DNA of 64,000 bases from Bacteroidota bacterium. Lineage in GTDB: Bacteria > Bacteroidota > Bacteroidia > CAILMK01 > JAAYUY01. Numbering within the stretch: the first letter of the stretch is position 1; the number at the start of each line of letters is the position of its first letter. The stretch covers positions 6,946 through 70,945 of the forward strand of contig JADHTG010000009.1 of the NCBI GenBank assembly GCA_016776505.1, written 5' to 3'. Made by a program: the position numbers and the translations under genes. Below, in pieces: positions 1 through 64,000 of this stretch. The notes under the pieces were generated by a model. That model saw only the letters and a list, made by a program, of their open reading frames with translations. It made no database searches and had not been told where the DNA came from.

Positions 1-98
1 TAAGTTGAGGGTTCAGCAAAGTACCATTCTCCACTAATTCATTCAGACTTTTGCAAAGAATTGAAAGTTAATAAGATCCTTTTAAGAAAGATAAATGA

Positions 99-935
99 TC
101 AAAAATCAAAATTATCCGGATCGGGACCGAAACGCTTGTCCTGGTTCAATGAGGAAATGATATCCATATCTTCATGGCTTAACTCAAAATCAAAAAGATC
201 GGCATTGTGGGTGATCCGATCAGGATTTACTGATTTGGGAATGGTAATAATGCCTGATTGAAGATTCCAACGGAGTGTCACTTGCACTCCGCTTTTATTA
301 TATTTTTTGCCAATTTCAACCAATTCTGCAACCTTATCTGCCTCTCCTTTCAAAATAGGTCGCCAGGCTTCTACCAGGATATGATGCTGATTGCAAAAAT
401 TCAGCAGTTGTCTTTGCTGTAGGAATGGATGAAGTTCGACCTGGTTAACTGCCGGGACTATTTGACTTTTTTCCAGGATGGACTCCAAATGATGCACTTG
501 AAAATTGCTTACACCAATGGATTTTATTTTGCCTTCCAGATAAAGTTCCTCCATGGCTTTCCAGCTATCTTCATATTTTCCTTTTACAGCCCAATGCACC
601 AGGTATAGGTCAACATATTCCAAACCCAGTCTTTGCAGGCTGTCGTTAAATCCTTTAGCTACTTGCTTATAATCTCCCTGCCGGGAATTCCAAAGCTTTG
701 TTGTCAGGAAAATATCCTCACGTGCTATATTGCTTTCCCTGATGGCTTTCCCAACACTGGGTTCATTTTTATAAATGGCGGCTGTATCAATAAGCCTGTA
801 ACCAGCCTGCAATGCATGTGCGACTGCCTTGTAAACTTCTTTCCCGTCTTTTGCAAGGAAAACACCCAAACCAAATTGAGGAATTTCAATCCCATTGTTA
901 AGTGCTATTCTATCTTCAATACTTTTTGATTTCAT
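99..935 (-). CDS. Aldo/keto reductase (2,5-diketo-D-gluconate reductase-like, YtbE/DkgA type)
   Basis: 278 aa ORF with a typical AKR fold signature (LIDTAAIYKNE, GVSNF, IPKSVNPDRI near the C-terminus) and no signal peptide. Confidence 0.85.
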   Translation of the reverse strand: MKSKSIEDRIALNNGIEIPQFGLGVFLAKDGKEVYKAVAHALQAGYRLIDTAAIYKNEPSVGKAIRESNIAREDIFLTTKLWNSRQGDYKQVAKGFNDSLQRLGLEYVDLYLVHWAVKGKYEDSWKAMEELYLEGKIKSIGVSNFQVHHLESILEKSQIVPAVNQVELHPFLQQRQLLNFCNQHHILVEAWRPILKGEADKVAELVEIGKKYNKSGVQVTLRWNLQSGIITIPKSVNPDRITHNADLFDFELSHEDMDIISSLNQDKRFGPDPDNFDF

Positions 936-1010
936 ATTAATAATCTTATTATTTCAATCGCCTCATACCTGGCAAGAAGTGTTAATTTAGATTATGAATG
1001 TTTTCTTTAC

Positions 1011-3857
1011 CTAATTCAATTCTTTTTTCAAAAAACCTGCAGTATGTCCGCAATTATTTAATACTATTTCTTCAGGAGTTCCTTCACAAATGATCCTTCC
1101 ACCGTCTTCACCCCCATCCGGCCCCAGATCAATTATATGATCCGCCAGCTTGACTACATCCAGGTTGTGTTCAATGATCAATACGGTGTTGCCTTTGTTC
1201 ACAAATTTATTTAACACATCCATCAGGATGCGGATATCTTCAAAATGAAGTCCTGTAGTAGGTTCATCCAGAATGTATAAGGTTTTGCCCGTATCCTTTT
1301 TCGCCAACTCAGTGGCTAATTTGACTCGTTGCGCTTCACCGCCGCTTATGGTCACAGAACTCTGGCCCAGTGTAATGTAACCCAAACCTACATCCACCAT
1401 GGTTTTAAGACGTCTTTTTAATTGGGGAATGTTCTCGAAAAACTTCAATGCCTGGTTGTGTGTCATATTCAGCACATCTGTGATGGATTTACCTTTAAAC
1501 CTGACTTCAAGGGTTTCCCGGTTGTAGCGCCTGCCCATGCATTTCGGACATTGGATATAGACATCAGGCAAAAAATTCATTTCAATGGTTTTAACACCTG
1601 CTCCTTCACATTCGTCACATCGTCCGCCCTTCACATTAAATGAAAAACGCCCCGGTTTGTAGCCCCTGATTTTTGCTTCTGGCAATTGAGCAAATAAATT
1701 CCTGATCTGCGTAAAAGTTCCCGTATAGGTCGCAGGATTTGACCTGGGTGTTCGACCAATTGCTGATTGATCGATTTCGATTACCTTGTCGATATGCTCT
1801 AATCCAATTAACTTGCTGTAGGCCAATGGTTTTATTTTAGTCCGGTACAAATTATTTCGTATAATAGGATATAAAGTTTCGTTAATCAGTGAAGATTTTC
1901 CGCTTCCACTCACACCGGTTACGCAAACCAGTTTTCCCAATGGTAATTTAAGCTTTACGTTTTTAAGATTATGACCTTTTGCTCCTTTAAGTTCAATTAA
2001 CTTCCCGTTACCAGCTCTTCTTTCAGAAGGAACCTCGATTTTTTTTCTTCCCGATAAATAATCTGCAGTCAGCGAGTTGGTATGGATAATATCTTTCACA
2101 TGACCTTCAAAAGCAACAGATCCTCCATGTAATCCAGCATTTGGACCCAGGTCAACAATGTAATCGGAGGCTTCCATCATTTCTTTGTCATGCTCCACCA
2201 CTAACACTGTATTCCCGATATCTGCCAGCTCTTTTAATGCTTTAATCAATTTGTGGTTATCCCGTTGATGCAGACCAATGCTTGGTTCATCGATAATGTA
2301 GGACACATTAATAAGTTGAGAACCAATTTGGGTAGCCAGCCTGATACGCTGTGATTCACCTCCTGATAAAGAATACATCGCCCTGTCCAATGATAAATAA
2401 CCCAATCCAACATCTAAAAGAAAGCTAGTCCGTCCCTTCAATTCTTTTAGCAATTCGGATCCAATAATTTTGCTTCTTCCCTTGAGTTTTGATTCCAAAG
2501 AATTTACCCACTGGTGGAAATTTGTCAATTGGAGAGAACTGACTTCATAAATATTCTTTTTATCAATTTTAAAATAACGGGCTTCCTTTTTCAATCTGGA
2601 GCCATTACATTCAGGACATCTGACCAGGGGAATATGCTCTTTTAATTCATCCCTGAAATGATTGTTATCAGTGTCATTTATTTGATTTTTATAGCGGTCA
2701 ATCAATCCTTCAAAACGAGTTTCATATTCCATAAAAGTGGTCTTCACCAGGATTTCTTCCTCCGTACCATGCATGATCTTATGCAGAATATCCTTTGGAA
2801 TATCTTTAATAGGAGTATTCAGATCAAGTGAATAGCGGGTAGCGAGTGCACGAATTATGGCTGAAGTCCAATGATCTTTTTGAGGATCAAGTATCAGCAT
2901 TCCTCCTTCCCTGATACTTTTTTTATTGTTCAGTATAAGCACATCTTCATCGATCTGATGCATTATTCCCAATCCTTTACATTCCGGACAGGCACCATAC
3001 GGAGAATTGAATGAAAAAGTATTTGGTTGCGGTTCATCATAAGATATCCCGCTTTCAGGACACATCAGGTTTTTGCTATAATAGTTCAGGTCATTTTCAT
3101 TCTCATTGATAATAATCAGTGTACCTTTTCCTTCCTTCAGGGCAAGTTGTATTGACGGCTTTATGCGGGATAGCGATTTTGGTGTTACTTTTATCCTGTC
3201 GATAAGCAATTCGATATCATGAATTGAATAGCGGTTTAGCTGCATTTTAGGGATAATTTCTTTAAGCTTGCCATCAATCCGTATTTTCGTATAGCCTTTT
3301 TTTCGATACTGTTCAAACAGTTCCCGGTAATGTCCTTTTCGTGATTTTACAACAGGAGCCAGAATGGAGACCTGATTATTATTGTGTTTTTCAAGAATTG
3401 TGCTTAATAATTGATCTTCATTGTAGCGAACCATTTTCTTTCCACTTTGCCAGGAATATGCTTCACCGATCCTGGCATACAACAATCTCAAAAAATCATA
3501 AATTTCTGTGGTGGTTCCAACTGTTGACCTGGGGTTTCTGCTTCCGGTTTTTTGTTCGATCGAAATGACCGGACTGAGTCCATCAATTTTTTCTACATCG
3601 GGACGCTTCATTTCCCCAATATACTGCCGGGCATATGAGGCAAAGGTCTCCATGTAACGTCTTTGTCCTTCGGCAAAAAGGGTATCGAATGCCAGGGATG
3701 ATTTCCCACTTCCACTCAGGCCTGTAAAAACAACCAGCTTGTTTCTTGGAATCCGCAAGTCAATGTTTTTCAGGTTGTGCTCGCGTGCGCCATAAATACT
3801 TATATGACCTTCTTCAACCTTTTCACTGTAGGTGTTATTATTTGGTTTTTTGCTCAC
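1011..3857 (-). CDS. uvrA: Excinuclease ABC subunit A
   Basis: 948 aa with two ABC ATPase modules (Walker [11 protein letters not shown] and [10 protein letters not shown]) and zinc-finger CxxC pairs, colinear with UvrA. Confidence 0.95.
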
Positions 3858-5031
3858 GTCCTTTCCGTTCTACGAATATCTTTAACTGCTGTCCCTTTCT
3901 CACAAAATCATCATCAATTTCATTCCAGAGCTGTATTTCTGCAATATCTACACCATAGTGTTTGGCAATTGAATGGATATCCTCGCGTTTTTTAACCACA
4001 TGAAAAATCAGGCTGTCTCTTTCTCTTTTCGGAGCTTCAATTTTTTTTTCAAAAGATTTATCTGTTTTATATTCCCTGACTTTTAAACTTTCATGAACAA
4101 AATATTTTTTCCTTTTAAGCTTATGTTGCTCCAGGGGCAACTCCAAGTCGTAGATTTTCCTGCTTTTATTGGGCAGGGTATTATTTTTAAGCCATGGATT
4201 CAGGATTTTCAATTCGCGAAAGGTAGTTGTATTAGCGATCGCAAAGTCGACCAGATTCTCAATTGTAGTATCTACCCGTATGAGCCTGGTTTGGTAAGGT
4301 TGATAGAGGTGTGAAGCCAGAAAATGAAAACCATATTTTTCATGATGGCTGAATATTTCTTTTAATGCCAGAATCCGAAAAACGTAACGGCTCGTTTCAA
4401 TGTTTAATAATAAGTTGTAATAATCGTTGACTTGCTGTTTTTTTAATTGCCGGTTCACTCCGGCAATTCCCATGTTATAAGAAGCAGAAGCCAGTGTCCA
4501 GTTATTGAATAAACCATAGGCTTCATTAAAATAATCACAGGCGGCCTGGCTTGCTTTTTTCACATGGTATCTTTCATCTATGGATGAATTTATTTCCAGA
4601 CCATATTTTTCCCCTGTTTTTTCCATAAACTGCCAATATCCTTTAGCTCCAGCAGGTGATGTGAGGTTAAGAAACCCACTTTCAATGAGCGCAATGTATT
4701 TGAAATCATCAGGAACACCATTTTGCTTTAAAATTTCTTCAATTAGTGGAAACCACCGGTTAGCTCTTTTGATCAGCAGAATGGTATTGGATTGCCAATA
4801 GGTATTAATTAATAATTCCCGGTCCAATCGTTCTCTCACATCCTCCCTGTGCATGGGCACTTTTTCTCCTGCAAAATCTATATCCAGGGGAAGTTCCAAC
4901 GCATATACGCCATATTCCTTTTTAAATTCAGTTTTATATTGTTCCGGAACAGTTGTGCTACTTGAAATTAGCAGGCGGGTTAATAGGATGGTTAGTCCTA
5001 CAATTATTAAGGTGTCGAAATGTTTCTTCAT
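3838..5031 (-). CDS. Membrane-bound lytic murein transglycosylase with C-terminal LysM domain
   Basis: Signal/TM N-terminus, an SLT-like catalytic region (ESGF...AGAKGYWQFM) and a C-terminal LysM-like segment (IHSIAKHYGVDIAEIQLWN...GQQLKI). It overlaps the uvrA start by 20 nt. Confidence 0.7.
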   Translation of the reverse strand: MKKHFDTLIIVGLTILLTRLLISSSTTVPEQYKTEFKKEYGVYALELPLDIDFAGEKVPMHREDVRERLDRELLINTYWQSNTILLIKRANRWFPLIEEILKQNGVPDDFKYIALIESGFLNLTSPAGAKGYWQFMEKTGEKYGLEINSSIDERYHVKKASQAACDYFNEAYGLFNNWTLASASYNMGIAGVNRQLKKQQVNDYYNLLLNIETSRYVFRILALKEIFSHHEKYGFHFLASHLYQPYQTRLIRVDTTIENLVDFAIANTTTFRELKILNPWLKNNTLPNKSRKIYDLELPLEQHKLKRKKYFVHESLKVREYKTDKSFEKKIEAPKRERDSLIFHVVKKREDIHSIAKHYGVDIAEIQLWNEIDDDFVRKGQQLKIFVERKGREQKTK

Positions 5032-5082
5032 AATTATAACTTAGAAGTCAGTATTTAATAAATTAACAACGACAGGAATGCT

Positions 5083-5760
5083 TTATTTGTATAGTGCCAG
5101 TTTATTTTTTGCTAAAATAAATTCAGGAGCAATTTCCACAGCTTTCTTAAAGGAGTTTTTTGCCTCCTTTCCCAGTCCTTGAATCTCGTACAAGTTCCCA
5201 TAGAAATAATAGCACATGGCAATTACAGGAACATCCTGGAATTTATTAACTCCAATTCTAACCTGGTACAATTCCTCCTCACTGGCTGGTGTATTTATAA
5301 TCGTTTGCAAGATACTCTCACCATTTGTCAAATTTCCCAAATTTATATGTTGGATAGCTATTTCATACAGATAGGCTGTTTTATTATCCAATTCATACAA
5401 TTTGGAGTAGCCATTCATGGCTTCTTGCGACAGATTTAAATTAGATGCAGATTTGGCATAAATTTCAATTCCTTTTTTCCCCTCCGGATTAAGAGTCAGC
5501 ATTTTTGTAGAAATATTAAATGCAGCATGGAAGTTTTCCTCATTAAGAAACAAGCTAGCCAGTGTGTCCAAAAGACCATAATTAGCTGTATCATAAATCA
5601 GCAAAGATTGAGCTGATGAGATGGCTGTATTCACATCTCCGGTTTTAAAAGCCTGTTCAAAAAGCATTCTGTTATGTTTGGAAATTTTAGCAGGAAAATT
5701 ATTCTTCTTTCCGCAAGAAAAAAGAAGGACAAGGATCAGGATTATACTAAGCTGTCTCAT
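5083..5760 (-). CDS. TPR-repeat lipoprotein
   Basis: Signal peptide with lipobox (LLFSCGKK) and several TPR-like helical repeats. Confidence 0.5.
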   Translation of the reverse strand: MRQLSIILILVLLFSCGKKNNFPAKISKHNRMLFEQAFKTGDVNTAISSAQSLLIYDTANYGLLDTLASLFLNEENFHAAFNISTKMLTLNPEGKKGIEIYAKSASNLNLSQEAMNGYSKLYELDNKTAYLYEIAIQHINLGNLTNGESILQTIINTPASEEELYQVRIGVNKFQDVPVIAMCYYFYGNLYEIQGLGKEAKNSFKKAVEIAPEFILAKNKLALYK

Positions 5761-5950
5761 AATTCATATTTTGAAATATTTCAGGCAAAGGTAGTTCAAA
5801 AGACAGGCAATATTGAAGGTAAAATACACACATTTTGTTGGCTTTGTATACTGAATTGGTCTTTATTTAATCAGAATAACAGATGGAGTTAAAACCTGAA
5901 ACAACTCAATAATGCCTAAATTGCACCTTCTAAAATTTGCTGGTTATTTA

Positions 5951-7108
5951 ATGGAAGATAAAAAAGGAATAGCTATACTCGGTTCAACCGGATCTTTAGG
6001 CAGGCAGTCTTTAGAAGTTATCAGGTTAAATTCAACACAGTTTTTTATTGAACTTTTATTTGCTTCATTCAATACAGATCTTTTACTGGAGCAGGCCATT
6101 GAATTCAAGCCTAATATTGTGATCCATGCCGATGAACTACGGCAGCAAGAACTGAGTGATATGCTTTTTCCCAGGGGCATCAAATGTTTTTGCGGGGATA
6201 AAGCATTACTTCAGTCACTTGAATTAGAGGGAATTGATATTGTATTCAATGCGATCAGTGGGTTTCCCGGAATAAAGCCAACTATCCAGGCTATAAAATA
6301 TGGAAAAACATTAGCCCTGGCTAACAAGGAATCTATGGTGGTTGCTGGTAACCAGGTTGCTAAAATCTATACGGAAAAGGGAGGCAGCATCATTCCGGTT
6401 GATGCTGAGCATTCAGGCATTTTTCAATCCATCCTGGGTGAATACTCCAATACAATAGAAAAGATAGTCTTGACATCTTCAGGAGGTCCGTTCAAAGGAA
6501 TCGATCTGTCTGATTTACAAAACATGACTAAAAAACAGGCTTTATCAAATCCGCATTGGAAGATGGGAAATAAAATCACCATTGATTCAAGCACGATGAT
6601 AAACAAAGGATTTGAGATCATTGAAGCAAGCTGGCTTTACAACCTGAACTTCTCACAGCTAGAATTATTGATTCATCCGGAATCCATCATTCAATCCATG
6701 GTATATTTTGAGGATGGATCAGTGAAGGCCCAATTGGCTATGCATGATATGCGTATTCCCATTCAATATGCGTTTTCTTTCCCTAACAGAATCAAATCCG
6801 AATTTCCAAGGGTGGACCTGTTAAAAACAGGAGCTTTGACATTTGAAGATCCGGACTTGTCAGCATACCCCAATCTGAAGCTTTCCTATTTAGCTGCTGA
6901 AAAGGGAGGTAATTTGCCTGCCATACTTAATGCTGGCAACGAAATTGCTGTACAAGCTTTCCTGACTGAAGAGATTAAGTTTAATGACATATACCGGATT
7001 AACGATAAATGCTTGAACTCAATCGATTACATACAGGAACCTTCCTTTGAGGATTTAGAGGATACAGATAAAAAAACGAGACAATTTGCTAAAACATTAA
7101 TCTACTAA
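5951..7108 (+). CDS. dxr: 1-deoxy-D-xylulose 5-phosphate reductoisomerase
   Basis: IAILGSTGSLGRQSLEVI NADPH-binding N-terminus, NKESMVVAG, and a conserved Dxr C-terminal domain. The ORF opens at 5912 but the Dxr-like start is the Met at 5951. Confidence 0.9.
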   Translation: MEDKKGIAILGSTGSLGRQSLEVIRLNSTQFFIELLFASFNTDLLLEQAIEFKPNIVIHADELRQQELSDMLFPRGIKCFCGDKALLQSLELEGIDIVFNAISGFPGIKPTIQAIKYGKTLALANKESMVVAGNQVAKIYTEKGGSIIPVDAEHSGIFQSILGEYSNTIEKIVLTSSGGPFKGIDLSDLQNMTKKQALSNPHWKMGNKITIDSSTMINKGFEIIEASWLYNLNFSQLELLIHPESIIQSMVYFEDGSVKAQLAMHDMRIPIQYAFSFPNRIKSEFPRVDLLKTGALTFEDPDLSAYPNLKLSYLAAEKGGNLPAILNAGNEIAVQAFLTEEIKFNDIYRINDKCLNSIDYIQEPSFEDLEDTDKKTRQFAKTLIY

Positions 7109-7109
7109 T

Positions 7110-8444
7110 ATGCAAACATTAATCATGATCGGACAATTGCTTTTAGGCTTGTCAATTCTAGTTGCAATCCACGAACTGGGACATTTTCTTGCTGCCAAAG
7201 CATTTGGAATGAAAGTAGATAAATTCTATATCTTTTTTGATTTCGGAAAAGTAAAATTATTCAGTTTCAAAAGAAAAGAGACAGAATACGGAATCGGTTG
7301 GTTTCCTCTTGGAGGATATGTTAAAATTGCCGGAATGATTGATGAGTCAATGGATAAAGAGCAATTAGCCAAACCTCCCCAGGCCTGGGAATTCAGGGCT
7401 AAGCCAAGATGGCAAAGACTAATCGTGATGGTGGCAGGTGTATTTATGAATCTCCTGCTGGGTATCTTTATTTTTTCCATGATTTCGTTTTATTATGGCG
7501 AAACTCATATCCCCGTCAGTACAAACGATCCGGCTATTGTGGCCATGCAATACGGAGAAGAAATTGGGTTTCAGACTGGTGATACTTTGGTTGAAATAAA
7601 TGGAACCCCCTTTAGTGATTTTAAGAAATTCACTGACATGTACAGTTTTGAGCTGCTCCTGTCAAACAATATTGATATCCTTGTCAAAAGAGATGGGAAA
7701 TTAGTCACCATTACAACTCCTGATGATTTTTTAAACACTATATCAGACCGCAGTTTAGACCTTTTCATCCAACCGGCTTATTCATTTCATGTGAGAAAGG
7801 TTAAGCAAAGAAGCAATGCAGAAAGGGGCGGCCTGAAAGCAGGTGATAAAATCATCGCAGTCGACCAGGTTCCGATCAATTATTATTATGATTTTGTTCA
7901 GCGGCTGGAAGGAAAAAGAAAAGTGGATCTAAGGGTATTGCGCAATCAAATAGACACGGTTGAATTAAGTAATGTGCAAATTGATGAGGAAGGGAAAATC
8001 GGATTTTTTCCAGAATTTGAGGTGAATGTGGAAGTGACCTCTTATGCATTTTTTCAATCGTTCAAAAGAGGCAATCAAAAAGCCTGGTTTATGCTTAAAG
8101 AGAATACCATTGGTTTTGCGAAACTCTTTCAAGGAGAGGTTGATCCCAGAAAAGCGATTAAGGGTCCTGTGGGCATTGCGACCATCTATGGAGGTGAATG
8201 GATATGGGTAAACTTCTGGACCATTACAGGCCTTTTGTCCTTAATACTTGCCTTTATGAACCTGTTACCAATTCCGGCACTTGATGGAGGTCATGTAATC
8301 ACTATATTGATTGAAATGATTTCAGGAAGGACCATTGGAACCAAAACTATGGAAGTGATCCAGACCATTGGAATGATCATCGTATTTGGATTAATAATAT
8401 TCTCCATATTTAACGATGTGTTCCAGCAATGGTTTGCGAATTAA
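7110..8444 (+). CDS. rseP: RIP zinc metalloprotease RseP (site-2 protease) with PDZ domain
   Basis: HELGHF HExxH motif in the first TM helix, a central PDZ domain and a C-terminal LDGGH motif. It lies directly downstream of dxr, as in many bacteria. Confidence 0.9.
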   Translation: MQTLIMIGQLLLGLSILVAIHELGHFLAAKAFGMKVDKFYIFFDFGKVKLFSFKRKETEYGIGWFPLGGYVKIAGMIDESMDKEQLAKPPQAWEFRAKPRWQRLIVMVAGVFMNLLLGIFIFSMISFYYGETHIPVSTNDPAIVAMQYGEEIGFQTGDTLVEINGTPFSDFKKFTDMYSFELLLSNNIDILVKRDGKLVTITTPDDFLNTISDRSLDLFIQPAYSFHVRKVKQRSNAERGGLKAGDKIIAVDQVPINYYYDFVQRLEGKRKVDLRVLRNQIDTVELSNVQIDEEGKIGFFPEFEVNVEVTSYAFFQSFKRGNQKAWFMLKENTIGFAKLFQGEVDPRKAIKGPVGIATIYGGEWIWVNFWTITGLLSLILAFMNLLPIPALDGGHVITILIEMISGRTIGTKTMEVIQTIGMIIVFGLIIFSIFNDVFQQWFAN

Positions 8445-8542
8445 AATTGCTATTGCTGACAAAAATTCAACACGGATTCCACTGGCAAAAATATTGCAGA
8501 AAAGAATTGATTAATTTTAAACAATAAAAACACAGAGTTCGG

Positions 8543-9541
8543 ATGAATCTTGGTGACTATAGATTTGAGGATCCTTGGTTTTTTTGGTTCTTACTAATTA
8601 TACCCCTAATTGTTGGCTGGTATATCTGGAAGTATAAAAATAGAATTCCCGAACACACCATATCTTCCATAACTTCTATCAAAGGAATAAAAAGACCCTG
8701 GAAAGCACGTTTCAGGCATGCATTATTCTCATTCCGTATTTTGGCTATAGCGCTGATCATAATCGCATTAGCCCGCCCTCAAAAGTCATTTGATAACAAA
8801 AAAGTGACCACAGAAGGGATTGATATAGTCATTGCCCTGGATATTTCTTCCAGTATGCTTGCAATGGATTTCAAACCCGATAGACTGGAAGCGTCAAAAA
8901 GCATTTCCCAGGATTTTGTGAAGGGCAGGGCAAATGACAGGATTGGACTTGTGGTATTTGCTGCGGAGAGTTTTACCCAGTGCCCTATCACAACGGATCA
9001 TAAGGTGCTTACGAATTTAATAAGTGAGATTAAAAGTGGCATTATTGAAGATGGTACGGCCATTGGCCTGGGTCTTTCAACAGCTATTGATCGACTAAAG
9101 GATAGTGGTGGTAAAAGCAAGGTGGTCATTCTTTTAACTGATGGGGAAAATAATACAGGATTCATTAATCCAATGACGGCTGTAGAGATTGCGCAAACAT
9201 TTGGAGTCCGGATTTATACCATTGGTGTGGGAACGATAGGCACAGCACCTTATCCTGTTCAAACTCCTTTTGGAATGAGTTACCAGGATATGGAAGTCAG
9301 GATTGATGAAGATTTATTGCAGGACATAGCCAGCCTGACAAATGGAGCATATTTCAGGGCTACCAGCAATAACAAATTGAAAGAAATCTATGAAGAGATC
9401 AATAAAATGGAGAAGAACAAAATTGAAGTCGAAGCCTACCAAAGGTTTAGTGATAAATATTTGATCTTTGCTCTCATTGCATCTGTTTTATTGTTTCTCG
9501 AACTCTTTTTAAGGAATTCATTATTAAAAAGTTTTCCCTGA
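8543..9541 (+). CDS. batA: Aerotolerance protein BatA (VWA domain, membrane)
   Basis: N-terminal TM segment and a vWA domain with MIDAS motif (DIVIALDISSSM ... LTDGENN). Confidence 0.8.
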   Translation: MNLGDYRFEDPWFFWFLLIIPLIVGWYIWKYKNRIPEHTISSITSIKGIKRPWKARFRHALFSFRILAIALIIIALARPQKSFDNKKVTTEGIDIVIALDISSSMLAMDFKPDRLEASKSISQDFVKGRANDRIGLVVFAAESFTQCPITTDHKVLTNLISEIKSGIIEDGTAIGLGLSTAIDRLKDSGGKSKVVILLTDGENNTGFINPMTAVEIAQTFGVRIYTIGVGTIGTAPYPVQTPFGMSYQDMEVRIDEDLLQDIASLTNGAYFRATSNNKLKEIYEEINKMEKNKIEVEAYQRFSDKYLIFALIASVLLFLELFLRNSLLKSFP

Positions 9542-10590
9542 TGGACTTAGTGCGTTTCGAACATACCGACATTTTATTTGCATTGTTTTCATTGCTTTTT
9601 CTATTGTTTCTATTTTTACACAGGATGAATTGGGCTAGGAAAGTACTGAAGTCAATTGGTGATGAACAGCTTGTACTGAAATTGGTAAAGAACAAACCAA
9701 GGTATAAATACCAAATCAAATTCATTCTCTTTTCATTTGCCCTTGCATCGCTCATACTGGCTATGGCAAATCTTCAATTTGGTTCGAAAGTCGAAAAGAT
9801 GAAGAGAAAAGGCATAGATCTCGTGATTGCATTGGATCTTTCCAGGAGCATGCTGGCAGAGGATATTACTCCCAATCGATTGGAAAAATCGAAACAATTT
9901 ATTTACCGCTTAATTGATAAGCTGGAAGGAGATCGGATAGGGATCATTGTTTTTGCCGGAAATGCGTATGTTCAAATGCCTGTGACAATTGATCATACTG
10001 CTGCTAAGTTATTCCTGTCGAATGTTAATACTTCTTTACTTCCAACCCAGGGAACAGCCATAGGTGACGCCATTGATCTCTCGCATGAAATGTTTGAGTC
10101 AGGAGATAAAAAACACAGAACTTTACTCATTATTTCAGATGGAGAAAATCATGAAGGAGATGCTTACGAATCCGCTAAATCTGCAGCAAAGGAAGGATTA
10201 ATGATTTACACGGTGGGCATTGGAACCTTAAAGGGAGCACCTGTTCCCATATATCACAACAACCGTCAGGTGGATTATCAAAGAGACAAAAACAATAGTA
10301 TTATTTTAAGCAAATTAAATGAAAGCATGCTTCAGGAGATAGCTGTACTGGGTCATGGTGAATATTTCAGAATCACCAATTCAGGCGATGACCTGCGAGA
10401 TTTGATTAAAAGCATTAATAAGCAGGAAAAGAAAGAGATTGACTCTAAGGTAGTAAGCAATTACAAAAGTCAGTTTCAGTTTTTTCTGGTTTTAGCATTG
10501 GTATTTTTACTTGTTGATTTCATTATTTTTGAAAGGAAAAGCAAGTTGACATTTAGTTTTAAAAGCCTTAAACTAAAAAGAAATGTATAA
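9541..10590 (+). CDS. batB: Aerotolerance protein BatB (VWA domain, membrane)
   Basis: A second vWA protein (DLVIALDLSRSM ... ISDGENH) with a C-terminal TM segment. Its start overlaps the batA stop. Confidence 0.8.
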   Translation: MDLVRFEHTDILFALFSLLFLLFLFLHRMNWARKVLKSIGDEQLVLKLVKNKPRYKYQIKFILFSFALASLILAMANLQFGSKVEKMKRKGIDLVIALDLSRSMLAEDITPNRLEKSKQFIYRLIDKLEGDRIGIIVFAGNAYVQMPVTIDHTAAKLFLSNVNTSLLPTQGTAIGDAIDLSHEMFESGDKKHRTLLIISDGENHEGDAYESAKSAAKEGLMIYTVGIGTLKGAPVPIYHNNRQVDYQRDKNNSIILSKLNESMLQEIAVLGHGEYFRITNSGDDLRDLIKSINKQEKKEIDSKVVSNYKSQFQFFLVLALVFLLVDFIIFERKSKLTFSFKSLKLKRNV

Positions 10591-11353
10591 ATTAGTTTTA
10601 ATCATATGGATGATTGTAACGACATTCATCAGTTATAGTCAGAATGAGCATCATTTGGTCAGAAAAGGAAATAAGCTTTATTCCAAAGACCAATTTGGAG
10701 ACGCTGAGGCAAAATATAAGAAAGCGCTGGAAGTAGATCAAAAACACTATGAAGGCAGCTTTAACCTGGGTGATTCTTATTTTGAGCAAGGCAGATTTGA
10801 TGAGGCTATAACACAATTTACAATAGCTGCCCATTCAACCGATGATGATATTTATAAAAACAAGGCTTATTACAATCTTGGAAACGCAAATCTGGAGGCC
10901 TTTAAAAGCATCAATCAAAGTGCAGATCAGGAAGACATGCAGAAAAAAATGCAGTACCTTGACAACAGCATTGAAGCCTACAAAAATGCATTGAAAATCA
11001 ATCCTCAAGATCAGGAATCCAAGTACAATCTTTCTTATGCACTGAAACATAAGCCAGAAGGAGGACAACAATCCAAGCAGCAAAATAAGGATCAGGAAAA
11101 CAAAGACCAGGAAGAAAAAGAGAAAGAAAAGCAAGAAGAAAAAAAGCAGAATCAGGATCAACAAAAAAACAAGGACAAACAAGAAAAAGAGAACAAACAG
11201 CAAGCTCAACCAAAACCTGATGAACAGAAAATGGATAAGCAGGAAGCAGAAAAACTATTGAAAAAACAAGAAGAAAAAGAAAAAGATGTGCAGAAAAAAG
11301 TCTTGCAAAAAAAAGAAAAGCCAGTTAAAGTGAAAATTGAGAAGGAATGGTAA
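10583..11353 (+). CDS. batC: BatC-like TPR protein with K/E/Q-rich low-complexity tail
   Basis: N-terminal signal/TM segment and TPR repeats (AEAKYKKALEVDQKHYEGSFNLGDSY), followed by a roughly 100-aa KEQ-rich tail. Its position in the bat operon supports the call. Confidence 0.65.
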   Translation: MYKLVLIIWMIVTTFISYSQNEHHLVRKGNKLYSKDQFGDAEAKYKKALEVDQKHYEGSFNLGDSYFEQGRFDEAITQFTIAAHSTDDDIYKNKAYYNLGNANLEAFKSINQSADQEDMQKKMQYLDNSIEAYKNALKINPQDQESKYNLSYALKHKPEGGQQSKQQNKDQENKDQEEKEKEKQEEKKQNQDQQKNKDKQEKENKQQAQPKPDEQKMDKQEAEKLLKKQEEKEKDVQKKVLQKKEKPVKVKIEKEW

Positions 11354-13161
11354 ACAAGGGAGCTCACATATTGCTTTTCACATTCCTGTTTATTGTAGTT
11401 TCTCATCTTACATGGGCACAATCTTTTACTGCCTCCGTTAATTCAAATGAAGTTAGCCCAGACCAACAAATTAATGTAACATTTACCATTGAAGGCAATT
11501 TTCAGCGAATTACGGATCTCAATTTTCCCGAATTCAATGGATTCCGCGTGTTGTCGCAACCCCAGCAATATCAATCCACTTCCAATATCAATGGAGTAGT
11601 GAGTAAAAATTATCAGTTTACAATTGCCATCAAACCTATCTCAAAAGGGAAATTCACCATTCAGCCTGCATCTGTTAAACTGGATGGGAAGCTTTATAAA
11701 ACAAAAAGTATTGATATTCAGGTTGTAAGTGCAGATAATATCTCAAAAAAACCAAAATCTGGTGATACTAAAACCGTTATATCTGATAAAGATGTATTTG
11801 CCAGAACATTAATTAGCAAATCAAAAATTTTCATGGGAGAGGCCTTTTCGCTTACTCAAAAAGTGTATTCACGTAAGGAAATAATGGATATTTCGGATAT
11901 TAAATTTCCTCAATACGAGGGATTTCTTGTCGAAGATATTGATATAGGACAGCTAAGGGTGGAAACTGAAGTAATTAATGGAATTCAATTTTATGTCATT
12001 GTATTACAAAAGAAGATCCTTTTTGCCCGGAAATCTGGAAAAATTACATTGAAACCCCTTAAACTCAAACTGGATATTAAAGAAATAAAAACCAGAAATG
12101 CGAGGAATCAGGCAGAGCAAATGTGGTATGGTCCTACGATCAGATATGCTGAGAAAGTAACTCAATCGGTTACTGCCCCAAGCGTTAGTGTTCAGGTTGA
12201 AAGTTTACCACCTGAACCAGCAGGATTTGAAGACCTTATTGGCGATTTTAATTTGAGTGTTTCAACAGACAAGGAAACAACAAAGATCAATGATCCGATC
12301 ACATTAACCATCAAGGTGGAAGGGACAGGAAATCATCACTTATTATCAGATTTTAACCTGGATTTACCAGATGATATTGAAACTTATGAACCAAAAATAA
12401 AACAAAATCTTTCGCTTACAGGCAACGGCTTTAAGGGCTATAAATCTTTTGAGTATTTATTGGTTCCCAGAAAAGCGGGTCACTTTAATTTACCACCTGT
12501 TACAATCATTTATTTCGATGTAAAAAAAGCTATTTACAGAACCCTGTCAAGCGATCAGATTCAAATCAAGGTAGAAAAAGGAGAAGGAAATTATACCGGA
12601 GATTTACCCACAGGATTAAGTAAAAAGGAAATTGAACTCAGGGGAAAGGATATTCAGTTTATCAAACAGGAATTAGGTGAATTTACCTATAAAAACAAGC
12701 CATTTATAGGCTCCTTTATTTTTTACCTTTATTATTTAATACCTGCTTTATTATTTCTGTTATTTATTATTTTTTATAAAAGGTTTACGAAGTTCAGAAA
12801 TAATGTGGCTTTATTCAGGCAGAGGAAAGCTTCTTCCTACTCTCATAAAAAACTGAAGAAAGCTAAAAAGATGTTATCTGCGAATAATACAGTCAGCTTT
12901 TATGAAGAGGTTTTAAATGCTATTAACGGTTACCTGGGGGATAAATTGGTGTTGTCTTCAGCTGAATTGTCGAGGGAGAAAGTGAGTGAAGTATTATTAG
13001 AAAAGCAGCTAAATCAGGAATTGATCAAGGATCTTTTTGAATTAATTGATGCATGTGAGTTTGCCAGGTTTTCTCCGTCCTCCATTCCAGGGAACATGAA
13101 TTCAACTTATCAACAGGCTTACACTTTATTGATAAAATTGGAAAAAGCAATTAGCAAATGA
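11347..13161 (+). CDS. batD: BatD-like protein (secreted/membrane-anchored)
   Basis: 604 aa with a signal peptide, a beta-rich body and a TM helix near residue 450 (FIFYLYYLIPALLFLLFIIFY). Its position between batC and batE supports the call. Confidence 0.6.
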   Translation: MVNKGAHILLFTFLFIVVSHLTWAQSFTASVNSNEVSPDQQINVTFTIEGNFQRITDLNFPEFNGFRVLSQPQQYQSTSNINGVVSKNYQFTIAIKPISKGKFTIQPASVKLDGKLYKTKSIDIQVVSADNISKKPKSGDTKTVISDKDVFARTLISKSKIFMGEAFSLTQKVYSRKEIMDISDIKFPQYEGFLVEDIDIGQLRVETEVINGIQFYVIVLQKKILFARKSGKITLKPLKLKLDIKEIKTRNARNQAEQMWYGPTIRYAEKVTQSVTAPSVSVQVESLPPEPAGFEDLIGDFNLSVSTDKETTKINDPITLTIKVEGTGNHHLLSDFNLDLPDDIETYEPKIKQNLSLTGNGFKGYKSFEYLLVPRKAGHFNLPPVTIIYFDVKKAIYRTLSSDQIQIKVEKGEGNYTGDLPTGLSKKEIELRGKDIQFIKQELGEFTYKNKPFIGSFIFYLYYLIPALLFLLFIIFYKRFTKFRNNVALFRQRKASSYSHKKLKKAKKMLSANNTVSFYEEVLNAINGYLGDKLVLSSAELSREKVSEVLLEKQLNQELIKDLFELIDACEFARFSPSSIPGNMNSTYQQAYTLLIKLEKAISK

Positions 13162-13931
13162 AGAAGGATGTGAATAATATATTGATCTTTTGGCTGCTTG
13201 TGTTGATCCCAGCTTTCGTTTTTCCTGATCCAGTGAAGGTGGAGGGATTATTTAATGAAGCAAATGAGTTATATCAAAAACAGGAATACCACAAAGCCAT
13301 TGTTCTTTATGACTCGATAATTAATTTGGGGATAGAATCTGCCAACCTGTTTTATAATACTGCAAATACAAATTACAAGCTGGGAGAATACTCAAAAGCG
13401 ATATTATATTATGAAAAAGCAAGACTTTTAGGAGGAAATCAAAAGGACATTTTATATAATTTGGATCTTGCTAATCTGAATATTAGCGATAAGATTGATG
13501 CAATTCCTGATTTCTTTTTTGTCAGAATGTGGAATAACACCCTCTATTATATGAGTTCAAAAAATTGGGGCTACACCAGTATAATGCTTTTTATACTACT
13601 CGTTCTGCTGGTAATTTTCACCATGGTCACCCGTTCTGTGTTCATAAAAAAGATGATTATTCCTCTTATTGTTATTATGGCATTATTCTTTTGTTTAGCC
13701 ACAGTCTTTACTCTTCAGAAATCTTCAATTGAAAGAGACAGCCATTATGCGATCATTTTCGAACCTACAGTTTATGTGATGAGTGCACCTGATGATCAAA
13801 GCACAGATTTGTTTTTAATTCATGAGGGATTGAAAGTCCGTTTACATGAAAAAATCAACGATTGGGTCAAAATCGAATTGGCTGATGGTAAAATCGGATG
13901 GATTCGCGAGGAAAATTACAGGGAGATATAA
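13158..13931 (+). CDS. batE: BatE-like protein (TPR + TM + C-terminal SH3b domain)
   Basis: TPR repeats, two TM helices and a C-terminal SH3-like segment (NDWVKIELADGKIGWIREENY). Confidence 0.6.
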   Translation: MKKDVNNILIFWLLVLIPAFVFPDPVKVEGLFNEANELYQKQEYHKAIVLYDSIINLGIESANLFYNTANTNYKLGEYSKAILYYEKARLLGGNQKDILYNLDLANLNISDKIDAIPDFFFVRMWNNTLYYMSSKNWGYTSIMLFILLVLLVIFTMVTRSVFIKKMIIPLIVIMALFFCLATVFTLQKSSIERDSHYAIIFEPTVYVMSAPDDQSTDLFLIHEGLKVRLHEKINDWVKIELADGKIGWIREENYREI

Positions 13932-13948
13932 TCCTTTAATTCACGGAC

Positions 13949-13974
13949 TCACTGTCCCCTTAGGCAGACAGTGA
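13949..13974. terminator. Hairpin between convergent batE and plsC (stem tcactgtc/gacagtga)
   Basis: 8-bp inverted repeat with a 10-nt loop, read from the sequence in the 80-bp convergent intergenic gap. Confidence 0.35.
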
Positions 13975-14012
13975 AAGGACAGCTGAAAATAATTTGAAGG
14001 AATACAGTTTCT

Positions 14013-14747
14013 TTAATTCTCCAGGCCTGAACTGATCACTTCCTTAGCATGTTGCATAAGATCTTCTACATTTTCCCAGCTATAGTCAGAAATTAAAATA
14101 GGGGGATGGAAAATCAGGCTGGCTGTTCCAGGAAAAATATTCAGTGTACCGGGTTCATGTATTTTATTCGTTCCCTTCACACTAACGGGCAAAAGAGGTA
14201 AATTCAGATCAAATGCCATCTTAAAAGCTCCTTTTTTGAAATCTGCAAGTCCCCCTGCTTTTGTACGGGTACCTTCAGGGAAAAATACGATACAAGTGCC
14301 ATCTTTTATGCTGCTTTTGGCATTTTCAATAGTTTCCAGGGCTGCTTTAGGACTGGATCGATCCACAAAAATATGCCCTAATTTTTTGCATGCTACACCC
14401 AGACCGGGAACTTTCCTGAGTTCCTGTTTCATAACCCATTTAAAATCAACACCCAGTCGGGCATACAAAACCAATATATCGAAACTGCTGCTGTGATTGG
14501 CAATAATAACATAGGATTGTTTCTTCTGGATGTATTTTTTACCCACTTTCCTTAATCGGATAGGAGTGAGGATACACAATGTACGTGCCCAAATCACACC
14601 TCCTAAATAGCTGGCAATCTTCGGGTTGCTCAGATAATATACAGCCACGGTGAAAAATCCAAAAAATAATGTAAGGATCAAGGCAAGTGGAATAAAAATA
14701 ATCCACTTATAGGGTTGGTATAATATCCAGAGAATTTTCCGCATCAA
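14013..14747 (-). CDS. plsC: 1-acyl-sn-glycerol-3-phosphate acyltransferase family (PlsC/LPLAT)
   Basis: N-terminal TM segment, HxxxxD acyltransferase motif (ANHSSSFD) and an FPEGTR motif. Confidence 0.8.
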   Translation of the reverse strand: MMRKILWILYQPYKWIIFIPLALILTLFFGFFTVAVYYLSNPKIASYLGGVIWARTLCILTPIRLRKVGKKYIQKKQSYVIIANHSSSFDILVLYARLGVDFKWVMKQELRKVPGLGVACKKLGHIFVDRSSPKAALETIENAKSSIKDGTCIVFFPEGTRTKAGGLADFKKGAFKMAFDLNLPLLPVSVKGTNKIHEPGTLNIFPGTASLIFHPPILISDYSWENVEDLMQHAKEVISSGLEN

Positions 14748-14867
14748 AAATATTGCGCAAATATAAGGAAACTGAAATATATCAGGTGGGAGTTGATTAG
14801 CCTGAAGAAAGCTAAAAATCAGCTTGAAGATAAATTATTACCGTATCTGATTTGGTTTTTATTATTT

Positions 14868-15293
14868 TTAATATTGAATTTGATCATATTCTCTGATAAT
14901 ATAAACCAAATAATCACCCAAATACTTAAATCCTTCTTTCTTATACAGCTTCAATGCGATCTCGTTGTTTTTATGAACTTCCAGCTTTATTTGCAAACCT
15001 GTTTTTCGTGCAAATTTCAAGCTTTCATCTAATAACATCTTAGAGAATCCCCGCCCCTGGTAGGCTGGTAAAATACCAAAATGATGAAGGTATAATCTCC
15101 TGGCGTCGTTTGTTATCCAACTGCTTCCAATCAATTTATCATCCTGTAAAAGGACTATTAATTTTCCCCCGGATTTAATTGTATTTTCTATGATTTCCTT
15201 ATTATCTCCGCGGAATTTACCCCCCATGCGTGTTATTTCCCAAAGGGATTGCAACTGATCATAATCTGTAGTTTGGTAATCTCTGATAGTCAT
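14868..15293 (-). CDS. GNAT family N-acetyltransferase (141 aa)
   Basis: Acetyl-CoA binding motif A (QGRGFSKMLL) and overall GNAT topology. It is the last gene of the putative KamA-like operon. Confidence 0.8.
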   Translation of the reverse strand: MTIRDYQTTDYDQLQSLWEITRMGGKFRGDNKEIIENTIKSGGKLIVLLQDDKLIGSSWITNDARRLYLHHFGILPAYQGRGFSKMLLDESLKFARKTGLQIKLEVHKNNEIALKLYKKEGFKYLGDYLVYIIREYDQIQY

Positions 15294-15300
15294 AACCTTA

Positions 15301-15993
15301 CTAGCTGTTACTCAAATATACTTTCCGCATATATTTTGAAAAGGAAGGAGTTCCTTCTCCTCGTTTTATTACTTCCAATAATTTGTCTTTGTTCCTTTCG
15401 AAAATAGAACCAAACAGGATTTTTATATTTCGATACCTCAGCATATCCGGATGCAATATAGTGGAAGGACCCAAAAGATAAACCCGGCAATTGACAGATG
15501 TATTATTCACGATGGATAAAAAACTTTGATTGAATACGCTTGTAGATGTCAGGATTAAAGTATCAGCGTTTGCAATATATTTATTCTGTTTTTCAAAAGG
15601 GGTCATTTTTCCAGTAGTATCATGCAAATCGAAAATAGATAAAGGAATGTTTTCTGCCTCAAATTTTCGAACCAGGGATTTGAAATATCCGATCATTACA
15701 ACACGACCCCCCTTTATGAATTCTATTTTATCAAAAATATCGGATGTATCATCATATGCAATTTGATAATTAAATAATGCATTAAAATAAGCGTTCAAAA
15801 TAATACGATGCGGGATTTTTGTTAAATCAGGAACATCAAATTCAGCTTCGACCGGGTGAAGAAGGGTAGCACAAATTCCTATTTGGCCATTATTTAATTC
15901 AACTGCCACATATTTTTCGCCAAAAGTAATATTATTAATATGATCCTTTTGGAATCCTTCCTTGTCATAAAAATAGCGTAAGGGTTCAAGCAT
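15301..15993 (-). CDS. DUF4213/DUF364-like Rossmann-fold protein
   Basis: The C-terminal half matches the DUF364 pattern as I recall it (VVMIGYF...ADTLILTSTSVFNQSF...VYLLGPSTILHP). It is only 4 nt downstream of the KamA-like gene and 8 nt upstream of the GNAT gene. Confidence 0.5.
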   Translation of the reverse strand: MLEPLRYFYDKEGFQKDHINNITFGEKYVAVELNNGQIGICATLLHPVEAEFDVPDLTKIPHRIILNAYFNALFNYQIAYDDTSDIFDKIEFIKGGRVVMIGYFKSLVRKFEAENIPLSIFDLHDTTGKMTPFEKQNKYIANADTLILTSTSVFNQSFLSIVNNTSVNCRVYLLGPSTILHPDMLRYRNIKILFGSIFERNKDKLLEVIKRGEGTPSFSKYMRKVYLSNS

Positions 15994-15995
15994 CC

Positions 15996-18182
15996 TTAAA
16001 CTTCAAGATTTGTGAACTCTTTGGTCAGTTCAAACTTATATTCCGGATATTCATACATGGAAACCCGGGGTTCGGTTTCACCGATGGAATAACCATAAAT
16101 GTTCTCATAATCTTCAATTTGTTCCCCTAAAAACTCCAGCTGTTCCAGGTATTCCGAGATGGATTTAGATTCAATGATAACCACTTTGCCCATGCTGTTG
16201 ATGATCGGGCTGTGCGAACGCGTATGATCGTGATCAAATTCAAGAATGCGTCTTCCATATCTCGTAATACCTATCACACGGTAAGTAAGACTTTTTCCTA
16301 CACCAGGAAGATTAAGCACATTTCTGTCAGTAGCTAAAAACGGCACACCAGCCTCTAATCTTAAATCATTTATATTTTTAATCATATTTTCTGCCTGCAG
16401 AGGGAAGTCCTTGATCCTGTCAAAATATTTTTCTTCAATATGTCCTACCACTTTTTCTTCTAACTGTTCCTGAACAGCTCTTTCATTTGTGGCAAAATTG
16501 TGATTGTTTTCCATATAGCCTTTCACTGAAAAGGTGTAATAATTTAACACACCGATATCGTTTAAAACTTTCCTTAGTTTGGAGGTATGTCCTCTGCGAG
16601 ATGCAGCTGTTGTAAATACAAGCTGGTTAGTGATTGTCCAGCCAGATTCTATCAGTCTTCGTATTCCAAGGGCAGCCTCAGGAGTTACTTCCATAGGCGA
16701 TTGGAAATGAGTCTGGATAACAAATTGCTTGATTCCAATTTCAGATGCTTTTCTTTTGAAATCTTTAAGAATGCTTGTTAATTCCGATGTAATTCGTTGA
16801 GGCAAATAAACAGGCAAACGGGTCCCAAGCCTGACTCTTATAATTTCTGCATATTTTTCTCCATTTTTCCTTTTCTTATTTGCTTCAATTTTACGAATAG
16901 CCATCTCATACAGCTCATCTAATAATCTTTTCAATGACTTGTCGGAACTCATGAGTGCATCCCCACCTGTAATCAACACATCTCTAAGCTGAGAATCATT
17001 TTCATAATATGACATCAAATGTTTCAGTTTTTCCTGCCAGGTTTCCCTGGGTTTTAGTTTCTCCAGGTTGAAATTTAAATTTCCACGCTGAAAATCATAC
17101 ATGCGTTGACAGGATGAACAAAGTCCTCCACATGCTCTTCCTACTGTATCCGGGATTAGAATCGCCACTTCTGGATATCTTCTGTGAATATTGTTGTGAG
17201 AAGGCAGAATCCACCCTGCAGCATTTGGTTTGCCGCTTTCAACTTTATCTTCTTTTTCCCAGGCTACTATCTGTCCGAATTCTTTAACCAGTTGCTCGCT
17301 ATAAAGGATGTAATGCCGGATGGCAAGATCAGCTCCTATGGCAAAATAGGGTACTCTTACGTGCAATAATGACAAATAATAAGGATTAACAAAAAAAGGA
17401 ATTCCCATTTCTTGAGCTTCATAAAGTATCTTCATGCTATCCGGATCCAGAGAGTTTCCCAACAGTTCATTGAGCAAATCAGGGTTTCGAATGGCAAATC
17501 TCAGATGAAAAACACTTTCATTCCACCATTCCAGCATTTGAAGGAATTTTTGTTCCCGTGAACTTCCTTTTTTAAAGATATATTTTGAATCTTTAATTTC
17601 ACCCGAATCCATTTTGTCGATGTAAATATTAATAATGCGATCCCGGTTTTCTTCACGTAGTTTCATTATTCTTGGATCGATTCCAGTTGGCCAGCGATCA
17701 ATCCATTCAAAAACCTGATCTTTTGAAGGGGTAATTCGTTTGCTTTTACCACAAAACTGCCTGAACAACTGAATCATGTCATCAAAGAAGTATGGTTTTG
17801 CTCCACCAGTTCCTTTGGTAACAGCCAGCCAAATAAGTTTAATGGGATTTGATACTGCTTTTTCTCCCCTCAGGTTTAAATCTTCATAAGTTCTTCCTGC
17901 ATTGTCGATGTAATCTAAAATCCTGATTGCTGCTAAATCTTTCCATTGTAAACTCTCATAGGCCTGTCGTCCTTTTTTTACTCCTTTGTAAAATGACAAG
18001 GCATCCGGATTTTTTGATAAGTCTGACATCACCCAGTTTTTGACACCGATCAGGGCCTCCGTTTCGTTTTTTGACTCCCTCATGATCTCTTCCAGCATTG
18101 GATTTTCATTTAAAAGCACTCGAAGTAATTTATGCGAATGAACTGTTATCGCAATTTTATCCAGTTTTTCGATCTGATGCAT
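15996..18182 (-). CDS. KamA-family radical SAM aminomutase, long form (728 aa)
   Basis: Radical SAM CxxxCxxC (CGGLCSSC), KamA-family PYYLSLL motif upstream, and PLP-region motif LITGGDALM. It carries about 300 aa of extra N-terminal sequence relative to canonical lysine 2,3-aminomutases. Confidence 0.8.
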   Translation of the reverse strand: MHQIEKLDKIAITVHSHKLLRVLLNENPMLEEIMRESKNETEALIGVKNWVMSDLSKNPDALSFYKGVKKGRQAYESLQWKDLAAIRILDYIDNAGRTYEDLNLRGEKAVSNPIKLIWLAVTKGTGGAKPYFFDDMIQLFRQFCGKSKRITPSKDQVFEWIDRWPTGIDPRIMKLREENRDRIINIYIDKMDSGEIKDSKYIFKKGSSREQKFLQMLEWWNESVFHLRFAIRNPDLLNELLGNSLDPDSMKILYEAQEMGIPFFVNPYYLSLLHVRVPYFAIGADLAIRHYILYSEQLVKEFGQIVAWEKEDKVESGKPNAAGWILPSHNNIHRRYPEVAILIPDTVGRACGGLCSSCQRMYDFQRGNLNFNLEKLKPRETWQEKLKHLMSYYENDSQLRDVLITGGDALMSSDKSLKRLLDELYEMAIRKIEANKKRKNGEKYAEIIRVRLGTRLPVYLPQRITSELTSILKDFKRKASEIGIKQFVIQTHFQSPMEVTPEAALGIRRLIESGWTITNQLVFTTAASRRGHTSKLRKVLNDIGVLNYYTFSVKGYMENNHNFATNERAVQEQLEEKVVGHIEEKYFDRIKDFPLQAENMIKNINDLRLEAGVPFLATDRNVLNLPGVGKSLTYRVIGITRYGRRILEFDHDHTRSHSPIINSMGKVVIIESKSISEYLEQLEFLGEQIEDYENIYGYSIGETEPRVSMYEYPEYKFELTKEFTNLEV

Positions 18183-18336
18183 GATGTTAGCATTTTAAAA
18201 CCCGAAAATTTATCACAACGCAAGTAATGGTGTTCCCATTTTTTATGGTGACCCAATCAAAGCAGTTTCCATCAAAAGAATAATGCATTGCTTCAATTGT
18301 CCGTTTTTCCTCACTTTCGGTATTTATTTATTCACA

Positions 18337-18840
18337 TTACTTTCCCAGATAATTTCGGGAAAATATATCATAACTCATTAATATTTCTGACAGATAAAAA
18401 TTTGAATTGTATCGAAGTAAAGATACAGCAAAAATGATCTCCTTTCCTTTATATTCATATTTCAGAGAGATTCCGAGCAATTTATTTTCTACTGCATTTT
18501 CACCATATAAAGCTCCGATATAGTATAAATCGTCTAAATTTATTTTGGATTTTTTAGCTGATTCCATGATGTTGTTAAAATCCGTTATAAATTTCTCGCT
18601 GTTAATCACCTGATTCAGCAGTTGATCATCGGTCAGGAATTGTGTTTCTTCCGGCAAAGCTGCTCTCCATATAATGGGTGTTGGTTTTAGTGCAAGCAAA
18701 TTATTTATATCCTTTGATTGAAGAGCTGATATAAAAAAGATCGCAAATTCATCAAGTTTTGGATCATTTACTTTTGTTTGAGAAACAACTCCATTAATGC
18801 AAAACATGAATACAATTGCACTTAGATATATTGGCCTCAT
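18337..18840 (-). CDS. Hypothetical secreted protein
   Basis: Signal peptide with no recognisable motifs. It is 4 nt downstream of the methyltransferase gene. Confidence 0.4.
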   Translation of the reverse strand: MRPIYLSAIVFMFCINGVVSQTKVNDPKLDEFAIFFISALQSKDINNLLALKPTPIIWRAALPEETQFLTDDQLLNQVINSEKFITDFNNIMESAKKSKINLDDLYYIGALYGENAVENKLLGISLKYEYKGKEIIFAVSLLRYNSNFYLSEILMSYDIFSRNYLGK

Positions 18841-18843
18841 TAA

Positions 18844-19440
18844 TTATACTTTTTTTGCTATTAGAATCAGGTTATTTGATTTGCCGTCATGTAACAATCC
18901 TTCTTTCAAAAGCACTTCTTTTTCCTCAAATTTAATAAAATCCAGTCCATTAAAATCATTTTCAAGCATTTCCTTATTGTAAAGTAATTCAAGATTTTTA
19001 GGTCCTCCGGTGCTATTATTTATTTGTGCTTTTTCAAATGCCATCAGTAAAATGTATCCACCTGTTTTTAATGACTTGATCATTCTTTTGTGCACCATTT
19101 CGCGTATGGAAGGATGTAGATGTAAGTAAATCAAAGCAATGGCATTGTAATGATCTTCCACCAGTTCATAATCCATGACATCAGAAACGCTATAATTTAT
19201 CTGTACATGATTCGCTTTTGCAAGTTTCATTGCCTTCTTTTTCCCTTCTACACTAAAATCTACAGCATCCACTATCCACTTGTGTTTTGCGGCATAGACT
19301 GCATTCCGTCCTTCTCCTTCAGCAGCAAATAAAATTCGGCCTGCTTCGGATTGATCAATAAACTCTTTGACAAGGATATTGGGTGCTTTGCCATATATGT
19401 ATTCTTTATCAGTATAGCGCTGATTCCACATTTCTTTCAT
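18844..19440 (-). CDS. Class I SAM-dependent methyltransferase (TehB/small-molecule MTase-like)
   Basis: SAM-binding motif I region (ILFAAEGEGRNAVYAA) followed by an acidic post-I motif (VDAVDFS). Confidence 0.65.
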   Translation of the reverse strand: MKEMWNQRYTDKEYIYGKAPNILVKEFIDQSEAGRILFAAEGEGRNAVYAAKHKWIVDAVDFSVEGKKKAMKLAKANHVQINYSVSDVMDYELVEDHYNAIALIYLHLHPSIREMVHKRMIKSLKTGGYILLMAFEKAQINNSTGGPKNLELLYNKEMLENDFNGLDFIKFEEKEVLLKEGLLHDGKSNNLILIAKKV

Positions 19441-19459
19441 ACGAAATTGAATAGATATT

Positions 19460-19590
19460 CTAAGTTTCTCCTGCTAAAAATAAGTTTTGCGTTCAGTCGA
19501 AAAAACTTCGATTTCACATGCATTTTTTTCATTTCTCTTTTTGAAATTTCAAAGGATAAAAAATACCTGTATATTTGAAAAATAATTCAT
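19460..19590 (+). repeat. Copy A of a conserved ~120-nt intergenic promoter module
   Basis: ctaagtttctcctgctaaaaa...gttcagtcgaaaaaacttcgatttcacatgcattttttt...tttgaaatttcaaaggataaaaaatacctgtatatttga. Confidence 0.6.
19570..19577 (+). promoter_or_regulatory. Bacteroidetes-type -7 box TATATTTG with upstream palindromic TTGAAATTTCAA (-33 region)
   Basis: Matches the TAnnTTTG consensus about 19 nt upstream of the ATG at 19596. It is part of a roughly 120-nt module also present upstream of 37357. Confidence 0.45.
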
Positions 19591-19595
19591 TTGAG

Positions 19596-20342
19596 ATGAA
19601 ATTATTAACCAAAAATTTAGCCAATATTTTCACCCTGACAAATCTCTTTTTAGGATTTACCGGTATAATTAATACACTATATGGTGATCCTGTGGCAGGA
19701 GCTTTATTATTGATTCTTGCAGCCGTTTTTGATTTTTTAGATGGGGCAACTGCCAGGATACTAAAATCTCAAAGCAAACTGGGCAAACAACTTGATTCGC
19801 TAGCCGATATTGTTAGTTTTGGGATTCTGCCAGCCACCATATTACATGTCCTGTTAATTAAATCTCACCAGGATTGGATTTATCGGATGCATTTTACGGG
19901 CCTTCCATTGGTCAGCTTGCTTGCTTTTATTTTTGTTATTGCAGCTGCTTTGCGACTGGCAAAATTTAATCTGGATGATAATCAACTTCACGTTTTTAAA
20001 GGATTACCAACCCCTGCTGCTGCTTTATTTGTTGCTGCATTGCCATTAATCATGCGTTTTGATTTATACGTCTTGAGCTATGAATCTTTTTATCTTGAAA
20101 GCATCATTCTAAATCCCTGGGTTCTCCTGTTGATCACATTCGGATTATCCTTTCTTATGTTATCCAATATTCCACTTTTGGCGATTAAATTTTCAGATTG
20201 GTCATGGGAAAATAATATGCCTAAATACCTCCTGCTACTTATTTCGATTCCACTCTTTATCTTTCTGTTATTTCTTGCAATACCCATTATTATTATGCTA
20301 TATATTGCCTTTTCTTTCATTTTTAAAACGAAGATCCAATGA
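19596..20342 (+). CDS. CDP-alcohol phosphatidyltransferase (phosphatidylserine synthase-like)
   Basis: CDP-OH_P_transf motif DFLDGATARILKSQSKLGKQLDSLADIVSFG in a multi-TM protein. The ORF track opens at a TTG (19575), but the ATG at 19596 (MKLLTKN...) is the more likely start. Confidence 0.7.
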   Translation: MKLLTKNLANIFTLTNLFLGFTGIINTLYGDPVAGALLLILAAVFDFLDGATARILKSQSKLGKQLDSLADIVSFGILPATILHVLLIKSHQDWIYRMHFTGLPLVSLLAFIFVIAAALRLAKFNLDDNQLHVFKGLPTPAAALFVAALPLIMRFDLYVLSYESFYLESIILNPWVLLLITFGLSFLMLSNIPLLAIKFSDWSWENNMPKYLLLLISIPLFIFLLFLAIPIIIMLYIAFSFIFKTKIQ

Positions 20343-21661
20343 AACGTTTTTTGATTGTAGTTTTATTTTCGCTCCTTTGGGTGTTTGTTCAAGCACAGGA
20401 TCTGGAGTATGCAAAATCCATTGTGGATAGGTTATGTGCAGAAGATATGCATGGAAGGGGATACCTTAATGCAGGGGATAAGAATGCAGCCTATTTGATT
20501 GAAAATGAGTTCAAGAGCTTTAAGCTGTTGCCTTATAATATCATAGAAGGGACCATTGGAAGCCAGAAAGGCAAAAAAATAAGGAATTATGTGCAGGAGT
20601 TCAGCATGAAAGTCAACACTTTTCCCACTGAAGTGAGACTGATTGTGGATGGAATTGAATTGAAAGCCGGAACGGATTTTATATTAAAGCCATCCTCAGG
20701 TCCTATTGCAGATAAAGAGCTGGACCTCTATTTCCTGACAAAGAAAAACATCAAAGATGAAGCTGCTTATGATGATTTTTCCTTTGAAGATTATACAGCT
20801 GTTTGTGTGGTAGTTGATCAAGCTGAATTTGCAAAGGAAAAGGACAATGAATATTTAAAATTGGTGATGGAAAATGATATGAGAGCCGATGCGGTGATGT
20901 TGTTAGCTTCCGGATCGTTGATGTGGGGTGTCAGCCAGACATTTGACAAATTCCCGACCTATATTGTTCAAAAGGAAAAACTTCCTAAAAAAGCAGCTTT
21001 GATTGAAGTTTTGCATGAAACAAAGTATTACTATAGCTATAAATCTCAAAATGTGATTGGAAAAATTGAAGGTAAAACCCATCAGGATAAATATATAGTA
21101 ATAGGTGCACATTATGATCATTTAGGTAAACTGGGCAACCAGGTTTATTATCCCGGAGCGAATGACAATGCAAGCGGAGTAGCTATGATGCTGGATATAG
21201 CAAAACACTACAGCGATGTGTTCAGCCAACCGGAGTACACAATGATATTTGTTGGATTTGGAGCTGAAGAAGCAGGATTTCTTGGTTCAAAATATTTTGT
21301 TGAAAATCCTCCTGTTCCATTAAAAGATATTCGCTTAATGATTAATTTTGATATGATGTCGACAGGGGAAGGAGGCCTGATGGTGGTAAATGCTGAAAAG
21401 AACAGTGGCGATTTTAGTAAAATCAACCAGATCAATAGCAGGAAACAATATCTGGAAACCTTAATGTCAAGGCCTGAAGCTGCCATAAGCGATCATCATT
21501 TTTTTCATAAAGCGGGAGTGCCTGCTTTGTATTTCTACCTGATGGGCGCAAAGGAAAAGGATTATTTTTATCATAATCCGGGAGATGTTCCTTCCAATGT
21601 CAGCATGACTGGTTACGTTGCTGCATTTAAGTTGATTACAGAGTTTATTGATGCGCTGTAA
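20339..21661 (+). CDS. M28 family zinc aminopeptidase (secreted)
   Basis: Signal peptide and M28 metal-binding motifs (HYDHLG, GANDNASGVAMMLDIAK, EE pair). Confidence 0.8.
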   Translation: MKRFLIVVLFSLLWVFVQAQDLEYAKSIVDRLCAEDMHGRGYLNAGDKNAAYLIENEFKSFKLLPYNIIEGTIGSQKGKKIRNYVQEFSMKVNTFPTEVRLIVDGIELKAGTDFILKPSSGPIADKELDLYFLTKKNIKDEAAYDDFSFEDYTAVCVVVDQAEFAKEKDNEYLKLVMENDMRADAVMLLASGSLMWGVSQTFDKFPTYIVQKEKLPKKAALIEVLHETKYYYSYKSQNVIGKIEGKTHQDKYIVIGAHYDHLGKLGNQVYYPGANDNASGVAMMLDIAKHYSDVFSQPEYTMIFVGFGAEEAGFLGSKYFVENPPVPLKDIRLMINFDMMSTGEGGLMVVNAEKNSGDFSKINQINSRKQYLETLMSRPEAAISDHHFFHKAGVPALYFYLMGAKEKDYFYHNPGDVPSNVSMTGYVAAFKLITEFIDAL

Positions 21662-21713
21662 AGGCTGCTGCATCAGTTTTGAATCAAATGAATAAGATTT
21701 AAATAGATCACAT

Positions 21714-22925
21714 TTAATTTGATACTGAGAGTTCTTTTTCTTTTATCAAGTCGACTATGGTTTGGCTTACTTCTCTTGAAATAATCTGAATGGCAGGAGA
21801 TTTATAATGACAATCATCCGTGAAATATTCTAATGTTTTCGGAACCTTAGCTTCCAGGTCAATTAATGGAATATTTTTTTCTTCAGCAATTCTACGTATG
21901 CAATTATTGTATTGAATCATACCCTTTCTTGCAGTTTCTATACTCCATTTCTTATCTTTCCCAACTCCATTGGCCCTGTGCATCCAAATGCTGGAAATTT
22001 CAGCCTTATTCATATTTTCTTTGTATAAATAAGGCTGGGTTTGTAAGATGGTGGATGAACCGTCTAAACTGATCAGCTGAATTAATCTATTCAAATTTTC
22101 TTCCATCGACACCAATCCAGGAAATGTATCGGTAGTAATTTCTTCCTGAGTTTTTGCATACCAAATTGAATTGAATACATGTTTAATTTGAACAAACAAG
22201 GGACGAATTCTGAATAATCTTGTAAATGGTCCCATAGCATGGCCGTAGTCTCTCCTGAATTCCCCGTTAGAATAGTAACTATGATCTGCATTTTGCATAA
22301 AATCATTAATCGAATGCATGATGATGACAAGATCAGGTTTGAGGAATCGAATATTTATTTCATAATTAATCAATGAGTGCTGACTCGTATACCACTCTTT
22401 TCCCTGGTTTAATACTCTGAAATTGTGTCCAGGTATCGCTTTATTGAGATTTATTTCTGCCTGCTTTGGCCATTTTTGATTTTTTTCATCAGCCCAGGCT
22501 GTCGTGGAACCGCCTAAACAAACAATGAGGAACTCATCATTGTTGGGAATTCCTTGAGGTATTTCCGGGGGATTAAGCTGTAAATAGGGATGGAATTTTT
22601 CATTAGGCATCAATGTCCTTTCATAAAAATAAGATACAGGAACATAAAAAACCAAGCTAAAAAACAGAATAATAATGAAAATATAAAAGATGTTTTTTAC
22701 GGGAGTACTTTTAAATATAAGCTTGTAATAAGTGAAAGGAATTGCGAATAATAGCAGGGCAGATACAAGATATATTAAAACAATAATAAATTTGATGAAA
22801 TAACTTGAATGAATTTCTTCATTTAAGAAAAGAAAATTAGGCTGAAAAAACCCGTAAATCACCCATATCGCGAATAGAAGGTAAATAACACCCAATAAAT
22901 AATGAATATATTTTGGAATTGTCAT
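21714..22925 (-). CDS. Membrane-anchored SGNH/GDSL-type hydrolase
   Basis: Three N-terminal TM helices, then a GDS-like block (LIVCLGGSTT) and a C-terminal DxxH (DDCHYK). Confidence 0.5.
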   Translation of the reverse strand: MTIPKYIHYLLGVIYLLFAIWVIYGFFQPNFLFLNEEIHSSYFIKFIIVLIYLVSALLLFAIPFTYYKLIFKSTPVKNIFYIFIIILFFSLVFYVPVSYFYERTLMPNEKFHPYLQLNPPEIPQGIPNNDEFLIVCLGGSTTAWADEKNQKWPKQAEINLNKAIPGHNFRVLNQGKEWYTSQHSLINYEINIRFLKPDLVIIMHSINDFMQNADHSYYSNGEFRRDYGHAMGPFTRLFRIRPLFVQIKHVFNSIWYAKTQEEITTDTFPGLVSMEENLNRLIQLISLDGSSTILQTQPYLYKENMNKAEISSIWMHRANGVGKDKKWSIETARKGMIQYNNCIRRIAEEKNIPLIDLEAKVPKTLEYFTDDCHYKSPAIQIISREVSQTIVDLIKEKELSVSN

Positions 22926-23064
22926 GACTCAAATCTACACAGATCAAAGAACCAAATTTACAATTTATTCAATAATTCAAATAGTTTCATTCATATCAAT
23001 TTATGACATTATTAGTATTGAAATTCTGCATAATTGGGCATCTATTACCAAATGCATGAATGCG

Positions 23065-23991
23065 CTAAAATTGAAATTTTACACCAGTCAATTTCTCTGA
23101 AATATCCCAAAGTTTTTTAGCATCTTCCAGATTACGGGAAGCTTCAATTGATTCTACTTTAACCGGATAACCCTTAAATTCTCTCCTGCCATTGGGACCA
23201 TAGTATTCTGCTCCTTTTACATTTGGATCTACAGATGCTCTAATGCCCGGGAGTGAACCCATATCAGCTTTCTGAAGCATTAATTTCATTATAGGATTCA
23301 TGATTTTAAAAAGAATTTTTCCTTCCATGTGTTGAAGCAGATTGGTTTGAGAAACTCCGGGATGAGCTGCCACAGCCAAACTGTCAATTCCGGCTTCTTC
23401 AAATTTTCTCTGCAGTTCGTAGGTGAAAAGAAGATTGGAAAGTTTTGAAATCGAATAGGCATTCCTGGGTGAATACTCTGTTCCGTTCTCAGATGAAAGT
23501 TTATCAAAGTCCATTTGACCCCATTTGTGAGCATTGCTGCTGATATTTATTACACGTGATTTGGGTGTCTTCGTAATTAATTCCAGCAATTGACCTGTTA
23601 ATGCAAAGTGTCCGTAATGATTGGTTCCCATCTGGCCCTCAAAACCATCTTTGGTCAGATGATAGGGAGTCATCATAATACCTGCATTGTTTAGCAATAC
23701 ATCTAACTGATCATATTTATTTTTAAATGCTTGTGAAAACTTTTTAACCGAGTCGAGGCTTGATAAATCAAGTTCCATGACCAACACTTTTGCCTGTGGG
23801 ATTTCTGTTATTATTTCTTTTTTTGCATTTACAGCTTTCTCAGGGTTACGTGAGGCCATGATGACTTCTGCATCCTTTTCAGCAAATGCTTTAACTGCTT
23901 CATATCCAATTCCGCTGTTTCCACCTGTAACAATGATCACTTTTCCTGTCAGATCAGGAATATTCGTGAATGTCCAATTTTCTTTACTCAT
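23065..23991 (-). CDS. Short-chain dehydrogenase/reductase (retinol dehydrogenase-like SDR)
   Basis: TGGNSGIGYEA cofactor motif, NNAG motif and catalytic YxxxK (YSISK). Confidence 0.85.
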   Translation of the reverse strand: MSKENWTFTNIPDLTGKVIIVTGGNSGIGYEAVKAFAEKDAEVIMASRNPEKAVNAKKEIITEIPQAKVLVMELDLSSLDSVKKFSQAFKNKYDQLDVLLNNAGIMMTPYHLTKDGFEGQMGTNHYGHFALTGQLLELITKTPKSRVINISSNAHKWGQMDFDKLSSENGTEYSPRNAYSISKLSNLLFTYELQRKFEEAGIDSLAVAAHPGVSQTNLLQHMEGKILFKIMNPIMKLMLQKADMGSLPGIRASVDPNVKGAEYYGPNGRREFKGYPVKVESIEASRNLEDAKKLWDISEKLTGVKFQF

Positions 23992-24508
23992 TTTATTAAT
24001 TTAATATCTTTGTTTTCAAAAATTATTTGATTGCCTCCATTTGATCCAACCGAGAAAACTCCTATGGCTAAATCTTCTGATGTAATGACTCCATTTGGAT
24101 AAAAAGATTTAAGCAGTAGATAAGCAAACCTAATCAATCGATAAACTGCATTGGGTTCTTTTCTTTTTGTAAACGGATAAATATAGGCCGGTCAGAAAAT
24201 ATAAGTTTGCTTAAAGTCCAGCCTGATCAGAAAATTTTCAGCAATCCCTTGTCCTTTGCAAATATCATACGACTTTTTTCTGTCTGGTCAGCACCTCCTC
24301 CGCTCAAGAAACAAAACGTAGCATCGGGACTTGAATTTTTCAATGAATTTGCAAATGACCTGGTGAAATCAATAGTAATTTCCCTGAATTGATCCCGCTT
24401 AACTTCTCCGGTATAAACACCCAGGCAATAAAAGGCGATATCCTGGTGATTAAACAGATCTTCAATCCTGGCAAAATCTGTAAAATCAGGATGAATGATT
24501 TCAAGCAA
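23988..24508 (-). pseudogene. Decayed NAD(P)H-binding oxidoreductase (HTATIP2/NmrA-like) lacking the N-terminal Rossmann motif, with frameshift
   Basis: The 93-aa ORF (DIAFYCLGVYTG...FLSGGGADQTEKSRMIFAKDKG) resembles the middle of roughly 210-aa NAD(P)H-binding proteins. The C-terminal continuation (IFRPAYIYP...VITSEDLAIGVF...) is in another frame and ends with a TGA overlapping the SDR ATG. No GxxGxxG N-terminus is present. Confidence 0.4.
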
Positions 24509-24558
24509 TTTTTCATGTTTAATTCCTGATGAACGCCTGACTATAGATGTGATTTTTC

Positions 24559-25527
24559 CTATCTCAGGATGACAAATTTTTCACGCCCGATAATGCCATT
24601 TTTGGAACTTAATTCAACAAAATAAGTACCATTGGCTAATTCACTGGAATTCAGATTAAAATGTGTGCTAGCACTTTTAGTTTGATGTACAATTTTCCCC
24701 TTAAGTGTATATATCCGAACTTCAATTTCCTCCTGTTGAGGATACTTAAGTCTAATTGCTAATTCATTTTTAACAGGATTTGGAAATACGATAAAATTCT
24801 CATTTTCAATAGTTAATTCTAGAACAGAATTAGTGCCTGCAACCGAATCAATCCAAATGAAGCACTCCATGAGCTCGTCATTGCGGGTGCCAAAGTTCCA
24901 CAAATGTCCTATCCCCGGCATCTTATTTAATTTACCGACTCCATTATGTGCTATTAAACTATCAAACAGGGCAATATTTCTCCCATATGAAGCATCTAAA
25001 CTTCCCGTGCAAACACAGGTAGGAATTTTAGAATCAAAATTATAGTCGGTAGTAATCGATGGGATCCAGGCATTGAAGGGAATGATTGCTTTAAAGGGAA
25101 ACACTTCGTTCCAACCTTGCTTAAACGTTTCCTGTCCATTGCATGAAAATCCTGTTAAATAAACAGCATGAATATTAATATTATATCCCAATGTGTTAAT
25201 TGCAGTGTCTATTGAATATGGAATTATCAGTCCTTTAGCACCGGTCATTTGTCCGCCTTTAAGATCCGGACAAAGAATAATAGCATCCAGGTTATTGGAA
25301 ATAGCGATTAATCCATTCCTAAAACTGACGGCACTTCCTCCACAACCATGCACGGCCACAACCAAAGGATAGCTTTTGCTACTGCTGTAATTTGTAGGCA
25401 CATAAAAAGCCAGGGTATGAGGGGAGGAATTGAATATGATTGTTTTCTCAAAACTTCCGGTTGTTTGTGCATTCATGAAGTATAAACCAAAACAAGTACA
25501 CATCAGGAGTAAAAAAATCTTTTTCAT
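24559..25527 (-). CDS. Secreted alpha/beta-hydrolase esterase (PHB depolymerase/feruloyl esterase-like) with T9SS C-terminal sorting domain
   Basis: Signal peptide, VVAVHGCGG oxyanion region, nucleophile elbow GFSCNG and a C-terminal roughly 80-aa T9SS CTD (FIVFPNPVKNEL...GTYFVEL...). Confidence 0.65.
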   Translation of the reverse strand: MKKIFLLLMCTCFGLYFMNAQTTGSFEKTIIFNSSPHTLAFYVPTNYSSSKSYPLVVAVHGCGGSAVSFRNGLIAISNNLDAIILCPDLKGGQMTGAKGLIIPYSIDTAINTLGYNINIHAVYLTGFSCNGQETFKQGWNEVFPFKAIIPFNAWIPSITTDYNFDSKIPTCVCTGSLDASYGRNIALFDSLIAHNGVGKLNKMPGIGHLWNFGTRNDELMECFIWIDSVAGTNSVLELTIENENFIVFPNPVKNELAIRLKYPQQEEIEVRIYTLKGKIVHQTKSASTHFNLNSSELANGTYFVELSSKNGIIGREKFVILR

Positions 25528-25578
25528 GTTATTTTTTTAAAATTTGCAGGCTATTAATCATAAAATCAATCTACTAAG

Positions 25579-25812
25579 TTAAGCAATTCTTTTCACCCTT
25601 CCAATCTCACCGGATTCCAGCATCACTTTAATTCCATGAGGATGATGGGTCGATTTGGTCAATACTTTTTTGACGATGCCCTGGATCAATTCTCCGGTTC
25701 TTTGATGTTGTTTCAACACAATTTGCACCGACTGTCCAACATAAATCTTATTATTTCCTTCCTGTAAATCCATGTATAGATTAAATGCTACTAATGATCT
25801 CAAAACGGGCAT
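25579..25812 (-). CDS. YwbE-like small protein (DUF2196)
   Basis: 77 aa with the QRTGELIQGIVKKVLTKSTHHPHGIKV pattern typical of the YwbE family. Confidence 0.5.
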   Translation of the reverse strand: MPVLRSLVAFNLYMDLQEGNNKIYVGQSVQIVLKQHQRTGELIQGIVKKVLTKSTHHPHGIKVMLESGEIGRVKRIA

Positions 25813-25871
25813 CCCTGTTCAATCATCATAAATTCTGTTTGGTGGGGGTAAAAATAAGTGAAAGTCTTTTT

Positions 25872-26321
25872 CTATTTGAATAATTGTACCTCTACAGCAG
25901 TAGGTCCTTTTGGTCCCATTTCCACTTCGAAGCTCACAATATTGTTCTCCTTAATTTCTTCAAGCGTATTATTTACATGCACAAAAACACTTTCCTGTGT
26001 TTCCATATCTTTTATAAATCCAAAACCTTTTGACTCATTAAAAAATGTAACCACTCCTTTTCTAATGGGATTATATTCAACATGCTCGCGTTTTGGCACG
26101 CTGACTTCAATATCTTCTGCTTTAATATCCTTTTTTTTGCTGGGATCCGGGGGGGTATCGGTTAACATCCCATCTTCGTCCACATAGGCTATCATATCCT
26201 CCATGCTGCCTTTTTTCCCGCTTTCTTTTTTTGCCAGCTTTTTGGCCTCTTTTTCTTTCCTTTTCTTTTCTTTTTTATTTCTTACTTCTTTTTTGTTAAA
26301 TGATTCCTGAGATCTTCCCAT
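25872..26321 (-). CDS. Cold-shock domain protein with lysine-rich N-terminal extension
   Basis: C-terminal CSD with the KGFGFI RNP1-like motif (GVVTFFNESKGFGFIKDMETQESVFVH). Confidence 0.75.
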   Translation of the reverse strand: MGRSQESFNKKEVRNKKEKKRKEKEAKKLAKKESGKKGSMEDMIAYVDEDGMLTDTPPDPSKKKDIKAEDIEVSVPKREHVEYNPIRKGVVTFFNESKGFGFIKDMETQESVFVHVNNTLEEIKENNIVSFEVEMGPKGPTAVEVQLFK

Positions 26322-26522
26322 AGATTATAGTTTATTTAGTCGTATTACTCTATTTTTTAGTACAGCTAAGATAGCGTACTTTTTATTGAATTGTTAATGA
26401 TTTGGATGGAGAATGCTTTGCTAAGTGTCAAATGCAGCCAGACATTTTGCATTTTCTGTTGAAGGATTTTGAAGATTTGAATTTTATACCGATCTAGTTG
26501 ACTTATTTTGTTCTTATTAGGA

Positions 26523-26957
26523 TTATTCTTTCGTTATTTCCCAATATTCAATGTCTCCCTCTACCAGTTTAAAGAAAGGATGTGTTTCCGGATATTCTAT
26601 TTGCATTAATTCCAGATTTCTTTTTTTATCCCTGATCTTCAGTTTATTCAGCAAATGATTCATTTCAAAACTAATTTGACCTTTAGTTACATTCAACAAT
26701 TCGCTTTTATATTTCCAGTCAATTTTATCTTTATTGAAACGATAGCCTCTTCGAACGGCCTCTTTATGTACTGCTGCTAAATACTGGTTAATGCTTTGAA
26801 CAGGATCAGCAGTTTTCTTGAATCTGAGAAGTTGCGGGTGATTTTTATAGCCCCTGGTTTTCCCTTCAAGCACGTGTTTTGCCAGCAGGGATTCCCTCCA
26901 AAGGGCAACCAGGCCTTTAGCATCGAGGTATTTAGGATGTAAGGACCAGATTCTCAT
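26523..26957 (-). CDS. Pyrimidine dimer DNA glycosylase family protein (Pyr_excise-like)
   Basis: The N-terminus MRIWSLHPKYLD...GLVALWRE...GYKNHPQLLRF matches my recollection of bacterial denV-like glycosylase homologs. Confidence 0.55.
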   Translation of the reverse strand: MRIWSLHPKYLDAKGLVALWRESLLAKHVLEGKTRGYKNHPQLLRFKKTADPVQSINQYLAAVHKEAVRRGYRFNKDKIDWKYKSELLNVTKGQISFEMNHLLNKLKIRDKKRNLELMQIEYPETHPFFKLVEGDIEYWEITKE

Positions 26958-26993
26958 GTTATTTTATAAAATACGATCCTTATTTCAACCAGG

Positions 26994-27857
26994 CTACGGA
27001 TCAATTCCATCATTCTTTTTATCAACAGTGTTCGATTTATAATGAATATCCATCTGTGGAAATGGAATTGTAATCTTGTTTTCAATGAACTTTCTATTGA
27101 TTATCTTCCTGATATCACTTTTCACTTTTTCAATTCGAAAAATACTGGTGCTGTAAAATAAGACCTGGAAGTTTAAAGATGAGTTCGCAAAATCCAGGAA
27201 GCGAACATCAATTAGGGTTTTATCAGAAATCTCATCATGCTCTAATGCACTTTCTTTCAAGACTTGAATAACTAAATCCACATCACTGCCATAGGCTACC
27301 CCAACGCCAATCTTAAAACGAGTTTGTTTGGATTGATGACTCCAATTAATTACTTTATTCGTTGTAATTAATGAATTTGGGATGATAATTGATATTTCAT
27401 CCCTGTTTAATCCTTTGGATGTTCGCAATCCAATATTCTGGATTTTAACAATGTCGTTATCAATTTCTAAAATATCACCCACTTTAATCGATCTTTCTGA
27501 CAGCAATATGATTCCTGAAATCACATCATTAAATGTCTGCTGCAAACCCAGTCCTACTCCTACTAATAAAGCGGCAGAACCTGCAATCAATACGGTTACT
27601 TTTACACCAATGGCCTCCAGAAGTAAACCCATTGCAATAATCCAAAATACGTACTTAATAATTTGAATCAGGGCATGTGTGTTGCCTTTATCAATGTTGT
27701 GTTTTCTCTGGTTTCGCAGCAATGCGAGCTTAATTAACCATATGGCTAATTTAGTGATCAGAAGAATTAAAATAATAGTAAGTATGGTATATACCTTAAA
27801 TTGGAATTCTCCTATTGTGAATATCTCAAATTCTAAAATATTGATGATTGTTTTCAT
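26994..27857 (-). CDS. Mechanosensitive ion channel (MscS family)
   Basis: Three TM helices followed by an MscS beta domain (GIILLSERSIKVGDILEIDN...GLRTS). Confidence 0.85.
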   Translation of the reverse strand: MKTIINILEFEIFTIGEFQFKVYTILTIILILLITKLAIWLIKLALLRNQRKHNIDKGNTHALIQIIKYVFWIIAMGLLLEAIGVKVTVLIAGSAALLVGVGLGLQQTFNDVISGIILLSERSIKVGDILEIDNDIVKIQNIGLRTSKGLNRDEISIIIPNSLITTNKVINWSHQSKQTRFKIGVGVAYGSDVDLVIQVLKESALEHDEISDKTLIDVRFLDFANSSLNFQVLFYSTSIFRIEKVKSDIRKIINRKFIENKITIPFPQMDIHYKSNTVDKKNDGIDP

Positions 27858-28100
27858 ATTACATATATCTTATAGTCAATAAGTTTATGAAATCTCTAAC
27901 GCCTTTCAAATAAATCTGTTTTGTAAAGCTAAAGATCGTCATTTTTGCATAAATTAATTTTATATGCACAACAAATTTATATAAAATTAAAATCCAATGG
28001 ATTTGATGTGACAGAACAGAATATTCCTGAATATGATTAATTGAAACTAATGCGCTTTTTTGGGTAAATAAACATAGACAGGAAGAAGACTTGATAAAAT

Positions 28101-28466
28101 TTAGCTATGTGATTCTACTGCTTTCTTTTTTCCAAGTCCATAGATCAGGAAAAGAATACCTATAATGAAAATAGGGATCCCTAAAGTCAAAGTTATACTG
28201 GCGTCTTTCCATACCCACAAAATAAACACCCATTGCAATCCATGCCAAATCATGATGATTAAGCCGGATATCACTTCATTCTTCCAACAATACAAATAAC
28301 CAACTACAAAAAGAACAAATAGTGCATATATCATAATGGTTCCAAAAGTGGATTCATCATTTGGTTGAAATATTTTCCCAATAATGGTCAGAAGATAGCC
28401 AGTGACAGCAAGAGTTAAAATGACTCTTAGAACAAGTATATATACTTCCCTGGTGGATGTTTTCAT
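28101..28466 (-). CDS. Small integral membrane protein (4 TM), unknown function
   Basis: Hydrophobicity pattern only. Confidence 0.4.
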   Translation of the reverse strand: MKTSTREVYILVLRVILTLAVTGYLLTIIGKIFQPNDESTFGTIMIYALFVLFVVGYLYCWKNEVISGLIIMIWHGLQWVFILWVWKDASITLTLGIPIFIIGILFLIYGLGKKKAVESHS

Positions 28467-28725
28467 ATTAAGATATTTAGATTAAAAAATAGGTTATTAT
28501 TGAGAAATTCCAATGAGTTTATTTTAAACAGGACATTGGATGTACTAATTAACGGAATTGGTTATGTCTACAATAATAATGTATTCTTCAAAAAAAACCT
28601 TTCATTTCCTTATAATTTTTCAAAAGGATTGAAATATTAAAAAAGAAACAAGACCTGTTTTGGAGGTTTTCAGCTAGAAATAGTCATTAGAAAATCAAAG
28701 ATCCAGTCGGCCAGGAATTCATTGT

Positions 28726-30222
28726 CTATGGTTTGGAATGGATACTCTGATGCGCAAACTTTTCAACTCGTTCACTAACTAATTTCGAACTAATAATGGC
28801 CATGGGTAAACCTGCACCCGGATGAGTTGAAGCTCCAACGTAAAATAAATTTTTGAACTTTTCATCAAAGTTCATCGGACGGAAAGCCCCGATCTGCATT
28901 AAATTATGAGCCAGACCCAAGCCGCTTCCTCTATGCAGATTGAACTTGTTTTGCCAATCTTCTGGTGTATAAACCGTTTTGGAAACAATTTCTTGGCTAA
29001 TATCCGTATTAATCCGCTCTGAAAAATCTTCAATGATGCTATTGACTATTTTGTCTTTATCGTCCCAGTTTGGTTTATATCGCAAGTCAGGAACAGGACA
29101 GACAAAAAATAAACTTTCGCATCCTGCAGGAGCACAATCATCATTGTGTTTGGACAGCACATTCACATAATAATAGGGTTTCTCAAGGGAATCAGGATTT
29201 TTATGTACATCTTTGGCATATTCCATGAAATTTTCACCCAGGTAATAATTATGGTGGTGAACCTGGGGCAGTTTGGTTTTGATTCCCAGATAAATGGTCA
29301 GGTAGCCCATGGTCCATACTTTCCTGTCCAGTTTTTCTGTAGAGAATGCTTTGCGTTTTAATACACTACCCCTGAAAACAGCTGCATCGGCATTGGCAAT
29401 AATAACATCAGCAGTCCAACTGTTGTTGTTTTGATCTTTAAGGGAAATCAATTTCTTGCCTGCCTGTTCATACTCTTTTATTTCCGTATTATACGTAATG
29501 TGAATCCCTTTCTTATCTAATTCAGCAACAAGGCCTTCCACAATTTTATACATGCCGCCTTTTACATTGTAATAACCATCATTCTTGAATTCGGTATAAG
29601 AAAGCAAGGTATAAACTGCAGGCGTGTCGAAAGGAGTTCTACCCAGGAAGAAGGCCACGAGTGAAACAATCTTTTGTGCATCTTTTGATTTAAAATAGCG
29701 GTTAACCTGCTTATTAAATTTTCTGAATAAGACCGGAATATGCAAAGGATTCACCTGGGCCAATGACAGCAAATAATCCAGCATGGAATCGAAATTCCTT
29801 TTAATAACAATATCTATTGTATCATGAAATAATCGGGAACATTTGCTGAGGTATTTCTCCATTTTTTTTTCGAAGTCAGGTTCATCTTGCTCAAATTGAG
29901 CAGCAAGCTTCTGCATGTCCTTGTAAAGATGATAGGTCTTTTCATTTTTATTGAAATTGACCGTATACAAGGGATCAAGTTCAACATAATCGAAAGGCAA
30001 TTCGATGCCACAATCCCTGGCAAATTCTTCAAATTCATAAGACATGCTGAAGAAGCTGGGTCCCGTGTCAAAAGTAAATCCATCTTTTTTAATCTGGTTC
30101 AGGCGACCTCCCGCCTGCGGATTTTTTTCGATGATCTGAACATCAAAACCCCGTTTTGCCAATCGCAAAGCTGTAGCCAATCCGCCAAGACCAGCGCCAA
30201 TGATTAATACTGATTTAGACAT
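28726..30222 (-). CDS. crtI: Phytoene desaturase
   Basis: FAD-binding N-terminus LIIGAGLGGLATALRLAKRGFDVQIIEKN and a length and C-terminal motifs typical of CrtI. Confidence 0.9.
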   Translation of the reverse strand: MSKSVLIIGAGLGGLATALRLAKRGFDVQIIEKNPQAGGRLNQIKKDGFTFDTGPSFFSMSYEFEEFARDCGIELPFDYVELDPLYTVNFNKNEKTYHLYKDMQKLAAQFEQDEPDFEKKMEKYLSKCSRLFHDTIDIVIKRNFDSMLDYLLSLAQVNPLHIPVLFRKFNKQVNRYFKSKDAQKIVSLVAFFLGRTPFDTPAVYTLLSYTEFKNDGYYNVKGGMYKIVEGLVAELDKKGIHITYNTEIKEYEQAGKKLISLKDQNNNSWTADVIIANADAAVFRGSVLKRKAFSTEKLDRKVWTMGYLTIYLGIKTKLPQVHHHNYYLGENFMEYAKDVHKNPDSLEKPYYYVNVLSKHNDDCAPAGCESLFFVCPVPDLRYKPNWDDKDKIVNSIIEDFSERINTDISQEIVSKTVYTPEDWQNKFNLHRGSGLGLAHNLMQIGAFRPMNFDEKFKNLFYVGASTHPGAGLPMAIISSKLVSERVEKFAHQSIHSKP

Positions 30223-30233
30223 GATTTAATTGT

Positions 30234-30959
30234 TTATTTTTTTAGTTTTGGCTCAAGTTTATTTTTTGCAAGCAAGATATTTGGTTCAATTCGGATTATC
30301 TTTTGATAATATTTTTCAGCCATCAGAAAATTGCCTAGTTCCGTATATGATTCAGCTATTGATATCAGCAAGTTCATGTAATTCCAATTATCTGATATGA
30401 GAGTGATGTTTTCTTCCATGAGGTTTTTAGCCTTTAAAAAGCTTTTAAGTGCCTCCGATTTTGAACCCCCGAATATGGTCGGCATATAATAACGTGTATT
30501 TCCCTCTAGGATATGTATAAACCAGTTATTGGCATCCAAATCCATTGCTTTGTTCAAATAATTAACACTCAACGGACCATAATAAGGAGCTTTCATCCGG
30601 TCTAAACGAACATGAAATCCATAAATAGCCGCTTTATATGCGTTTACCAGGCCAGGTTTATAGTTCCATCTTTCAAGAATCCTGTTGTTATTTGTAAGCA
30701 GGTCCAAATATTTTCTGGCCTCTTTTTCTTTCTTCAATTCCAGGCACCAGCCAATGTACCCATATTGATAATTGATCAATTCCAGCATTTGATTGTTGCT
30801 TTTGTTTTTAATCCTTTGAATCCTGTCAATTTCAGCTTTCCACACTCTAAAATCATTCTTTATAAAAGCAGTGTAAATGGCAGATTTATTGGATGCATCC
30901 AGTCCATAGTACGTTAAGACAAAGCACAAAATAAGTATGGCTGATTTTATTTGACTCAT
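30234..30959 (-). CDS. Secreted helical-repeat (TPR-like) protein embedded in the carotenoid operon
   Basis: Signal peptide and helical repeats; 11 nt downstream of the membrane-protein gene and translationally coupled to crtI. Confidence 0.4.
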   Translation of the reverse strand: MSQIKSAILILCFVLTYYGLDASNKSAIYTAFIKNDFRVWKAEIDRIQRIKNKSNNQMLELINYQYGYIGWCLELKKEKEARKYLDLLTNNNRILERWNYKPGLVNAYKAAIYGFHVRLDRMKAPYYGPLSVNYLNKAMDLDANNWFIHILEGNTRYYMPTIFGGSKSEALKSFLKAKNLMEENITLISDNWNYMNLLISIAESYTELGNFLMAEKYYQKIIRIEPNILLAKNKLEPKLKK

Positions 30960-31633
30960 GTTATTATAAATGATTTAAAAATGAATAGCAGTATAAAAAA
31001 TGCAAACTGGCAGGATAGAACCAATTTTGCTATGCTATTCGAAGTACTCACCTGGTTAATTTTAATAAATAGTTGGAATATGAATGCAATAATGAACCAG
31101 GCAATAAAATTCTGCAATGGTATAATTTCATCTTTCCAATGCCACATGTCGAGAGTGGGTGCAAGCTGTTCAAGAAACATATCATATATCAACATGATGG
31201 CAGCTGCAAAAAATGTTTTAAAGCCCAAATGAATATTCACATTCTCAAACAAAGATGCTGTAGTATACGTTAGAATTAACCAGCTCATACCAATCAATAC
31301 TGGGGTTTCCCAAATTTTAATTCCCAAGTTATTTCCATACATATAATGCCCGAAAATAAATCCATGTTTTACACCCAGAATTTCAATTGCAAAGCCAGCA
31401 ATAAAAATGAATATAAAAACTAATGCGCTTTTGTAATTGTATTGACCCCGGTGGTAAATCAGTAAAAATAAAAAGCTTAATAATAGGGCTAAAGGGGTTA
31501 ATTTCTGAAACTGAGATGACAAAGCGGGAGTTAACATGCCTACTGTGCCTGTCACAAAGAAAATGATATAAATACTGAATAGGTATTTTTTATTATTCTC
31601 CACGAATTTGTTAAGCTGTTCAAATTTCAACAT
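30956..31633 (-). CDS. Polytopic membrane protein, possibly a carotenoid-modifying enzyme (CruF/Caroten_synth-like)
   Basis: About 6 TM helices. It sits inside the crt operon with overlapping stops and starts on both sides. Confidence 0.35.
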   Translation of the reverse strand: MLKFEQLNKFVENNKKYLFSIYIIFFVTGTVGMLTPALSSQFQKLTPLALLLSFLFLLIYHRGQYNYKSALVFIFIFIAGFAIEILGVKHGFIFGHYMYGNNLGIKIWETPVLIGMSWLILTYTTASLFENVNIHLGFKTFFAAAIMLIYDMFLEQLAPTLDMWHWKDEIIPLQNFIAWFIIAFIFQLFIKINQVSTSNSIAKLVLSCQFAFFILLFIFKSFIIT

Positions 31634-32336
31634 CCGTTTTACTTTTTGATCTTTTCTGCAATTGATTTGTAAAAGCTTCTAGGACCAGCAGATTTAGCAA
31701 TATTAAACTAAATGCAAATGCTATGTCTTCAAGAGGAATGCTAAATAATCGTATTCCAATATTTTCAGCATTATTATACCAAACCACTTCATGAGGAATA
31801 AAACTGCCAGTTAAAATGGAATCAACAACAAGGAATGGAATGAACATAATAAGAAATGAAATGTAGAAACTTCGCGTCATTTGCGACTTATTAATCAATG
31901 ACCATAACAGTGCAAGGATGGTCACTAAAGCTATGAATAAGGTATAGCTTTTATCTAAGTTAAATACGAGAACCAAAAGAAACAGAACAATCAGGCTGAC
32001 TGAAATAATTGAATTAGTTTTTTTCGAAAGTTTTAGTTTTGGAAAATAGGTGATCATTACATAATGTATGAATATACAAGCATAAGGAACAATTGCAAAG
32101 AACAGCCATTCTTCAATCGGTAAATTTAATAAAAGAATATCAGAATGATAAAGTGGATTGAAACCCCACACTCCGTTTTTAGTCAGTATGATATCAAAAA
32201 GGATAAAAAAGAGTCCAACAATAAAAATAGATGGGGCCAGGGCTTTCCATGTGGTATAAAAATGAACCTTCCTGTCGAAGCTTAATACCAAAGGAATGAC
32301 TATAGATGCGAACAATAGTAAAGCGTAAAGATACAT
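31620..32336 (-). CDS. crtY: Lycopene cyclase domain protein (fused CrtYc/CrtYd type)
   Basis: Two tandem roughly 100-aa membrane domains with the characteristic PxEE motif (LPIEEWLFF) of heterodimeric-type lycopene cyclases. Confidence 0.7.
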   Translation of the reverse strand: MYLYALLLFASIVIPLVLSFDRKVHFYTTWKALAPSIFIVGLFFILFDIILTKNGVWGFNPLYHSDILLLNLPIEEWLFFAIVPYACIFIHYVMITYFPKLKLSKKTNSIISVSLIVLFLLVLVFNLDKSYTLFIALVTILALLWSLINKSQMTRSFYISFLIMFIPFLVVDSILTGSFIPHEVVWYNNAENIGIRLFSIPLEDIAFAFSLILLNLLVLEAFTNQLQKRSKSKTDVEI

Positions 32337-32337
32337 G

Positions 32338-32805
32338 TCAGACAGTTTGCTTTCGTTTGGGGAAAATCAGCAATCCAAAACTATGAAAGTCTTCCTTGCT
32401 TTTACTTATATGATGTCCCAGGTGTGCACTCACCAGATTTCTGAAATATTTTGTCCCTATTTTTTGCAGCCAGGGAGTCTTTATTCGTTGATGAATCATC
32501 ACATCATGAATCATAAAATAGGTCAAACCATAAAAGGCAATTCCAAAACCCGCGTAAACAAAGCCATCCATACTCAAATAAAAACCGCTAATGATTAAAA
32601 CCATAGACGGTATGGCATAGACCAAAAAGAATAGATCATTCTTTTCAAATCGATCATTTTCTGCCTCTTCATATTTCTGATTATCATTTACATGATGGTC
32701 TTTGTGCCAACGCCACAGAAATCCGTGCATTACATATTTATGAGTAAACCAGGCGACAAATTCCATGAACGAAAACGCAATCATAAATAAAATGACATTC
32801 AGCAT
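32338..32805 (-). CDS. crtZ: Beta-carotene 3-hydroxylase
   Basis: Fatty acid hydroxylase superfamily histidine boxes (HKYVMH, HKDHH, HDVMIHQR, HLGHH) in a 155-aa membrane protein. Confidence 0.85.
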   Translation of the reverse strand: MLNVILFMIAFSFMEFVAWFTHKYVMHGFLWRWHKDHHVNDNQKYEEAENDRFEKNDLFFLVYAIPSMVLIISGFYLSMDGFVYAGFGIAFYGLTYFMIHDVMIHQRIKTPWLQKIGTKYFRNLVSAHLGHHISKSKEDFHSFGLLIFPKRKQTV

Positions 32806-32821
32806 GATGATGATTTTAAAT

Positions 32822-33688
32822 TTATATAAGGTTTAATTTATAAGAGGTGTAAGCTTTAAAATACAATGCAAATTTAGTGGTATTATTTACACGGACACGG
32901 GCTGACAGGATACGTTTTGCAGGTGTTTTCTTTAATTTACGAAGCAATTTATTATAATATAAAAATGCCAGGTAAACGGCTATTTTGGAAGTGTTTGGAA
33001 GTTTTAAAATGCCTTTTCTTGCTTCTATAAACTCAAATTCTATCTCCTTAATAAGTTTTGTTTTTACTTCCTCATTGAATTCATTATGTTTCATTTCTGC
33101 GAAATAAGTCCGGTTTAAGTCTTCCATGTCCACTTTTAAATCTCTTAAAAAATTGACTTTTTGAAAAGCGGATCCCAACTTCCTGGCTGATTCTTCAAGT
33201 TCTGCATATTTTTCAGGATTACCCTCAACAAATACCTTTAAACACATCAGTCCAACTACTTCTGCTGAACCATAAACATATTCACTTGTTTCATCGGAAT
33301 TATCATATATGTTTTTTCTTAAATCAGCACGCATACTTTTTAAGAATGCATAAATATGAAGCTCCGGAATTTGGTACTTTCTTACCGTTAATACAAATGA
33401 ATGCAAAGCCGGGTTCATGCTGATGCCATTTTTTAATGCATACTTTAATTCTTCTTCAAATTTATTGATTAAATGTTCCTGATCACTTTCAAGGAAAGTA
33501 TCCACTATTTCATCAGCTAACCTGACAAAGCCATAAATCCCGTGTATGGCACTTCTTAGTTCTGGGGCAAGCATACTCACAGCTGTGTAAAATGATGTTG
33601 AATAGTTTTTAGTGATAATTCTACTTGTTTTAAATGAAATTTTATTATATAAAGTATCCATAATCTTATTTAAGTTATCTTTTTTCAA
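32822..33688 (-). CDS. crtB: Phytoene synthase
   Basis: Squalene/phytoene synthase signature YSTSFYTAVSMLAPELRSAIHGIYGFVRLADEIVD. Confidence 0.9.
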   Translation of the reverse strand: MKKDNLNKIMDTLYNKISFKTSRIITKNYSTSFYTAVSMLAPELRSAIHGIYGFVRLADEIVDTFLESDQEHLINKFEEELKYALKNGISMNPALHSFVLTVRKYQIPELHIYAFLKSMRADLRKNIYDNSDETSEYVYGSAEVVGLMCLKVFVEGNPEKYAELEESARKLGSAFQKVNFLRDLKVDMEDLNRTYFAEMKHNEFNEEVKTKLIKEIEFEFIEARKGILKLPNTSKIAVYLAFLYYNKLLRKLKKTPAKRILSARVRVNNTTKFALYFKAYTSYKLNLI

Positions 33689-34115
33689 ATCCTTTCAAAA
33701 ACTTCCAAAGGAGTGTTCTCATTTGCAATAATTCCTCTATTGGCATTTTCAGAGAATGCAAAAGTTTTTGCGGAACTGCTTCTGCAGCTGTTCTTAGTTT
33801 TTTGCCATTATGAGTTAAAGCAATTTCTAATGTCCTTTCATCGGTAGATGATCTTTGTTTTGTCAGCAAGCCTTTTTCTTTCATTTTGCTTATTAATGGA
33901 CTAAGTGTATTCGAGTTCAGGAATAGTTTTTCGCCCAATTCTCCTATAGTGAGATGCCGGTTTTCCCACAAAACAAGCATGACAATATATTGAGGATATG
34001 TGAGCCCAATTTCTTTTAGATAGGGTTGGTACATTCGCGTTATCATATGTGAACTTGCATATAAAGGAAAGCAAAGCTGATCTTCAAGCAATAAGGACGA
34101 TTTTACTTCTTTCAT
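33675..34115 (-). CDS. MarR family transcriptional regulator
   Basis: Winged-helix MarR pattern (LTYPQYIVMLVLWENRHLTIGELGEKLFLNSNTLSPLISKMKEKGLL). Confidence 0.8.
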   Translation of the reverse strand: MKEVKSSLLLEDQLCFPLYASSHMITRMYQPYLKEIGLTYPQYIVMLVLWENRHLTIGELGEKLFLNSNTLSPLISKMKEKGLLTKQRSSTDERTLEIALTHNGKKLRTAAEAVPQKLLHSLKMPIEELLQMRTLLWKFLKGFEKR

Positions 34116-34591
34116 GTATTCAGTAACTTTATGATATCTTCTTCAATTTTTTCAGGTTTTATCGTGGGAGCATAACGTTTGACTGGTTTTCCATCCCGGT
34201 TGATCAGGAATTTTGTAAAATTCCATTTGATTCTACGACTCAATAGTCCTCCAAATTCTTTCTTCAAATCTTTGAAGAGAGGATTCGCATATGTTCCGTT
34301 TACGTTTATTTTTTCACTTAACTGGAAGCTCACTCCAAAATTTATTTTGCATGCTTCTTCAATAGTTTCATTTGTTTCTGGTTCCTGGTTAAGAAACTGG
34401 TTTGAGGGAAATCCAATGACTACCAGGCCCATTTCCTTATAAGTCTGATGAAGTTTTTCCAGACCTTCAAATTGAGGCGATAAACCACATTTAGTAGCAG
34501 TATTTACAATCAGTAACACTTTTCCCTTAAACTCACTTAAAGGTATGACCTGAGCTTGTGGTGTTTTTATCGTGTGCGTATATATATTCAT
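34112..34591 (-). CDS. Glutathione peroxidase
   Basis: Active-site NTATKCG motif with FPSNQF and WNFTKFL signatures. Confidence 0.9.
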   Translation of the reverse strand: MNIYTHTIKTPQAQVIPLSEFKGKVLLIVNTATKCGLSPQFEGLEKLHQTYKEMGLVVIGFPSNQFLNQEPETNETIEEACKINFGVSFQLSEKINVNGTYANPLFKDLKKEFGGLLSRRIKWNFTKFLINRDGKPVKRYAPTIKPEKIEEDIIKLLNT

Positions 34592-34722
34592 TCTCTTTAT
34601 TTAAATCGCAAGCGATTAAATCGGGTTAGACAAAAACAATACCAATTCTAAATTAGGAAATAATCTAAATTAAAATATTGTTGAAATGGTGTTTTAGTGA
34701 AGAAAAACGGATTATCTGCTTG

Positions 34723-35844
34723 TTAGATTTCGTTTGAGAATGCTAGAATTGCTTCAGCTAAGTTTTTCCACGAATTCATTTTTTTAAATTCCTGGATAGC
34801 TGAAACAAACTCTTTTTCCCGGGCTGAGTTGAAAAATTCGCGGACTTTATCCGCAATCATTTCAGGATTTGCCTCTGGGATAATCATACCACCACGACTC
34901 GACTCAACAGTTTGTTTAAGGCTTCCCACATCTGTGACCAATACAGGCAGGTCGAAATGATAGGCAATGGATAAAATTCCGCTTTGAGTAGCGGACCGGT
35001 AAGGGAGCACATTGACATCCGAAGCGGAGAAAAACAAGGGAACTTCTTCATCCCGGATATATCTCAAATTAATGTGTGTTTTAGTCCTGAGATTCAATTT
35101 GTCAATTAAATCATGATATTTTTTATCGTCCCCATAAACCTCACCTGCAATGATCAGGTAATAATCATCCGGCAAGCTGGCCATGGCTTCGAGCAATAAG
35201 TCAAGTCCTTTATAATCGCGTATGAACCCGAAAAAAAGAAGTACTTTCTTGTTCTGAGGGATACCTAATTTATTTCTAGCCTCCTTTTGCTCCATTTTAC
35301 TCCCAAAATGATCATAAAGCGGATGCTCATGAAAAACGAACCTGGCACCTGCTTTCAGAGCTAATAAATTATTTTTTACGGTTTCACTCATCACTACAAA
35401 GCCTGAATTGCGTTTTAGAAAATACTTACTAAAAGGAATATCGTAGAATTTCTTTTCGTGTGGGACCACATTATCAAGGATGCTTATGACTTTGCTTCCC
35501 GATCGTTTCACCTGAGCTGCCACATAACCCAATGAAGGAGCAAAAAATGGCATCCAGTATTTCATGATCATCAAATCCGGCTTAAAATCTTTTATTTTAT
35601 TTGCGGTTTTGACATAAGAAAATGGATTTATTGTATCCAGAATTTGTAATGCAGGGATTTTTTCAATGGCATCCTCCTCAGTAACCAGCTGGGTTTTTCC
35701 GGGGAAGAGTAAGTCGGGATATTGCCGTGTGAAGGTAAAAGCTTTTATTTCATGATTATTTTTGAATGCATTAAAAAGGGAATGGTTGAATTGGGTGATC
35801 CCACCTCTGAAAGGATAGAAGGTTGAAAGGTATGCGATCTTCAT
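34723..35844 (-). CDS. Glycosyltransferase family 4
   Basis: GT-B fold with a C-terminal E-x7-E-like motif region (LPYRSATQSGILSIAYHFDLPVL...). Confidence 0.75.
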   Translation of the reverse strand: MKIAYLSTFYPFRGGITQFNHSLFNAFKNNHEIKAFTFTRQYPDLLFPGKTQLVTEEDAIEKIPALQILDTINPFSYVKTANKIKDFKPDLMIMKYWMPFFAPSLGYVAAQVKRSGSKVISILDNVVPHEKKFYDIPFSKYFLKRNSGFVVMSETVKNNLLALKAGARFVFHEHPLYDHFGSKMEQKEARNKLGIPQNKKVLLFFGFIRDYKGLDLLLEAMASLPDDYYLIIAGEVYGDDKKYHDLIDKLNLRTKTHINLRYIRDEEVPLFFSASDVNVLPYRSATQSGILSIAYHFDLPVLVTDVGSLKQTVESSRGGMIIPEANPEMIADKVREFFNSAREKEFVSAIQEFKKMNSWKNLAEAILAFSNEI

Positions 35845-36017
35845 ACTTTGTTTACAGTTAAGTTTTACTGTTTATCACTACCAAGATGCCAAGACAGCAG
35901 GAAACAAAAAGATGTAAAAAAGGAATTTTTGTGAACCTTTATGTCTTTGTGCTTTAACCATTTTATTCTATTTATAGGTGAAAATTAACAATCCGTGACG
36001 AAAACACCACCACACCA

Positions 36018-37127
36018 CTAAAGATTCCTCCATATTGCCCCATACACCTCTTCCACTGATATATCCCGCATACAATGCCTTTCCCGGGAGCAAGAAGTGC
36101 CATAATAACAATCGCAACCTGAAGAAGGGGAAATGATTTCACCCCTATTGTAAAGTTCAAACTCATTTTTATTGAAAATATTCACAAACAGTATCATGGG
36201 TTTTTTCAACCCGGTGGCTATGTGCATCATCATGGAAACAGCAGTAACAATTAAATCCGTGTTGTTTGTCAAAGCAATAAATTCCTGCAGGGAATAGGTG
36301 CCCGGGTAATAACAGCCGGTTTTTTCAGCATAGATTTTATTTTGAGCATCTTCATCCGGTCCACCTAAAACAACAGGACAATAATCATTTTGCTGCAATT
36401 TTTGAATGAGTTCAATCCAATATTCAGTTGGCCATAGTCGGGTCAGCCAGCGGTTTCCACAACCTGTATTCAGGCCGATGATTTTTTTTCCATTTGCTTT
36501 ATCTCCTAAAATCTTCATCCATTTGCTGTCAAAATCAGGATCCACATCCAGCAGGTATTCTTCGAAATTGAATTTAAAATGGCAGATTTCAAAAATCTCT
36601 TCCAGGTAACTTTTGGTATTGGCTTGTGAAACAGAATCATAAAGACCGGTTATAAGTTTATGTTCAGCTGCGGGGGTTGCTGGAGCCATATGATTATCCT
36701 TCAGCGAAAAGCCATATTTTTCTTCTGCTTGCAGTTCATTCAGTAATGAACAGGCCTCAAATTCTTTATCCAGGTTGATGGCTATATCAAACTTTTTATT
36801 TCTCAAAATATAGGCGGAAGTAAAGTTCCATTTATAAATCTGGTCAATATTCTTTTTGGAAAGAATATCCGGGAAATGTGTCAACCAGCTAATATGGCAA
36901 TCGGGATATAAGTCTTTAAATTTAACAACCAGGGGAGTTGTTCTTATCACATCACCAATAGCTCCGAGTTTAATAATTAAAATACGTTTGGAAACTGGAG
37001 TATACTCATCGCAACTGTCACAAATTTTGTTTCGTTCTTTGTTTGGCTTACACGGAAAATCTCCGATGAAATATTTGCAATCAAATTTTACCTTGGACAA
37101 ATTCATTATGAATGCATTTAGGCACAC
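36018..37127 (-). CDS. Glycosyltransferase family 9 (heptosyltransferase-like) with Cys-rich N-terminal extension
   Basis: GT9 N-terminal motif RILIIKLGAIGDVIRTTPL, preceded by a C-x8-C-x9-C-x2-C segment. Confidence 0.7.
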   Translation of the reverse strand: MCLNAFIMNLSKVKFDCKYFIGDFPCKPNKERNKICDSCDEYTPVSKRILIIKLGAIGDVIRTTPLVVKFKDLYPDCHISWLTHFPDILSKKNIDQIYKWNFTSAYILRNKKFDIAINLDKEFEACSLLNELQAEEKYGFSLKDNHMAPATPAAEHKLITGLYDSVSQANTKSYLEEIFEICHFKFNFEEYLLDVDPDFDSKWMKILGDKANGKKIIGLNTGCGNRWLTRLWPTEYWIELIQKLQQNDYCPVVLGGPDEDAQNKIYAEKTGCYYPGTYSLQEFIALTNNTDLIVTAVSMMMHIATGLKKPMILFVNIFNKNEFELYNRGEIISPSSGCDCYYGTSCSRERHCMRDISVEEVYGAIWRNL

Positions 37128-37191
37128 AAAGATAAAAAGGAATTCTTTAGTTTAAGATTGAGAATTAGCCCAGTCTGGTAATTGCTTAATT

Positions 37192-37350
37192 CTTAACTTT
37201 CTCCTGTAAAAACAAAAATTTTGTTTTAAAAAAATTACAAAATCTATGTGTTCAGTCGGAAACAATTCGCTTTCACATCTATTTTTTCCATTTGACTTTT
37301 GAAATTTCAAACGTTAAAAAATACATGTATATTTGATTCAAATTTAATAA
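37192..37350 (+). repeat. Copy B of the same intergenic promoter module (with a roughly 25-nt insertion)
   Basis: cttaactttctcctgtaaaaa...gttcagtcggaaacaattcgctttcacatctatttttt...tttgaaatttcaaacgttaaaaaatacatgtatatttga. Confidence 0.6.
37328..37335 (+). promoter_or_regulatory. Bacteroidetes-type -7 box TATATTTG with upstream palindromic TTGAAATTTCAA
   Basis: Identical 40-nt core to the element at 19540-19580, located 22 nt upstream of the prolyl oligopeptidase ATG. Confidence 0.45.
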
Positions 37351-37356
37351 AGCATC

Positions 37357-39471
37357 ATGAGAAATTTATCCTGGCTTATAGTTTTTGCATTATTATTTGC
37401 CTGTAATAAGAAGCCTGAAAATAAGAAGATTGTATATCCGGAAACGAAAAAAGTAAATCAGGTGGACGATTATTTCGGAACTGAAGTAGCAGATCCCTAC
37501 AGGTGGCTTGAAAATGATACTTCATCTGAAACCGCAGAATGGGTGGCCATGCAAAATGATTTGACCAGGGCTTACCTGGATTCCCTGCCGTACCTGGAAA
37601 AAATAAAGGACAGGCTGACCCAATTATGGGATTATCCCAGGCAAGGTGTACCTGTAAAAGGAGGAAATAATTATGTTTTCGGCAAGAATGACGGTTTACA
37701 AGCCCAAAGCGTGTTATATATCATGAAGGGTTTAGATTCTATACCTGAGATTTTCCTGGATCCAAATAAACTTTCAGATGATGGGACAGTAGCTTTATCG
37801 TCCTATAAATTATCTAAGAATGGAAATTATTTCGCCTATGCTATTTCCAGGAGTGGTTCCGACTGGAATGAGATTTATATCATGGATGTGGAAAGCAAAA
37901 GCCAGCTTACTGACCATTTGGAATGGGTGAAGTTCTCTGGAATTTCATGGCATGGGGATGGGTTTTATTATTCAAGATATCCTGCGCCCAAAAGTGGAAC
38001 TGAATTATCTGCCCTCAACCAGAACCATTCTATCTACTATCACCAGCTAGGTACAGACCAAAGTGATGACATACTAGTATTCAATGATCCGTTAAATCCT
38101 TCTTACAGTTATTATGGGGGAGTTACTTATGATAATCGTTTCATGCTTGTTTACGGAAGTGAATCAACAAATGGAAACTCGCTGAGATTCAGAAGAGTAC
38201 AGGATAATTCAAAAGACTTTAAGCTCATTGATGAAGGATTCAATTATAATTTTAATGTGGTTGATAACATAGGTGATTCATTATTGATCTTGACCAATAA
38301 GGGAGCTTCTAATTATCGTCTGGCTGTGGTTGATACAAAAGATCCTGATTTAAAATTGAAAGACTTGATCCCCCAGCAGGATTTTCCATTGCAGAGGGCA
38401 AGTGTCACAGGAGGAAAGATTTTCGCTCAATATATGAAAGATGCCACCGATCATGTTTTTATGTATGATCTGAATGGAAGCTTTATCAAAGAAATTGATA
38501 TGCCTGGTCCGGGATCCATTTCAGGGTTCAGTGGCCATTCAGACGACAGCCTGGTTTTTTATTCCTATACCTCCTTTATCTCCCCATCATCGATTTATCT
38601 GTTTGATGTTAAAAAACAGACTTCTGAGTTATATTTTGAATCGGAAATTAATTTCGATTTCAGGGAATATGAAAGTAAACAGGTCTTTATTAGCAGCAAA
38701 GATGGCACGCAGCTTCCTTTATTTATCACGCATAAAAAGGATATAAAACTGGATGGAAACAATCCAGTTCTTTTATATGGCTATGGGGGATTCAACATCA
38801 GCTTGTCGCCTTCCTTTTCAATTACCAACCTGGTTTTTCTCGAACATGGAGGGATTTATGCCATGGCCTGTTTAAGAGGAGGAGGAGAATATGGTGAAGA
38901 CTGGCATAAGGCAGGTATGCGACTGAATAAGCAAAATGTATTCGATGATTTTATTTCCGCAGCTGAATATCTGATAAATAAAAAATATACAAAATCAGAT
39001 AAAATGGCTATTCGGGGAGCATCAAATGGTGGTTTATTGGTAGGTGCATGTCTTGAGCAGCGTCCAGATTTGTTCAAGGTGGCTTTACCCGCTGTTGGGG
39101 TAATGGATATGCTACGATATCAACGATTCTCAGCAGGAGTTTTTTGGGTGGATGAGTATGGCAGTAGTGACGAAAAAGAGATGTTTGACTATATTTATCG
39201 CTACTCCCCACTGCACAATATAAAAAGTGGCGTGAATTATCCTGCCACTTTGGTCACCACAGCCGATCATGACGACCGGGTGGTTCCCGCTCATTCATTT
39301 AAATTCATTGCCACACTACAGGAACATCAAAAAAGCACGAATCCGGTGCTTATCAGGATCAGTGAAAAAGCAGGACATGGTTCTGGTAAACCCACACAAA
39401 AAATAATTGAAGAATATGCTGACATGTGGACCTTCGTTTTCAAAAATTTGAATATAAAAGTGATTTACTAA
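37357..39471 (+). CDS. Prolyl oligopeptidase family S9A (secreted/lipoprotein)
   Basis: N-terminal beta-propeller plus C-terminal catalytic domain with GASNGGLLVGA nucleophile elbow and the D and H of the triad; lipobox LFACNKK. Confidence 0.9.
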   Translation: MRNLSWLIVFALLFACNKKPENKKIVYPETKKVNQVDDYFGTEVADPYRWLENDTSSETAEWVAMQNDLTRAYLDSLPYLEKIKDRLTQLWDYPRQGVPVKGGNNYVFGKNDGLQAQSVLYIMKGLDSIPEIFLDPNKLSDDGTVALSSYKLSKNGNYFAYAISRSGSDWNEIYIMDVESKSQLTDHLEWVKFSGISWHGDGFYYSRYPAPKSGTELSALNQNHSIYYHQLGTDQSDDILVFNDPLNPSYSYYGGVTYDNRFMLVYGSESTNGNSLRFRRVQDNSKDFKLIDEGFNYNFNVVDNIGDSLLILTNKGASNYRLAVVDTKDPDLKLKDLIPQQDFPLQRASVTGGKIFAQYMKDATDHVFMYDLNGSFIKEIDMPGPGSISGFSGHSDDSLVFYSYTSFISPSSIYLFDVKKQTSELYFESEINFDFREYESKQVFISSKDGTQLPLFITHKKDIKLDGNNPVLLYGYGGFNISLSPSFSITNLVFLEHGGIYAMACLRGGGEYGEDWHKAGMRLNKQNVFDDFISAAEYLINKKYTKSDKMAIRGASNGGLLVGACLEQRPDLFKVALPAVGVMDMLRYQRFSAGVFWVDEYGSSDEKEMFDYIYRYSPLHNIKSGVNYPATLVTTADHDDRVVPAHSFKFIATLQEHQKSTNPVLIRISEKAGHGSGKPTQKIIEEYADMWTFVFKNLNIKVIY

Positions 39472-39472
39472 T

Positions 39473-40726
39473 ATGGTCCTCAAATCCCGTTTTATATTGC
39501 TTCTCATTATCCCTTTGTTTTTGAACACCCTGGATTCGCATGCTCAATTAGCAGGCTGTACGGATTCAAGAGCAAACAATTACAATCCCATTGCCACGAT
39601 AAACGACGGATCCTGTCTCTATGACAAAACAATAGTTAATCCCAGGGTTGTTATTCCTGAACTGCCTTTGAATTTATTTGAAAACAGTGGAATGATCAGT
39701 TTCAACGGGCTGTTATGGTTCCATAATGACAGTGGAGGAGAAGCAGAATTATATGGCCTGGATTCCCTTACAAATGAAATCAAAGCGACAATCAGGCTTA
39801 CCAACGCCACAAATACTGACTGGGAGGATGTATGCCAGGATAGTTTGTTTGTATATGTAGGTGATTTTGGAAACAATACAGGTACACGATCAGACTTGAA
39901 GATTTACAGAATAGATAAATCAGTTTTTCCGGATACAGGAACAGTGAACGTTTATGCAAATAGCATTGCGTATTTCTATCCGGATCAGGTAGATTTCACA
40001 GAGAGAAATAATAAACACAATTTCGATTGTGAAGCTTTTTTCATTCATTCAGATCACATGTATTTATTCTCTAAAAACTGGGTAAATGAATGGACCAAGG
40101 TTTACAGAATACCGACACAACCTGGAACTTATGTGGCTGGTTTAGTGGATTCATTTAATGTAAAAGGCTTAATTACTTCAGCTGATTTTGATGAGGCCAG
40201 GCAGGAGCTTGCCTTATTGGGATATCAGAACTATGTACCCTTTTTCTGGTTGATGTTTGACTTCCATGGCAATGATTTTTTTTCGGGAAACAAAAGAAGG
40301 TTTGACTTCCCTTTTACTCAAATTGGTACACAGGCGGAAGCTTTGATCTTTCATCCAGACAATGGGATTTATATTTCATCGGAAAAAAGTACGCTTATCG
40401 CCAATAAATTAATGGAAATGCATACATGGCCATGGACCAAAACCTTACATACAGGATTTACAGAAGCTGACTCATCAGAATTTATTGTTTATCCCAATCC
40501 GAATCAGGGGAGTCTTCGCATGAGTCTTCCTGAGAATAATTCAGCAATCATGAATATTCAAATCATTGATTCATCCGGCCGAACTGTTTTTGAATTAAAG
40601 AGTGAACGCATAGTGGATGAAGAAGAAATCGAATTAGACACCCAAAATATTCCAGGAGGTAACTATTTTTTAATCATCACAACAGAATCTGAGATATACA
40701 GGAAAAGTATCCATTTAGTGGATTGA
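39473..40726 (+). CDS. Secreted hypothetical protein with T9SS C-terminal sorting domain
   Basis: Signal peptide, short N-terminal Cys-loop module and a C-terminal T9SS CTD (FIVYPNPNQGSLRMSL...GGNYFLIITTE). It starts 2 nt after the peptidase stop. Confidence 0.55.
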   Translation: MVLKSRFILLLIIPLFLNTLDSHAQLAGCTDSRANNYNPIATINDGSCLYDKTIVNPRVVIPELPLNLFENSGMISFNGLLWFHNDSGGEAELYGLDSLTNEIKATIRLTNATNTDWEDVCQDSLFVYVGDFGNNTGTRSDLKIYRIDKSVFPDTGTVNVYANSIAYFYPDQVDFTERNNKHNFDCEAFFIHSDHMYLFSKNWVNEWTKVYRIPTQPGTYVAGLVDSFNVKGLITSADFDEARQELALLGYQNYVPFFWLMFDFHGNDFFSGNKRRFDFPFTQIGTQAEALIFHPDNGIYISSEKSTLIANKLMEMHTWPWTKTLHTGFTEADSSEFIVYPNPNQGSLRMSLPENNSAIMNIQIIDSSGRTVFELKSERIVDEEEIELDTQNIPGGNYFLIITTESEIYRKSIHLVD

Positions 40727-40742
40727 AACATCTTATAATTAC

Positions 40743-41165
40743 ATGCTGGCTGTAGGAAAAAACAAAATAATTCTTTTAGCTCTGCTTAGTTTTCTGAGCT
40801 CCTGCCGATCGACAAAAGTGATCGAAAATGAAAGTTGGCTGATAGGTAAATGGTCTATCATAGCAATTAATACTGGTGCAGAAATTCCAAAGGATGATCG
40901 TAGCGAATACAATGAGATTATGGCTAAAATGATTAAAAATGGATATATGCAGTTCAACTTGGATAATAGTTTTGAGATGCAATTAATGAGACAAAAGCTG
41001 AAGGGTACGTATCGCCTATTGAATAAGGAAACCGAGATCTTAACTGCCATTGAAGGACAAGATGATGAAGATCATTTTAAACTGTGGTTAATTGAGCCCA
41101 GGAAAATAATTCTGGAAACTGAGGACGATCAGGGGATCATAACCTTGACACTAATAAAAGAATAA
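40743..41165 (+). CDS. Lipoprotein, unknown function
   Basis: Signal peptide with lipobox LSSC. Confidence 0.4.
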   Translation: MLAVGKNKIILLALLSFLSSCRSTKVIENESWLIGKWSIIAINTGAEIPKDDRSEYNEIMAKMIKNGYMQFNLDNSFEMQLMRQKLKGTYRLLNKETEILTAIEGQDDEDHFKLWLIEPRKIILETEDDQGIITLTLIKE

Positions 41166-41168
41166 AAA

Positions 41169-41891
41169 TTGGAAAAAAATACCGAAAATACCTTGAAATG
41201 GGTGATTCTATTCAGCATCGCCATGGGCGTACTGGAAAGCGCTGTAGTAGTGTATTTAAGAGAAATCTATTACCCAAATGGATTTGCTTTTCCATTGAAA
41301 TCCATTATAGGACATATTGCCTTAACAGAGATAATGCGTGAAGCATCTACACTCATCATGCTTTTGGCGATCGGATATTTAGCAGGGACATTTTTTACTG
41401 AACGCTTTGCCTATTTCATCTTGACTTTTGCGATCTGGGATATTGTCTATTATGTATTTTTAAAAATCCTGTTAAACTGGCCGGAGAGTCTGATGACCTG
41501 GGATATTTTATTTCTTATACCACTGCCCTGGGTAGGACCCGTGATAGCCCCAGTCATTCTCTCGCTGATGATGATCGTGTTTGCATCACTCATCATTTAC
41601 TTTTCACGGAATAACAACAGGATCAATGTGACCCCCAGAGAATGGTTTTTACTCGTTCTCGGTTCTCTTATTGTCATTATTTCATTTTGCTGGGATTATT
41701 CTGCATTTATTTTAAATCAATATTCATTGTCTGAAGCCTTTTCCATTACGAATAGAGATTCTTTATTAACTCTTTCTTCCACCTATGTGCCTGATAGGTT
41801 TACCTGGTGGCCATTTCTTCTGGGATTTGGCATTATAATTTCCGGAATTGGATTATTTACAAAACGAAATACTCATCGAACTGTTCCCTGA
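41169..41891 (+). CDS. Integral membrane protein, unknown function
   Basis: About 6 TM helices, no recognisable motifs. Confidence 0.4.
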   Translation: MEKNTENTLKWVILFSIAMGVLESAVVVYLREIYYPNGFAFPLKSIIGHIALTEIMREASTLIMLLAIGYLAGTFFTERFAYFILTFAIWDIVYYVFLKILLNWPESLMTWDILFLIPLPWVGPVIAPVILSLMMIVFASLIIYFSRNNNRINVTPREWFLLVLGSLIVIISFCWDYSAFILNQYSLSEAFSITNRDSLLTLSSTYVPDRFTWWPFLLGFGIIISGIGLFTKRNTHRTVP

Positions 41892-41920
41892 CCAGGATGA
41901 ATTCATCCTGTAAGCCTGGT
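41891..41920. terminator. Perfect 18-bp palindrome caggatgaattcatcctg, nested in accagg...cctggt, at the gene end
   Basis: Inverted repeat read directly from the sequence immediately after the stop codon at 41889-41891. It could equally be a protein-binding dyad. Confidence 0.35.
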
Positions 41921-42176
41921 CTCAAATCAAAAGCGAAACTTTCACAAAAAGGCAGTGAAAAAGTAAAATAAAGGACTTCATATGTTCTTCTTTTCAAACC
42001 CAGGAATTAACTCCAAACGCCAGTCATCGCCTCCCTGAGTTTCTTTTTGTTTTGCAGATAGATAGGTAAACCTGCCTGTTCGGTTTAGAAATTCCTAATA
42101 TGTTGGTAACGCTTATAATTGCTTGTTTATCAGATAATATTAGTTTAATTTAGCAGTTTAATAAAAAAAATCAAAT

Positions 42177-45100
42177 TTGAAAAATCTATACCTGTTTTTT
42201 AGATTTCTTAAATGCTGTTCTTTCATCCTGGTTTTCAACATCTGTTGCCATTCTGTACATGCCCAGGTAACAGTATATACTGAAAACTTTGAGCACGGGA
42301 GTAATATGCCTTCTGGTTGGTCCCAGGAATATGTTTATGATACTTTAAACTGGATTTTTACCAGTGGAGGTCAAAGTGGTCACCCATCGGCTGCACATGG
42401 TGGCAGCTACAATGCATTATTGTATTATGGAGGGATATACAGAACAACCAAACTGATTTGCAAACCTCTTAACCTAACTCCATATTCTAATTTACAATTG
42501 AAGTTCTGGCATACACAGGAAGAATATTCAGGAGACCAGGATAAATTAAAAGTATTTTACAAGACTTCAGCAAGTGGTAGCTGGGTTCAATTAGCAAGCT
42601 ATACAACGAATGTTTCCTCCTGGACGCAACGTACTATTACCTTACCAAATCCAAGTTCCAACTATTACATTGCATTTGAAGGTGAAGCCAGATATGGATA
42701 TGGTGTATGTGTTGATGATGTACTGATCACGGGTACTGTTTCAAATGGTTTAGACATCAGTTGTGTCAGTATCTCATCTCCTTTAATTTGGGGAGTAGGT
42801 AATAATACTCTTAAGATCAGCTATAAAAATATGCGTTCAGACACTATTTTCAATGCTGATTTTGGCTATAAATTGGATACGAATACAGCGGTTATTGATA
42901 CGAATAAATCGACTGGAACTTTGCTGGCCAACCAGGAAAAGGATTATACTTTTCCCGCTTCATTGAGTATTAGTAAAGGAAACCATTATATCAAGGTATG
43001 GGCAAACAAACCCAATCGCACAAATCCGGACGATGTGCCTGCAAATGATACATTTACACTGAATTTTGGAACGGGTATCAAGGATACATTCTATATCGAT
43101 AAAAGTGGACAGGGTGATTACACCACTTTTGCCGCGGCAGTAGCTGATTTGAACAACGGGGTTACGGGTCCGGTTTGGTTTATCGTGAAACCAGGTACAT
43201 ATACGGAAAAGGTTGTGATAGGAGAAATTCCGGGTGCGGATTCAACCAATACCATCACATTTGATGGATTGTATAAAGACAGCACATTCCTGTCATATAC
43301 AGGGACTTCTGCAGCAAATAGAGCCACATTATCCTTTAAAGGGGCCGATTATGTGACCTTTAAAAATATGACCATCAAGAATGAGGGCAATACTTATGCA
43401 GTTGCAGTATTGTTAAGGAATAAATCAGACCACAATACATTTTTCAATTGCAACCTGAAGCTGAAAACGACTGTTACCAGCGGATATGCTCAGGTGATAT
43501 TAGCGTCGGCTAAAGAAAATAGTACTGGTGCCAATGGGGATAATTGCAACTATACATCATTTGAAAACTGTTTAATTGAAGGAGGGCAGTATGGTGCCCG
43601 CATGCATGGAACAAATACAGCTTCTATGGCTGTAAATAACAGTTTTGTTAATTGTAATTTTACTAATCAGTGGTATTTTGGATTGTATTTGTATTACCAA
43701 CAAGGATTTAACATCTCTTATTGCAAAGTGGCAAACTTCAGACATGCATCTGCCTATGGTCTAATTAACTATTATGGTGCAGGTTCTAATATAGATGGCA
43801 ATAGTATACAAGCGGGTATTCATGCTCTTTATTTGTATCGTGAAAACTACTATAAACAAAATAATTCTTCTTATGTAACAAACAACATGATATGCAATTT
43901 CAAGAATACAGTATATCAGAGAGGAATATATGCAGTTTCATATTGTTATAACTTAAACATACTTCACAACAGCATTCTTGTTAATGGCACGTCTACTTCT
44001 CCTACTTATGCTGCTATTTATATATATTACTATTGTAATAATTCGGTCATTAAAAACAATTTACTAGCTAGCTTGAATAAGACAAACATTCTTGCCATGC
44101 TTTATGCAGGAACAGTTTCTGTGGATTATAATGACTACTATTATGACACCAACTCAAATGTTAAATTCTATATTAATTACAGTTATGCCAACTTCAACAC
44201 CTTTAAATCCATTGCATCCTATATCAACTATCCACATGACCTGAATTCCTTTGATAATGTGAATCCCGGATTTGTTTCAAATACCAACCTGCATCTTGAT
44301 ACATTAAGTTCCATAAGCCTGATGGCCCCGGCAGCTGGCATTTCAAACGACTTTGATAATGAAAGCAGAAATTTGAATTTTGGAGTAAATTTAGGAGCTG
44401 ATGAAATCCCACATCCAAACCGTGACCTGGATATCATTAGTATTGATACACCTGCCGTGCTTAAGTCGGGCTCCAATATCGTTTCCATAACACTTCGAAA
44501 TATGGGTACCGATTCCATTGTACCACAAAAACTTTACCTGAATTATAGGCTAAATGGTGGAAATCCTGTAAATGATTCTTTGACGCTAAGCTCGAAATTA
44601 CCTCCTTTCGGCAGTATAAAATTTTCGTTTCAAACACCTGTAAATATTACAGGATCCGGAAGTTATGAATTCTGTGTTCAACTAAGCCCCGGGATATACA
44701 ATGATCCGGATAGCCTGGATGAGTTATGTGTCACCAAATGTCTGGGTAAAATAGATACCTTTATGATCGATCCCAGTGGTAATGGTGATTTTACTACCAT
44801 AATGGCAGCTGTCAATTCACTGCAAACATGTGGTATTTCAGGAGCAGTTACTTTTATTTTAAAAGCGGGAACATATGTTGAGCGGGTTGTAATCCCTGAA
44901 ATCCCGGGTGCAAATTCGGTCCGAACTGTTACCTTTCAAGGTGTTCATAAAGATAGTGTTGTACTTGTCCATGCAGGAACCTCAACAGCAAAATCTGTTA
45001 TTTTGCTAAATAGTGCAGATCATATAGTGATCAAAAATATGAGAGTATTAAATAATGGAAACAGTTATGCGAGCTGCATCCATTTTATGAATGGAGCTGA

Positions 45101-48100
45101 TTCTAATACTGTTGAGAACTGTGACCTGACAGTTAGTACAGCAACTTCTTCCTATAAAATTCCGGTAATAGCTTCTAATTCAGAGTTATATTATAATACA
45201 TATGGAAATACTGCCAATGGAAACCTGATAAAAAATAATAAGATTTCAGGTGGTTATCATGGTATATGTATGGTAGGAACTGATAAAAATAATCTTTGTT
45301 GGAATAACCGGATAATTGGAAATACAATTAAGGATCAATATTATATGGGGATTTATAATATTTATCAGGGTAATACTGAGATCATTGGGAATAGCATTAA
45401 GAATCTGGATTTGTATTATGCATATGGCATTTACAGGTATTATTGCACTAAAGCGAGGATAGAATCCAATGTGATACAGCCAGGACGGATTGGAATATAT
45501 CTTAATCGTGAGAATAACCTTTTCCCAGATAACAGTACACACATCATTAATAATATGATTAGTAATTTTAATGACGGCACCTATCAAGCTGGTATTTATA
45601 CTTATTATTACAGCACTAAACTGAAAATTTATCACAACAGTATTTATTTAGATGGAAATGTTTCCTCCATAACTTATGCCGGACTTTCCTTGTATTATTA
45701 TTGTGATTCGGCCATTGTCAAGAATAATCTGATTGCCAGTGATGGAAGTAACTACCTGATGACTTCTTATATATCAAGGGGTACAATTATCGATTACAAT
45801 AGTTACTATGCTCCTAATAACACATCCTATAAATTCTATAATTCAGCCTCTTTTACTAATTTAAGCGCATACAAAAATTCTACTGCATATCTGGTTTACC
45901 CACACAATGTAAACTCCTTCGAAAATATTAATCCGGGCTTTATTTCGCTTGCCAATCTTCATCTATCCTCTAATTCTGCAGGTATTGGAGGAGATACATT
46001 GGGCATATTATATGATATAGATGGGGATTATCGCTGCCAGGCCAGTCCCAGTCTGGGTGCTGATGAAGCAGGACCCGTATCTGACTTTAGCATTAATTCT
46101 GCAACACAATGTATGGATGGGCATATTTTTATATTGAATAATACTTCTCAGGGAGGCACTGCCACTCTATCCTATTTTTGGACCTTTGGTGATGGAGATA
46201 CATCTACTTTAAGAAATCCTGTTCATTCCTATGCATCTCCGGGGACTTATACAATTACACTGATAGTCTATCCAAGTTTTGGTTGTTCAGATACCACCTC
46301 TAAAACTGTTACCGTCAATCCTTCCCCTCAAATTGGTTTCACTGTGAATGATAGTACTCAATGTCTCCAGAATAACAATTTTAATTATCAGAATACAACT
46401 ACCATCAGTTCAGGCAGCTTAACTTATAATTGGAATTTTGGAGATGGTTATTCTGCCGGAGTTCAAAATCCTACACATTCATATGGATATAGTGACACTT
46501 TTGCAGTCAGGTTAATTGTGGGCAGCGATCTGGGCTGTGTGGATACGCTCATAAAAAATATGTATGTGTTTCCCATGCCAGATGCTGATTTTACTATTAA
46601 TAGCGGTGCTCAGTGTAAATTGAACAATAATTTTATTTTCACAAATACCACAAGCATTTCATCAGGTACACTGACTTTTTTCTGGGATTTTGGGGATGGA
46701 AATACATCCACTCAAATGAGTCCTGCACACTCTTATGCTGCAAACGGGAATTATGATGTAAAACTGACAGCAACTTCTGCCTTTGGTTGCATGGATTCAG
46801 CTTTAAAAAATACATTTGTTTATCCGACACCAACAGCTACTTTTACTGTTAATGATACGGACCAATGTTTGAACGGGAATCTATTCCAAATCACAAACTC
46901 ATCCTTTGTAAGTTCAGGATCACTGACTTATTATTGGACTTTTGGGGATGGAAATTCATCCAGCCAGTCAAATCCTTCTTATTCTTATTCTGCTACTGGA
47001 ACCTATCTCATAAAATTAATAGTATCCACAACAAATTCTTGTGTAGATTCCGCACAGCAGTATGTCATAGTTCATCCTTCCTTAATTGCTGATTTCAGCA
47101 TTAACAATGTAAATCAATGTTTAAAAGGCAATAATTATATATTCACCAATGCAACTACCACCACTAATGGTACGATGAGCTATTACTGGGATTTTGGTGA
47201 TGGATCCGTTTCCACTTCGACCAGTCCGACCCATGTTTACAGCATTTTTGGAGCATTAGATGTAAAATTAGTTGCCAGTTCAACAAACAGCTGTTCAGAT
47301 ACGATATCTAAACCTGTCCAAATTTACTCCATGCCTCTGAACGTGAAGGATACATCACTGTCAAACCGGCTTTCAGACAGTTTACTTGCTTGGTATCCTT
47401 TTATTGGTAATGTAAATGATCACAGTGGTTTGTCAAATAACGGAACGGTATATGGAGCAAGTTTAAGCAATGATCAATGCAGTCGAAGTGATAGTGCATA
47501 TTATTTTGACGGCAATGATTATCTCAGGGTGCCTCATGCAGTCTTTTTAATACCCCAGAATAGCTACGCTGCATCAGCCTGGATCTATCCAACTCAATCA
47601 GGTGGTACGCAATATATCCTTTACAAATATCAAAGCAATTTATACAAAGGCTATTCTATTGCCTTATATAACAATAAAATAGCTGCTGATTTTGGAGGAA
47701 GTTTGAATCCTGTTTATTCAACCCAAAGTGTTAATTTAAATGAATGGAACCATATTGTCGTTAGTTACGATGGCTGGAATTATAAAATGTACCTGAATAA
47801 TCAGGTGGTTGGATCGGGCATTGCAGCCAATAATTTTCAATCAATCACGCCTTTATACATAGGCTCCAGGGGAACTGCCAACTATTTTAAAGGCTATCTT
47901 GACGAAGTCAGGATTTACGATAAGTCGCTGGACAATGTTGAAATAAATGCACTTTATCATGAAATACCCTACGTTCAGCTAAAAGATACTTTTGTTTGTT
48001 CTGGTAACTCCACTTCCATTTACATCCATAATTCAGGAGTTGGAATTGGCTACCAGTTAAAAGACTATGGAACTGGGAGTTCAATAGGCTCAGTAGTCTA

Positions 48101-51100
48101 TGGAAATGGATGCAGGATCAGTTTGAGCACAGGAACCATCAGCAGCCAAAAGCAAATTCAAATTGTTGCCACTGATTCAAGCACTTCCTGCCAGCAGATA
48201 TTTGATACACTAATTACAATAATTCTGGCTCCCGTACCAACAGCTGCGTTTACTGTATCTCCCACTTCATCCTGTCTTTCCGGTAATCATTTTACACTTA
48301 CAAATTCATCATCCGTGAGTTTTGGTTCCTTACAATTTAAGTGGGATTTTGGAGATTTAAATACTTCAACACTGACCAGCCCGACACACCAATATACCTA
48401 TGCGGATACTTTTACTATTAAACTGACCACTACAACCACATACGGTTGCAGCGATTCCTTAGAGAAATCAGTAAGGGTATTCCCCCAACCCAATGCAGAT
48501 TTCACTATAGCAGATAGTATTCAATGTTTGGGTAATAATGCATTCGCATTTGTTAATAATTCAACTATCTTGAATGATACATTGAGTTACCTTTGGGATT
48601 TTGGAGATGGAAATAAATCTACAACTAAGAATCCGGTTCATTCCTATTCTTATGCAGACACCTTCCAGGTGAAATTAATTGTCAGTTCAGGAAATGGATG
48701 TACAGACTCCATGATTAAAACGACATACCTGCATGTCAATCCAAATCCAACCGCCGGGTTTAGCATCAATGACAGTACTCAATGTTTGAACGAAAATAAC
48801 ATATCCCTGACAAACTCATCCAGCATCAGTGCAGGTACTATGAATTTTAGCTGGAGATTGGGTGATGGGAACACCTCCACTGCAACAAATCCAAGTTATC
48901 AATACAGTGCTTATGATACCTTTGATATAACGCTACTGGTCGTTTCAGATAAAGGCTGTACTGATTCAGTCATGCACCAGGCTTATATTTATCCCAATCC
49001 GAACAGTTCGTTTTCAATAAATGATACGGTTCAGTGCTTTACAGGAAATGTGTTCAGTTTCACAAATCTCACAAGCATCCCTTATGGATCTTTTACCTCC
49101 TGGTGGTCTTTTGGAGACGGATCTTTTTCGACAACAAGCAATCCAACCCATTCATTTACTCAGCCTGATACATTTACAGTTCAATTGTTATCCACTTCAA
49201 ATTATGGATGTTTGGATTCTGTTCAGTCTAATGCTATTGTAGAACCCAGTCCTGTTGCTGGTTTTACTGTTAACGATACCACACAATGCCTGGATGGCAA
49301 TAGTTTTTCATTTACTGATCTGTCAGTAGGTGGTTCTGGAACCATATATTACTATTGGACTTTTGGAGATGGATCAGGCTCAACAGCTCAAAACCCGGTT
49401 CATTCTTACTCCACTGCAGGCACTTACCAGGTTAAGTTATTAATCCATTATGGTGCTTTCTGCAAGGATTCCATGCAAAAACAAATTGTGGTGTATCCCA
49501 CGCCGATTGCCGATTTTAGTGTAAATGACTCAACTCAATGTCTGACCAACAACAGCCTCTCGTTCACAAATTTGTCCAGCATCACATCTGGTTCCATGAG
49601 TTATTTCTGGACATTTGGTGATGGCAGTTCAAGTACAGCCACGAATCCCACGCATAGCTATAATACAGACGGCACTTACCAGGTTCAATTACTTGTTATT
49701 TCATCGGAGGGCTGCAGTGATTCAATATCTTCAAGTATTCAAATTTGGCCTGTGCCAACAGCATCCTTTAGCATCAATAACACTTCCCAGTGTTTTGGCG
49801 GAAACAGCTTTGGCTTTAACAATACTTCCTCCATAAAATCAGGATCATTGACATACCTTTGGACCTTCGGGGATGGAAATTCATCTTCTTCAGCATCACC
49901 GTCCTATTCTTATTCAAGTCCGGGTAGCTATAGTGTGAAATTGGTGGTCAGTTCTGCTTATTCCTGCCAGGATTCTGTAACGCAAAATGTGCTGGTAAGT
50001 CCTATGCCAATTGCAGATTTTACAATCAGTAATGACACTCAATGTTTAGATGGAAATACATTCTATTTTTACGATTCTTCAATCATTTCATCTGGCAGCA
50101 TCAGTTACAATTGGAATTTCGGGGACGGATCCACTTCCAATCTTCAGAATCCAGGTCATTCCTATCTCAATCCGGGTAGTTATGCTGTTAAACTTCTGAT
50201 CAGTTCGGATAAGGGATGTCTTGACTCCCTCAGCAAAACGGCACTTGTGAATCCGAATCCTGTAGTAAGTTTTAGCGTCAACGATACAGACCAGTGTTTG
50301 AATATCAATCATTTTGTAATTAGCAATAACAGTTCAATAAGTTCAGGAACTTTAAGCTATTCCTGGGATTTTGGGGATGGATCCAGCTCTGATTCAAGCA
50401 ATCCGGTCAAGCAGTATAGCACAGCGAATACTTTCACGATCAAGTTAATAGTAAATAGTAATAATTATTGTACAGACTCCATGTCCCAAAAGGTTATTGT
50501 ATTCCCAAATCCTCAATCAGATTTTAGTGTAAACAGCGATAGTCAATGCTTTGCCTCAAACCAGTTTGTCTTTACGAATTCATCTTCCATAGCAGCTGGT
50601 AGTTTAGTTTATTTGTGGAGTTTTGGCGACAGTCAAAATGATACTGCTCAGCATCCTGTACATTCCTATGCTTCAAACGGAAGCTACCAGGTTCAATTAA
50701 TCAGTAGCTCCCCGAATGGATGTGTCGATACAGCTACAAAATCCATGACTGTTTTAGCAAGCCCCGAGGCTTCATTTACAGTGAATGATACCGACCAATG
50801 TTTGACGAACAATAGTTTTGTACTTTCCAATACATCAACCATCAACTCGGGGAATTTGTATTATTTATGGGATTTTGGTGATAATTCGACTTCAGCCAGC
50901 AAAGATACAAATCATACCTATGCGACAGACGGAATTTACCAGCTGAAGCTTTTAGTAAGTTCAGGCTTCAATTGCAGCGATTCTGCTTATCAGGCATTAT
51001 ATGTTTATCCAATCCCGGTGGTTGATTTCAGCATTAATGATACAAATCAATGCCTGACAGAAAATCTGTTTGCCCTTACAAACACCTCCTCGATTTCAAC

Positions 51101-54032
51101 AGGAAACATCAGTCATTTCTGGAGTTTTGGAGATTCTGACACATCCACATCTGAGCATCCAGATCACAGCTATTCTTCTGCAGATACATTTGCCATCAAA
51201 CTGATCGTTAGCTCAACAAAATCTTGCAAAGACAGCATTGAAAAGAAAGTGGTAGTGCTCCCTTCACCATTTGCTGATTTTACAATAAACGACAGTGATC
51301 AGTGTTACAATGGTCATCAATATATTTTCATGAATCAATCACAAATCAGTAGTGGAAGCCTGGTTTATTTATGGACTTTTGGAGATGGAGATTCCAGCTT
51401 ATCGGCTTCTGATACCCATGTGTACCAGAGTGCTGGAGTGTACCAGGTAAGTTTATTTGTCAACAGCAACTCATTATGCGCAGATACCCTGGTAAAATCA
51501 ATTAGCCTTATGCTTTCTCCTAAAGCGGGCTTCATGGTAAATGACAGCGGACAATGTGATTTGGGAAATTCATTTGTATTTACCAACTCATCCACTGGTT
51601 TAGGTGCTAATCCCAGTTATTTGTGGTACTTTGGAGATGGTGACACATCCAGTTCACCTGATCCCACTCATAGCTATGCCACTACAGATTCTTTTAAAGT
51701 CAAACTATTGGTCAGCACACAGGATGCCTGTGAAGACAGTCTGATGCGTACGATGTTTGTATATCCAACTCCATCAGTTGATTTTGCAATCAATTTAGCG
51801 GTTCAGTGCTATGGTAGCAATGATTTCAAATTTACCAACCTGACTCCCATCATTGCACTGACCAGCTGGATCTGGGATTTCGGGGACGGAGATACCAGCC
51901 AATCCCAGCACATATCACATACGTATAAGCTGGTTGATACATTTGCAGTATCGTTGATGGCAACAACGGATCATTTGTGCAGTGACACTCTCTTTAAACA
52001 AGTCATTACTTTACCAGGTCCTAAATCCTTATTTACTGTAAACGATACGGTTCAATGTTTAAATTCAAATACATACAATTTTGTAAACACTAGTCAAAGT
52101 GTAGGATTTACACCACATTATTATTGGTATTTTGGAGATGGAGATACTTCAACAATGACTCATGTTTCTCATGTTTACCAGGATACCGGAAGCTATTTAG
52201 TTCAATTGATAGCAGTGCCAGATACAGGTTGTGCAGACACTTCATCCCTCATGGTACATGTTCAGCCTCTGCCGGATGTTAATTTTACTGTTAATAGTGC
52301 AACTCAGTGTTTGAATAGTAAGCCGTTTGTGTTTACAAATCAATCGAATTCTTATGGATACCAGAATACAGCCATTTGGAATTTTGGTGATGGTGTATAT
52401 GACAGTGCAATCAGCCCATCTCATATCTATGCTGATACAGGATCCTACACAGTCTATTTGGTGATTGAAGCCGGTGTGGGTTGTAAAGATTCAAATTTTA
52501 TGATTGTTCAGGTATTTGACAATCCGGTAGCAGATTTCGCCATAAATGATACTTCCCAATGTTTCAGTATGAATTCATTTGTTTTTACAAATAATTCCAG
52601 TGGTTTGGGTAGTCTTAAGTACAGCTGGGAATTTGGCGATGGAAATACCAGTTCATCTGCTGGTCCTGTTTCGAATGCTTACTTAAAGGAAGGAATATAC
52701 ACCGTCAGCTTAGTTGCAGAAACAGGTATAGGATGTCAGGATACAATTAGTAAACTGGTGTATGTTCATCCTCAACCCCTAGCCGGTTTTAGTATAAATG
52801 ATACCGTCCAATGCTCATATGGGAATCATTTTATCACAAGCAATCATACGACCATTAGTTCCGGTAATTTAACTTATTTATGGAGTTTTGGTGATGGCAG
52901 AACTTCCAGCTCAAAAGAACCACGTTACAATTACCCCATGTTTAATACCTATGTGGTCAAGATGGTCGCAACATCCGATGAAGGATGCAGTGACTCCAGC
53001 TATCGCACAGTTTATGTTTTAGAAGATCCAAACGCTGATTTCACTTTCAATAAGCAGGAGCAATGCCTGTTAAATAATCATTTTGTATTGCTGAATAATT
53101 CAAGTATCAGCAGTGGTTCACTAAGTTTTTTATGGGACTTTGGTGGCGGGGATACTTCCAGTTATGTTAACACAAGTCATATTTATTTAACTTCAGGGAT
53201 ATTCGATGTGATCTTAATCGTTACTTCCGATAGTGGATGTGTCGATTCTGTGATTAAACAATGTACTGTCCATCCGAATCCGGATGCTGATTTTTATATT
53301 GACAAAAATCCACAGTGCCAGGTTGGGAACTTATTTAAATTTACAAGTACGTCCTCGATTACAAGTGGAACACTTGACAACAACTGGTATTTTGGAGATG
53401 GAGATAGCAGCATGGGTTTAGATTCATCAACACACAGTTATAAAAGCACGGATTCTTATGATGTGATGTTGGTTGCCTTATCAGATCATCAATGTGGAGA
53501 TACTTTGATAAAGACAGTTAGCCTGACTGAGAGTCCCAAAATAGACCTTGGTAAAGATATATTCACCGTGCCCAATGTTTCTATAAATATTGATGCAGGT
53601 CCTGGTTATTCAACCTATTTATGGCACGATAATTCAACTGGTCAGTTTTATACAGTAAATACAAATAATTTAGGCATTGGAGATCATTTGATATTTGTCA
53701 CAGTTACAGATTCGAAAGGATGTTGGAATTCTGATTCAATATGGATTTTTATTTGGCCTTCCGGCATAGATGAATTCAGCGATTTAATCAGCTATAAATT
53801 ATTTCCCAATCCTGCAAGGGGTTTCTTTCATATTGAATTTAATGAATTATATGATGCTGAAGTTGAGGTAGTGGTGGAAGATATACAAGGAAGAGAAGTT
53901 TTCAATTCTAAATTCAACCCATTGCGTGACAATAGCAGCTATCGTGTTGATCTTGATCAGGCAAAAGGAATCTACCTTGTCAAAATGGTAATTGGAAATA
54001 AAGTGAAAGTGCACAAAGTGATGATGTACTAG
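42177..54032 (+). CDS. Giant (3951 aa) T9SS-sorted cell-surface protein: N-terminal MAM/choice-of-anchor-J-like domain, 2x (CARDB-like + right-handed beta-helix), 26 PKD domains, LamG lectin domain and C-terminal T9SS sorting domain
   Basis: Signal peptide; 26 W-x-FGDG-x-S...HxY PKD cores; a LamG block (YYFDGNDYLRVP...LDEVRIYDKSL); beta-helix NxxNCxF rungs; and a C-terminal CTD (LFPNPARGFFHIEF...GIYLVKMVIGN). Only a TTG at 42177 is available as a start upstream of the signal peptide. Confidence 0.85.
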   Translation: MKNLYLFFRFLKCCSFILVFNICCHSVHAQVTVYTENFEHGSNMPSGWSQEYVYDTLNWIFTSGGQSGHPSAAHGGSYNALLYYGGIYRTTKLICKPLNLTPYSNLQLKFWHTQEEYSGDQDKLKVFYKTSASGSWVQLASYTTNVSSWTQRTITLPNPSSNYYIAFEGEARYGYGVCVDDVLITGTVSNGLDISCVSISSPLIWGVGNNTLKISYKNMRSDTIFNADFGYKLDTNTAVIDTNKSTGTLLANQEKDYTFPASLSISKGNHYIKVWANKPNRTNPDDVPANDTFTLNFGTGIKDTFYIDKSGQGDYTTFAAAVADLNNGVTGPVWFIVKPGTYTEKVVIGEIPGADSTNTITFDGLYKDSTFLSYTGTSAANRATLSFKGADYVTFKNMTIKNEGNTYAVAVLLRNKSDHNTFFNCNLKLKTTVTSGYAQVILASAKENSTGANGDNCNYTSFENCLIEGGQYGARMHGTNTASMAVNNSFVNCNFTNQWYFGLYLYYQQGFNISYCKVANFRHASAYGLINYYGAGSNIDGNSIQAGIHALYLYRENYYKQNNSSYVTNNMICNFKNTVYQRGIYAVSYCYNLNILHNSILVNGTSTSPTYAAIYIYYYCNNSVIKNNLLASLNKTNILAMLYAGTVSVDYNDYYYDTNSNVKFYINYSYANFNTFKSIASYINYPHDLNSFDNVNPGFVSNTNLHLDTLSSISLMAPAAGISNDFDNESRNLNFGVNLGADEIPHPNRDLDIISIDTPAVLKSGSNIVSITLRNMGTDSIVPQKLYLNYRLNGGNPVNDSLTLSSKLPPFGSIKFSFQTPVNITGSGSYEFCVQLSPGIYNDPDSLDELCVTKCLGKIDTFMIDPSGNGDFTTIMAAVNSLQTCGISGAVTFILKAGTYVERVVIPEIPGANSVRTVTFQGVHKDSVVLVHAGTSTAKSVILLNSADHIVIKNMRVLNNGNSYASCIHFMNGADSNTVENCDLTVSTATSSYKIPVIASNSELYYNTYGNTANGNLIKNNKISGGYHGICMVGTDKNNLCWNNRIIGNTIKDQYYMGIYNIYQGNTEIIGNSIKNLDLYYAYGIYRYYCTKARIESNVIQPGRIGIYLNRENNLFPDNSTHIINNMISNFNDGTYQAGIYTYYYSTKLKIYHNSIYLDGNVSSITYAGLSLYYYCDSAIVKNNLIASDGSNYLMTSYISRGTIIDYNSYYAPNNTSYKFYNSASFTNLSAYKNSTAYLVYPHNVNSFENINPGFISLANLHLSSNSAGIGGDTLGILYDIDGDYRCQASPSLGADEAGPVSDFSINSATQCMDGHIFILNNTSQGGTATLSYFWTFGDGDTSTLRNPVHSYASPGTYTITLIVYPSFGCSDTTSKTVTVNPSPQIGFTVNDSTQCLQNNNFNYQNTTTISSGSLTYNWNFGDGYSAGVQNPTHSYGYSDTFAVRLIVGSDLGCVDTLIKNMYVFPMPDADFTINSGAQCKLNNNFIFTNTTSISSGTLTFFWDFGDGNTSTQMSPAHSYAANGNYDVKLTATSAFGCMDSALKNTFVYPTPTATFTVNDTDQCLNGNLFQITNSSFVSSGSLTYYWTFGDGNSSSQSNPSYSYSATGTYLIKLIVSTTNSCVDSAQQYVIVHPSLIADFSINNVNQCLKGNNYIFTNATTTTNGTMSYYWDFGDGSVSTSTSPTHVYSIFGALDVKLVASSTNSCSDTISKPVQIYSMPLNVKDTSLSNRLSDSLLAWYPFIGNVNDHSGLSNNGTVYGASLSNDQCSRSDSAYYFDGNDYLRVPHAVFLIPQNSYAASAWIYPTQSGGTQYILYKYQSNLYKGYSIALYNNKIAADFGGSLNPVYSTQSVNLNEWNHIVVSYDGWNYKMYLNNQVVGSGIAANNFQSITPLYIGSRGTANYFKGYLDEVRIYDKSLDNVEINALYHEIPYVQLKDTFVCSGNSTSIYIHNSGVGIGYQLKDYGTGSSIGSVVYGNGCRISLSTGTISSQKQIQIVATDSSTSCQQIFDTLITIILAPVPTAAFTVSPTSSCLSGNHFTLTNSSSVSFGSLQFKWDFGDLNTSTLTSPTHQYTYADTFTIKLTTTTTYGCSDSLEKSVRVFPQPNADFTIADSIQCLGNNAFAFVNNSTILNDTLSYLWDFGDGNKSTTKNPVHSYSYADTFQVKLIVSSGNGCTDSMIKTTYLHVNPNPTAGFSINDSTQCLNENNISLTNSSSISAGTMNFSWRLGDGNTSTATNPSYQYSAYDTFDITLLVVSDKGCTDSVMHQAYIYPNPNSSFSINDTVQCFTGNVFSFTNLTSIPYGSFTSWWSFGDGSFSTTSNPTHSFTQPDTFTVQLLSTSNYGCLDSVQSNAIVEPSPVAGFTVNDTTQCLDGNSFSFTDLSVGGSGTIYYYWTFGDGSGSTAQNPVHSYSTAGTYQVKLLIHYGAFCKDSMQKQIVVYPTPIADFSVNDSTQCLTNNSLSFTNLSSITSGSMSYFWTFGDGSSSTATNPTHSYNTDGTYQVQLLVISSEGCSDSISSSIQIWPVPTASFSINNTSQCFGGNSFGFNNTSSIKSGSLTYLWTFGDGNSSSSASPSYSYSSPGSYSVKLVVSSAYSCQDSVTQNVLVSPMPIADFTISNDTQCLDGNTFYFYDSSIISSGSISYNWNFGDGSTSNLQNPGHSYLNPGSYAVKLLISSDKGCLDSLSKTALVNPNPVVSFSVNDTDQCLNINHFVISNNSSISSGTLSYSWDFGDGSSSDSSNPVKQYSTANTFTIKLIVNSNNYCTDSMSQKVIVFPNPQSDFSVNSDSQCFASNQFVFTNSSSIAAGSLVYLWSFGDSQNDTAQHPVHSYASNGSYQVQLISSSPNGCVDTATKSMTVLASPEASFTVNDTDQCLTNNSFVLSNTSTINSGNLYYLWDFGDNSTSASKDTNHTYATDGIYQLKLLVSSGFNCSDSAYQALYVYPIPVVDFSINDTNQCLTENLFALTNTSSISTGNISHFWSFGDSDTSTSEHPDHSYSSADTFAIKLIVSSTKSCKDSIEKKVVVLPSPFADFTINDSDQCYNGHQYIFMNQSQISSGSLVYLWTFGDGDSSLSASDTHVYQSAGVYQVSLFVNSNSLCADTLVKSISLMLSPKAGFMVNDSGQCDLGNSFVFTNSSTGLGANPSYLWYFGDGDTSSSPDPTHSYATTDSFKVKLLVSTQDACEDSLMRTMFVYPTPSVDFAINLAVQCYGSNDFKFTNLTPIIALTSWIWDFGDGDTSQSQHISHTYKLVDTFAVSLMATTDHLCSDTLFKQVITLPGPKSLFTVNDTVQCLNSNTYNFVNTSQSVGFTPHYYWYFGDGDTSTMTHVSHVYQDTGSYLVQLIAVPDTGCADTSSLMVHVQPLPDVNFTVNSATQCLNSKPFVFTNQSNSYGYQNTAIWNFGDGVYDSAISPSHIYADTGSYTVYLVIEAGVGCKDSNFMIVQVFDNPVADFAINDTSQCFSMNSFVFTNNSSGLGSLKYSWEFGDGNTSSSAGPVSNAYLKEGIYTVSLVAETGIGCQDTISKLVYVHPQPLAGFSINDTVQCSYGNHFITSNHTTISSGNLTYLWSFGDGRTSSSKEPRYNYPMFNTYVVKMVATSDEGCSDSSYRTVYVLEDPNADFTFNKQEQCLLNNHFVLLNNSSISSGSLSFLWDFGGGDTSSYVNTSHIYLTSGIFDVILIVTSDSGCVDSVIKQCTVHPNPDADFYIDKNPQCQVGNLFKFTSTSSITSGTLDNNWYFGDGDSSMGLDSSTHSYKSTDSYDVMLVALSDHQCGDTLIKTVSLTESPKIDLGKDIFTVPNVSINIDAGPGYSTYLWHDNSTGQFYTVNTNNLGIGDHLIFVTVTDSKGCWNSDSIWIFIWPSGIDEFSDLISYKLFPNPARGFFHIEFNELYDAEVEVVVEDIQGREVFNSKFNPLRDNSSYRVDLDQAKGIYLVKMVIGNKVKVHKVMMY

Positions 54033-54043
54033 GGGAACCTCTG

Positions 54044-54061
54044 CCGAAGGGATGCCTTCGG
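54044..54061. terminator. Hairpin ccgaagg-gatg-ccttcgg 12 nt after the stop of the giant gene
   Basis: 7-bp GC-rich stem with a 4-nt loop, read directly from the sequence. Confidence 0.4.
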
Positions 54062-54232
54062 AACAAATTCCAAACTCCAAATTCCAAACTCCAAATTCCC
54101 AGCTCAAATTCCCAGCATTTCCGACTTTGCTTCGCTGAAGCTCTGGAAAAGCGATGCAGGCAATCAAATTTCAAGAAGGTCTAAATGACTCCTTGGGAGA
54201 ATTTTGAGTTTTGGGTTTTGAGTTTTGGATTG
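54062..54232. repeat. Inverted arrays of tandem heptamers ((C/T)TCCAAA x4-5 ... TTTTG(A/G)G x4) flanking a roughly 75-nt core, between convergent genes
   Basis: Seen directly: ccaaactccaaattccaaactccaaattccc at 54071-54100, and ttttgagttttgggttttgagttttgg at 54201-54228, which is its imperfect reverse complement. Confidence 0.5.
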
Positions 54233-54238
54233 TCCAGT

Positions 54239-55336
54239 CTATTTCCCTCCTTTAAACTTAGTATTCACGTCCACAATATAGTCCCAATTGGGAAATGCAT
54301 TCTCGAATTCTTCAGGGAATTTTTGTTTCAATTCCTCTGCATCTTCAATAAAAAACTCTTTCACTCCTTCAGTTATTGTATAGGTGAAAGTGCCTATGGG
54401 TCCAATTTCAGACCCTGGTTCAAGAATTGAGTTCGCCAAAGCACTGGGCCATCCATGTTTAGGGTATATAAAGATGAATTCTTTGGTTTCATCAAATCTT
54501 GGTTCCCTCTTTTTGGCTTGTTTACGCTCTTCAGCCAGTCTTCTTTCTTCCGCTTCACGAGCAGCTCGTTCCTGCCTGAATTTCTCATTTTCTTCTTTGA
54601 TTCGCTTTTCTTCAGCCTCCCGTTCTAATCGTTTCTGTTCAATCATAGCCAGTCGATCTGATTCTTGTTTAGCTGTTGCCATCTGTATACTGTCGATTCG
54701 AGCTTTTTCAGCTAATAATCTATCCCGTTCTGCTTTTTCAGATGCCATTTTTTCTGCCAGTTTAAGTGCTTTTAAGCGTTCTTCTTCCTGTCTTTTTGCT
54801 TCCTTTCTTAACTCTTCAGCAATCCGGCATCTTAATTTTCTTTCTTCCTCATATTTGGCTTCCATCAGGTAGGTGAATTCATAATCATACTGGAATTCTT
54901 TATCGCCTCTATTAAACTTCACCCTTCCAATGGGATCAGGGGTTAATTCCACTTTAGCAGGATTTTCATCGCAATTCTTTTTTAGAATTATTTCTAAAAA
55001 AAGGGTGTGCGATTTATGAAGCTGTTTACGGGGAACATCAGTTTCCACTTCAATGGATTTCGTATAAAATTCAGGATGGCTGACAGCAATGAGATAAGTC
55101 GTATTTAAATTAAGCTTAACAATGCACAGTCCTTTTTTCGTAGTATCTGCCTTGCTTTCATTACTAAAAATATCAGTATAGCGGACAACTGCATCATTGA
55201 ATTTAGGATTTTCCCAACTGTCCACTGTGATGTTTGCTTTGATATAATTGGTGTCCTGTGCATACACATTAGTAATGGGGATACATAAACAGAGCAAGCA
55301 GAAAAAGCCATTTAATTTGCTAAAAATATGTTCCAA
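54239..55336 (-). CDS. Secreted protein with long charged coiled-coil segment (E/R/K/A-rich)
   Basis: Signal peptide, a beta-rich N-domain, roughly 120 aa of heptad-like EERK/LAEK repeats, and a C-terminal globular domain. Confidence 0.5.
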   Translation of the reverse strand: MEHIFSKLNGFFCLLCLCIPITNVYAQDTNYIKANITVDSWENPKFNDAVVRYTDIFSNESKADTTKKGLCIVKLNLNTTYLIAVSHPEFYTKSIEVETDVPRKQLHKSHTLFLEIILKKNCDENPAKVELTPDPIGRVKFNRGDKEFQYDYEFTYLMEAKYEEERKLRCRIAEELRKEAKRQEEERLKALKLAEKMASEKAERDRLLAEKARIDSIQMATAKQESDRLAMIEQKRLEREAEEKRIKEENEKFRQERAAREAEERRLAEERKQAKKREPRFDETKEFIFIYPKHGWPSALANSILEPGSEIGPIGTFTYTITEGVKEFFIEDAEELKQKFPEEFENAFPNWDYIVDVNTKFKGGK

Positions 55337-55506
55337 ATCTTGTTAATTTATGATAGTAAATACTTCACAAATTTAATCATGAATTGCAAACCTGACCCAA
55401 TAAGTTATATACTGTCAAGCAGACCGGGTGGCTATTTTGATCCGGCAGTAAATGTAAAAAGAGTTTTATAGCGGTTTGATGAACTGTGAACTAACTGGTT
55501 TGCGCT

Positions 55507-57069
55507 TTATGAAAGGATATAATAATGAGCCAGTTTAACATATTGATCTATTTGCTGCCTGATCCACTCTTTATTACGACCCAGTTCCTTTGCCATACTG
55601 CTTGCTACAAAAGGAGCCACTTCTATACTTGCCCGGGCATCGAGAAGCAAGAGCCGTGTTCGTCTTGCCAGGAAATCCTCAATGGTTCTTGCCATTTCAT
55701 TTCTGACGGCCCAGATGATCTCAGCTTCTCGGATATCATAATCCGGGTGTAAACGTTTATTCAATCCGGGATTTACATTTATAAAGGCCTCCAGTTCAGA
55801 TGCATCAGAACCGTATATACTGAATGCATCTTCATTTTTTGAGTCTGACTGGTATCCATGAATGCGTAATTTTTTTGTTACGGATTCGCTTTCTTCCAAA
55901 CCACCTATTGCTATCGCCTGCTCCAGGGTATCTTCTGCCATTTTTCTATAGGTAGTCCATTTGCCACCTGCTATAGAAATGAGACCTGATCGGGAAATCG
56001 TAATCGTATGATCACGGGATATGGAGGCAGTGTCTTCATCATTATGACTGCTTTTCACCAATGGTCGCAAACCCACAAACACACTTTTCACATCACCTCT
56101 ATCAGGATCTTTTGTTAAATATTGTGCAGAATGTTTCAGTAAAAAATCTATTTCATCTTCACGTGCAGTGGGTTCAGGTAGATATTCATCCACAAAAGTA
56201 TCCGTTGTACCCACCAGGGTTCTGTTGTGCCATGGAAGGGCGAACAATACCCGGCCATCATCTGTGTGCGGAACCATGATGGCTGTATTTCCGGGTAGAA
56301 AGCTTTTATCAAGAACCAGGTGAACTCCCTGGCTGCTGGTCATTATATTTTTGATTTCAGGATCATCCATTTTTCTCACAGAATCGGAAAATACACCCGT
56401 AGCATTGATGACAACTTTTGCATGAATAGTCAGTTTTTCGCCAGATTCCATGTCGTGCGCTAGAATTCCGCTTATTTCATCGTTTTCCTTAAGCAATGCC
56501 AGTGCTTTCACATAGTTAAGCATCAATGCTCCCTGTTCCTGAGCTGTTTGCACCAGATTAATCAACAAACGGGCATCGTCAAACTGCCCATCGTGATAGA
56601 TAACACCTCCCCTTAATCCTTCGGTTTCAATTGTGGGAATATGTGAAATGGTTTCTTCTTTTGAAAGAATTTTTGATGGACCAAATCCTTCTTTCCCGGC
56701 AAGCATATCATAAATTTTAAGCCCGATGCCATAGAATGGCCCTTCCCACCAATCGTAAACCGGAACAACAAAAGCCAGGTTGTGAACCAGGTGGGGAGCG
56801 TTCCTGTAGAGAATTCCCCTTTCCTTCAGGGCTTCAAGTACGAGGGAGATATTTCCCTGTTGCAAATAACGAACACCTCCGTGGACCAATTTAGTGCTTC
56901 GGCTTGAAGTCCCTTTTCCAAAGTCTGATTGCTCAATTAATACGACTTTATAGCCTCTTGAAGCAGCTTCAACAGCCGTTCCAACTCCTGTAGCTCCTCC
57001 GCCGATAATAGCGATATCCCACTTCTTACCAGCTTTTCTGATGTCAGAAATCATTTTTTTACGCAGCAT
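55507..57069 (-). CDS. glpD: FAD-dependent glycerol-3-phosphate dehydrogenase
   Basis: FAD-binding IAIIGGGATGVGTAVEAASRG...KLVHGGVRY and a length typical of GlpD. Confidence 0.9.
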   Translation of the reverse strand: MLRKKMISDIRKAGKKWDIAIIGGGATGVGTAVEAASRGYKVVLIEQSDFGKGTSSRSTKLVHGGVRYLQQGNISLVLEALKERGILYRNAPHLVHNLAFVVPVYDWWEGPFYGIGLKIYDMLAGKEGFGPSKILSKEETISHIPTIETEGLRGGVIYHDGQFDDARLLINLVQTAQEQGALMLNYVKALALLKENDEISGILAHDMESGEKLTIHAKVVINATGVFSDSVRKMDDPEIKNIMTSSQGVHLVLDKSFLPGNTAIMVPHTDDGRVLFALPWHNRTLVGTTDTFVDEYLPEPTAREDEIDFLLKHSAQYLTKDPDRGDVKSVFVGLRPLVKSSHNDEDTASISRDHTITISRSGLISIAGGKWTTYRKMAEDTLEQAIAIGGLEESESVTKKLRIHGYQSDSKNEDAFSIYGSDASELEAFINVNPGLNKRLHPDYDIREAEIIWAVRNEMARTIEDFLARRTRLLLLDARASIEVAPFVASSMAKELGRNKEWIRQQIDQYVKLAHYYILS

Positions 57070-57070
57070 A

Positions 57071-58072
57071 TCACATTTTTCCTTTGATAAAGAACCGATC
57101 TTTTAATTGTTTAATGAATTGACCGGATTTTTGAAAAACGAATTTTTTCCTGCTAAATTTATTCTTCATGATAAATTCATTCAGGATGGTTGAAAATTCA
57201 CGTGTTCTCAGGTAACCATACGATTTATGAGGATTCCTTTTTCCATTCATTTCATAATTATTAACAACCAGGAAATCAATGGGTTTTATGCCCTGCTCGT
57301 TTTCATAGAAATCGTCTGAAAGCTGATAGTTTAAAGCAATTTTATCAAGAATATCTGAAAAATTATACCAGAATTTTTTTACAGTAGCAGGAGTTCTTAT
57401 GTGAGTCAGATCAGCTCCGCCTTTTTTTTGCTCAGCGGCTATTTTGCTAATGACAACGGGTAAACCGAGGGGAGATCCTATCGTAATAAAGGTATTAATA
57501 TCGATATGAGTGGCCTCAAAATTAAGTACCTCAAATGCAATGATACTGCCCATAGAATGACTAATCAGCATAATTTCATCATCCTTGTATTTTTCCAGTA
57601 GCTGGAATAAACTGTTATTTATTAAATCTTTTGCTTTGCAGATGGATGCATTATCCAATGTACAGTTCTGGGTAAAATAAATATCCAGGTCACGGAAATA
57701 TGTTTGTAGAATAGCATCCGATAGTTTGGAGTAATTCAGACTAAGATCCTCATTAAGAAATAAATGATTGATTTGTTTACCAATAAAATCAATGATCTTT
57801 TTCCTCCTGCTATGGCTTTCCATTGGGAAGTCCTTGCTGGCCCGCCTATATTTTTCCTTTAAAAAATAAGGACTGTTTTTGTCTTTTTCGGATTCACTCA
57901 AAGGTCGCTCATTCAGTATATCTGCCCAATAAACCAATTCGAAATTGGGTAATTTTGTATGAAAGCCATGTGTTTTTAATCCTTCCATCATGGCAAGTTT
58001 CCACCAATGTTCCAATTGTTTTTTTGGCGGCTTATTGCCGAGACCATGGATTCCTATAATAACGCATGCCAT
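57071..58072 (-). CDS. Alpha/beta-hydrolase (lipase/phospholipase-like)
   Basis: GIHGLGN oxyanion region and nucleophile elbow SHSMGS. It is 2 nt from glpD and 18 nt from glpQ. Confidence 0.6.
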   Translation of the reverse strand: MACVIIGIHGLGNKPPKKQLEHWWKLAMMEGLKTHGFHTKLPNFELVYWADILNERPLSESEKDKNSPYFLKEKYRRASKDFPMESHSRRKKIIDFIGKQINHLFLNEDLSLNYSKLSDAILQTYFRDLDIYFTQNCTLDNASICKAKDLINNSLFQLLEKYKDDEIMLISHSMGSIIAFEVLNFEATHIDINTFITIGSPLGLPVVISKIAAEQKKGGADLTHIRTPATVKKFWYNFSDILDKIALNYQLSDDFYENEQGIKPIDFLVVNNYEMNGKRNPHKSYGYLRTREFSTILNEFIMKNKFSRKKFVFQKSGQFIKQLKDRFFIKGKM

Positions 58073-58089
58073 TTTTAACTGTGAATATT

Positions 58090-58848
58090 TTATTTGTTTA
58101 ACAGTTCCAACATCCAGCCGGCCCTGTTCGTTGTTATACCATCAATCCCATTTTCAATGAGTGATTTTGCTTTTTCCGGATTGTCAACCGTCCAGGTATA
58201 TATCCGTAATCCCTCATTTTTAAATGCTTCAATAAATCTTTTGTCCAGAATTCTTCCTGCCCAGACATCAACACCATCTAAATGAAGTCTTTTGACTTTA
58301 TTTATCATTCGTTTTTTATTTATCTGAAGTATCCAGTGAGGCCAGAAATAATCCAGGTCAAGCAGCCAAAATAAGCTGTAATCCGGCATCATTTGTTTGG
58401 CTTTGGCTAATGTTCCTGCATTGAAAGCAATTATTTCTATTTGGGAATTTTTCAATCCGGATTGATCTAAATCAGACTTTAGAAATTCCAGGATTTTTGC
58501 ATCACTTTTAATTTCAATGATAAGCCGGCCATCTGCCGGAACTGTTTGTAATACTTCCTTGAGCGTAGGAATCCGGACGTTTTCCCAAACTGGATTTTTG
58601 TATTTGCCAGCATCAAGTAGTTTTAATTCTTCCAGGCTTGATTTTTTGATTATTTTCTTCTTTCCTGATACTCTGAGTGTATCGTAATCATGAATCACAA
58701 CAATTTCATTATCCCTGGTCAAATGAATATCAATTTCAACGGCTTTTACCTGTCTTTTCCAGGCCAGAACAATGGAAGAAAGTGTATTTTCAGGGGCATC
58801 AAAGGATTCTCCCCTGTGAGCGATCAATAATTCATTCAGCTTTAGCAT
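58090..58848 (-). CDS. glpQ: Glycerophosphodiester phosphodiesterase
   Basis: GP-PDE N-terminal HRG motif (LIAHRGESFDAPENT) and E-x-D-x-H (EIDIHLTRDNEIVVIHD). Confidence 0.85.
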   Translation of the reverse strand: MLKLNELLIAHRGESFDAPENTLSSIVLAWKRQVKAVEIDIHLTRDNEIVVIHDYDTLRVSGKKKIIKKSSLEELKLLDAGKYKNPVWENVRIPTLKEVLQTVPADGRLIIEIKSDAKILEFLKSDLDQSGLKNSQIEIIAFNAGTLAKAKQMMPDYSLFWLLDLDYFWPHWILQINKKRMINKVKRLHLDGVDVWAGRILDKRFIEAFKNEGLRIYTWTVDNPEKAKSLIENGIDGITTNRAGWMLELLNK

Positions 58849-59204
58849 GCTACAAATTCGGATGAACTATTTTTAAGAATCCAAATAGTTCATATTTTAT
58901 TAATTCATGGGTTTATTGCAATCTTAACAAAAATAGTGAATTATAAAATGGATGAGGAAATTCAATAACACACAAATTATTTAATATTTTGAAAAAAAAT
59001 CAGGTAAAACGAGAAAGCTCGTTCCTTGTTGGGTCTACACCCTAGCCTATTTGTTGTCATGTAAAATAATTGTCATCAATGTATACAGAATTAAAAAAAC
59101 ATTGTACATTATCACCGTCTTTAATACCTTAAAACTGATGCCTATTGAAAACAATTTGACACATACTTTACTTATTAAAAAGGGACTCTTAATAAAATTA
59201 TACA

Positions 59205-62200
59205 ATGAAAAACTTAAGGTTTGCAATTTTATTTATATTGTGTCAATTTTTGTTTTTTTCAGCAGGAGCTCAGTTACCCGCAGTCAATGTAACTACGAAC
59301 ATTAATCCTTCCAACGGATATACATTTATTGCAACTTTTTGGACGGGTACAGCAGGTAAATTTTATCTTTTAATTCTTGACAAACAGGGAAGAATAATAT
59401 ATGCCAAATCATTTCCCACCGCTATAAATGGCAGATTTTTGGATTTTAAGCCCCAACCCAATGGCAAATATTCCTTTTTTGCCAATAAACAGAACCGATA
59501 TTATATGATGGATCAATTCTTTAATATAATTGATACAGTCGTAGCTAAAAACGGATATTCAACGAATAATCATGAGCTTATTATCTCGAATGATAATCAA
59601 TATTTTATAATAGCGAATGAAGTAAGAACAATTGATATGTCACAGGTGGTTTCCGGTGGTAGTACTAATGCCCAGGTAACAGGTAACATCATCCAGGGGA
59701 TAGATTCCAATGACAATTTAATTTTTGAGTGGAAAGTCTTGGATCATATTTCTATTACCGATCATGTAGGGGATCTCACTGCTCCTGTTTTTGATTTTGC
59801 ACATACCAACAGCCTTTTTCTCGATACTGACACGACTATTCTTATGTGCAACCCTTCATTAAATGAAATTACCAAAATCAACCTTAATAACGGAAATATA
59901 ATTTGGAGGTTGGGAAGACTGGCCAAAAGCAATCAATTTACATTTACAAATGACACTTTAGGTTTCATTTTTCAGCATACTGTAAACAGATTACCTAACG
60001 GAAATATCACACTGTTTGATAATGGACTTGGTCGGTATTCCCGTGCTATTGAATATGAAATTGATGAGGTCAATAAAACAGCAAATCTTGTATTTCAATA
60101 CAGAAACACTCCGGATATTCTTAGTTGGGCAATGGGAAGTGCAATCAGGTTAGCAAATGGCAATACCTTCATTGGTTGGGGATCTGTTACTAAAATGACC
60201 GAAGTTGATACCGCAGGGAATAAGGTCTTTGAAGCTTCATTTCCGTCTTGTACTTACAGGGCACTGAAATACAATATTCCTGATCCAATATCACAATTAA
60301 TATCGGGCCCTTCCGAAATTTGTGAAGGTCAGACAGCAACTTATACTGCTTATCCTTGTACTAACTGTACATATTCCTGGAGTATTACAAATGGTTCCAT
60401 TATAAGTGGGCAAGGTACTAATATACTTACTGTTAAGTGGCCAACTGACGGGCAAGGAATTGTCAGGTTAACCAAAACAAACTCCCTTAACCACAAGGAT
60501 TATTTATTAATTTATGTTACTGTGTTACCAGGTCCCACAGTAAAAATGGGTATTGTGAAAATTTGTAAAGGAGCCAGATTCATAGATTATACTACCAATT
60601 CAGTAAACCGCTTCTGGGATTTTGATGATGGTGACACATCATATTTATCTGATATCAAACACATCTATAGCTCTCCCGGAACATACCAGGTAAAACTGAA
60701 AGTAATGGATAACAATGGCTGTACCGATTCAATCATACAAACCATAATAATCCCAGATACAACAATAGCTGATTTCAGTATCGATTCTATTGTATGTGTT
60801 AATGAGAAGATTACAATTATAAATAATTCGACTGATGCAGACAGTTACTTCTGGGATTTGGGAGATTCTATGACTTCTAATCTTAAAAATCCCTTGACAT
60901 TTTTATACACTACAGCCGGCACGTATGATGTCAAATTATCTGCTTCAGGCTCAGGGTGTAAAGACTCTCTGACAAAAACAGTGGTAGTTAATCCAAACCC
61001 AATTGCCCACTTCAGTTTTAGTGAAATTTGTAATGGTGCCCGATTAATAGATTCAACTATCAATTCTCTATTCCGTATATGGGATTTTGGAGATGGCGAC
61101 ACATCTGTATTAACAGACATTGATCATATTTATAGTTCTCCCGGAACTTATCAAGTCAAACTGAAAGTATTCAATAACCAGGATTGTGCCGATTCAAGCA
61201 TGCAAACCATAATAATCCCCGATGCACCTAAAGCTGAATTCAGTATTGATACGAGTATATGTAGTTCTGAAATAACCACGATAGTCAATAATTCAACAGC
61301 TGCAAATGCTTACTTCTGGTATTTAAAAGATTCTATGATTTCTAATTTGAAAAATCCATTGGCATTCTCGATCTCAGCAGTTGGTTCTTACGATATTAAA
61401 TTAATTGTAACAGGCTCAAATTGTATTGACTCTCTTACCAAAACAGTTGTTGTCAATCCAAATCCAAAAGTCCACTTAAGTTTTAGTGAAATTTGTAATG
61501 GTGCCAGATTTATAGATTCAACCATCAATTCAGTATTCCGTATATGGGATTTTGGTGATGGCGACACATCTGTATTAACAGAAGTTGATCATATGTATAG
61601 CTCTCCCGGAATTTATCAAGTCAAACTGAAAGTATTCAATATCCAGGGTTGTGCCGATTCAACTATAGAGTCCGTTATAATCCATAAAGCTCCAAAAGCT
61701 GATTTCAAAATTGATTCTATTGTTTGTGCTTCAGAGACCATATCAATTATCAATAATTCAACTGATGCCAGTAATTATTTTTGGGAATTGGGGGATTCAC
61801 GTACTTCCAATTTGATGACTCCCGAAGCATTCTCCTATAACACAACCGGCTCGTATCAAATTAAATTGGTGGCTTCTACCTCAGTTTGTTCAGACTCCCT
61901 AATTCAAACAGTATTTGTTATGCCGAATCCGGTGGTAAAAATCGGTTCAAGCACACTCACAGATTCTACTATACAGTTTTACGATTCTTCCAGTATTTCA
62001 GCCGGCAGTATTGTTTCCTGGGATTGGAATTTCGGAGATGGCAAAACATCAACTATCAGGCATCCAGTACATATATATTCATCACCTGATACCTATACTG
62101 TTGAGTTATGTGTTACTTCAAATGAAGGATGTGAAAATTGTGATATTAAATCAATCGTTGTAACGGCAACCGGAATTGCTATGTCAGAAATTGATAATTT

Positions 62201-62423
62201 AATAAGTATTTATCCCAATCCCAATAAAGGTGTTTTTATAATTAAATCATCAACAAAACTCGATTTAATTGTGATTACCAATGCATTCGGACAGGAAATT
62301 ATGGTGATTAAACCTAAAACTGATACTGAATTAATTGATCTGTCTAATAAACCAAAAGGGGTCTATATAGTTAAACTAAGACTTGAAAATCATGATCAGA
62401 TAAGCAGAATTATAAAGAATTAA
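59205..62423 (+). CDS. Secreted T9SS-sorted protein: N-terminal arylsulfotransferase-like beta-propeller region, 7 PKD domains, C-terminal T9SS sorting domain
   Basis: Signal peptide; the N-terminal roughly 350 aa has propeller-like motifs (NGNITLFDNG); W-x-FGDG PKD cores; and a C-terminal CTD (LISIYPNPNKGVFII...GVYIVKL). Confidence 0.8.
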   Translation: MKNLRFAILFILCQFLFFSAGAQLPAVNVTTNINPSNGYTFIATFWTGTAGKFYLLILDKQGRIIYAKSFPTAINGRFLDFKPQPNGKYSFFANKQNRYYMMDQFFNIIDTVVAKNGYSTNNHELIISNDNQYFIIANEVRTIDMSQVVSGGSTNAQVTGNIIQGIDSNDNLIFEWKVLDHISITDHVGDLTAPVFDFAHTNSLFLDTDTTILMCNPSLNEITKINLNNGNIIWRLGRLAKSNQFTFTNDTLGFIFQHTVNRLPNGNITLFDNGLGRYSRAIEYEIDEVNKTANLVFQYRNTPDILSWAMGSAIRLANGNTFIGWGSVTKMTEVDTAGNKVFEASFPSCTYRALKYNIPDPISQLISGPSEICEGQTATYTAYPCTNCTYSWSITNGSIISGQGTNILTVKWPTDGQGIVRLTKTNSLNHKDYLLIYVTVLPGPTVKMGIVKICKGARFIDYTTNSVNRFWDFDDGDTSYLSDIKHIYSSPGTYQVKLKVMDNNGCTDSIIQTIIIPDTTIADFSIDSIVCVNEKITIINNSTDADSYFWDLGDSMTSNLKNPLTFLYTTAGTYDVKLSASGSGCKDSLTKTVVVNPNPIAHFSFSEICNGARLIDSTINSLFRIWDFGDGDTSVLTDIDHIYSSPGTYQVKLKVFNNQDCADSSMQTIIIPDAPKAEFSIDTSICSSEITTIVNNSTAANAYFWYLKDSMISNLKNPLAFSISAVGSYDIKLIVTGSNCIDSLTKTVVVNPNPKVHLSFSEICNGARFIDSTINSVFRIWDFGDGDTSVLTEVDHMYSSPGIYQVKLKVFNIQGCADSTIESVIIHKAPKADFKIDSIVCASETISIINNSTDASNYFWELGDSRTSNLMTPEAFSYNTTGSYQIKLVASTSVCSDSLIQTVFVMPNPVVKIGSSTLTDSTIQFYDSSSISAGSIVSWDWNFGDGKTSTIRHPVHIYSSPDTYTVELCVTSNEGCENCDIKSIVVTATGIAMSEIDNLISIYPNPNKGVFIIKSSTKLDLIVITNAFGQEIMVIKPKTDTELIDLSNKPKGVYIVKLRLENHDQISRIIKN
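60529..61940 (+). repeat. Three tandem roughly 470-bp units (each encoding two PKD domains) with very high nucleotide identity inside the 1072-aa gene
   Basis: Units start near 60529, 61003 and 61471. Units 2 and 3 are nearly identical at the DNA level (ttttagtgaaatttgtaatggtgcc...gattcaac...atatgggattttgg... recurs almost exactly). Confidence 0.75.
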
Positions 62424-62588
62424 GTTTACAAAAAAAACAAGTGCAGACAGACAAAAACGAGAGTTAATATGCTTAATTTATTAAAAGCAGGTGCTATTTT
62501 TAATTAGCATCTTTTAAGAAATCCATTTTTCAATAGCTGTGTTTGCTTGTTTTATTTATTGTACTGCCTCAATGGCTGGATATACCGC

Positions 62589-62789
62589 TTAAATTGTTCC
62601 GTTTAAATAATTCAGTATGAAGATATTGGCATAGTGAATTAATTTCGGCCATAGCTGGTCAATTGTTTTGGCTTGTCCAGAATAATGAACAAAACCGTTA
62701 TTATGTCTTTCAAGTCTGGCATCAATATTATTGGTGCAAGCTGTATAATAGGATGAATCAGCACATTTTAAAATATAAACGAAATGCAT
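62589..62789 (-). CDS. GIY-YIG domain protein (short, possibly degenerate)
   Basis: MHFVYILKCADSSYYTACTNNIDARLERHNNG matches the GIY-YIG N-terminal core; the remainder diverges from the usual family sequence. The upstream 39 codons of the tracked ORF are repeat-derived. Confidence 0.45.
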   Translation of the reverse strand: MHFVYILKCADSSYYTACTNNIDARLERHNNGFVHYSGQAKTIDQLWPKLIHYANIFILNYLNGTI

Positions 62790-62836
62790 AGCAAGAAAAT
62801 TAAGTAGTTCAACAAAAGGCTGAATTTCATTCCTTG

Positions 62837-62908
62837 CAGCTTGAAAAAGCGAAAGGTGGATTGTATTCTCTGAAGCTTGAAAAAGCGAAAGGTGGATTGC
62901 ATCCACCG
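62837..62908. repeat. Direct repeat (2 x about 35 bp, core agcttgaaaaagcgaaaggtggattg) resembling the ssrA 3' terminus
   Basis: The core occurs at 62839-62864 and 62874-62899. Its motif gaaaggtgga parallels caaaggtggagcc at the tmRNA 3' end (63039-63051). Confidence 0.5.
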
Positions 62909-62988
62909 AAGCTCGGAGAAGCTTGTGTAGAGAATCATTTTAGGTGTAGTTTGTTTATCTAATTAGTGCTCTCCTACACCAGGGTTTC

Positions 62989-63035
62989 GGAGAGCGAACT
63001 CTCCTTCGCTTTTCGCCAAGGCAAAAAGCTTCGGA
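62989..63035 (-). terminator. Hairpin cluster downstream of the tmRNA 3' end (ggagagcgaactctcc; gcttttcgccaaggcaaaaagc)
   Basis: Two adjacent GC-rich inverted repeats, read directly from the sequence, within 50 nt of the tmRNA 3' end. Confidence 0.35.
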
Positions 63036-63042
63036 GAGCAAA

Positions 63043-63406
63043 GGTGGAGCCGGGGAGATTCGAACTCCCGTCCAGAGATAGCGTACTAAATGCTTTCTAC
63101 ATGCTTATTTTCAGTTGATTTTAACCAAAGCAGGTCTGAAAATACCGGACTTTGGTCTGAGTCCCTTCGATTTTCGTTCCTGACTCAGGACATGACAGGA
63201 CTTATTCTGTTATTTCGGTCCTTCCGATTCAACCGCCAACAGACGGGGCAGTTGGGAAAGATTAGCGTAGCTTAATCCTAGATTAGGCAGCTAAAGAATA
63301 ATTATATTCGCCTATTAATGTTGTGCGACCGCTTTTTACGGGATCTATCGCTTGACCCGGCATGCTTACAAATACCACTCCTAACCTGTCAATTCCAGTC
63401 GGCCCC
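63043..63406 (-). ncRNA. ssrA: tmRNA (SsrA), tag peptide GEYNYSLAA
   Basis: The minus-strand 3' end is ...GGACGGGAGUUCGAAUCUCCCCGGCUCCACC (T-arm plus acceptor, read as tggtggagccggggagattcgaactcccgtcc on the plus strand). The 5' end is GGGGCCGACUGGAAUUGACAGG. An internal ORF reads ggc gaa tat aat tat tct tta gct gcc taa = GEYNYSLAA* (stop at 63282-63284). Confidence 0.85.
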
Positions 63407-63523
63407 GGTAAGTGTAACAAGGCACAAAGATACAATAATTACGAATTTTATTAGGATATTCAGTACCGCTGGTTTCTAGTCACTTGCTCCCGGCAGTAAT
63501 GAAACTTGAAACCTGCATACTAC

Positions 63524-64000
63524 CTAATAAGCCACTATTTTCTGCATAAAAGCTTGATCCGTTACAACCCGGATAAAATACATGCCTGCTGCCAGCTCGT
63601 TCCTGTCCATCTTAATTAACTCATCTCCTTTGTATTCCCGGCTAAACAGAACTTTCCCATTCATATCATGCAAACTAACAATTTTGTACTCACCTTTTGT
63701 TCCAGGCAAATAGAGGAAGAAATACTGGTCAAATGGGTTTGGATAAACAAATAATTCCAGCTCACCTTTTATTTCTGGAATGCTGATCACTCCATCCTGC
63801 ATCACCACGATCAATACATCCCCCACATTGTCACCGCTCAGGGTTATGATGGCCTGGCGGGGAGTCGATTCGGTGTTTTTTGAGGCCGTAGCCGTGAATT
63901 TATTATTCGCAACATCCAGCACCAAAGTAAGCCACGACTGGTCCGAAACAGCGTTCCAGCTTGACAGGCTCGTAAAGACATCAAAAACAAATGATCCTCC
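63524..64000 (-). CDS. T9SS C-terminal-domain protein (3' part only; gene continues beyond window end)
   Basis: The C-terminal roughly 85 aa is a T9SS sorting domain (LFVYPNPFDQYFFLYL...GMYFIRVV). The upstream region is beta-rich and is truncated by the window boundary. Confidence 0.5.
   Translation of the reverse strand, partial: GGSFVFDVFTSLSSWNAVSDQSWLTLVLDVANNKFTATASKNTESTPRQAIITLSGDNVGDVLIVVMQDGVISIPEIKGELELFVYPNPFDQYFFLYLPGTKGEYKIVSLHDMNGKVLFSREYKGDELIKMDRNELAAGMYFIRVVTDQAFMQKIVAY

Follow-up and report, generated by a model that had tools for sequence, protein, structure and literature searches.

A long-form KamA-like aminomutase homologue beside a DUF364 protein and a small GNAT acetyltransferase in a Bacteroidota genome: a probable lineage-specific juxtaposition

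The closest described systems are built around aminomutases related to lysine 2,3-aminomutase (LAM), whose structure is known from Clostridium subterminale (PDB 2a5h, 416 aa). In LAM the epsilon-ammonium group of lysine is reportedly bound by Asp293 and Asp330 (Lepore et al. 2005), and glutamate 2,3-aminomutase (Eam) reportedly has Lys and Asn at these two positions (Ruzicka & Frey 2007). The AblAB pair synthesises N-epsilon-acetyl-beta-lysine; its aminomutase gene is close to a GNAT gene, AblB proper being a protein of about 277 aa (Cytobacillus), and Ilyobacter has AblA and AblB as one fusion protein of 716 aa. EpmA and EpmB serve the beta-lysylation of EF-P. The PF04016 (DUF364) family includes Dhaf4260 (PDB 3l5o), the protein of PDB entry 3npg and Streptomyces Orf5. 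Orf5, a methyl-azetidine-carboxylate synthase, cyclises 4''-methyl-SAM supplied by a radical-SAM methylase; it is the sole DUF364 enzyme to have been characterised, its substrate is derived from SAM, and its subfamily co-occurs with radical-SAM genes (PMC12930334).

Here we report on three adjoining genes in a window of 64,000 nucleotides from a Bacteroidota bacterium (contig JADHTG010000009.1), which encode a long KamA-like protein (KamL hereafter), a DUF364 protein and a small GNAT. As in AblAB, an aminomutase gene is close to a GNAT gene. We consider it likely that the trio is a lineage-specific juxtaposition and not a conserved module, with KamL a stand-alone aminomutase that probably does not act on lysine, the DUF364 protein a member of a subfamily found in another gene context, and the GNAT a generic enzyme. 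As a conserved system the three-gene pathway does not merit further pursuit, which spares effort on a false lead.

Layout of the gene cluster

The original prediction had placed three packed minus-strand ORFs and a PlsC-like ORF in this part of the window, and all four were recovered with exactly the same coordinates:

15996..18182, minus strand: KamL, 728 aa, long-form KamA-like PLP/radical-SAM aminomutase homologue (ORF list, TIGR00238 match)
15301..15993, minus strand: DUF364 (DUF4213/DUF364) protein, 230 aa (PF04016)
14868..15293, minus strand: small GNAT N-acetyltransferase, 141 aa, RimI-like (PF00583)
14758-14765, minus strand: candidate Bacteroidetes-type -7 box TATATTTG upstream of the PlsC gene (by eye, tentative)
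14013..14747, minus strand: PlsC-type 1-acylglycerol-3-phosphate acyltransferase, 244 aa (PF01553, TIGR00530)

The tight packing was borne out, with gaps slightly smaller than the 4 and 8 nt first given: the sequence reads TAA-GG-ATG (2 nt) between the KamL and DUF364 genes and TAG-TAAGGTT-ATG (7 nt) between the DUF364 and GNAT genes, and no terminator-like sites were seen between the trio genes on the minus strand. From these junctions the three genes are probably co-transcribed in the source clade, possibly with translational coupling. The PlsC gene follows downstream after a gap of 120 nt and may form a separate transcription unit. Its product does belong to the PlsC family, as had been proposed (PF01553, 109 bits; TIGR00530, 113 bits, which passes the cut-off of 102.95). 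Nothing was found in favour of the further suggestion that PlsC yields a lipid-linked amino acid, and the 120-nt gap and the candidate -7 box stand against it.

Gene neighbourhoods of KamL, the DUF364 protein and the GNAT

KamL loci outside the source clade were surveyed at 83 sites (6 kb on either side; KamL copies 56-76% identical, from at least 8 phyla). The DUF364, GNAT and PlsC genes and the two genes upstream of the trio were absent from all 83 by tblastn within 6 kb. When all neighbouring ORFs in the same intervals were clustered, no family occurred at more than 11 of the loci, and no neighbour of any kind was conserved. The gap upstream of KamL is usually sizeable (median 193 nt), and half of the loci have an upstream gene that is encoded on the other strand. 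The trio is confined to close relatives with 82-86% KamL identity, all of which keep the gene order; in these genomes about 16 kb of flanking genes is also syntenic, so the adjacency of the three genes is not independent evidence of a shared function. One complete chromosome has KamL at 1.03 Mb and an AFOR-DUF364-ThiF-ThiS cluster at 2.66 Mb.

These data bear on the pathway first proposed for the locus, in which KamL would make a beta-amino acid in the source clade, the GNAT would N-acetylate it, as happens in AblAB, and the DUF364 protein would add a step, giving a compatible solute or another small metabolite, possibly lipid-linked through PlsC. We regard this pathway as quite unlikely. The shared strand, the 2-nt and 7-nt junctions free of terminator-like sites, the constant order in every relative with 82-86% KamL identity and the precedents of AblA with a GNAT, including the Ilyobacter fusion, are in its favour; since the order also persists where DUF364 identity within the clade falls to 59-70%, some clade-specific functional link may exist. 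Against it, DUF364, GNAT or PlsC genes are near none of the 83 more distant KamL copies, 81 of 83 DUF364 loci lack both KamL and the GNAT and show other contexts (below), GNAT orthologues are located elsewhere, the conserving clade is shallow and syntenic over the whole stretch of about 16 kb, and a candidate -7 box precedes PlsC. Co-conservation of the three genes in related genomes, on which the original prediction had staked itself, is absent from KamL, DUF364 and GNAT loci elsewhere. The comparison with AblAB also weakens in detail: a KamL-GNAT pair was found at 0 of the 83 KamL loci (within 6 kb), the GNAT does not resemble AblB, KamL has no Asp at the position of LAM Asp293 (both below), and the Ilyobacter fusion is a 'long form' different in kind from KamL.

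The 230-aa protein had been assigned to DUF364 and DUF4213. The former assignment held (PF04016, 92.9 bits, cut-off 23), while the latter fell just short (PF13938, 22.4 bits, cut-off 23.5); many orthologues have both domains. In a profile search of the PDB its solved relatives were remote (3npg, E 9e-6; 3l5o, E 0.033). A survey of 83 DUF364 loci found ThiF-like genes at 31 and ThiS-like genes at 30, in most cases immediately downstream and in the same orientation, and a gene for an aldehyde:ferredoxin oxidoreductase (AFOR) of about 717 aa at 25, mostly divergent and upstream. KamL, GNAT and PlsC genes together occurred at two loci, both from the source clade. Among sufficiently long contigs, the nearest relatives from outside the clade (50-54% identity) are mostly linked to AFOR. 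The protein is thus an orthologue of a Bacteroidota subfamily that is normally encoded beside AFOR, ThiF/MoeB-like and ThiS/MoaD-like genes. Judged from this context, the subfamily would act in connection with tungsten- or molybdopterin-cofactor enzymes, and the recurrent cluster gives a large family of domains of unknown function a setting in which its role can be tested.

A tie between the DUF364 protein and KamL through SAM chemistry, with the former processing a SAM- or KamL-derived intermediate in analogy to Orf5, seems to us very improbable. Enzymes of the LAM type recycle their SAM and do not release it in modified form, the dominant neighbours of the subfamily are AFOR, ThiF and ThiS, and KamL is without a DUF364 gene within 6 kb at its 83 loci. 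A radical-SAM gene does adjoin DUF364 at 4 of the 83 DUF364 loci, and the first characterised DUF364 enzyme does use a SAM derivative and come from a subfamily that co-occurs with radical-SAM genes; the setting of Orf5, however, is a B12-radical-SAM methylase gene cluster, in contrast to the AFOR/ThiF/ThiS context of the subfamily described here (PMC12930334).

The 141-aa protein is a GNAT, as first stated (PF00583, Acetyltransf_1, 56.9 bits against a cut-off of 20.7), with a motif A of QGRGFS (Q/RxxGxG/A). Its best NCBIfam match was RimI, which at 53.9 bits stayed below the cut-off of 86.4. An AblB-like role found no backing, as the NCBIfam search gave no match to the AblB model (TIGR03827 type) and BLASTP no similarity to Cytobacillus AblB (E 1.2), a protein about twice as long. 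Orthologues elsewhere stand in the arrangements NfeD-GNAT (twice) and Rrf2-GNAT-PlsC. The protein would be a generic small RimI-like acetyltransferase.

Family, fold and candidate substrate of KamL

The four motifs named in the original prediction, CGGLCSSC, PYYLSLL (residues 267-273) and LITGGDALM (403-411) in KamL and QGRGFSKMLL in the GNAT, were all found in the predicted proteins, and KamL exceeds LAM in length by about 300 aa, as first stated (728 against 416 aa). Its membership of the KamA family was sustained in part: an HMM match, the fold and the cluster motif speak for it, whereas the curated cut-off of TIGR00238 is not reached (143 bits, E=1e-41, against 199.2) and no Pfam family, including Radical_SAM and LAM_C, matched at E<=0.01. 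As the TIGR00238 match is below cut-off and covers residues 218-576 only, KamL is, as judged from its sequence, a divergent KamA-like protein. An AF2 model (pLDDT 83, pTM 0.88) was compared with the PDB by Foldseek, and LAM (2a5h) was the sole significant match (E 5.5e-13, 479 columns, TM 0.67 normalised to LAM). The features of KamL considered below are:

17538..18182, minus strand: N-terminal extension, residues 1-215, all-helical with two short hairpins
17109..17132, minus strand: cluster motif C351-x3-C355-x2-C358, followed by Q359-R360, invariant in alignment A2
16521..16523, minus strand: K554, in the alignment column of LAM Asp293 (ligand of the substrate epsilon-ammonium group), a charge reversal
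16293..16313, minus strand: N624-L-P-G-V-G-K630, putative PLP-lysine motif, with N624, P626, G629 and K630 invariant in A2

C351, C355, C358 and R360 align with LAM C125, C129, C132 and R134, the last being the alpha-carboxylate ligand. A2 shows no variation at R335-Y336-P337, G406-G407-D408, H492, N519-Q520 or K630. KamL has the RYP, GGD, THF and NQ motifs in common with LAM, together with the alpha-carboxylate Arg and a putative PLP-Lys motif. K630 was paired with LAM K337 by eye (compare DAPGGGGK in AblA), as MAFFT mis-registers this segment and the HMM alignments end before it. With this catalytic machinery kept (cluster Cys, RYP, GGD, carboxylate Arg, putative PLP Lys), KamL is likely a 2,3-aminomutase, and would use the radical mechanism of LAM to move the alpha-amino group onto C-beta in a free amino acid. 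In A2 no Cys beyond the three cluster ligands is invariant, and the Cys-based zinc site of LAM is accordingly absent. KamL further differs from LAM by its N-domain of about 215 residues and, judged against the shorter sequences of a second long group (below), by two insertions, at residues 429-446 (about 18 residues) and 580-611 (about 32). The helical N-domain carries a conserved motif, GTGGAKP.FF.DM..LFRQ (residues 124-144); a search for structural matches to it returned none, and this lack of structural precedent is one reason for biochemical attention.

The column of LAM Asp293 holds Asp in AblA (2 sequences), BlsG and EpmB, and Lys in KamL (3) and the second long group (3). K554 is invariant in A2; a separate LAM alignment stops at Q291, paired with S552. 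The counterpart of LAM Asp330 is N624 or L623, and is probably N624, a pairing that requires a gap of one residue. K554 and N624 together would fit the Lys/Asn signature reported for Eam, K554 being well aligned and N624 dependent on the gap. Lys, and probably Asn, in place of the side-chain Asp pair of LAM suggest that the substrate is probably neither lysine nor arginine, and that its side chain is probably anionic or neutral. The best of the substrate-specific NCBIfam models was glutamate 2,3-aminomutase (TIGR04368, 115.1 bits, cut-off 650), followed by AblA (TIGR03820, 95.8, cut-off 525.4), BlsG (87, far below its cut-off) and EpmB (64.1, cut-off 369.3); the lead of the glutamate model is small, and KamL is under every curated cut-off. 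Conversion of glutamate to beta-glutamate is our leading candidate, offered as a guess. Compared with Eam, KamL is about 300 aa longer, and its N-domain is outside the Eam model. EF-P beta-lysylation of the EpmA/EpmB type was considered and rejected on the EpmB score and on the lack of any conserved neighbour within 6 kb at KamL loci, unlike Klebsiella, where efp adjoins epmB.

That KamL is a plain lysine 2,3-aminomutase, making beta-lysine for osmoprotection or lysine fermentation with its extra domains as decoration, we hold to be highly doubtful. Names such as 'lysine 2,3-aminomutase' in the source annotation agree with it, as do the retained cofactor motifs and the position of LAM as the only significant solved relative. 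The Lys at the Asp293 position is nevertheless invariant where AblA, BlsG and EpmB keep Asp, the AblA model scores far below its cut-off and under the glutamate model, the Cys-based zinc site is missing, and kamDE/kdd/kce or ablB neighbours were found at 0 of the 83 KamL loci (within 6 kb). A bolder extension of the non-lysine reading takes KamL-type proteins for a widespread class with a new specificity, acting on an acidic or other non-basic amino acid in a pocket formed by Lys554 and Ser-Arg-Arg (528-530), under control of a structurally new N-domain, and with the product handled further, in the source clade alone, by the co-transcribed DUF364 protein and GNAT. We think this unlikely; if true, the class would have a specificity so far unassigned to the 2,3-aminomutase family.

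As a stand-alone enzyme, KamL has over 8000 homologues (71-100% identity among the 120 listed) and is present in at least 8 phyla; proteins of its type occur in Bacteroidota, Ignavibacteriota, Nitrospinota, Myxococcota and further phyla. The clade is tight, with about 68% identity across phyla, and gut Bacteroides and Parabacteroides have homologues that are 56-60% identical in the core. KamL would belong to a clade of its own among the 2,3-aminomutase homologues, one that evolves slowly and whose members are 700-730 aa long, depend on PLP and [4Fe-4S]/SAM and are normally encoded alone. It is among the more strongly conserved uncharacterised enzymes in this analysis, is found in genetically tractable gut Bacteroidales, and combines an apparently complete radical-SAM/PLP apparatus with a charge reversal in the presumed substrate pocket, all further reasons for biochemical attention. 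Identification of its substrate would add to the very few specificities on record for radical-SAM aminomutases (Lys, Arg, Glu), and might uncover a beta-amino acid produced by gut and sediment anaerobes. Many members of the family are named 'lysine 2,3-aminomutase' in the JGI annotation.

The second group of long KamA proteins (P0224, P0238, P0245) comprises sequences of 613-625 aa that end in ...WYYY. These resemble KamL in a homologous N-terminal region, shorter and more divergent, in the Lys at the Asp293 position and in the SRR and TDxxVxNxPxxGK motifs. Their core is 29-32% identical to that of KamL, they are without its insertions and C-terminal tail, and unlike KamL they pass TIGR00238 (314-323 bits). 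Their best substrate-specific model is likewise TIGR04368, at 236-251 bits.

Gene order in the window and conservation of the trio

The genes for KamL (a 728-aa KamA-like radical-SAM/PLP aminomutase homologue), a DUF364 protein and a GNAT protein, together called the trio, lie on the minus strand at exactly the ORF coordinates of the original prediction. The motifs that it named (CGGLCSSC, PYYLSLL, LITGGDALM and QGRGFSKMLL) were all found in the sequence, and the tight packing holds with gaps of 2 nt (TAA-GG-ATG) and 7 nt (TAG-TAAGGTT-ATG) instead of 4 and 8 nt.

Features of the trio, its downstream flank and the RNA match in the window
15996-18182, minus strand, KamL, ORF of 728 aa
15301-15993, minus strand, DUF364 protein, ORF of 230 aa
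14868-15293, minus strand, GNAT, ORF of 141 aa
14013-14747, minus strand, PlsC-like acyltransferase, ORF of 244 aa
63042-63406, minus strand, tmRNA gene (Rfam RF00023, 146 bits), the sole gathering-level Rfam match in the window

Two more genes of the same strand lie upstream of KamL, one for a TehB-like methyltransferase (198 aa) and one for a protein of no family (167 aa), separated from KamL by a 154-nt gap. The Rfam search of 14700-19700 gave no riboswitch or RNA-leader match upstream of KamL even at E<=1. A scan for sigma-70 promoters and terminators returned counts no better than those of shuffled sequence and was thus uninformative for a Bacteroidota genome. The sole words enriched upstream of KamL in 71 loci were T-rich, of the TTTTTGTA type, which may represent the generic Bacteroidetes TAnnTTTG promoter box or merely AT-rich upstream DNA.

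KamL loci were collected by a scan with one genome per species, which returned 80 loci at 64-76% identity from the Bacteroidota, Ignavibacteriota/Chlorobiota, Nitrospinota, Acidobacteriota (Aminicenantes, Thermoanaerobaculia), Myxococcota and other 'Deltaproteobacteria', Desulfuromonadales, Calditrichota, Gemmatimonadota and Chrysiogenales; three more were added by exact look-up (83 in total). Within 6 kb on either side of KamL in these 83 loci there were no matches to the window's DUF364, GNAT or PlsC proteins or to its two upstream proteins, and clustering of every neighbouring ORF gave a largest family present in at most 11 of the 83, so that KamL has no conserved genomic partner. Upstream of KamL the median gap is 193 nt, and half of the loci have the preceding gene on the other strand, which, together with the lack of conserved neighbours, indicates that KamL is normally a stand-alone gene.

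The trio recurs only in relatives with KamL 82-86% identical, where the order is methyltransferase, 166-aa protein, KamL, DUF364, GNAT, PlsC and BatD/TPR/VWA genes. A functional link specific to this clade might be read from the retained adjacency; because the whole stretch is syntenic, however, the adjacency is inherited and gives no independent evidence of such a link, which we consider improbable. The trio had been proposed as a pathway to an N-acetylated beta-amino acid, possibly lipid-linked. Being restricted as a unit to one shallow lineage and absent from the 83 more distant loci (within 6 kb), this pathway is largely refuted, and the 'operon' is not real as a system beyond that lineage. 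The three genes would be co-transcribed in the window's clade without forming a pathway.

Homologues from the human gut occur in B. finegoldii (713 aa), P. distasonis (704 aa) and Phocaeicola massiliensis with a core identity of 56-60%, in records that are filed as plasmids yet carry chromosomal-type genes. The P. distasonis and B. finegoldii orthologues have the accessions WP_009275016.1 and WP_237922996.1, respectively. Neither DUF364 nor GNAT lies near the homologue in the two annotated gut records (B. finegoldii and P. distasonis). A 233-aa gene following KamL in locus L001 was considered as DUF364 and rejected, and small ORFs clustering with KamL in four loci proved to be unrelated DUF308-like membrane proteins, joined through one read-through ORF. 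One Bacteroidales MAG (locus L058, 5995-8190 and 8319-10505) carries tandem full-length KamL paralogues of 731 and 728 aa.

Family, fold and active site of KamL

KamL matches no Pfam model. Its placement in the KamA family is favoured by the TIGR00238 match (E 1e-41, residues 218-576 only), the motifs and the fold of lysine 2,3-aminomutase (LAM), but not by the curated cut-off, with 143 bits against 199.2. Of the substrate-specific models, that for glutamate gives the highest score (115 bits), ahead of lysine (AblA; 96), arginine (87) and EpmB (64); each score falls far short of its cut-off. More than 8000 relatives are in the databases, the best 120 being each of about 728 aa and 71-100% identical; clustering at 50% left few full-length representatives (P0121, P0122, P0124 and P0126, at 50-54% identity). 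The clade is already recorded as 'KamA family protein' but is uncharacterised, and our literature search found nothing on long KamA forms. A set of 81 full-length sequences has a median identity of 68% between pairs and at least 97% conservation at 251 of the 728 positions, and sequence clustering tracks taxonomy only loosely. A second, shorter long-KamA group (tier 2, 613-625 aa), about 30% identical to KamL, passes TIGR00238, and its closest substrate model is also that for glutamate.

The AlphaFold model (pLDDT 83, pTM 0.88) has LAM (PDB 2a5h) as its single significant solved match. Residues 305-328 and 347-376 (window about 17055-17270) have pLDDT <50, yet they rank with the family's most conserved stretches (e.g. 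AWEKEDKVE.GKPNAAGW.LP); these segments may order only upon binding of the cluster, cofactor or a partner. Three proteins considered as a stand-alone N-domain family (P0200, P0211 and P0220) end mid-domain and were rejected as apparently truncated metagenome fragments.

Profile alignment placed LAM 14-291 onto KamL 215-550, with C125/C129/C132 corresponding to C351/C355/C358 and the alpha-carboxylate ligand R134 to R360. Also invariant in KamL are R335-Y336-P337, G406-G407-D408, H492, N519-Q520 and K630 (within NLPGVGK). With its cofactor ligands conserved, KamL should, judging from the alignment, be catalytically competent as a PLP/SAM/[4Fe-4S] aminomutase whose substrate is a free alpha-amino acid. 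The side-chain site differs: in an alignment with two AblA, one BlsG and one EpmB from annotated records, the LAM Asp293 column holds Asp in all four of these basic-substrate enzymes, whereas KamL, the gut homologues and tier 2 have Lys (K554 in KamL), a reversal of charge. LAM D330 most plausibly aligns with the invariant N624, at the cost of a one-residue gap. Ruzicka and Frey are said to have described Lys/Asn at these two positions in 2007 as the signature of glutamate 2,3-aminomutase. The LAM loop with the zinc ligand C268 is replaced by invariant S528-R529-R530, and since KamL has no invariant Cys beyond the three cluster ligands, the Cys zinc site of LAM is absent.

KamL would thus perform a 1,2-amino shift of the LAM type on a free amino acid that is not basic. 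Its substrate is probably neither lysine nor arginine; glutamate, which would give beta-glutamate, is the leading candidate, put forward tentatively. KamL combines sub-threshold family scores, an altered specificity pocket and a domain without structural precedent, and remains a clear, tractable target for enzymology.

Two other long architectures were encountered. The 716-aa 'ablA' product of Ilyobacter polytropus pILYOP01 (locus L173, 1435-3585) is a canonical LAM with a Cys-rich zinc motif and a C-terminal AblB-like GNAT region, a fusion that represents a route to a long-form aminomutase other than that of KamL. The fusion protein P0253, of 1357 aa and met in the representative search, has a DnaJ-like N-terminus joined to a tier-2 KamA-like core, with a metzincin-like motif, HEIGHLFGLAHC, at the C-terminus.

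Genomic context of the DUF364 protein

The DUF364 part of the family assignment was supported by Pfam (92.9 bits), while the DUF4213 part fell just under its cut-off. Orthologues at 40-73% identity were taken from three large assemblies and 80 metagenome loci (83 in total). A ThiF/MoeB-like gene is present in 31 of these, mostly downstream on the DUF364 strand after a gap of about 29 nt, a ThiS/MoaD-like gene in 30, and a gene for an aldehyde:ferredoxin oxidoreductase (AFOR) of about 717 aa in 25, mostly upstream and divergent. MoeB and MoaD form the sulfur-transfer pair in molybdopterin/tungstopterin synthesis. Minor neighbours are a gene of 280 aa directly downstream (12 loci), one of 388 aa directly upstream (9 loci), one for a Cys-rich ATPase-like protein (6 loci) and one with a CxxxCxxC motif (4 loci); judged by sequence alone, they look like DUF89-type, aminotransferase, MinD/4Fe-4S ATPase and radical-SAM genes, respectively. 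KamL, GNAT and PlsC accompany DUF364 in only 2 of the 83 loci, both of the window's own clade.

The nearest relatives outside that clade (50-54% identity) are mostly AFOR-linked among contigs that are long enough. On the complete chromosome OY762280.1, KamL lies at 1.03 Mb and the AFOR-DUF364-ThiF-ThiS cluster at 2.66 Mb. AFOR, ThiF and ThiS were sought in the 64-kb window and none was found. From this context, DUF364 would serve tungsten/pterin-cofactor enzymes, which fits the pterin-related role suggested by structural genomics (PMC2954201). Biochemical characterisation is on record for only one DUF364 enzyme, whose reaction is the cyclisation of a methylated SAM (PMC12930334), so the role of the window's protein is argued from its neighbours. 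The AFOR, DUF364, MoeB-like and MoaD-like cluster offers a useful and testable tungsten/pterin-cofactor context for the family; it recurs in Bacteroidales (L088 3530-7594, L090 3599-7493, L093-L112 and other surveyed loci), with the AFOR of about 717 aa divergent to the other three.

GNAT, PlsC and other genes of the window

Family search agreed that the 141-aa protein is a GNAT, with many orthologues in Bacteroidota at 55-66% identity. It gave no match to the AblB model, nor does it resemble a genuine AblB in sequence, and it would be a generic acetyltransferase. Its context is distinct from that of DUF364: two of three orthologues looked up follow an NfeD gene and the third is in an Rrf2-GNAT-PlsC arrangement (L179 3590-5217, a Sphingobacteriales MAG) lacking KamL and DUF364, so that the GNAT-PlsC pair may predate the trio. 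The 120-nt gap between GNAT and PlsC in the window contains a tentative candidate for a Bacteroidetes-type TATATTTG box, and the 244-aa PlsC scores as an ordinary 1-acylglycerol-3-phosphate acyltransferase.

Directly downstream of PlsC, 8543-13931 (plus strand) encodes VWA-like (349 aa), TPR-like (256 aa), BatD (604 aa; Pfam) and TPR-like (257 aa) proteins, a run that resembles a Bat (aerotolerance) operon. The run is syntenic in close relatives, whose records list the Pfam domains. The ORF at 42177-54032 (plus strand) encodes a giant T9SS-secreted surface protein of 3951 aa, in which about 25 PKD repeats are combined with pectinesterase/beta-helix and laminin-G domains and, at the C-terminus, a Por_Secre_tail.

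What the first reader, a model, noticed from the sequence alone, without database searches (positions are those of the whole stretch)
19460..19590. ~120-nt conserved intergenic module duplicated upstream of two unrelated genes (19596 PssA-like and 37357 prolyl oligopeptidase)
Seen in sequence: regions 19460-19590 and 37192-37350 align over about 110 nt (tttctcctg(c)taaaaa ... gttcagtcgRaaa ... cgMtttcacatNcatttttt ... tttgaaatttcaaaSgNtaaaaaatacMtgtatatttga), apart from a roughly 25-nt insertion in copy B. The 40-nt core is almost identical. It contains a perfect 12-bp palindrome TTGAAATTTCAA at about -33 and a TATATTTG -7 box, matching the Bacteroidetes sigma-A consensus TTG/TAnnTTTG. Both copies sit in divergent intergenic regions and face the plus-strand gene. 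The similarity extends well beyond what a promoter needs, suggesting a shared regulatory site (the palindrome is an obvious operator candidate), a 5' leader element, or a small mobile/duplicated promoter cassette.
Basis: seen in the sequence. Interest (0 to 1): 0.5.

Follow-up and report, generated by a model that had tools for sequence, protein, structure and literature searches.

The report
Duplicated promoter cassette inserted into two promoters
An uncultured Bacteroidota species carries two copies of a 109/134-base AT-rich DNA segment, each inserted at the same position inside the promoter of an unrelated operon and apparently replacing it, which is a clean but fairly ordinary case of a promoter being copied within a genome.

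Summary
A (19488-19578) and B (37247-37336) are 84.6% identical over 91 nt (z=27 against shuffles). Among 190 real intergenic pairs in the window the next best score is 35, against 110 for A-B. A shorter left arm extends the similarity.

Three related lineages lack the segment at the pssA locus and one lacks it at the POP locus. The unit is discrete: A 19468-19576 (109 nt) and B 37201-37334 (134 nt). It starts CTCCTG and ends TGTATATTT. In both loci it lies between TTT and G of the resident sigma-A -7 box (relics TAAGTTT and TAACTTT). Removing it restores the relatives' spacer length (46 vs 43 nt; 116 vs 119 nt) and a TAnnTTTG box, with the native 5' UTRs.

The cassette brings its own -33 region (14-bp palindrome TTTGAAATTTCAAA at -42..-29), spacer and TATATTT. 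It therefore most likely serves as the promoter of both operons.

It lies upstream of the inferred start sites. It has no conserved reading frame, no significant fold and no Rfam match, so it is not a leader RNA.

No other copy was found in 71 kb of this genome, 137 kb of relatives, GTDB genomes, JGI metagenomes, plasmids or phages.

Still open is how it spread: by homology-guided copying between the two promoters, or as a small non-autonomous mobile element. It fits the published "putative mobile promoter" class.

The parts
19461..19467 (+). Relic of the resident pssA -7 box (TAAGTTT). Its final G is now 109 nt away.
   Evidence: It is contiguous with the native upstream flank, which aligns to the relatives' TAAATTTG box (L011, L015, L023).
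19468..19576 (+). Cassette copy A (109 nt). It starts CTCCTG and ends TGTATATTT.
   Evidence: 86.9% identical to copy B over aligned columns. Removing it leaves 46 nt that align end to end with L011's 43-nt spacer (33/49).
19540..19553 (+). 14-bp perfect palindrome TTTGAAATTTCAAA, at about -42..-29 from the inferred start site. It contains TTTC 19 nt upstream of the -7 box.
   Evidence: Geometry taken from the -12..-5 position of TAnnTTTG (PMC9723704).
19570..19577 (+). Active -7 box TATATTTG, made of the cassette's TATATTT plus the resident G. The inferred start site is at about 19582 and the native 14-nt 5' UTR runs to 19595.
   Evidence: The 5' UTR aligns to the L015 UTR (p=0.026).
19596..21661 (+). 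Downstream operon A: CDP-alcohol phosphatidyltransferase (pssA-like, 19596-20342) followed by an overlapping M28 peptidase (20339-21661).
   Evidence: Pfam. The same gene pair occurs in all relatives.
37127..37134 (-). -7 box (TATCTTTG) of the divergent GT9 gene. It is not part of the cassette, but it anchors the orthology of the B spacer.
   Evidence: Conserved block CAAAGATA in the window, L011 and L016.
37194..37200 (+). Relic of the resident POP -7 box (TAACTTT).
   Evidence: Identical to, and collinear with, the L016 box TAACTTTG. The spacer alignment has z=9.6.
37201..37334 (+). Cassette copy B (134 nt). Relative to A it carries 27 extra nt in two blocks, within about 37216-37246, and it holds a perfect 9-bp hairpin at 37209-37227.
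   Evidence: Removing it leaves 116 nt against 119 nt in L016 (82/125 identical).
37298..37311 (+). The same 14-bp palindrome in copy B. In B it extends to an imperfect 28-bp palindrome (37291-37318).
37328..37335 (+). Active -7 box TATATTTG of copy B. The inferred start site is at about 37340 and the native 17-nt 5' UTR runs to 37356.
   Evidence: The UTR resembles the L011 POP UTR (p=0.036).
37357..40726 (+). Downstream operon B: prolyl oligopeptidase S9 (37357-39471) followed by a protein with a T9SS C-terminal sorting domain (39473-40726).
   Evidence: Pfam; gene calls.

Best explanation
This is a portable promoter cassette present twice in this species.

Shown:
- A discrete 109/134-nt AT-rich segment sits at the same register, between TTT and G of the resident sigma-A -7 box (TAAnTTT^G), in front of two unrelated operons 17.8 kb apart and in the same orientation.
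- Relatives have the uninterrupted box and a spacer shorter by the length of the segment.
- The 5' UTRs are native.

Inferred:
- The cassette's own right end (TATATTT) plus the resident G forms a new consensus box TATATTTG. The cassette also supplies the spacer and the -33 region (the palindrome with TTTC at 19-nt spacing).
- Both operons would then be transcribed from the cassette's promoter, starting near 19582 and 37340. The old upstream promoter parts are pushed 109-134 nt away and the old box lacks its G.
- pssA is a housekeeping gene, so the cassette promoter must be active.

Most likely route of spread (inferred, about even odds against the mobile-element rival): copying from one promoter to the neighbouring one by template switching or short-patch conversion. 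This would be guided by the similarity between the recipient's -7 box and the two -7-like boxes that flank the cassette in the donor, with no dedicated transposase.

The palindrome may bind a regulator, but nothing requires that.
For: - The similarity is far above chance.
- There are only two copies in the window, none in a further 7.2 kb of the same genome, and only A and B are significant in a profile search of 208 kb.
- The cassette is absent at the orthologous pssA site in three lineages, whose spacers are 43, 64 and 98 nt with a TAAATTTG box. It is absent at the POP site in L016, whose spacer is 119 nt with TAACTTTG.
- In-silico excision restores the spacer length and end-to-end alignability at both loci.
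- The UTRs are native.
- TATATTTG lies at -26/-29 from the ATG, like other TAnnTTTG boxes in this window at -21..-35. Box position relative to the start site is from PMC9723704. The Bacteroides -33 TTTG / -7 TANNTTTG consensus is from PMC9330008.
- The flanking genes are unrelated.
- It meets the published criteria for putative mobile promoters (PMC3488235).
- The junctions carry box-like homology on both sides (TAAnTTT / TATATTT).
Against: - No transcription data exist. The start sites and the inactivity of the relic boxes are inferred from consensus only.
- The -33 match is TTTC rather than TTTG.
- Homology-guided copying explains one transfer but not how the first locus acquired the cassette at exactly the same register. 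Two gains at the same register fit a site-specific insertion mechanism just as well.
- The junction homologies are only about 3-7 nt long.
- The rest of the genome could not be searched, so the copy number is unknown.
Confidence: 0.45

Rival explanations
1. A small non-autonomous mobile element, mobilised in trans. The closest models are ends-only derivatives (PATEs) of IS200/IS605-type HUH transposons, which have no terminal inverted repeats and no target duplication, insert 3' of a short specific sequence and carry a hairpin near each end. It would insert specifically after TAnnTTT in sigma-A -7 boxes and carry an outward promoter at its right end. Functionally this equals the best explanation; only the way it spreads differs.
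For: - Two independent gains occurred at exactly the same register of the same motif and in the same orientation.
- The ends are better conserved than the middle (18/19 left, 35/38 right, 40/50 middle).
- There are no terminal inverted repeats and no true target duplication.
- B has hairpin-capable repeats near both ends: a perfect 9-bp stem at 37209-37227, and arms at 37275-87 / 37316-28.
- The B minus strand folds better than shuffles (z=-3.07).
- Family features are from PMC7290912.
- A precedent exists: the Neisseria Correia MITE prefers -10-like targets and creates promoters (PMC9330008).
- A Y1 transposase-like gene occurs near this locus in a related lineage (L011).
Against: - Only two copies were found in 71 kb, and they are 13-15% diverged with a 25-nt length difference.
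- There is no transposase gene in the window.
- Copy A's left hairpin is degenerate and its folding is no better than shuffles.
- Exact-pattern scans of GTDB genomes, JGI metagenomes and IMG/VR, and blastn against plasmids and phages, found nothing.
- AT-rich DNA forms such small hairpins easily.
Confidence: 0.35
2. A shared operator or regulon site. The similarity would be kept by selection because one transcription factor binds the palindrome and upstream boxes to co-regulate the two peptidase-containing operons.
For: - The 14-bp perfect palindrome is identical in both copies and overlaps the -33 region.
- Both operons contain a peptidase (M28 and S9).
Against: - Selection on a binding site cannot explain 86.9% identity over about 107 aligned nt, or the discrete insertion boundaries.
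- Identity in the core is not significantly higher than in the flank (p=0.14).
- The palindrome is absent from the promoters of the orthologous operons in relatives.
- No third site exists in the window within one mismatch apart from two unrelated near-matches, which is consistent with chance.
Confidence: 0.05
3. The segment is ancestral at both loci and was precisely deleted in the relatives by slippage between the flanking 7-nt direct repeats.
For: The flanking imperfect direct repeats (TAAnTTT / TATATTT) could mediate a precise deletion.
Against: - This needs at least three independent deletions at the pssA locus (L011, L015, L023) plus one at POP, against two gains.
- The relatives' boxes (TAAATTTG, TAACTTTG) match the left relic rather than a hybrid with TATATTT.
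Confidence: 0.05
4. A transcribed element: a cis-regulatory 5' leader, a small RNA or a small peptide gene.
For: A long open frame crosses each copy. The relic boxes lie upstream and could in principle still fire.
Against: - A 1-nt indel shifts the frame between the copies, and the translation has no protein relatives.
- Folding z-scores are +0.77 and -1.19 on the plus strand and no structure is shared.
- No Rfam match exists at gathering score or at E<0.1.
- The similarity stops at the -7 box, and the relic boxes lack the consensus G.
Confidence: 0.03

Closest known systems
Putative mobile promoters (Matus-Garcia et al. 2012, PMC3488235)
   Same: Highly similar upstream regions (over 50 nt at 80% identity or more) in front of non-homologous genes in one genome, with unrelated upstream genes. 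Two-member families are included. The proposed routes are mobile elements, non-autonomous elements or recombination-mediated duplication.
   Different: That study was a catalogue without ancestral-state reconstruction. Here the empty sites in relatives show the exact unit and show that it splits the resident -7 box at both loci.
IS-borne outward and hybrid promoters, e.g. IS elements upstream of cfiA in Bacteroides fragilis (reviewed in PMC9330008)
   Same: Inserted DNA supplies a Bacteroidota-type promoter to the adjacent gene. The junction can form a fusion promoter from element and resident sequence.
   Different: Those are full insertion sequences of about 1-2 kb with a transposase and inverted repeats. 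This unit is 109-134 nt, has no coding capacity and no inverted terminal repeats.
Correia elements (CREE) of Neisseria, a MITE with a -10-like target preference (PMC9330008)
   Same: A small non-coding repeat that inserts at promoter-box-like targets and alters or creates promoters.
   Different: Correia elements have 26-bp terminal inverted repeats, a TA target duplication and hundreds of copies. None of these features is seen here.
IS200/IS605 family and its ends-only derivatives, PATEs (PMC7290912)
   Same: No terminal inverted repeats, no target duplication, oriented insertion 3' of a short specific sequence, and hairpins near the ends.
   Different: No Y1 transposase was found in the available 71 kb. 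Hairpins are clear only in copy B. Only two copies are known.
Regulatory switching / horizontal regulatory transfer of promoter regions (Oren et al. 2014; cited from my own knowledge, mentioned in PMC5890482)
   Same: A gene's promoter region is replaced while the coding sequence stays.
   Different: That process replaces a whole intergenic region by recombination in the flanking genes, usually from another strain. Here a discrete segment was inserted inside the promoter and has a paralogue in the same genome.

Membership tests
Putative mobile promoter (PMC3488235) | Upstream regions of two genes in one genome align over more than 50 nt at 80% identity or more | tested here: met
   91 nt at 84.6%, E=5e-23. 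Whole unit 86.9% over 107 aligned columns.
Putative mobile promoter (PMC3488235) | Downstream coding sequences are not homologous | tested here: met
   PF01066 CDP-alcohol phosphatidyltransferase versus PF02897/PF00326 prolyl oligopeptidase.
Putative mobile promoter (PMC3488235) | Upstream coding sequences are not homologous | tested here: met
   Methyltransferase (PF13649) versus GT9 heptosyltransferase (PF01075).
Bacteroidota sigma-A promoter | -7 box TAnnTTTG at a plausible distance from the start codon | tested here: met
   TATATTTG lies 26 and 29 nt before the ATGs. Other first genes in the window have the box at -21..-35. Consensus.
Bacteroidota sigma-A promoter | -33 element TTTG about 19-21 nt upstream of the -7 box | tested here: inconclusive
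   TTTC at 19-nt spacing; TTTG only at 26 nt. The -33 regions of other promoters in the window are also weak.
Bacteroidota sigma-A promoter | Mapped transcription start 5 nt after the box | not testable with these tools
   No transcriptome data are available. Positions 19582 and 37340 are inferred.
IS200/IS605-type ends-only element (PATE) | No terminal inverted repeats and no target-site duplication | tested here: met
   No terminal inverted repeat was found. The flanking 7-mers match only 5/7, and the right one is identical in both copies, so it is carried by the element.
IS200/IS605-type ends-only element (PATE) | Insertion 3' of one specific tetra- or pentanucleotide, in one orientation | tested here: inconclusive
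   Both copies follow TAAnTTT in the same orientation, but n=2.
IS200/IS605-type ends-only element (PATE) | Hairpin near each end | tested here: inconclusive
   B has a 9-bp stem at 37209-37227 and arms at 37275-87 / 37316-28. In A the left hairpin is degenerate. Folding z is significant only for the B minus strand.
IS200/IS605-type ends-only element (PATE) | A Y1 (HUH) transposase in the same genome and multiple copies | not testable with these tools
   None in the 71 kb available.
Classical MITE (e.g. Correia) | Terminal inverted repeats plus a target-site duplication | tested here: not met
   junction analysis.
REP/REPIN | The unit folds into one long hairpin and occurs in many copies | tested here: not met
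   Plus-strand folds are not better than shuffles (z +0.77 and -1.19). Only two copies are known.
Known cis-regulatory RNA (Rfam 15) | Match to a covariance model at gathering score | tested here: not met
   Only the tmRNA elsewhere in the window passes. The best local matches have E of 0.14 or more and lie far below gathering score.

The most novel reading that the evidence does not exclude
The cassette is a member of an undescribed family of tiny non-autonomous mobile elements in Bacteroidota. The family would recognise the sigma-A -7 box (TAnnTTT^G) as its insertion target and replace the resident promoter with its own. Such an element would rewire transcription by design, and would be present in many copies elsewhere in this genome.
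Probability: 0.3. Interest if true: 0.65.

Novelty: new member of a known kind. Interest (0 to 1): 0.35.

Why it matters
Empty sites in relatives allow the event to be reconstructed to the base, which is unusual for promoter replacement. A housekeeping lipid-synthesis operon and a secreted-peptidase operon now share the same upstream 110 nt, including a palindrome over the -33 region, so they may have become co-regulated. If further copies exist that also split -7 boxes, this would be a promoter-targeting mobile element in a phylum whose promoters differ from the E. coli type. That would interest people who study regulatory evolution and those who build Bacteroidota genetic tools. If there are only two copies, it is one more example of the already catalogued promoter-duplication phenomenon.

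Tried and rejected
**Searches for further copies**
- Exact-pattern scan of 185,579 GTDB genomes with the core. It gave a single hit (L010), which shares only 26 nt, lies at the tail of an ORF and has no other similarity. I treat it as chance. The window's own species is evidently not in that collection.
- JGI metagenome scans with the core and with the upstream half gave nothing. IMG/VR gave nothing.
- Sensitive blastn against plasmids and phages found nothing.
- An nhmmer profile of A+B against 208 kb (window, left extension and relatives) found only A and B.
- Extending the genome: the left side gained 7.2 kb with no copy. The right-side look-up failed.
- I searched the protein database with the open frame of copy B, hoping that gene callers had called spurious ORFs in other copies. 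No candidates were found.

**Ideas dropped**
- I first thought B was ancestral at POP and that its left arm was the relic of the L016 5' UTR, which would fix the direction as B to A. The UTR-level tests do not support this (p about 0.6). The apparent similarity of B to the L011 POP upstream region is marginal (z=2.2) and nhmmer does not see it. The direction of transfer is therefore undetermined.

**Uninformative checks**
- Strain variation: all same-species contigs are identical in A and B, so there is no presence/absence polymorphism to use.

**Rejected readings**
- The leader RNA, sRNA and peptide readings were rejected.
- The classical MITE and REPIN readings were rejected.

Full report
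**1. The observation**

The two regions were read directly.

- Local alignment of the complete intergenic regions (19441-19595 and 37128-37356) scores 110. 1000 dinucleotide-preserving shuffles give mean 22.6, sd 3.2 and maximum 38, so z=26.9.
- blastn reports 84.6% identity over 91 nt (A 19488-19578, B 37247-37336, E=5e-23). It also reports a collinear left arm of 24/28 (A 19457-19483, B 37189-37215).
- As a control with real sequence, I compared all 190 pairs of the window's 20 intergenic regions. A-B scores 110, the next pair 35, and the mean is 21.
- Both halves of the unit occur only at these two places in the window.

The palindrome is 14 bp (TTTGAAATTTCAAA). The exact unit is defined in section 3.

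**2. Context**

The window comes from an uncultured Bacteroidota genome. The source names of identical proteins read 'MAG: Bacteroidetes bacterium'.

- Copy A lies between a divergent SAM-methyltransferase gene (18844-19440, minus strand) and a CDP-alcohol phosphatidyltransferase gene (pssA-like, 19596-20342). The pssA-like gene overlaps a following M28 peptidase gene.
- Copy B lies between a divergent GT9 glycosyltransferase gene (36018-37106/37127, minus strand) and an S9 prolyl oligopeptidase gene (37357-39471). A protein with a T9SS sorting domain follows.
- The flanking genes of A and B are unrelated to each other.
- Contigs of the same species from nine other samples are identical in B, and one is identical in A.

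**3. Comparison with relatives gives the anatomy**

Protein searches found no relative between 77% and 100% identity. I fetched the orthologous loci of three lineages:

| Locus | Gene and identity to window |
|---|---|
| L011-L014 | PssA 77% |
| L015 / L016 | PssA 73%, POP 72% |
| L023-L025 | PssA 57%, POP 57% |

*The pssA locus.* All three lineages keep the divergent methyltransferase-pssA-M28 arrangement. Their spacers are 43, 64 and 98 nt, against 155 nt in the window. Each has a TAAATTTG box shortly before the ATG.

*The POP locus.* L016 keeps the GT9-POP arrangement with a 119-nt spacer, against 250 nt in the window, and a TAACTTTG box. The left 90 nt of the window's B spacer align collinearly with the L016 spacer (z=9.6). 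This alignment includes the GT9 -7 box (CAAAGATA on the plus strand) and the box TAACTTT.

*The unit.* Cutting out 19468-19576 (109 nt) and 37201-37334 (134 nt) gives the following:

| Locus | Spacer left after excision | Relative's spacer | Identity (alignment includes the ATG) | Box restored |
|---|---|---|---|---|
| A | 46 nt | 43 nt (L011) | 33/49, one 3-nt gap | TAAGTTTG |
| B | 116 nt | 119 nt (L016) | 82/125 | TAACTTTG |

- The B box restored by excision is identical to the L016 box.
- The 5' UTRs to the right of the unit are native. A resembles L015 (p=0.026) and B resembles the L011 POP UTR (p=0.036). The unit's left end (CTCCTG...) resembles neither ancestral UTR.

The shared module is therefore a discrete insertion. 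It begins CTCCTG, ends TGTATATTT, and sits between TTT and G of the resident -7 box at both loci, in the same orientation. Parsimony (two gains against four or more precise losses) places both insertions in the window's lineage.

Aligned unit to unit, the copies show 93 matches, 14 mismatches and four gaps. B carries 27 extra nt in two blocks, and it alone has a perfect 9-bp hairpin at 37209-37227.

**4. What it does**

- In flavobacteria the TAnnTTTG box occupies -12 to -5 (PMC9723704). The Bacteroides consensus is -33 TTTG and -7 TANNTTTG (PMC9330008).
- The unit's right end plus the resident G gives TATATTTG at 19570-19577 and 37328-37335.
- This implies start sites near 19582 and 37340 and short native leaders of 14 and 17 nt.
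- The box lies 26 and 29 nt before the ATGs. That is within the range (-21 to -35) of the other exact TAnnTTTG boxes in front of first genes in this window, two of which are also TATATTTG.
- The palindrome spans about -42 to -29 and contains TTTC at the canonical 19-nt spacing.
- The relic boxes now end in C (TAAGTTTC, TAACTTTC) and are separated from the genes by the unit.

I infer that both operons are now driven by the cassette's promoter. pssA is a housekeeping gene, which argues that this promoter is active. These steps are inference from consensus, because no transcript data were available.

**5. What it is not**

- *Not a leader RNA or sRNA.* The similarity stops at the -7 box. Plus-strand folds are no better than shuffles (z +0.77 and -1.19). 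The only notable fold (B minus strand, z -3.07) rests on B-specific sequence. Rfam gives nothing at gathering score and only E of 0.14 or more locally.
- *Not a peptide gene.* A 1-nt indel shifts the only long frame between the copies, and its translation has no relatives.
- *Not a classical MITE or REPIN.* It has no terminal inverted repeats, no target duplication and no long hairpin.
- *Not explained by a shared operator alone.* The palindrome is absent from the orthologous promoters of relatives. Identity in the 38-nt core (35/38) is not significantly higher than in the middle (40/50; p=0.14). Common descent is enough to explain the conservation.

**6. How it spread remains unresolved**

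*Route (a): homology-guided copying between the two neighbouring, co-oriented promoters.* The cassette in a donor is flanked by two -7-like boxes (TAAnTTT and TATATTT), and a recipient's single box can pair with both. This explains the junctions. It does not explain how the first locus acquired the unit at the same register.

*Route (b): a non-autonomous mobile element with target specificity for TAnnTTT^G.* Its features (no inverted repeats, no duplication, oriented insertion 3' of a short motif, hairpins near the ends at least in B) resemble ends-only derivatives of IS200/IS605 elements (PMC7290912). The Neisseria Correia MITE is a precedent for a preference for promoter-box-like targets (PMC9330008).

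Several points count against (b). Only two copies, 13-15% diverged, are known in 71 kb. No transposase is nearby. Nothing similar was found in GTDB genomes, JGI metagenomes, IMG/VR, plasmids or phages, or in 137 kb from relatives.

I put (a) at about 0.45 and (b) at about 0.35.

**7. Relation to what is known**

The pair meets the published operational definition of putative mobile promoters: more than 50 nt at 80% identity or better, upstream of non-homologous genes, with non-homologous upstream neighbours (PMC3488235). That paper lists the same candidate routes. I therefore class this as a new member of a known kind.

The added value here is the base-level reconstruction, which shows that the unit splits the resident -7 box at both sites.

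**8. Verdict**

- Interest is modest (0.35).
- The most novel reading that the evidence does not exclude is a promoter-box-targeting mobile element, with probability about 0.3.

Noticed in passing
window 63042-63406 (-): Full-length tmRNA gene (Rfam RF00023, 146 bits, E=2.7e-57).
   Followed up: no
window 42306-54032 (+): Giant 3908-aa ORF made of dozens of PKD-type repeats with a 252-nt period. Metagenome assemblies of this species break inside it. Gene calls list pectinesterase, PKD and Laminin_G_3 domains.
   Followed up: no
window 60559-61788 (+), inside ORF 59205-62423: Three tandem 465-nt repeats, 74-75% identical to each other, sharing the WDFGDG-like motif of the PKD repeats. The exact protein is not on record in the public gene index.
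   Followed up: no
window 11075-11300 (+): Short-period (15-27 nt) A/G-rich repeats that encode a K/E/Q-rich low-complexity stretch. They lie within the Bat (BatA/VWA/TPR/BatD) operon.
   Followed up: no
window 19575-19577: Public gene calls start pssA at TTG 19575 (255 aa), inside the -7 box. The N-terminus conserved in relatives (MKxLTKNLANIF) supports ATG 19596 (248 aa). This mis-call is why the exact-protein look-ups failed.
   Followed up: partly
L011 3722-4216 (-), and the equivalents in L012 and L014: The related lineage has a 164-187-aa gene with a weak Y1_Tnp (HUH transposase/RAYT-like) match, next to an RNase H gene, between the Bat operon and the acyltransferase gene. Both genes are absent at the corresponding site of the window (13932-14012).
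   Followed up: no
L011 16076-17006 and 18623-20101: Lineage-specific insertions in the relative: a HepT/MNT-type toxin-antitoxin pair between the GT1 and GT9 genes, and an OmpA-like gene plus a 372-aa gene between GT9 and POP. This neighbourhood is rearrangement-prone.
   Followed up: no
window 37127-37134 (TATCTTTG on the minus strand): The -7 box and adjacent 27 nt of the GT9 gene promoter are almost unchanged (25/27) between the window and L011, and are recognisable in L016. The rest of the spacer has diverged.
   Followed up: partly
L010 4310-4335 (-): The only GTDB hit to the 26-nt core pattern. It lies at the end of an ORF just upstream of a 464-aa gene in another Bacteroidetes MAG (JADJPB010000020.1). 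It shows no similarity beyond the 26 nt and I judge it coincidental.
   Followed up: yes

Follow-up and report, generated by a model that had tools for sequence, protein, structure and literature searches.

Is a reading frame of this length, filled with repeats and opened by a TTG codon, a real and correctly assembled gene, and what may its product do? The frame occupies positions 42177 to 54032 of the plus strand in the stretch of 64,000 nucleotides that was analysed (hereafter the 64-kb window), and comprises 3951 codons plus a stop codon, with no internal stop. The domains of its product follow the order choice-of-anchor-J/MAM, two modules of a CARDB fold plus a beta-helix, five PKD domains, LamG, 21 PKD domains, one extra Ig-like domain and, at the C-terminus, a T9SS sorting domain of type A (CTD).

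Reading frame, start codon and assembly

An earlier note on this DNA had claimed an uninterrupted frame of 3951 aa starting at TTG, with a stop at 42162 and the first ATG 44 codons in, and a check of the codons bore this out in full. The TTG at 42177 is the sole canonical start 5' of the signal peptide, as in-frame stops at 42159 and 42162 are separated from it by four non-start codons (AAA AAA TCA AAT). No ATG, GTG or TTG occurs in frame between codon 1 and the ATG at codon 44 (42306), so that alternative starts within this interval were rejected, as was the upstream ATG at 42100, which is out of frame and meets a stop. The same 3951 aa with the same TTG start are deposited at NCBI (MBL6962792.1) under the name "PKD domain-containing protein", and the TTG is used both by NCBI PGAP and by Logan gene calls.

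The ENA gene caller instead starts at ATG 42306, with an SD-like GGGAG ahead of it, and predicts 3908 aa. This call favours a reading in which the long gene is an artefact, either as a shorter cytoplasmic protein made from that ATG, as a pseudogene or as the outcome of collapsed or expanded repeats. Against it, a start at codon 44 would remove the signal peptide, present only with translation from TTG 42177, and would also clip the front of the choice-of-anchor-J/MAM match, whose first residue lies at aa 34-37, whereas a Sec signal is required by T9SS cargo (PMC10202324). The locus is a clean case of Prodigal-type callers cutting short a secreted protein by choosing an ATG inside the gene, accompanied by an SD-like motif, in place of the true TTG.

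Collapse or expansion of the PKD repeats, the hazard that the earlier note had raised, was also rejected. The longest exact internal repeat in the gene is 22 nt, DNA identity between PKD copies does not exceed 60%, direct-repeat families show 60-86% identity over spans of at most 59 nt, and no tandem array was found when TRF was run on the gene. In addition, the full-length gene was present with the same length and zero indels in at least nine further assemblies, independent assemblies being colinear across it; copies from other assemblies varied at only five amino-acid positions, and in one copy all five nucleotide differences were synonymous. Because of the low DNA identity between PKD copies, the short exact repeats and the indel-free copies, mis-assembly is very unlikely, and the artefact reading as a whole is already largely refuted, with a probability close to nil. 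The gene encodes a real, correctly assembled protein of an uncultured Bacteroidota bacterium, predicted to be a surface protein. Long PKD arrays with old, diverged copies can thus be assembled safely from short reads.

With regard to the flanking DNA, the promoter motif TAnnTTTG was not found in the 285-bp upstream gap (41892-42176), and a sigma-70-type scan gave hits near chance. A downstream intergenic inverted repeat was rejected as a terminator (fold z-score -1.8, not significant). The neighbours encode an S9 peptidase, a small CTD protein, two unknown ORFs and glycerophospholipid genes, and offer no functional clue.

Export signals and domain order

A Sec signal peptide was recognised by inspection at aa 1-29 (42177-42263, plus strand, as are all the features below), with the sequence (M)KNLYLFFRFLKCCSFILVFNICCHSVHA followed by Q. 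It contains the basic residues K2, R9 and K12 and a hydrophobic core, SFILVFNI, and ends in VHA directly before Gln30. This position of the glutamine fits the Q-rule of Bacteroidetes, according to which Gln follows the site of signal-peptide cleavage (PMC5837995, PMC10653852), and the N-termini of homologs likewise end in AQ.

At the other end, the claimed T9SS sorting domain was recovered as a type A CTD at aa 3875-3951 (53799-54029), with the motifs KLFPNPA, GIYLVKM and KVKVHKV. Over aa 3875-3949 it matched PF18962 (Por_Secre_tail) with 32.8 bits (cut-off 27) and TIGR04183 (cut-off 23) with 33.3 bits when the full length was scanned and 42 bits for the last 165 aa. T9SS cargo is exported in two steps, through Sec and then through the T9SS, with processing by PorU; for type A cargo, both attachment to anionic LPS and release are possible, and the sequence does not tell which applies (PMC10202324). 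None of the T9SS machinery (SprA/Sov, PorV, PorU, GldKLMN) was found among the neighbours scanned within the window. Two further proteins with a type A CTD are encoded there (39473-40726 and 59205-62423), and the T9SS is therefore implied to be present in the genome.

A giant repetitive T9SS cargo could also be a gliding-motility adhesin of the SprB/RemA type, driven along the surface by the T9SS/gliding motor. SprB and RemA of Flavobacterium johnsoniae are likewise giant, repetitive, T9SS-dependent surface proteins, and the CTD of RemA, too, is of type A (PMC10202324). However, SprB has a type B CTD, a cognate SprF and SprB repeats, and no counterpart of these was found here: Pfam and NCBIfam scans of the protein and its neighbours returned neither TIGR04131/PF13585, PF13573 nor porP/sprF, leading to the rejection of an SprB-like protein with a type B CTD. 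As no gliding genes were seen in the 64-kb window either, we consider a gliding adhesin very improbable.

The mature protein begins with a jelly-roll domain of the choice-of-anchor-J/MAM type at aa 34-185 (42276-42731), as the earlier note had proposed. The choice-of-anchor-J model NF038128 was matched with 48 bits (cut-off 30) over positions 2-162 of 162, and the MAM model PF00629 with 29.9 bits (cut-off 26.4) when the region was scanned alone, falling below the cut-off (23.8 bits) in the whole-protein scan.

This domain is followed by two modules of the same composition. The first consists of a CARDB-fold beta-sandwich (aa 186-300, 42732-43076) and a right-handed parallel beta-helix (aa 301-745, 43077-44411) with an N-cap GTYxE and a C-cap D-x-D-G-x-x-R ... 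G-A-D-E. The second comprises a CARDB-fold domain recognised by its similarity to that of module 1 (aa 746-860, 44412-44756) and a beta-helix (aa 861-1300, 44757-46076) with matches to NosD (36 bits) and Pfam Beta_helix. The CARDB label given earlier stands for the fold and not for a single-sequence Pfam match, as CARDB (PF07705) was not matched at E<=1 when aa 186-305 and aa 742-865 were scanned alone. In contrast, a family profile built from 21 sequences matched the CARDB structures 2l0d (E 2e-5), 2kl6 and 3idu; the AF2 model of module 1 (pLDDT 91.7) combined a CARDB fold with a generic right-handed beta-helix; and Foldseek returned for this model 3idu ("CARDB domain of PF1109") and 2kl6, with target TM values of 0.66-0.72.

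That these are two consecutive copies arising from an ancient internal duplication was upheld on both counts. Module 1 (aa 186-741) and module 2 (aa 742-1300) share 38% identity over 545 aa (E 2e-101), and in a neighbour-joining tree each of them clusters with the module of the same number in homolog P0001. The duplication is old, because each module groups with its positional counterpart rather than with its neighbour.

PKD arrays account for 2185 of the 3951 residues. Domains 1-5 lie at aa 1301-1720 (46077-47336), with a period of 84 aa, and domains 6-26 at aa 2022-3786 (48240-53534), each with two invariant Cys and a C-x-D-[ST]-h motif. The number of 5 + 21 domains claimed previously was reproduced by 26 W-x-F-G-D-G motifs spaced 83-86 residues apart, five before LamG and 21 after it, and by 26 stretches matching Pfam PKD_4 (PF18911; 930 bits). 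F, C, W, G, C and D form the invariant columns in the alignment of the units, which are only about 41% identical to each other, and a possible O-glycosylation sequon is present in 23 of the 26. The lectin-like domain placed between both blocks was also found, as a LamG/concanavalin-A-like domain (Laminin_G_3, 81-88 bits, cut-off 27.6) at aa 1778-1923 (47508-47945).

Two segments of about 90 aa were absent from the domain list of the earlier note. The first (aa 1931-2021, 47967-48239; about 91 aa) is Ser/Thr-rich with three Cys; it had no Pfam or NCBIfam match at E<=0.01 and no relatives among 270 fetched proteins, and may be an Ig-like linker domain. The second (aa 3787-3874, 53535-53798), which adjoins the sorting domain, is a divergent Ig/PKD-like domain with weak in-register similarity to the PKD units of the same protein (E 0.003-0.02), and jackhmmer revealed tandem repeats of it in relatives such as P0173.

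A family of CARDB-fold and beta-helix modules

A profile of the module, of about 555 aa, matched at least 9,166 protein clusters (50% identity) at E<=1e-30. Among the best 150 matches, there were typically 3-5 near-full copies per protein and a maximum of 11, and some relatives carry up to about 16-20 stretches matching the profile. The relatives reach 7,814 aa and follow the plan of n modules, Ig-like or PKD repeats and a CTD, with no enzyme domains. The closest one among the non-self matches listed from a search of 5.8 billion proteins, in which 8000 candidates were scored, was 37% identical over the head; the cluster of the protein itself was not among the matches listed. No dedicated Pfam or NCBIfam model exists for the module, and no paper on it was found in the literature. 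The size, the number of domains and the non-ATG start had been regarded as notable, which is overstated, since the module recurs as a standard unit throughout a huge family with even longer members and NCBI had already annotated this very protein, TTG start included.

Right-handed beta-helices are also found in enzymes, and the modules could in principle be catalytic, making the protein a tethered or secreted polysaccharide lyase, hydrolase, esterase or epimerase in which PKD and LamG domains serve for carbohydrate binding or as spacers. A pectin methylesterase (CE8, PF01095) was the specific candidate, as a Pectinesterase match was obtained, but this match is not full-length, being limited to positions 5-125 of the 298 of the profile (the first 40%), and the family profile matched no PME structure at E<=1. 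Identity to right-handed beta-helix enzymes and binders, including the AlgE4 A-module (2pyg), NosD (7o0y), PL6 lyases, RbmB (9ozd), PME (1xg2) and the adhesin PfbA (3zpp), was 9-18%. In an alignment of 711 module copies, only an Asn ladder, Gly and the cap motifs were conserved; no catalytic residues were shared, and the helix body had no conserved acidic or basic residue (thus neither the Asp nor the Arg of a PME) save for one position that is 70% basic. Moreover, the number of copies per protein would be unusual for catalytic domains. The methylesterase was consequently rejected, and catalytic modules of any kind are unlikely.

The same restriction of conservation to structural positions is consistent with a fibre or coat component of the surface that has a structural role alone, a glycocalyx or spacer without a specific ligand in which the beta-helix modules would act as rigid rods; the tandem arrangement of many modules in relatives and the possible O-glycosylation sequon of the PKD units point in the same direction. 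However, choice-of-anchor-J/MAM and LamG are typical binding modules, and the variable helix surfaces fit diversified binding equally well, making a fibre without a ligand rather improbable.

We tentatively propose that the CARDB-fold plus beta-helix unit could stand for a module family of Bacteroidota T9SS surface fibres that is very large and has neither a name nor a characterised function. The unit would be a rod without catalytic activity whose variable binding faces are rich in Tyr, and as such an adhesive or structural building block of a new class instead of a CAZyme. Such large surface proteins take part in particle or polysaccharide attachment in Bacteroidota, and defining the family would improve the annotation of thousands of them.

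A putative fibrillar surface protein

The data are best fitted by an adhesin or polysaccharide-binding surface protein, as suggested in the earlier note, since the 711 module copies have no conserved catalytic residues in common. Most likely it would function without enzymatic activity, as a fibrillar adhesin or binding fibre anchored to the cell. In terms of the whole protein, we favour with reasonable confidence a fibrillar surface protein of about 420 kDa, exported by Sec and the T9SS, in which a PKD stalk carries an N-terminal head that binds polysaccharide or particles rather than cleaving them.

According to this proposal, translation would initiate at TTG 42177 and the 29-residue signal peptide would direct passage through Sec, being cut before Gln30 to leave a mature N-terminus (aa 30-43) predicted as pyroGlu-VTVYTENFEHGSN. 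The chain would fold in the periplasm, where each PKD domain probably acquires one disulfide, and after processing the new C-terminus would be linked to the cell surface or released. With a C-terminal anchor, the 26 (+1) PKD/Ig-like domains would therefore form a stalk, of the order of 100 nm if extended, keeping the N-terminal head at a distance from the cell. This head would comprise the choice-of-anchor-J/MAM domain and the two CARDB plus beta-helix rods, with LamG five PKD units further in, and its modules would most likely bind to polysaccharide or particle surfaces and not cleave them.

Secreted fibre or adhesin proteins of this class are very common, and the protein is an ordinary one among them. 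Taken singly the gene matters little, as it adds another giant T9SS surface protein, already deposited and automatically annotated, to those of uncultured Bacteroidota lineages. With T9SS type A cargo (TIGR04183/PF18962), such as multi-PKD proteins, it shares the Sec signal followed by Gln, a type A CTD above the cut-off and long Ig-like/PKD arrays; there is no categorical difference from them, although it lies at the large end of their size range and its head of choice-of-anchor J, two CARDB/beta-helix modules and LamG has no characterised member. It is also similar to the multi-module giant proteins of Bacteroidota (such as P0001, P0037, P0043, P0132, P0152 and P0164), in which the module, with the same GTYxE N-cap, Asn ladder and C-cap, precedes Ig-like/PKD repeats and a T9SS CTD. 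Compared to the copy numbers typical of that group, only two modules are present here, whereas the PKD stalk is unusually long.

A third comparison is provided by the fibrillar adhesins of Monzon and Bateman, which are defined by a head-stalk-anchor plan and for which PKD_4 is treated as a stalk domain (PMC9210967). A Pfam scan of the protein returned no recognised adhesive domain, and none of the distal domains (choice-of-anchor J/MAM, CARDB plus beta-helix and LamG) is a demonstrated one; the stalk trait is represented by the 26 PKD domains plus one Ig-like domain. The repeats of this stalk are diverged, in contrast to the near-identical ones of those adhesins, which belong to Firmicutes and Actinobacteria and use sortase anchors, the equivalent anchor here being putatively the T9SS CTD. 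Great length, a tandem Ig-like stalk, a terminal anchor signal and non-repetitive distal domains are nevertheless common to both.

Reading frame, start codon and integrity of the giant gene

The giant gene was confirmed by ORF listing and direct translation as a single unbroken frame at 42177-54032 (+), with 3951 codons plus stop, of which codon 1 is TTG. In-frame stops lie upstream at 42159-42164, with AAA AAA TCA AAT alone between them and the TTG, and no ATG, GTG or TTG occurs in frame between codon 1 and the ATG at codon 44 (42306); the coordinates and forced TTG start given in the earlier note were thus exact. The TTG start yields the N-terminus (M)KNLYLFFRFLKCCSFILVFNICCHSVHA|QV, a plausible SPase I signal. 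The residue after the predicted cleavage site is Gln, and signal peptides of homologs likewise end ..AQ, in agreement with the Bacteroidetes "Q-rule" (PMC5837995, PMC10653852); a Sec signal is required by all T9SS effectors (PMC10202324). The choice-of-anchor J/MAM match starts at aa 34-37, i.e. upstream of Met44, and the start region showed no variation across four other assemblies. An A-rich stretch, AATAAAAAAAATCAAAT, lies immediately 5' of the TTG, and such an initiation context is favoured by Bacteroidota instead of SD sequences. Together, the signal peptide with its Q-rule residue, the need for Sec, the domain match before Met44 and the A-rich context argue for initiation at the TTG, which appears well supported.

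Public gene calls differ at this point, NCBI PGAP and Logan starting at TTG 42177 and ENA at ATG 42306. The internal ATG is preceded at 7-11 nt by an SD-like GGGAG (42291-42308), and it is probably for this reason that the ENA versions have just 3908 aa and lack the signal peptide. The exact protein is already public and machine-annotated in NCBI (MBL6962792.1, "PKD domain-containing protein [Bacteroidota bacterium]", on a 70,980-nt contig).

The possibility of repeat mis-assembly, raised in the earlier note, was checked by sequence. The PKD units, which are old copies, share a mean of 41% amino-acid identity (maximum 57%) and at most 60% codon-aligned DNA identity. No tandem array was detected within the gene by TRF, the direct repeats found are short, with 60-86% identity within their families, and the longest exact repeat is 22 nt, under usual assembler k-mers. 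At least 16 metagenome contigs of ENA and Logan carry the locus, the four compared being 99.86-99.98% identical and gapless; in the Logan copy L086 all 5 nt differences were synonymous. The 90% cluster of the protein holds 11 members, and its nine full-length copies agree apart from the start chosen, which alone sets their length at 3908 or 3951 aa, with five variable positions altogether. Because of the diverged PKD copies, the short longest repeat and the gapless independent copies, collapse, expansion or frameshift is very unlikely, and that the gene is an artefact is hardly credible given the agreement among contigs and full-length copies. The amino-acid polymorphisms among the cluster members with compared sequences (aa 2106, 2133, 2647, 3146 and 3192; approx. 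48492-51752) are confined to PKD units after LamG (roughly PKD 7 to 19), with head, LamG and C-terminal sorting domain (CTD) invariant.

Genomic neighbourhood

GC content is uniform across the window (33-40%). Neighbours of the giant gene include an S9 prolyl oligopeptidase, whose best match among 185,579 species genomes, in Bacteroidales and other Bacteroidota MAGs, was just 59% identical, from which the source organism is taken to belong to a poorly sampled Bacteroidota lineage. Upstream lie a small type A CTD protein of 417 aa with the CTD as sole recognised domain (39473-40726, +) and two unknown ORFs on the same strand; downstream, on the opposite strand, are an unknown ORF, a glycerol-3-phosphate dehydrogenase, a lipase-like protein and a GDPD. 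A third type A CTD protein (59205-62423, +; 1072 aa) combines an arylsulfotransferase (ASST)-like beta-propeller, a PKD-like domain and six PKD_4. The Bacteroidota-type promoter motif TAnnTTTG, counted 71 times on both strands of the window, was absent from the 285-bp gap upstream of the giant gene (41892-42176), which may be co-transcribed with four same-strand upstream genes or driven by a degenerate promoter.

The giant gene is separated from a convergent ORF (54239..55336, -) by a gap at 54033-54238, with a 7/14-nt tandem repeat, CAAATTC/CAAACTC, at 54064-54112, whose inverted partner lies at about 54196-54234. The window has no further occurrence of the motif. Folding of the inverted repeat in 54033-54238 as RNA gave no significant result (z -1.8). 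Contigs L085 and L086, from two other assemblies, stop 112-139 nt past the giant gene's stop codon, a short way beyond the tandem repeat but still ahead of the inverted partner. For the identical locus L001, precomputed Pfam labels also place a carotenoid biosynthesis cluster at 28726-34115 (-), with an amine-oxidase-type desaturase, Caroten_synth, lycopene cyclase, phytoene/squalene synthase and a MarR regulator.

Domain content and the head module

The domain layout proposed from sequence was recovered. A whole-protein Pfam scan detected 26 PKD_4 stretches, Laminin_G_3 (aa 1778-1923), Beta_helix, a partial Pectinesterase (aa 309-428, profile positions 6-125 of 298) and Por_Secre_tail (aa 3875-3949), the last also matched by TIGR04183 (NCBIfam) as a type A sorting domain. 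MAM was slightly under cut-off in that scan and above it (29.9 vs. 26.4) once the first 190 residues were scanned alone, when choice-of-anchor J matched over its full length (NCBIfam; 48 bits vs. 30). A regular expression found 26 W-x-F-G-D-G motifs, spaced 83-86 residues, 5 before LamG and 21 after, as the earlier note had counted. Two segments had been missed: aa 1931-2021, with no family match in Pfam or NCBIfam and no relatives among 270 proteins compared, and aa 3787-3874, a divergent Ig/PKD-like domain weakly similar to the protein's own PKD units and present in tandem copies in relatives such as P0173.

The presence of two invariant Cys in every PKD unit (46077-47336 and 48240-53534) suggests that each domain has one disulfide. 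The general O-glycosylation sequon of Bacteroidota, D-[ST]-[AILVMT], occurs 49 times in the protein vs. 18.9 +/- 4.1 in residue shuffles, and in 23 of the 26 units it is equally placed, directly after the second invariant Cys (C-x-D-[ST]-h). This position could be purely structural or a sign of a heavily glycosylated stalk.

The head comprises the choice-of-anchor J/MAM region and two modules of CARDB fold plus beta-helix (aa 186-741 and 742-1300), which are 38% identical over 545 residues (E 2e-101). The CARDB assignment held for the fold and not for the Pfam CARDB profile, which gave no match at E<=1 with the single sequence. A module profile (alignment A1, 21 sequences) matched 2l0d, 2kl6 and 3idu. 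Module 1 was modelled with confidence by AlphaFold2 from the 21-sequence alignment (pLDDT 91.7, pTM 0.90), and the N-terminal beta-sandwich of the model resembled the "CARDB domain of PF1109" (3idu, 2kl6) by Foldseek (target TM 0.66-0.72). In a neighbour-joining tree with long branches and without support values, each module paired with its counterpart in the homolog P0001, and several other proteins had duplicated the module independently. Therefore, the duplication is old, as had been proposed, and tandem duplication of the module is recurrent.

Homologs of the head carry one to three tandem modules. Against 1.84 billion representative proteins the module profile gave 38,032 matches at E<=1e-3; 19,150 remained at E<=1e-10, and at E<=1e-30 there were still 9,166 protein clusters. 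The proteins matched are as long as 7,814 aa, with about 16-20 matched stretches at most. The best 150 proteins (P0132-P0281) contained 711 near-full copies, typically 3-5 each and up to 11; two relatives scanned combined modules with Ig_7 and PKD_4, and with Por_Secre_tail, respectively. Beside relatives of 5,000-7,800 aa, the size, PKD count and TTG start singled out in the earlier note are unremarkable. Neither Pfam nor NCBIfam has a dedicated model for the CARDB+beta-helix module, and this very large family, unnamed and of putative role, is the sole mildly novel lead.

Putative function and comparison with known proteins

Positions conserved in at least 80% of the 711 copies fall in four groups: CARDB residues (D193, N218, P279-N280, D285, N290-D291), an N-cap (G..GTYxE), an Asn ladder and a C-cap (S..P..LH...D-x-D-G-x-x-R....G-A-D-E). 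Tyr content is 9.4% in both helices, with YY and YGIY ladders. Membership of the pectin methylesterases was rejected, as the Pectinesterase match ends short of the catalytic region and no PME structure was matched by the module profile at E<=1. That the giant protein is a tethered polysaccharide-active enzyme is unlikely, because the helix body (HMM columns 178 to 500) has no conserved acidic or basic residue among the 711 copies, except one 70%-basic position. The conservation pattern, together with the pectinesterase and PME results, speaks for a rod with variable surfaces and no catalytic role rather than for a CAZyme, with catalysis possible in particular copies.

Following the known scheme (PMC10202324), the giant protein would be exported by Sec, fold in the periplasm, be recognised by the T9SS through its type A CTD, be cleaved by a PorU-type sortase and then be attached to the surface or released. 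Since the anchor is C-terminal, the PKD/Ig array would be a stalk presenting the N-terminal head, of the order of 100 nm long if each Ig-like domain spans about 3.5-4 nm. This architecture and secretion route are proposed with high confidence, and an adhesin or binding role is somewhat favoured; a structural fibre without ligand seems improbable and a gliding adhesin very improbable.

On the points that could be tested, the protein has the features of a T9SS type A cargo and of PKD arrays, and for CARDB the fold and not the Pfam profile. Assignment to the SprB-type adhesins was rejected, as no type B CTD, SprB repeats or neighbouring porP/sprF gene appeared in the Pfam and NCBIfam scans. The giant protein belongs to an already known class, and its proposed layout follows the plan of head, stalk and anchor that fibrillar adhesins have, with PKD_4 among their stalk domains (PMC9210967).
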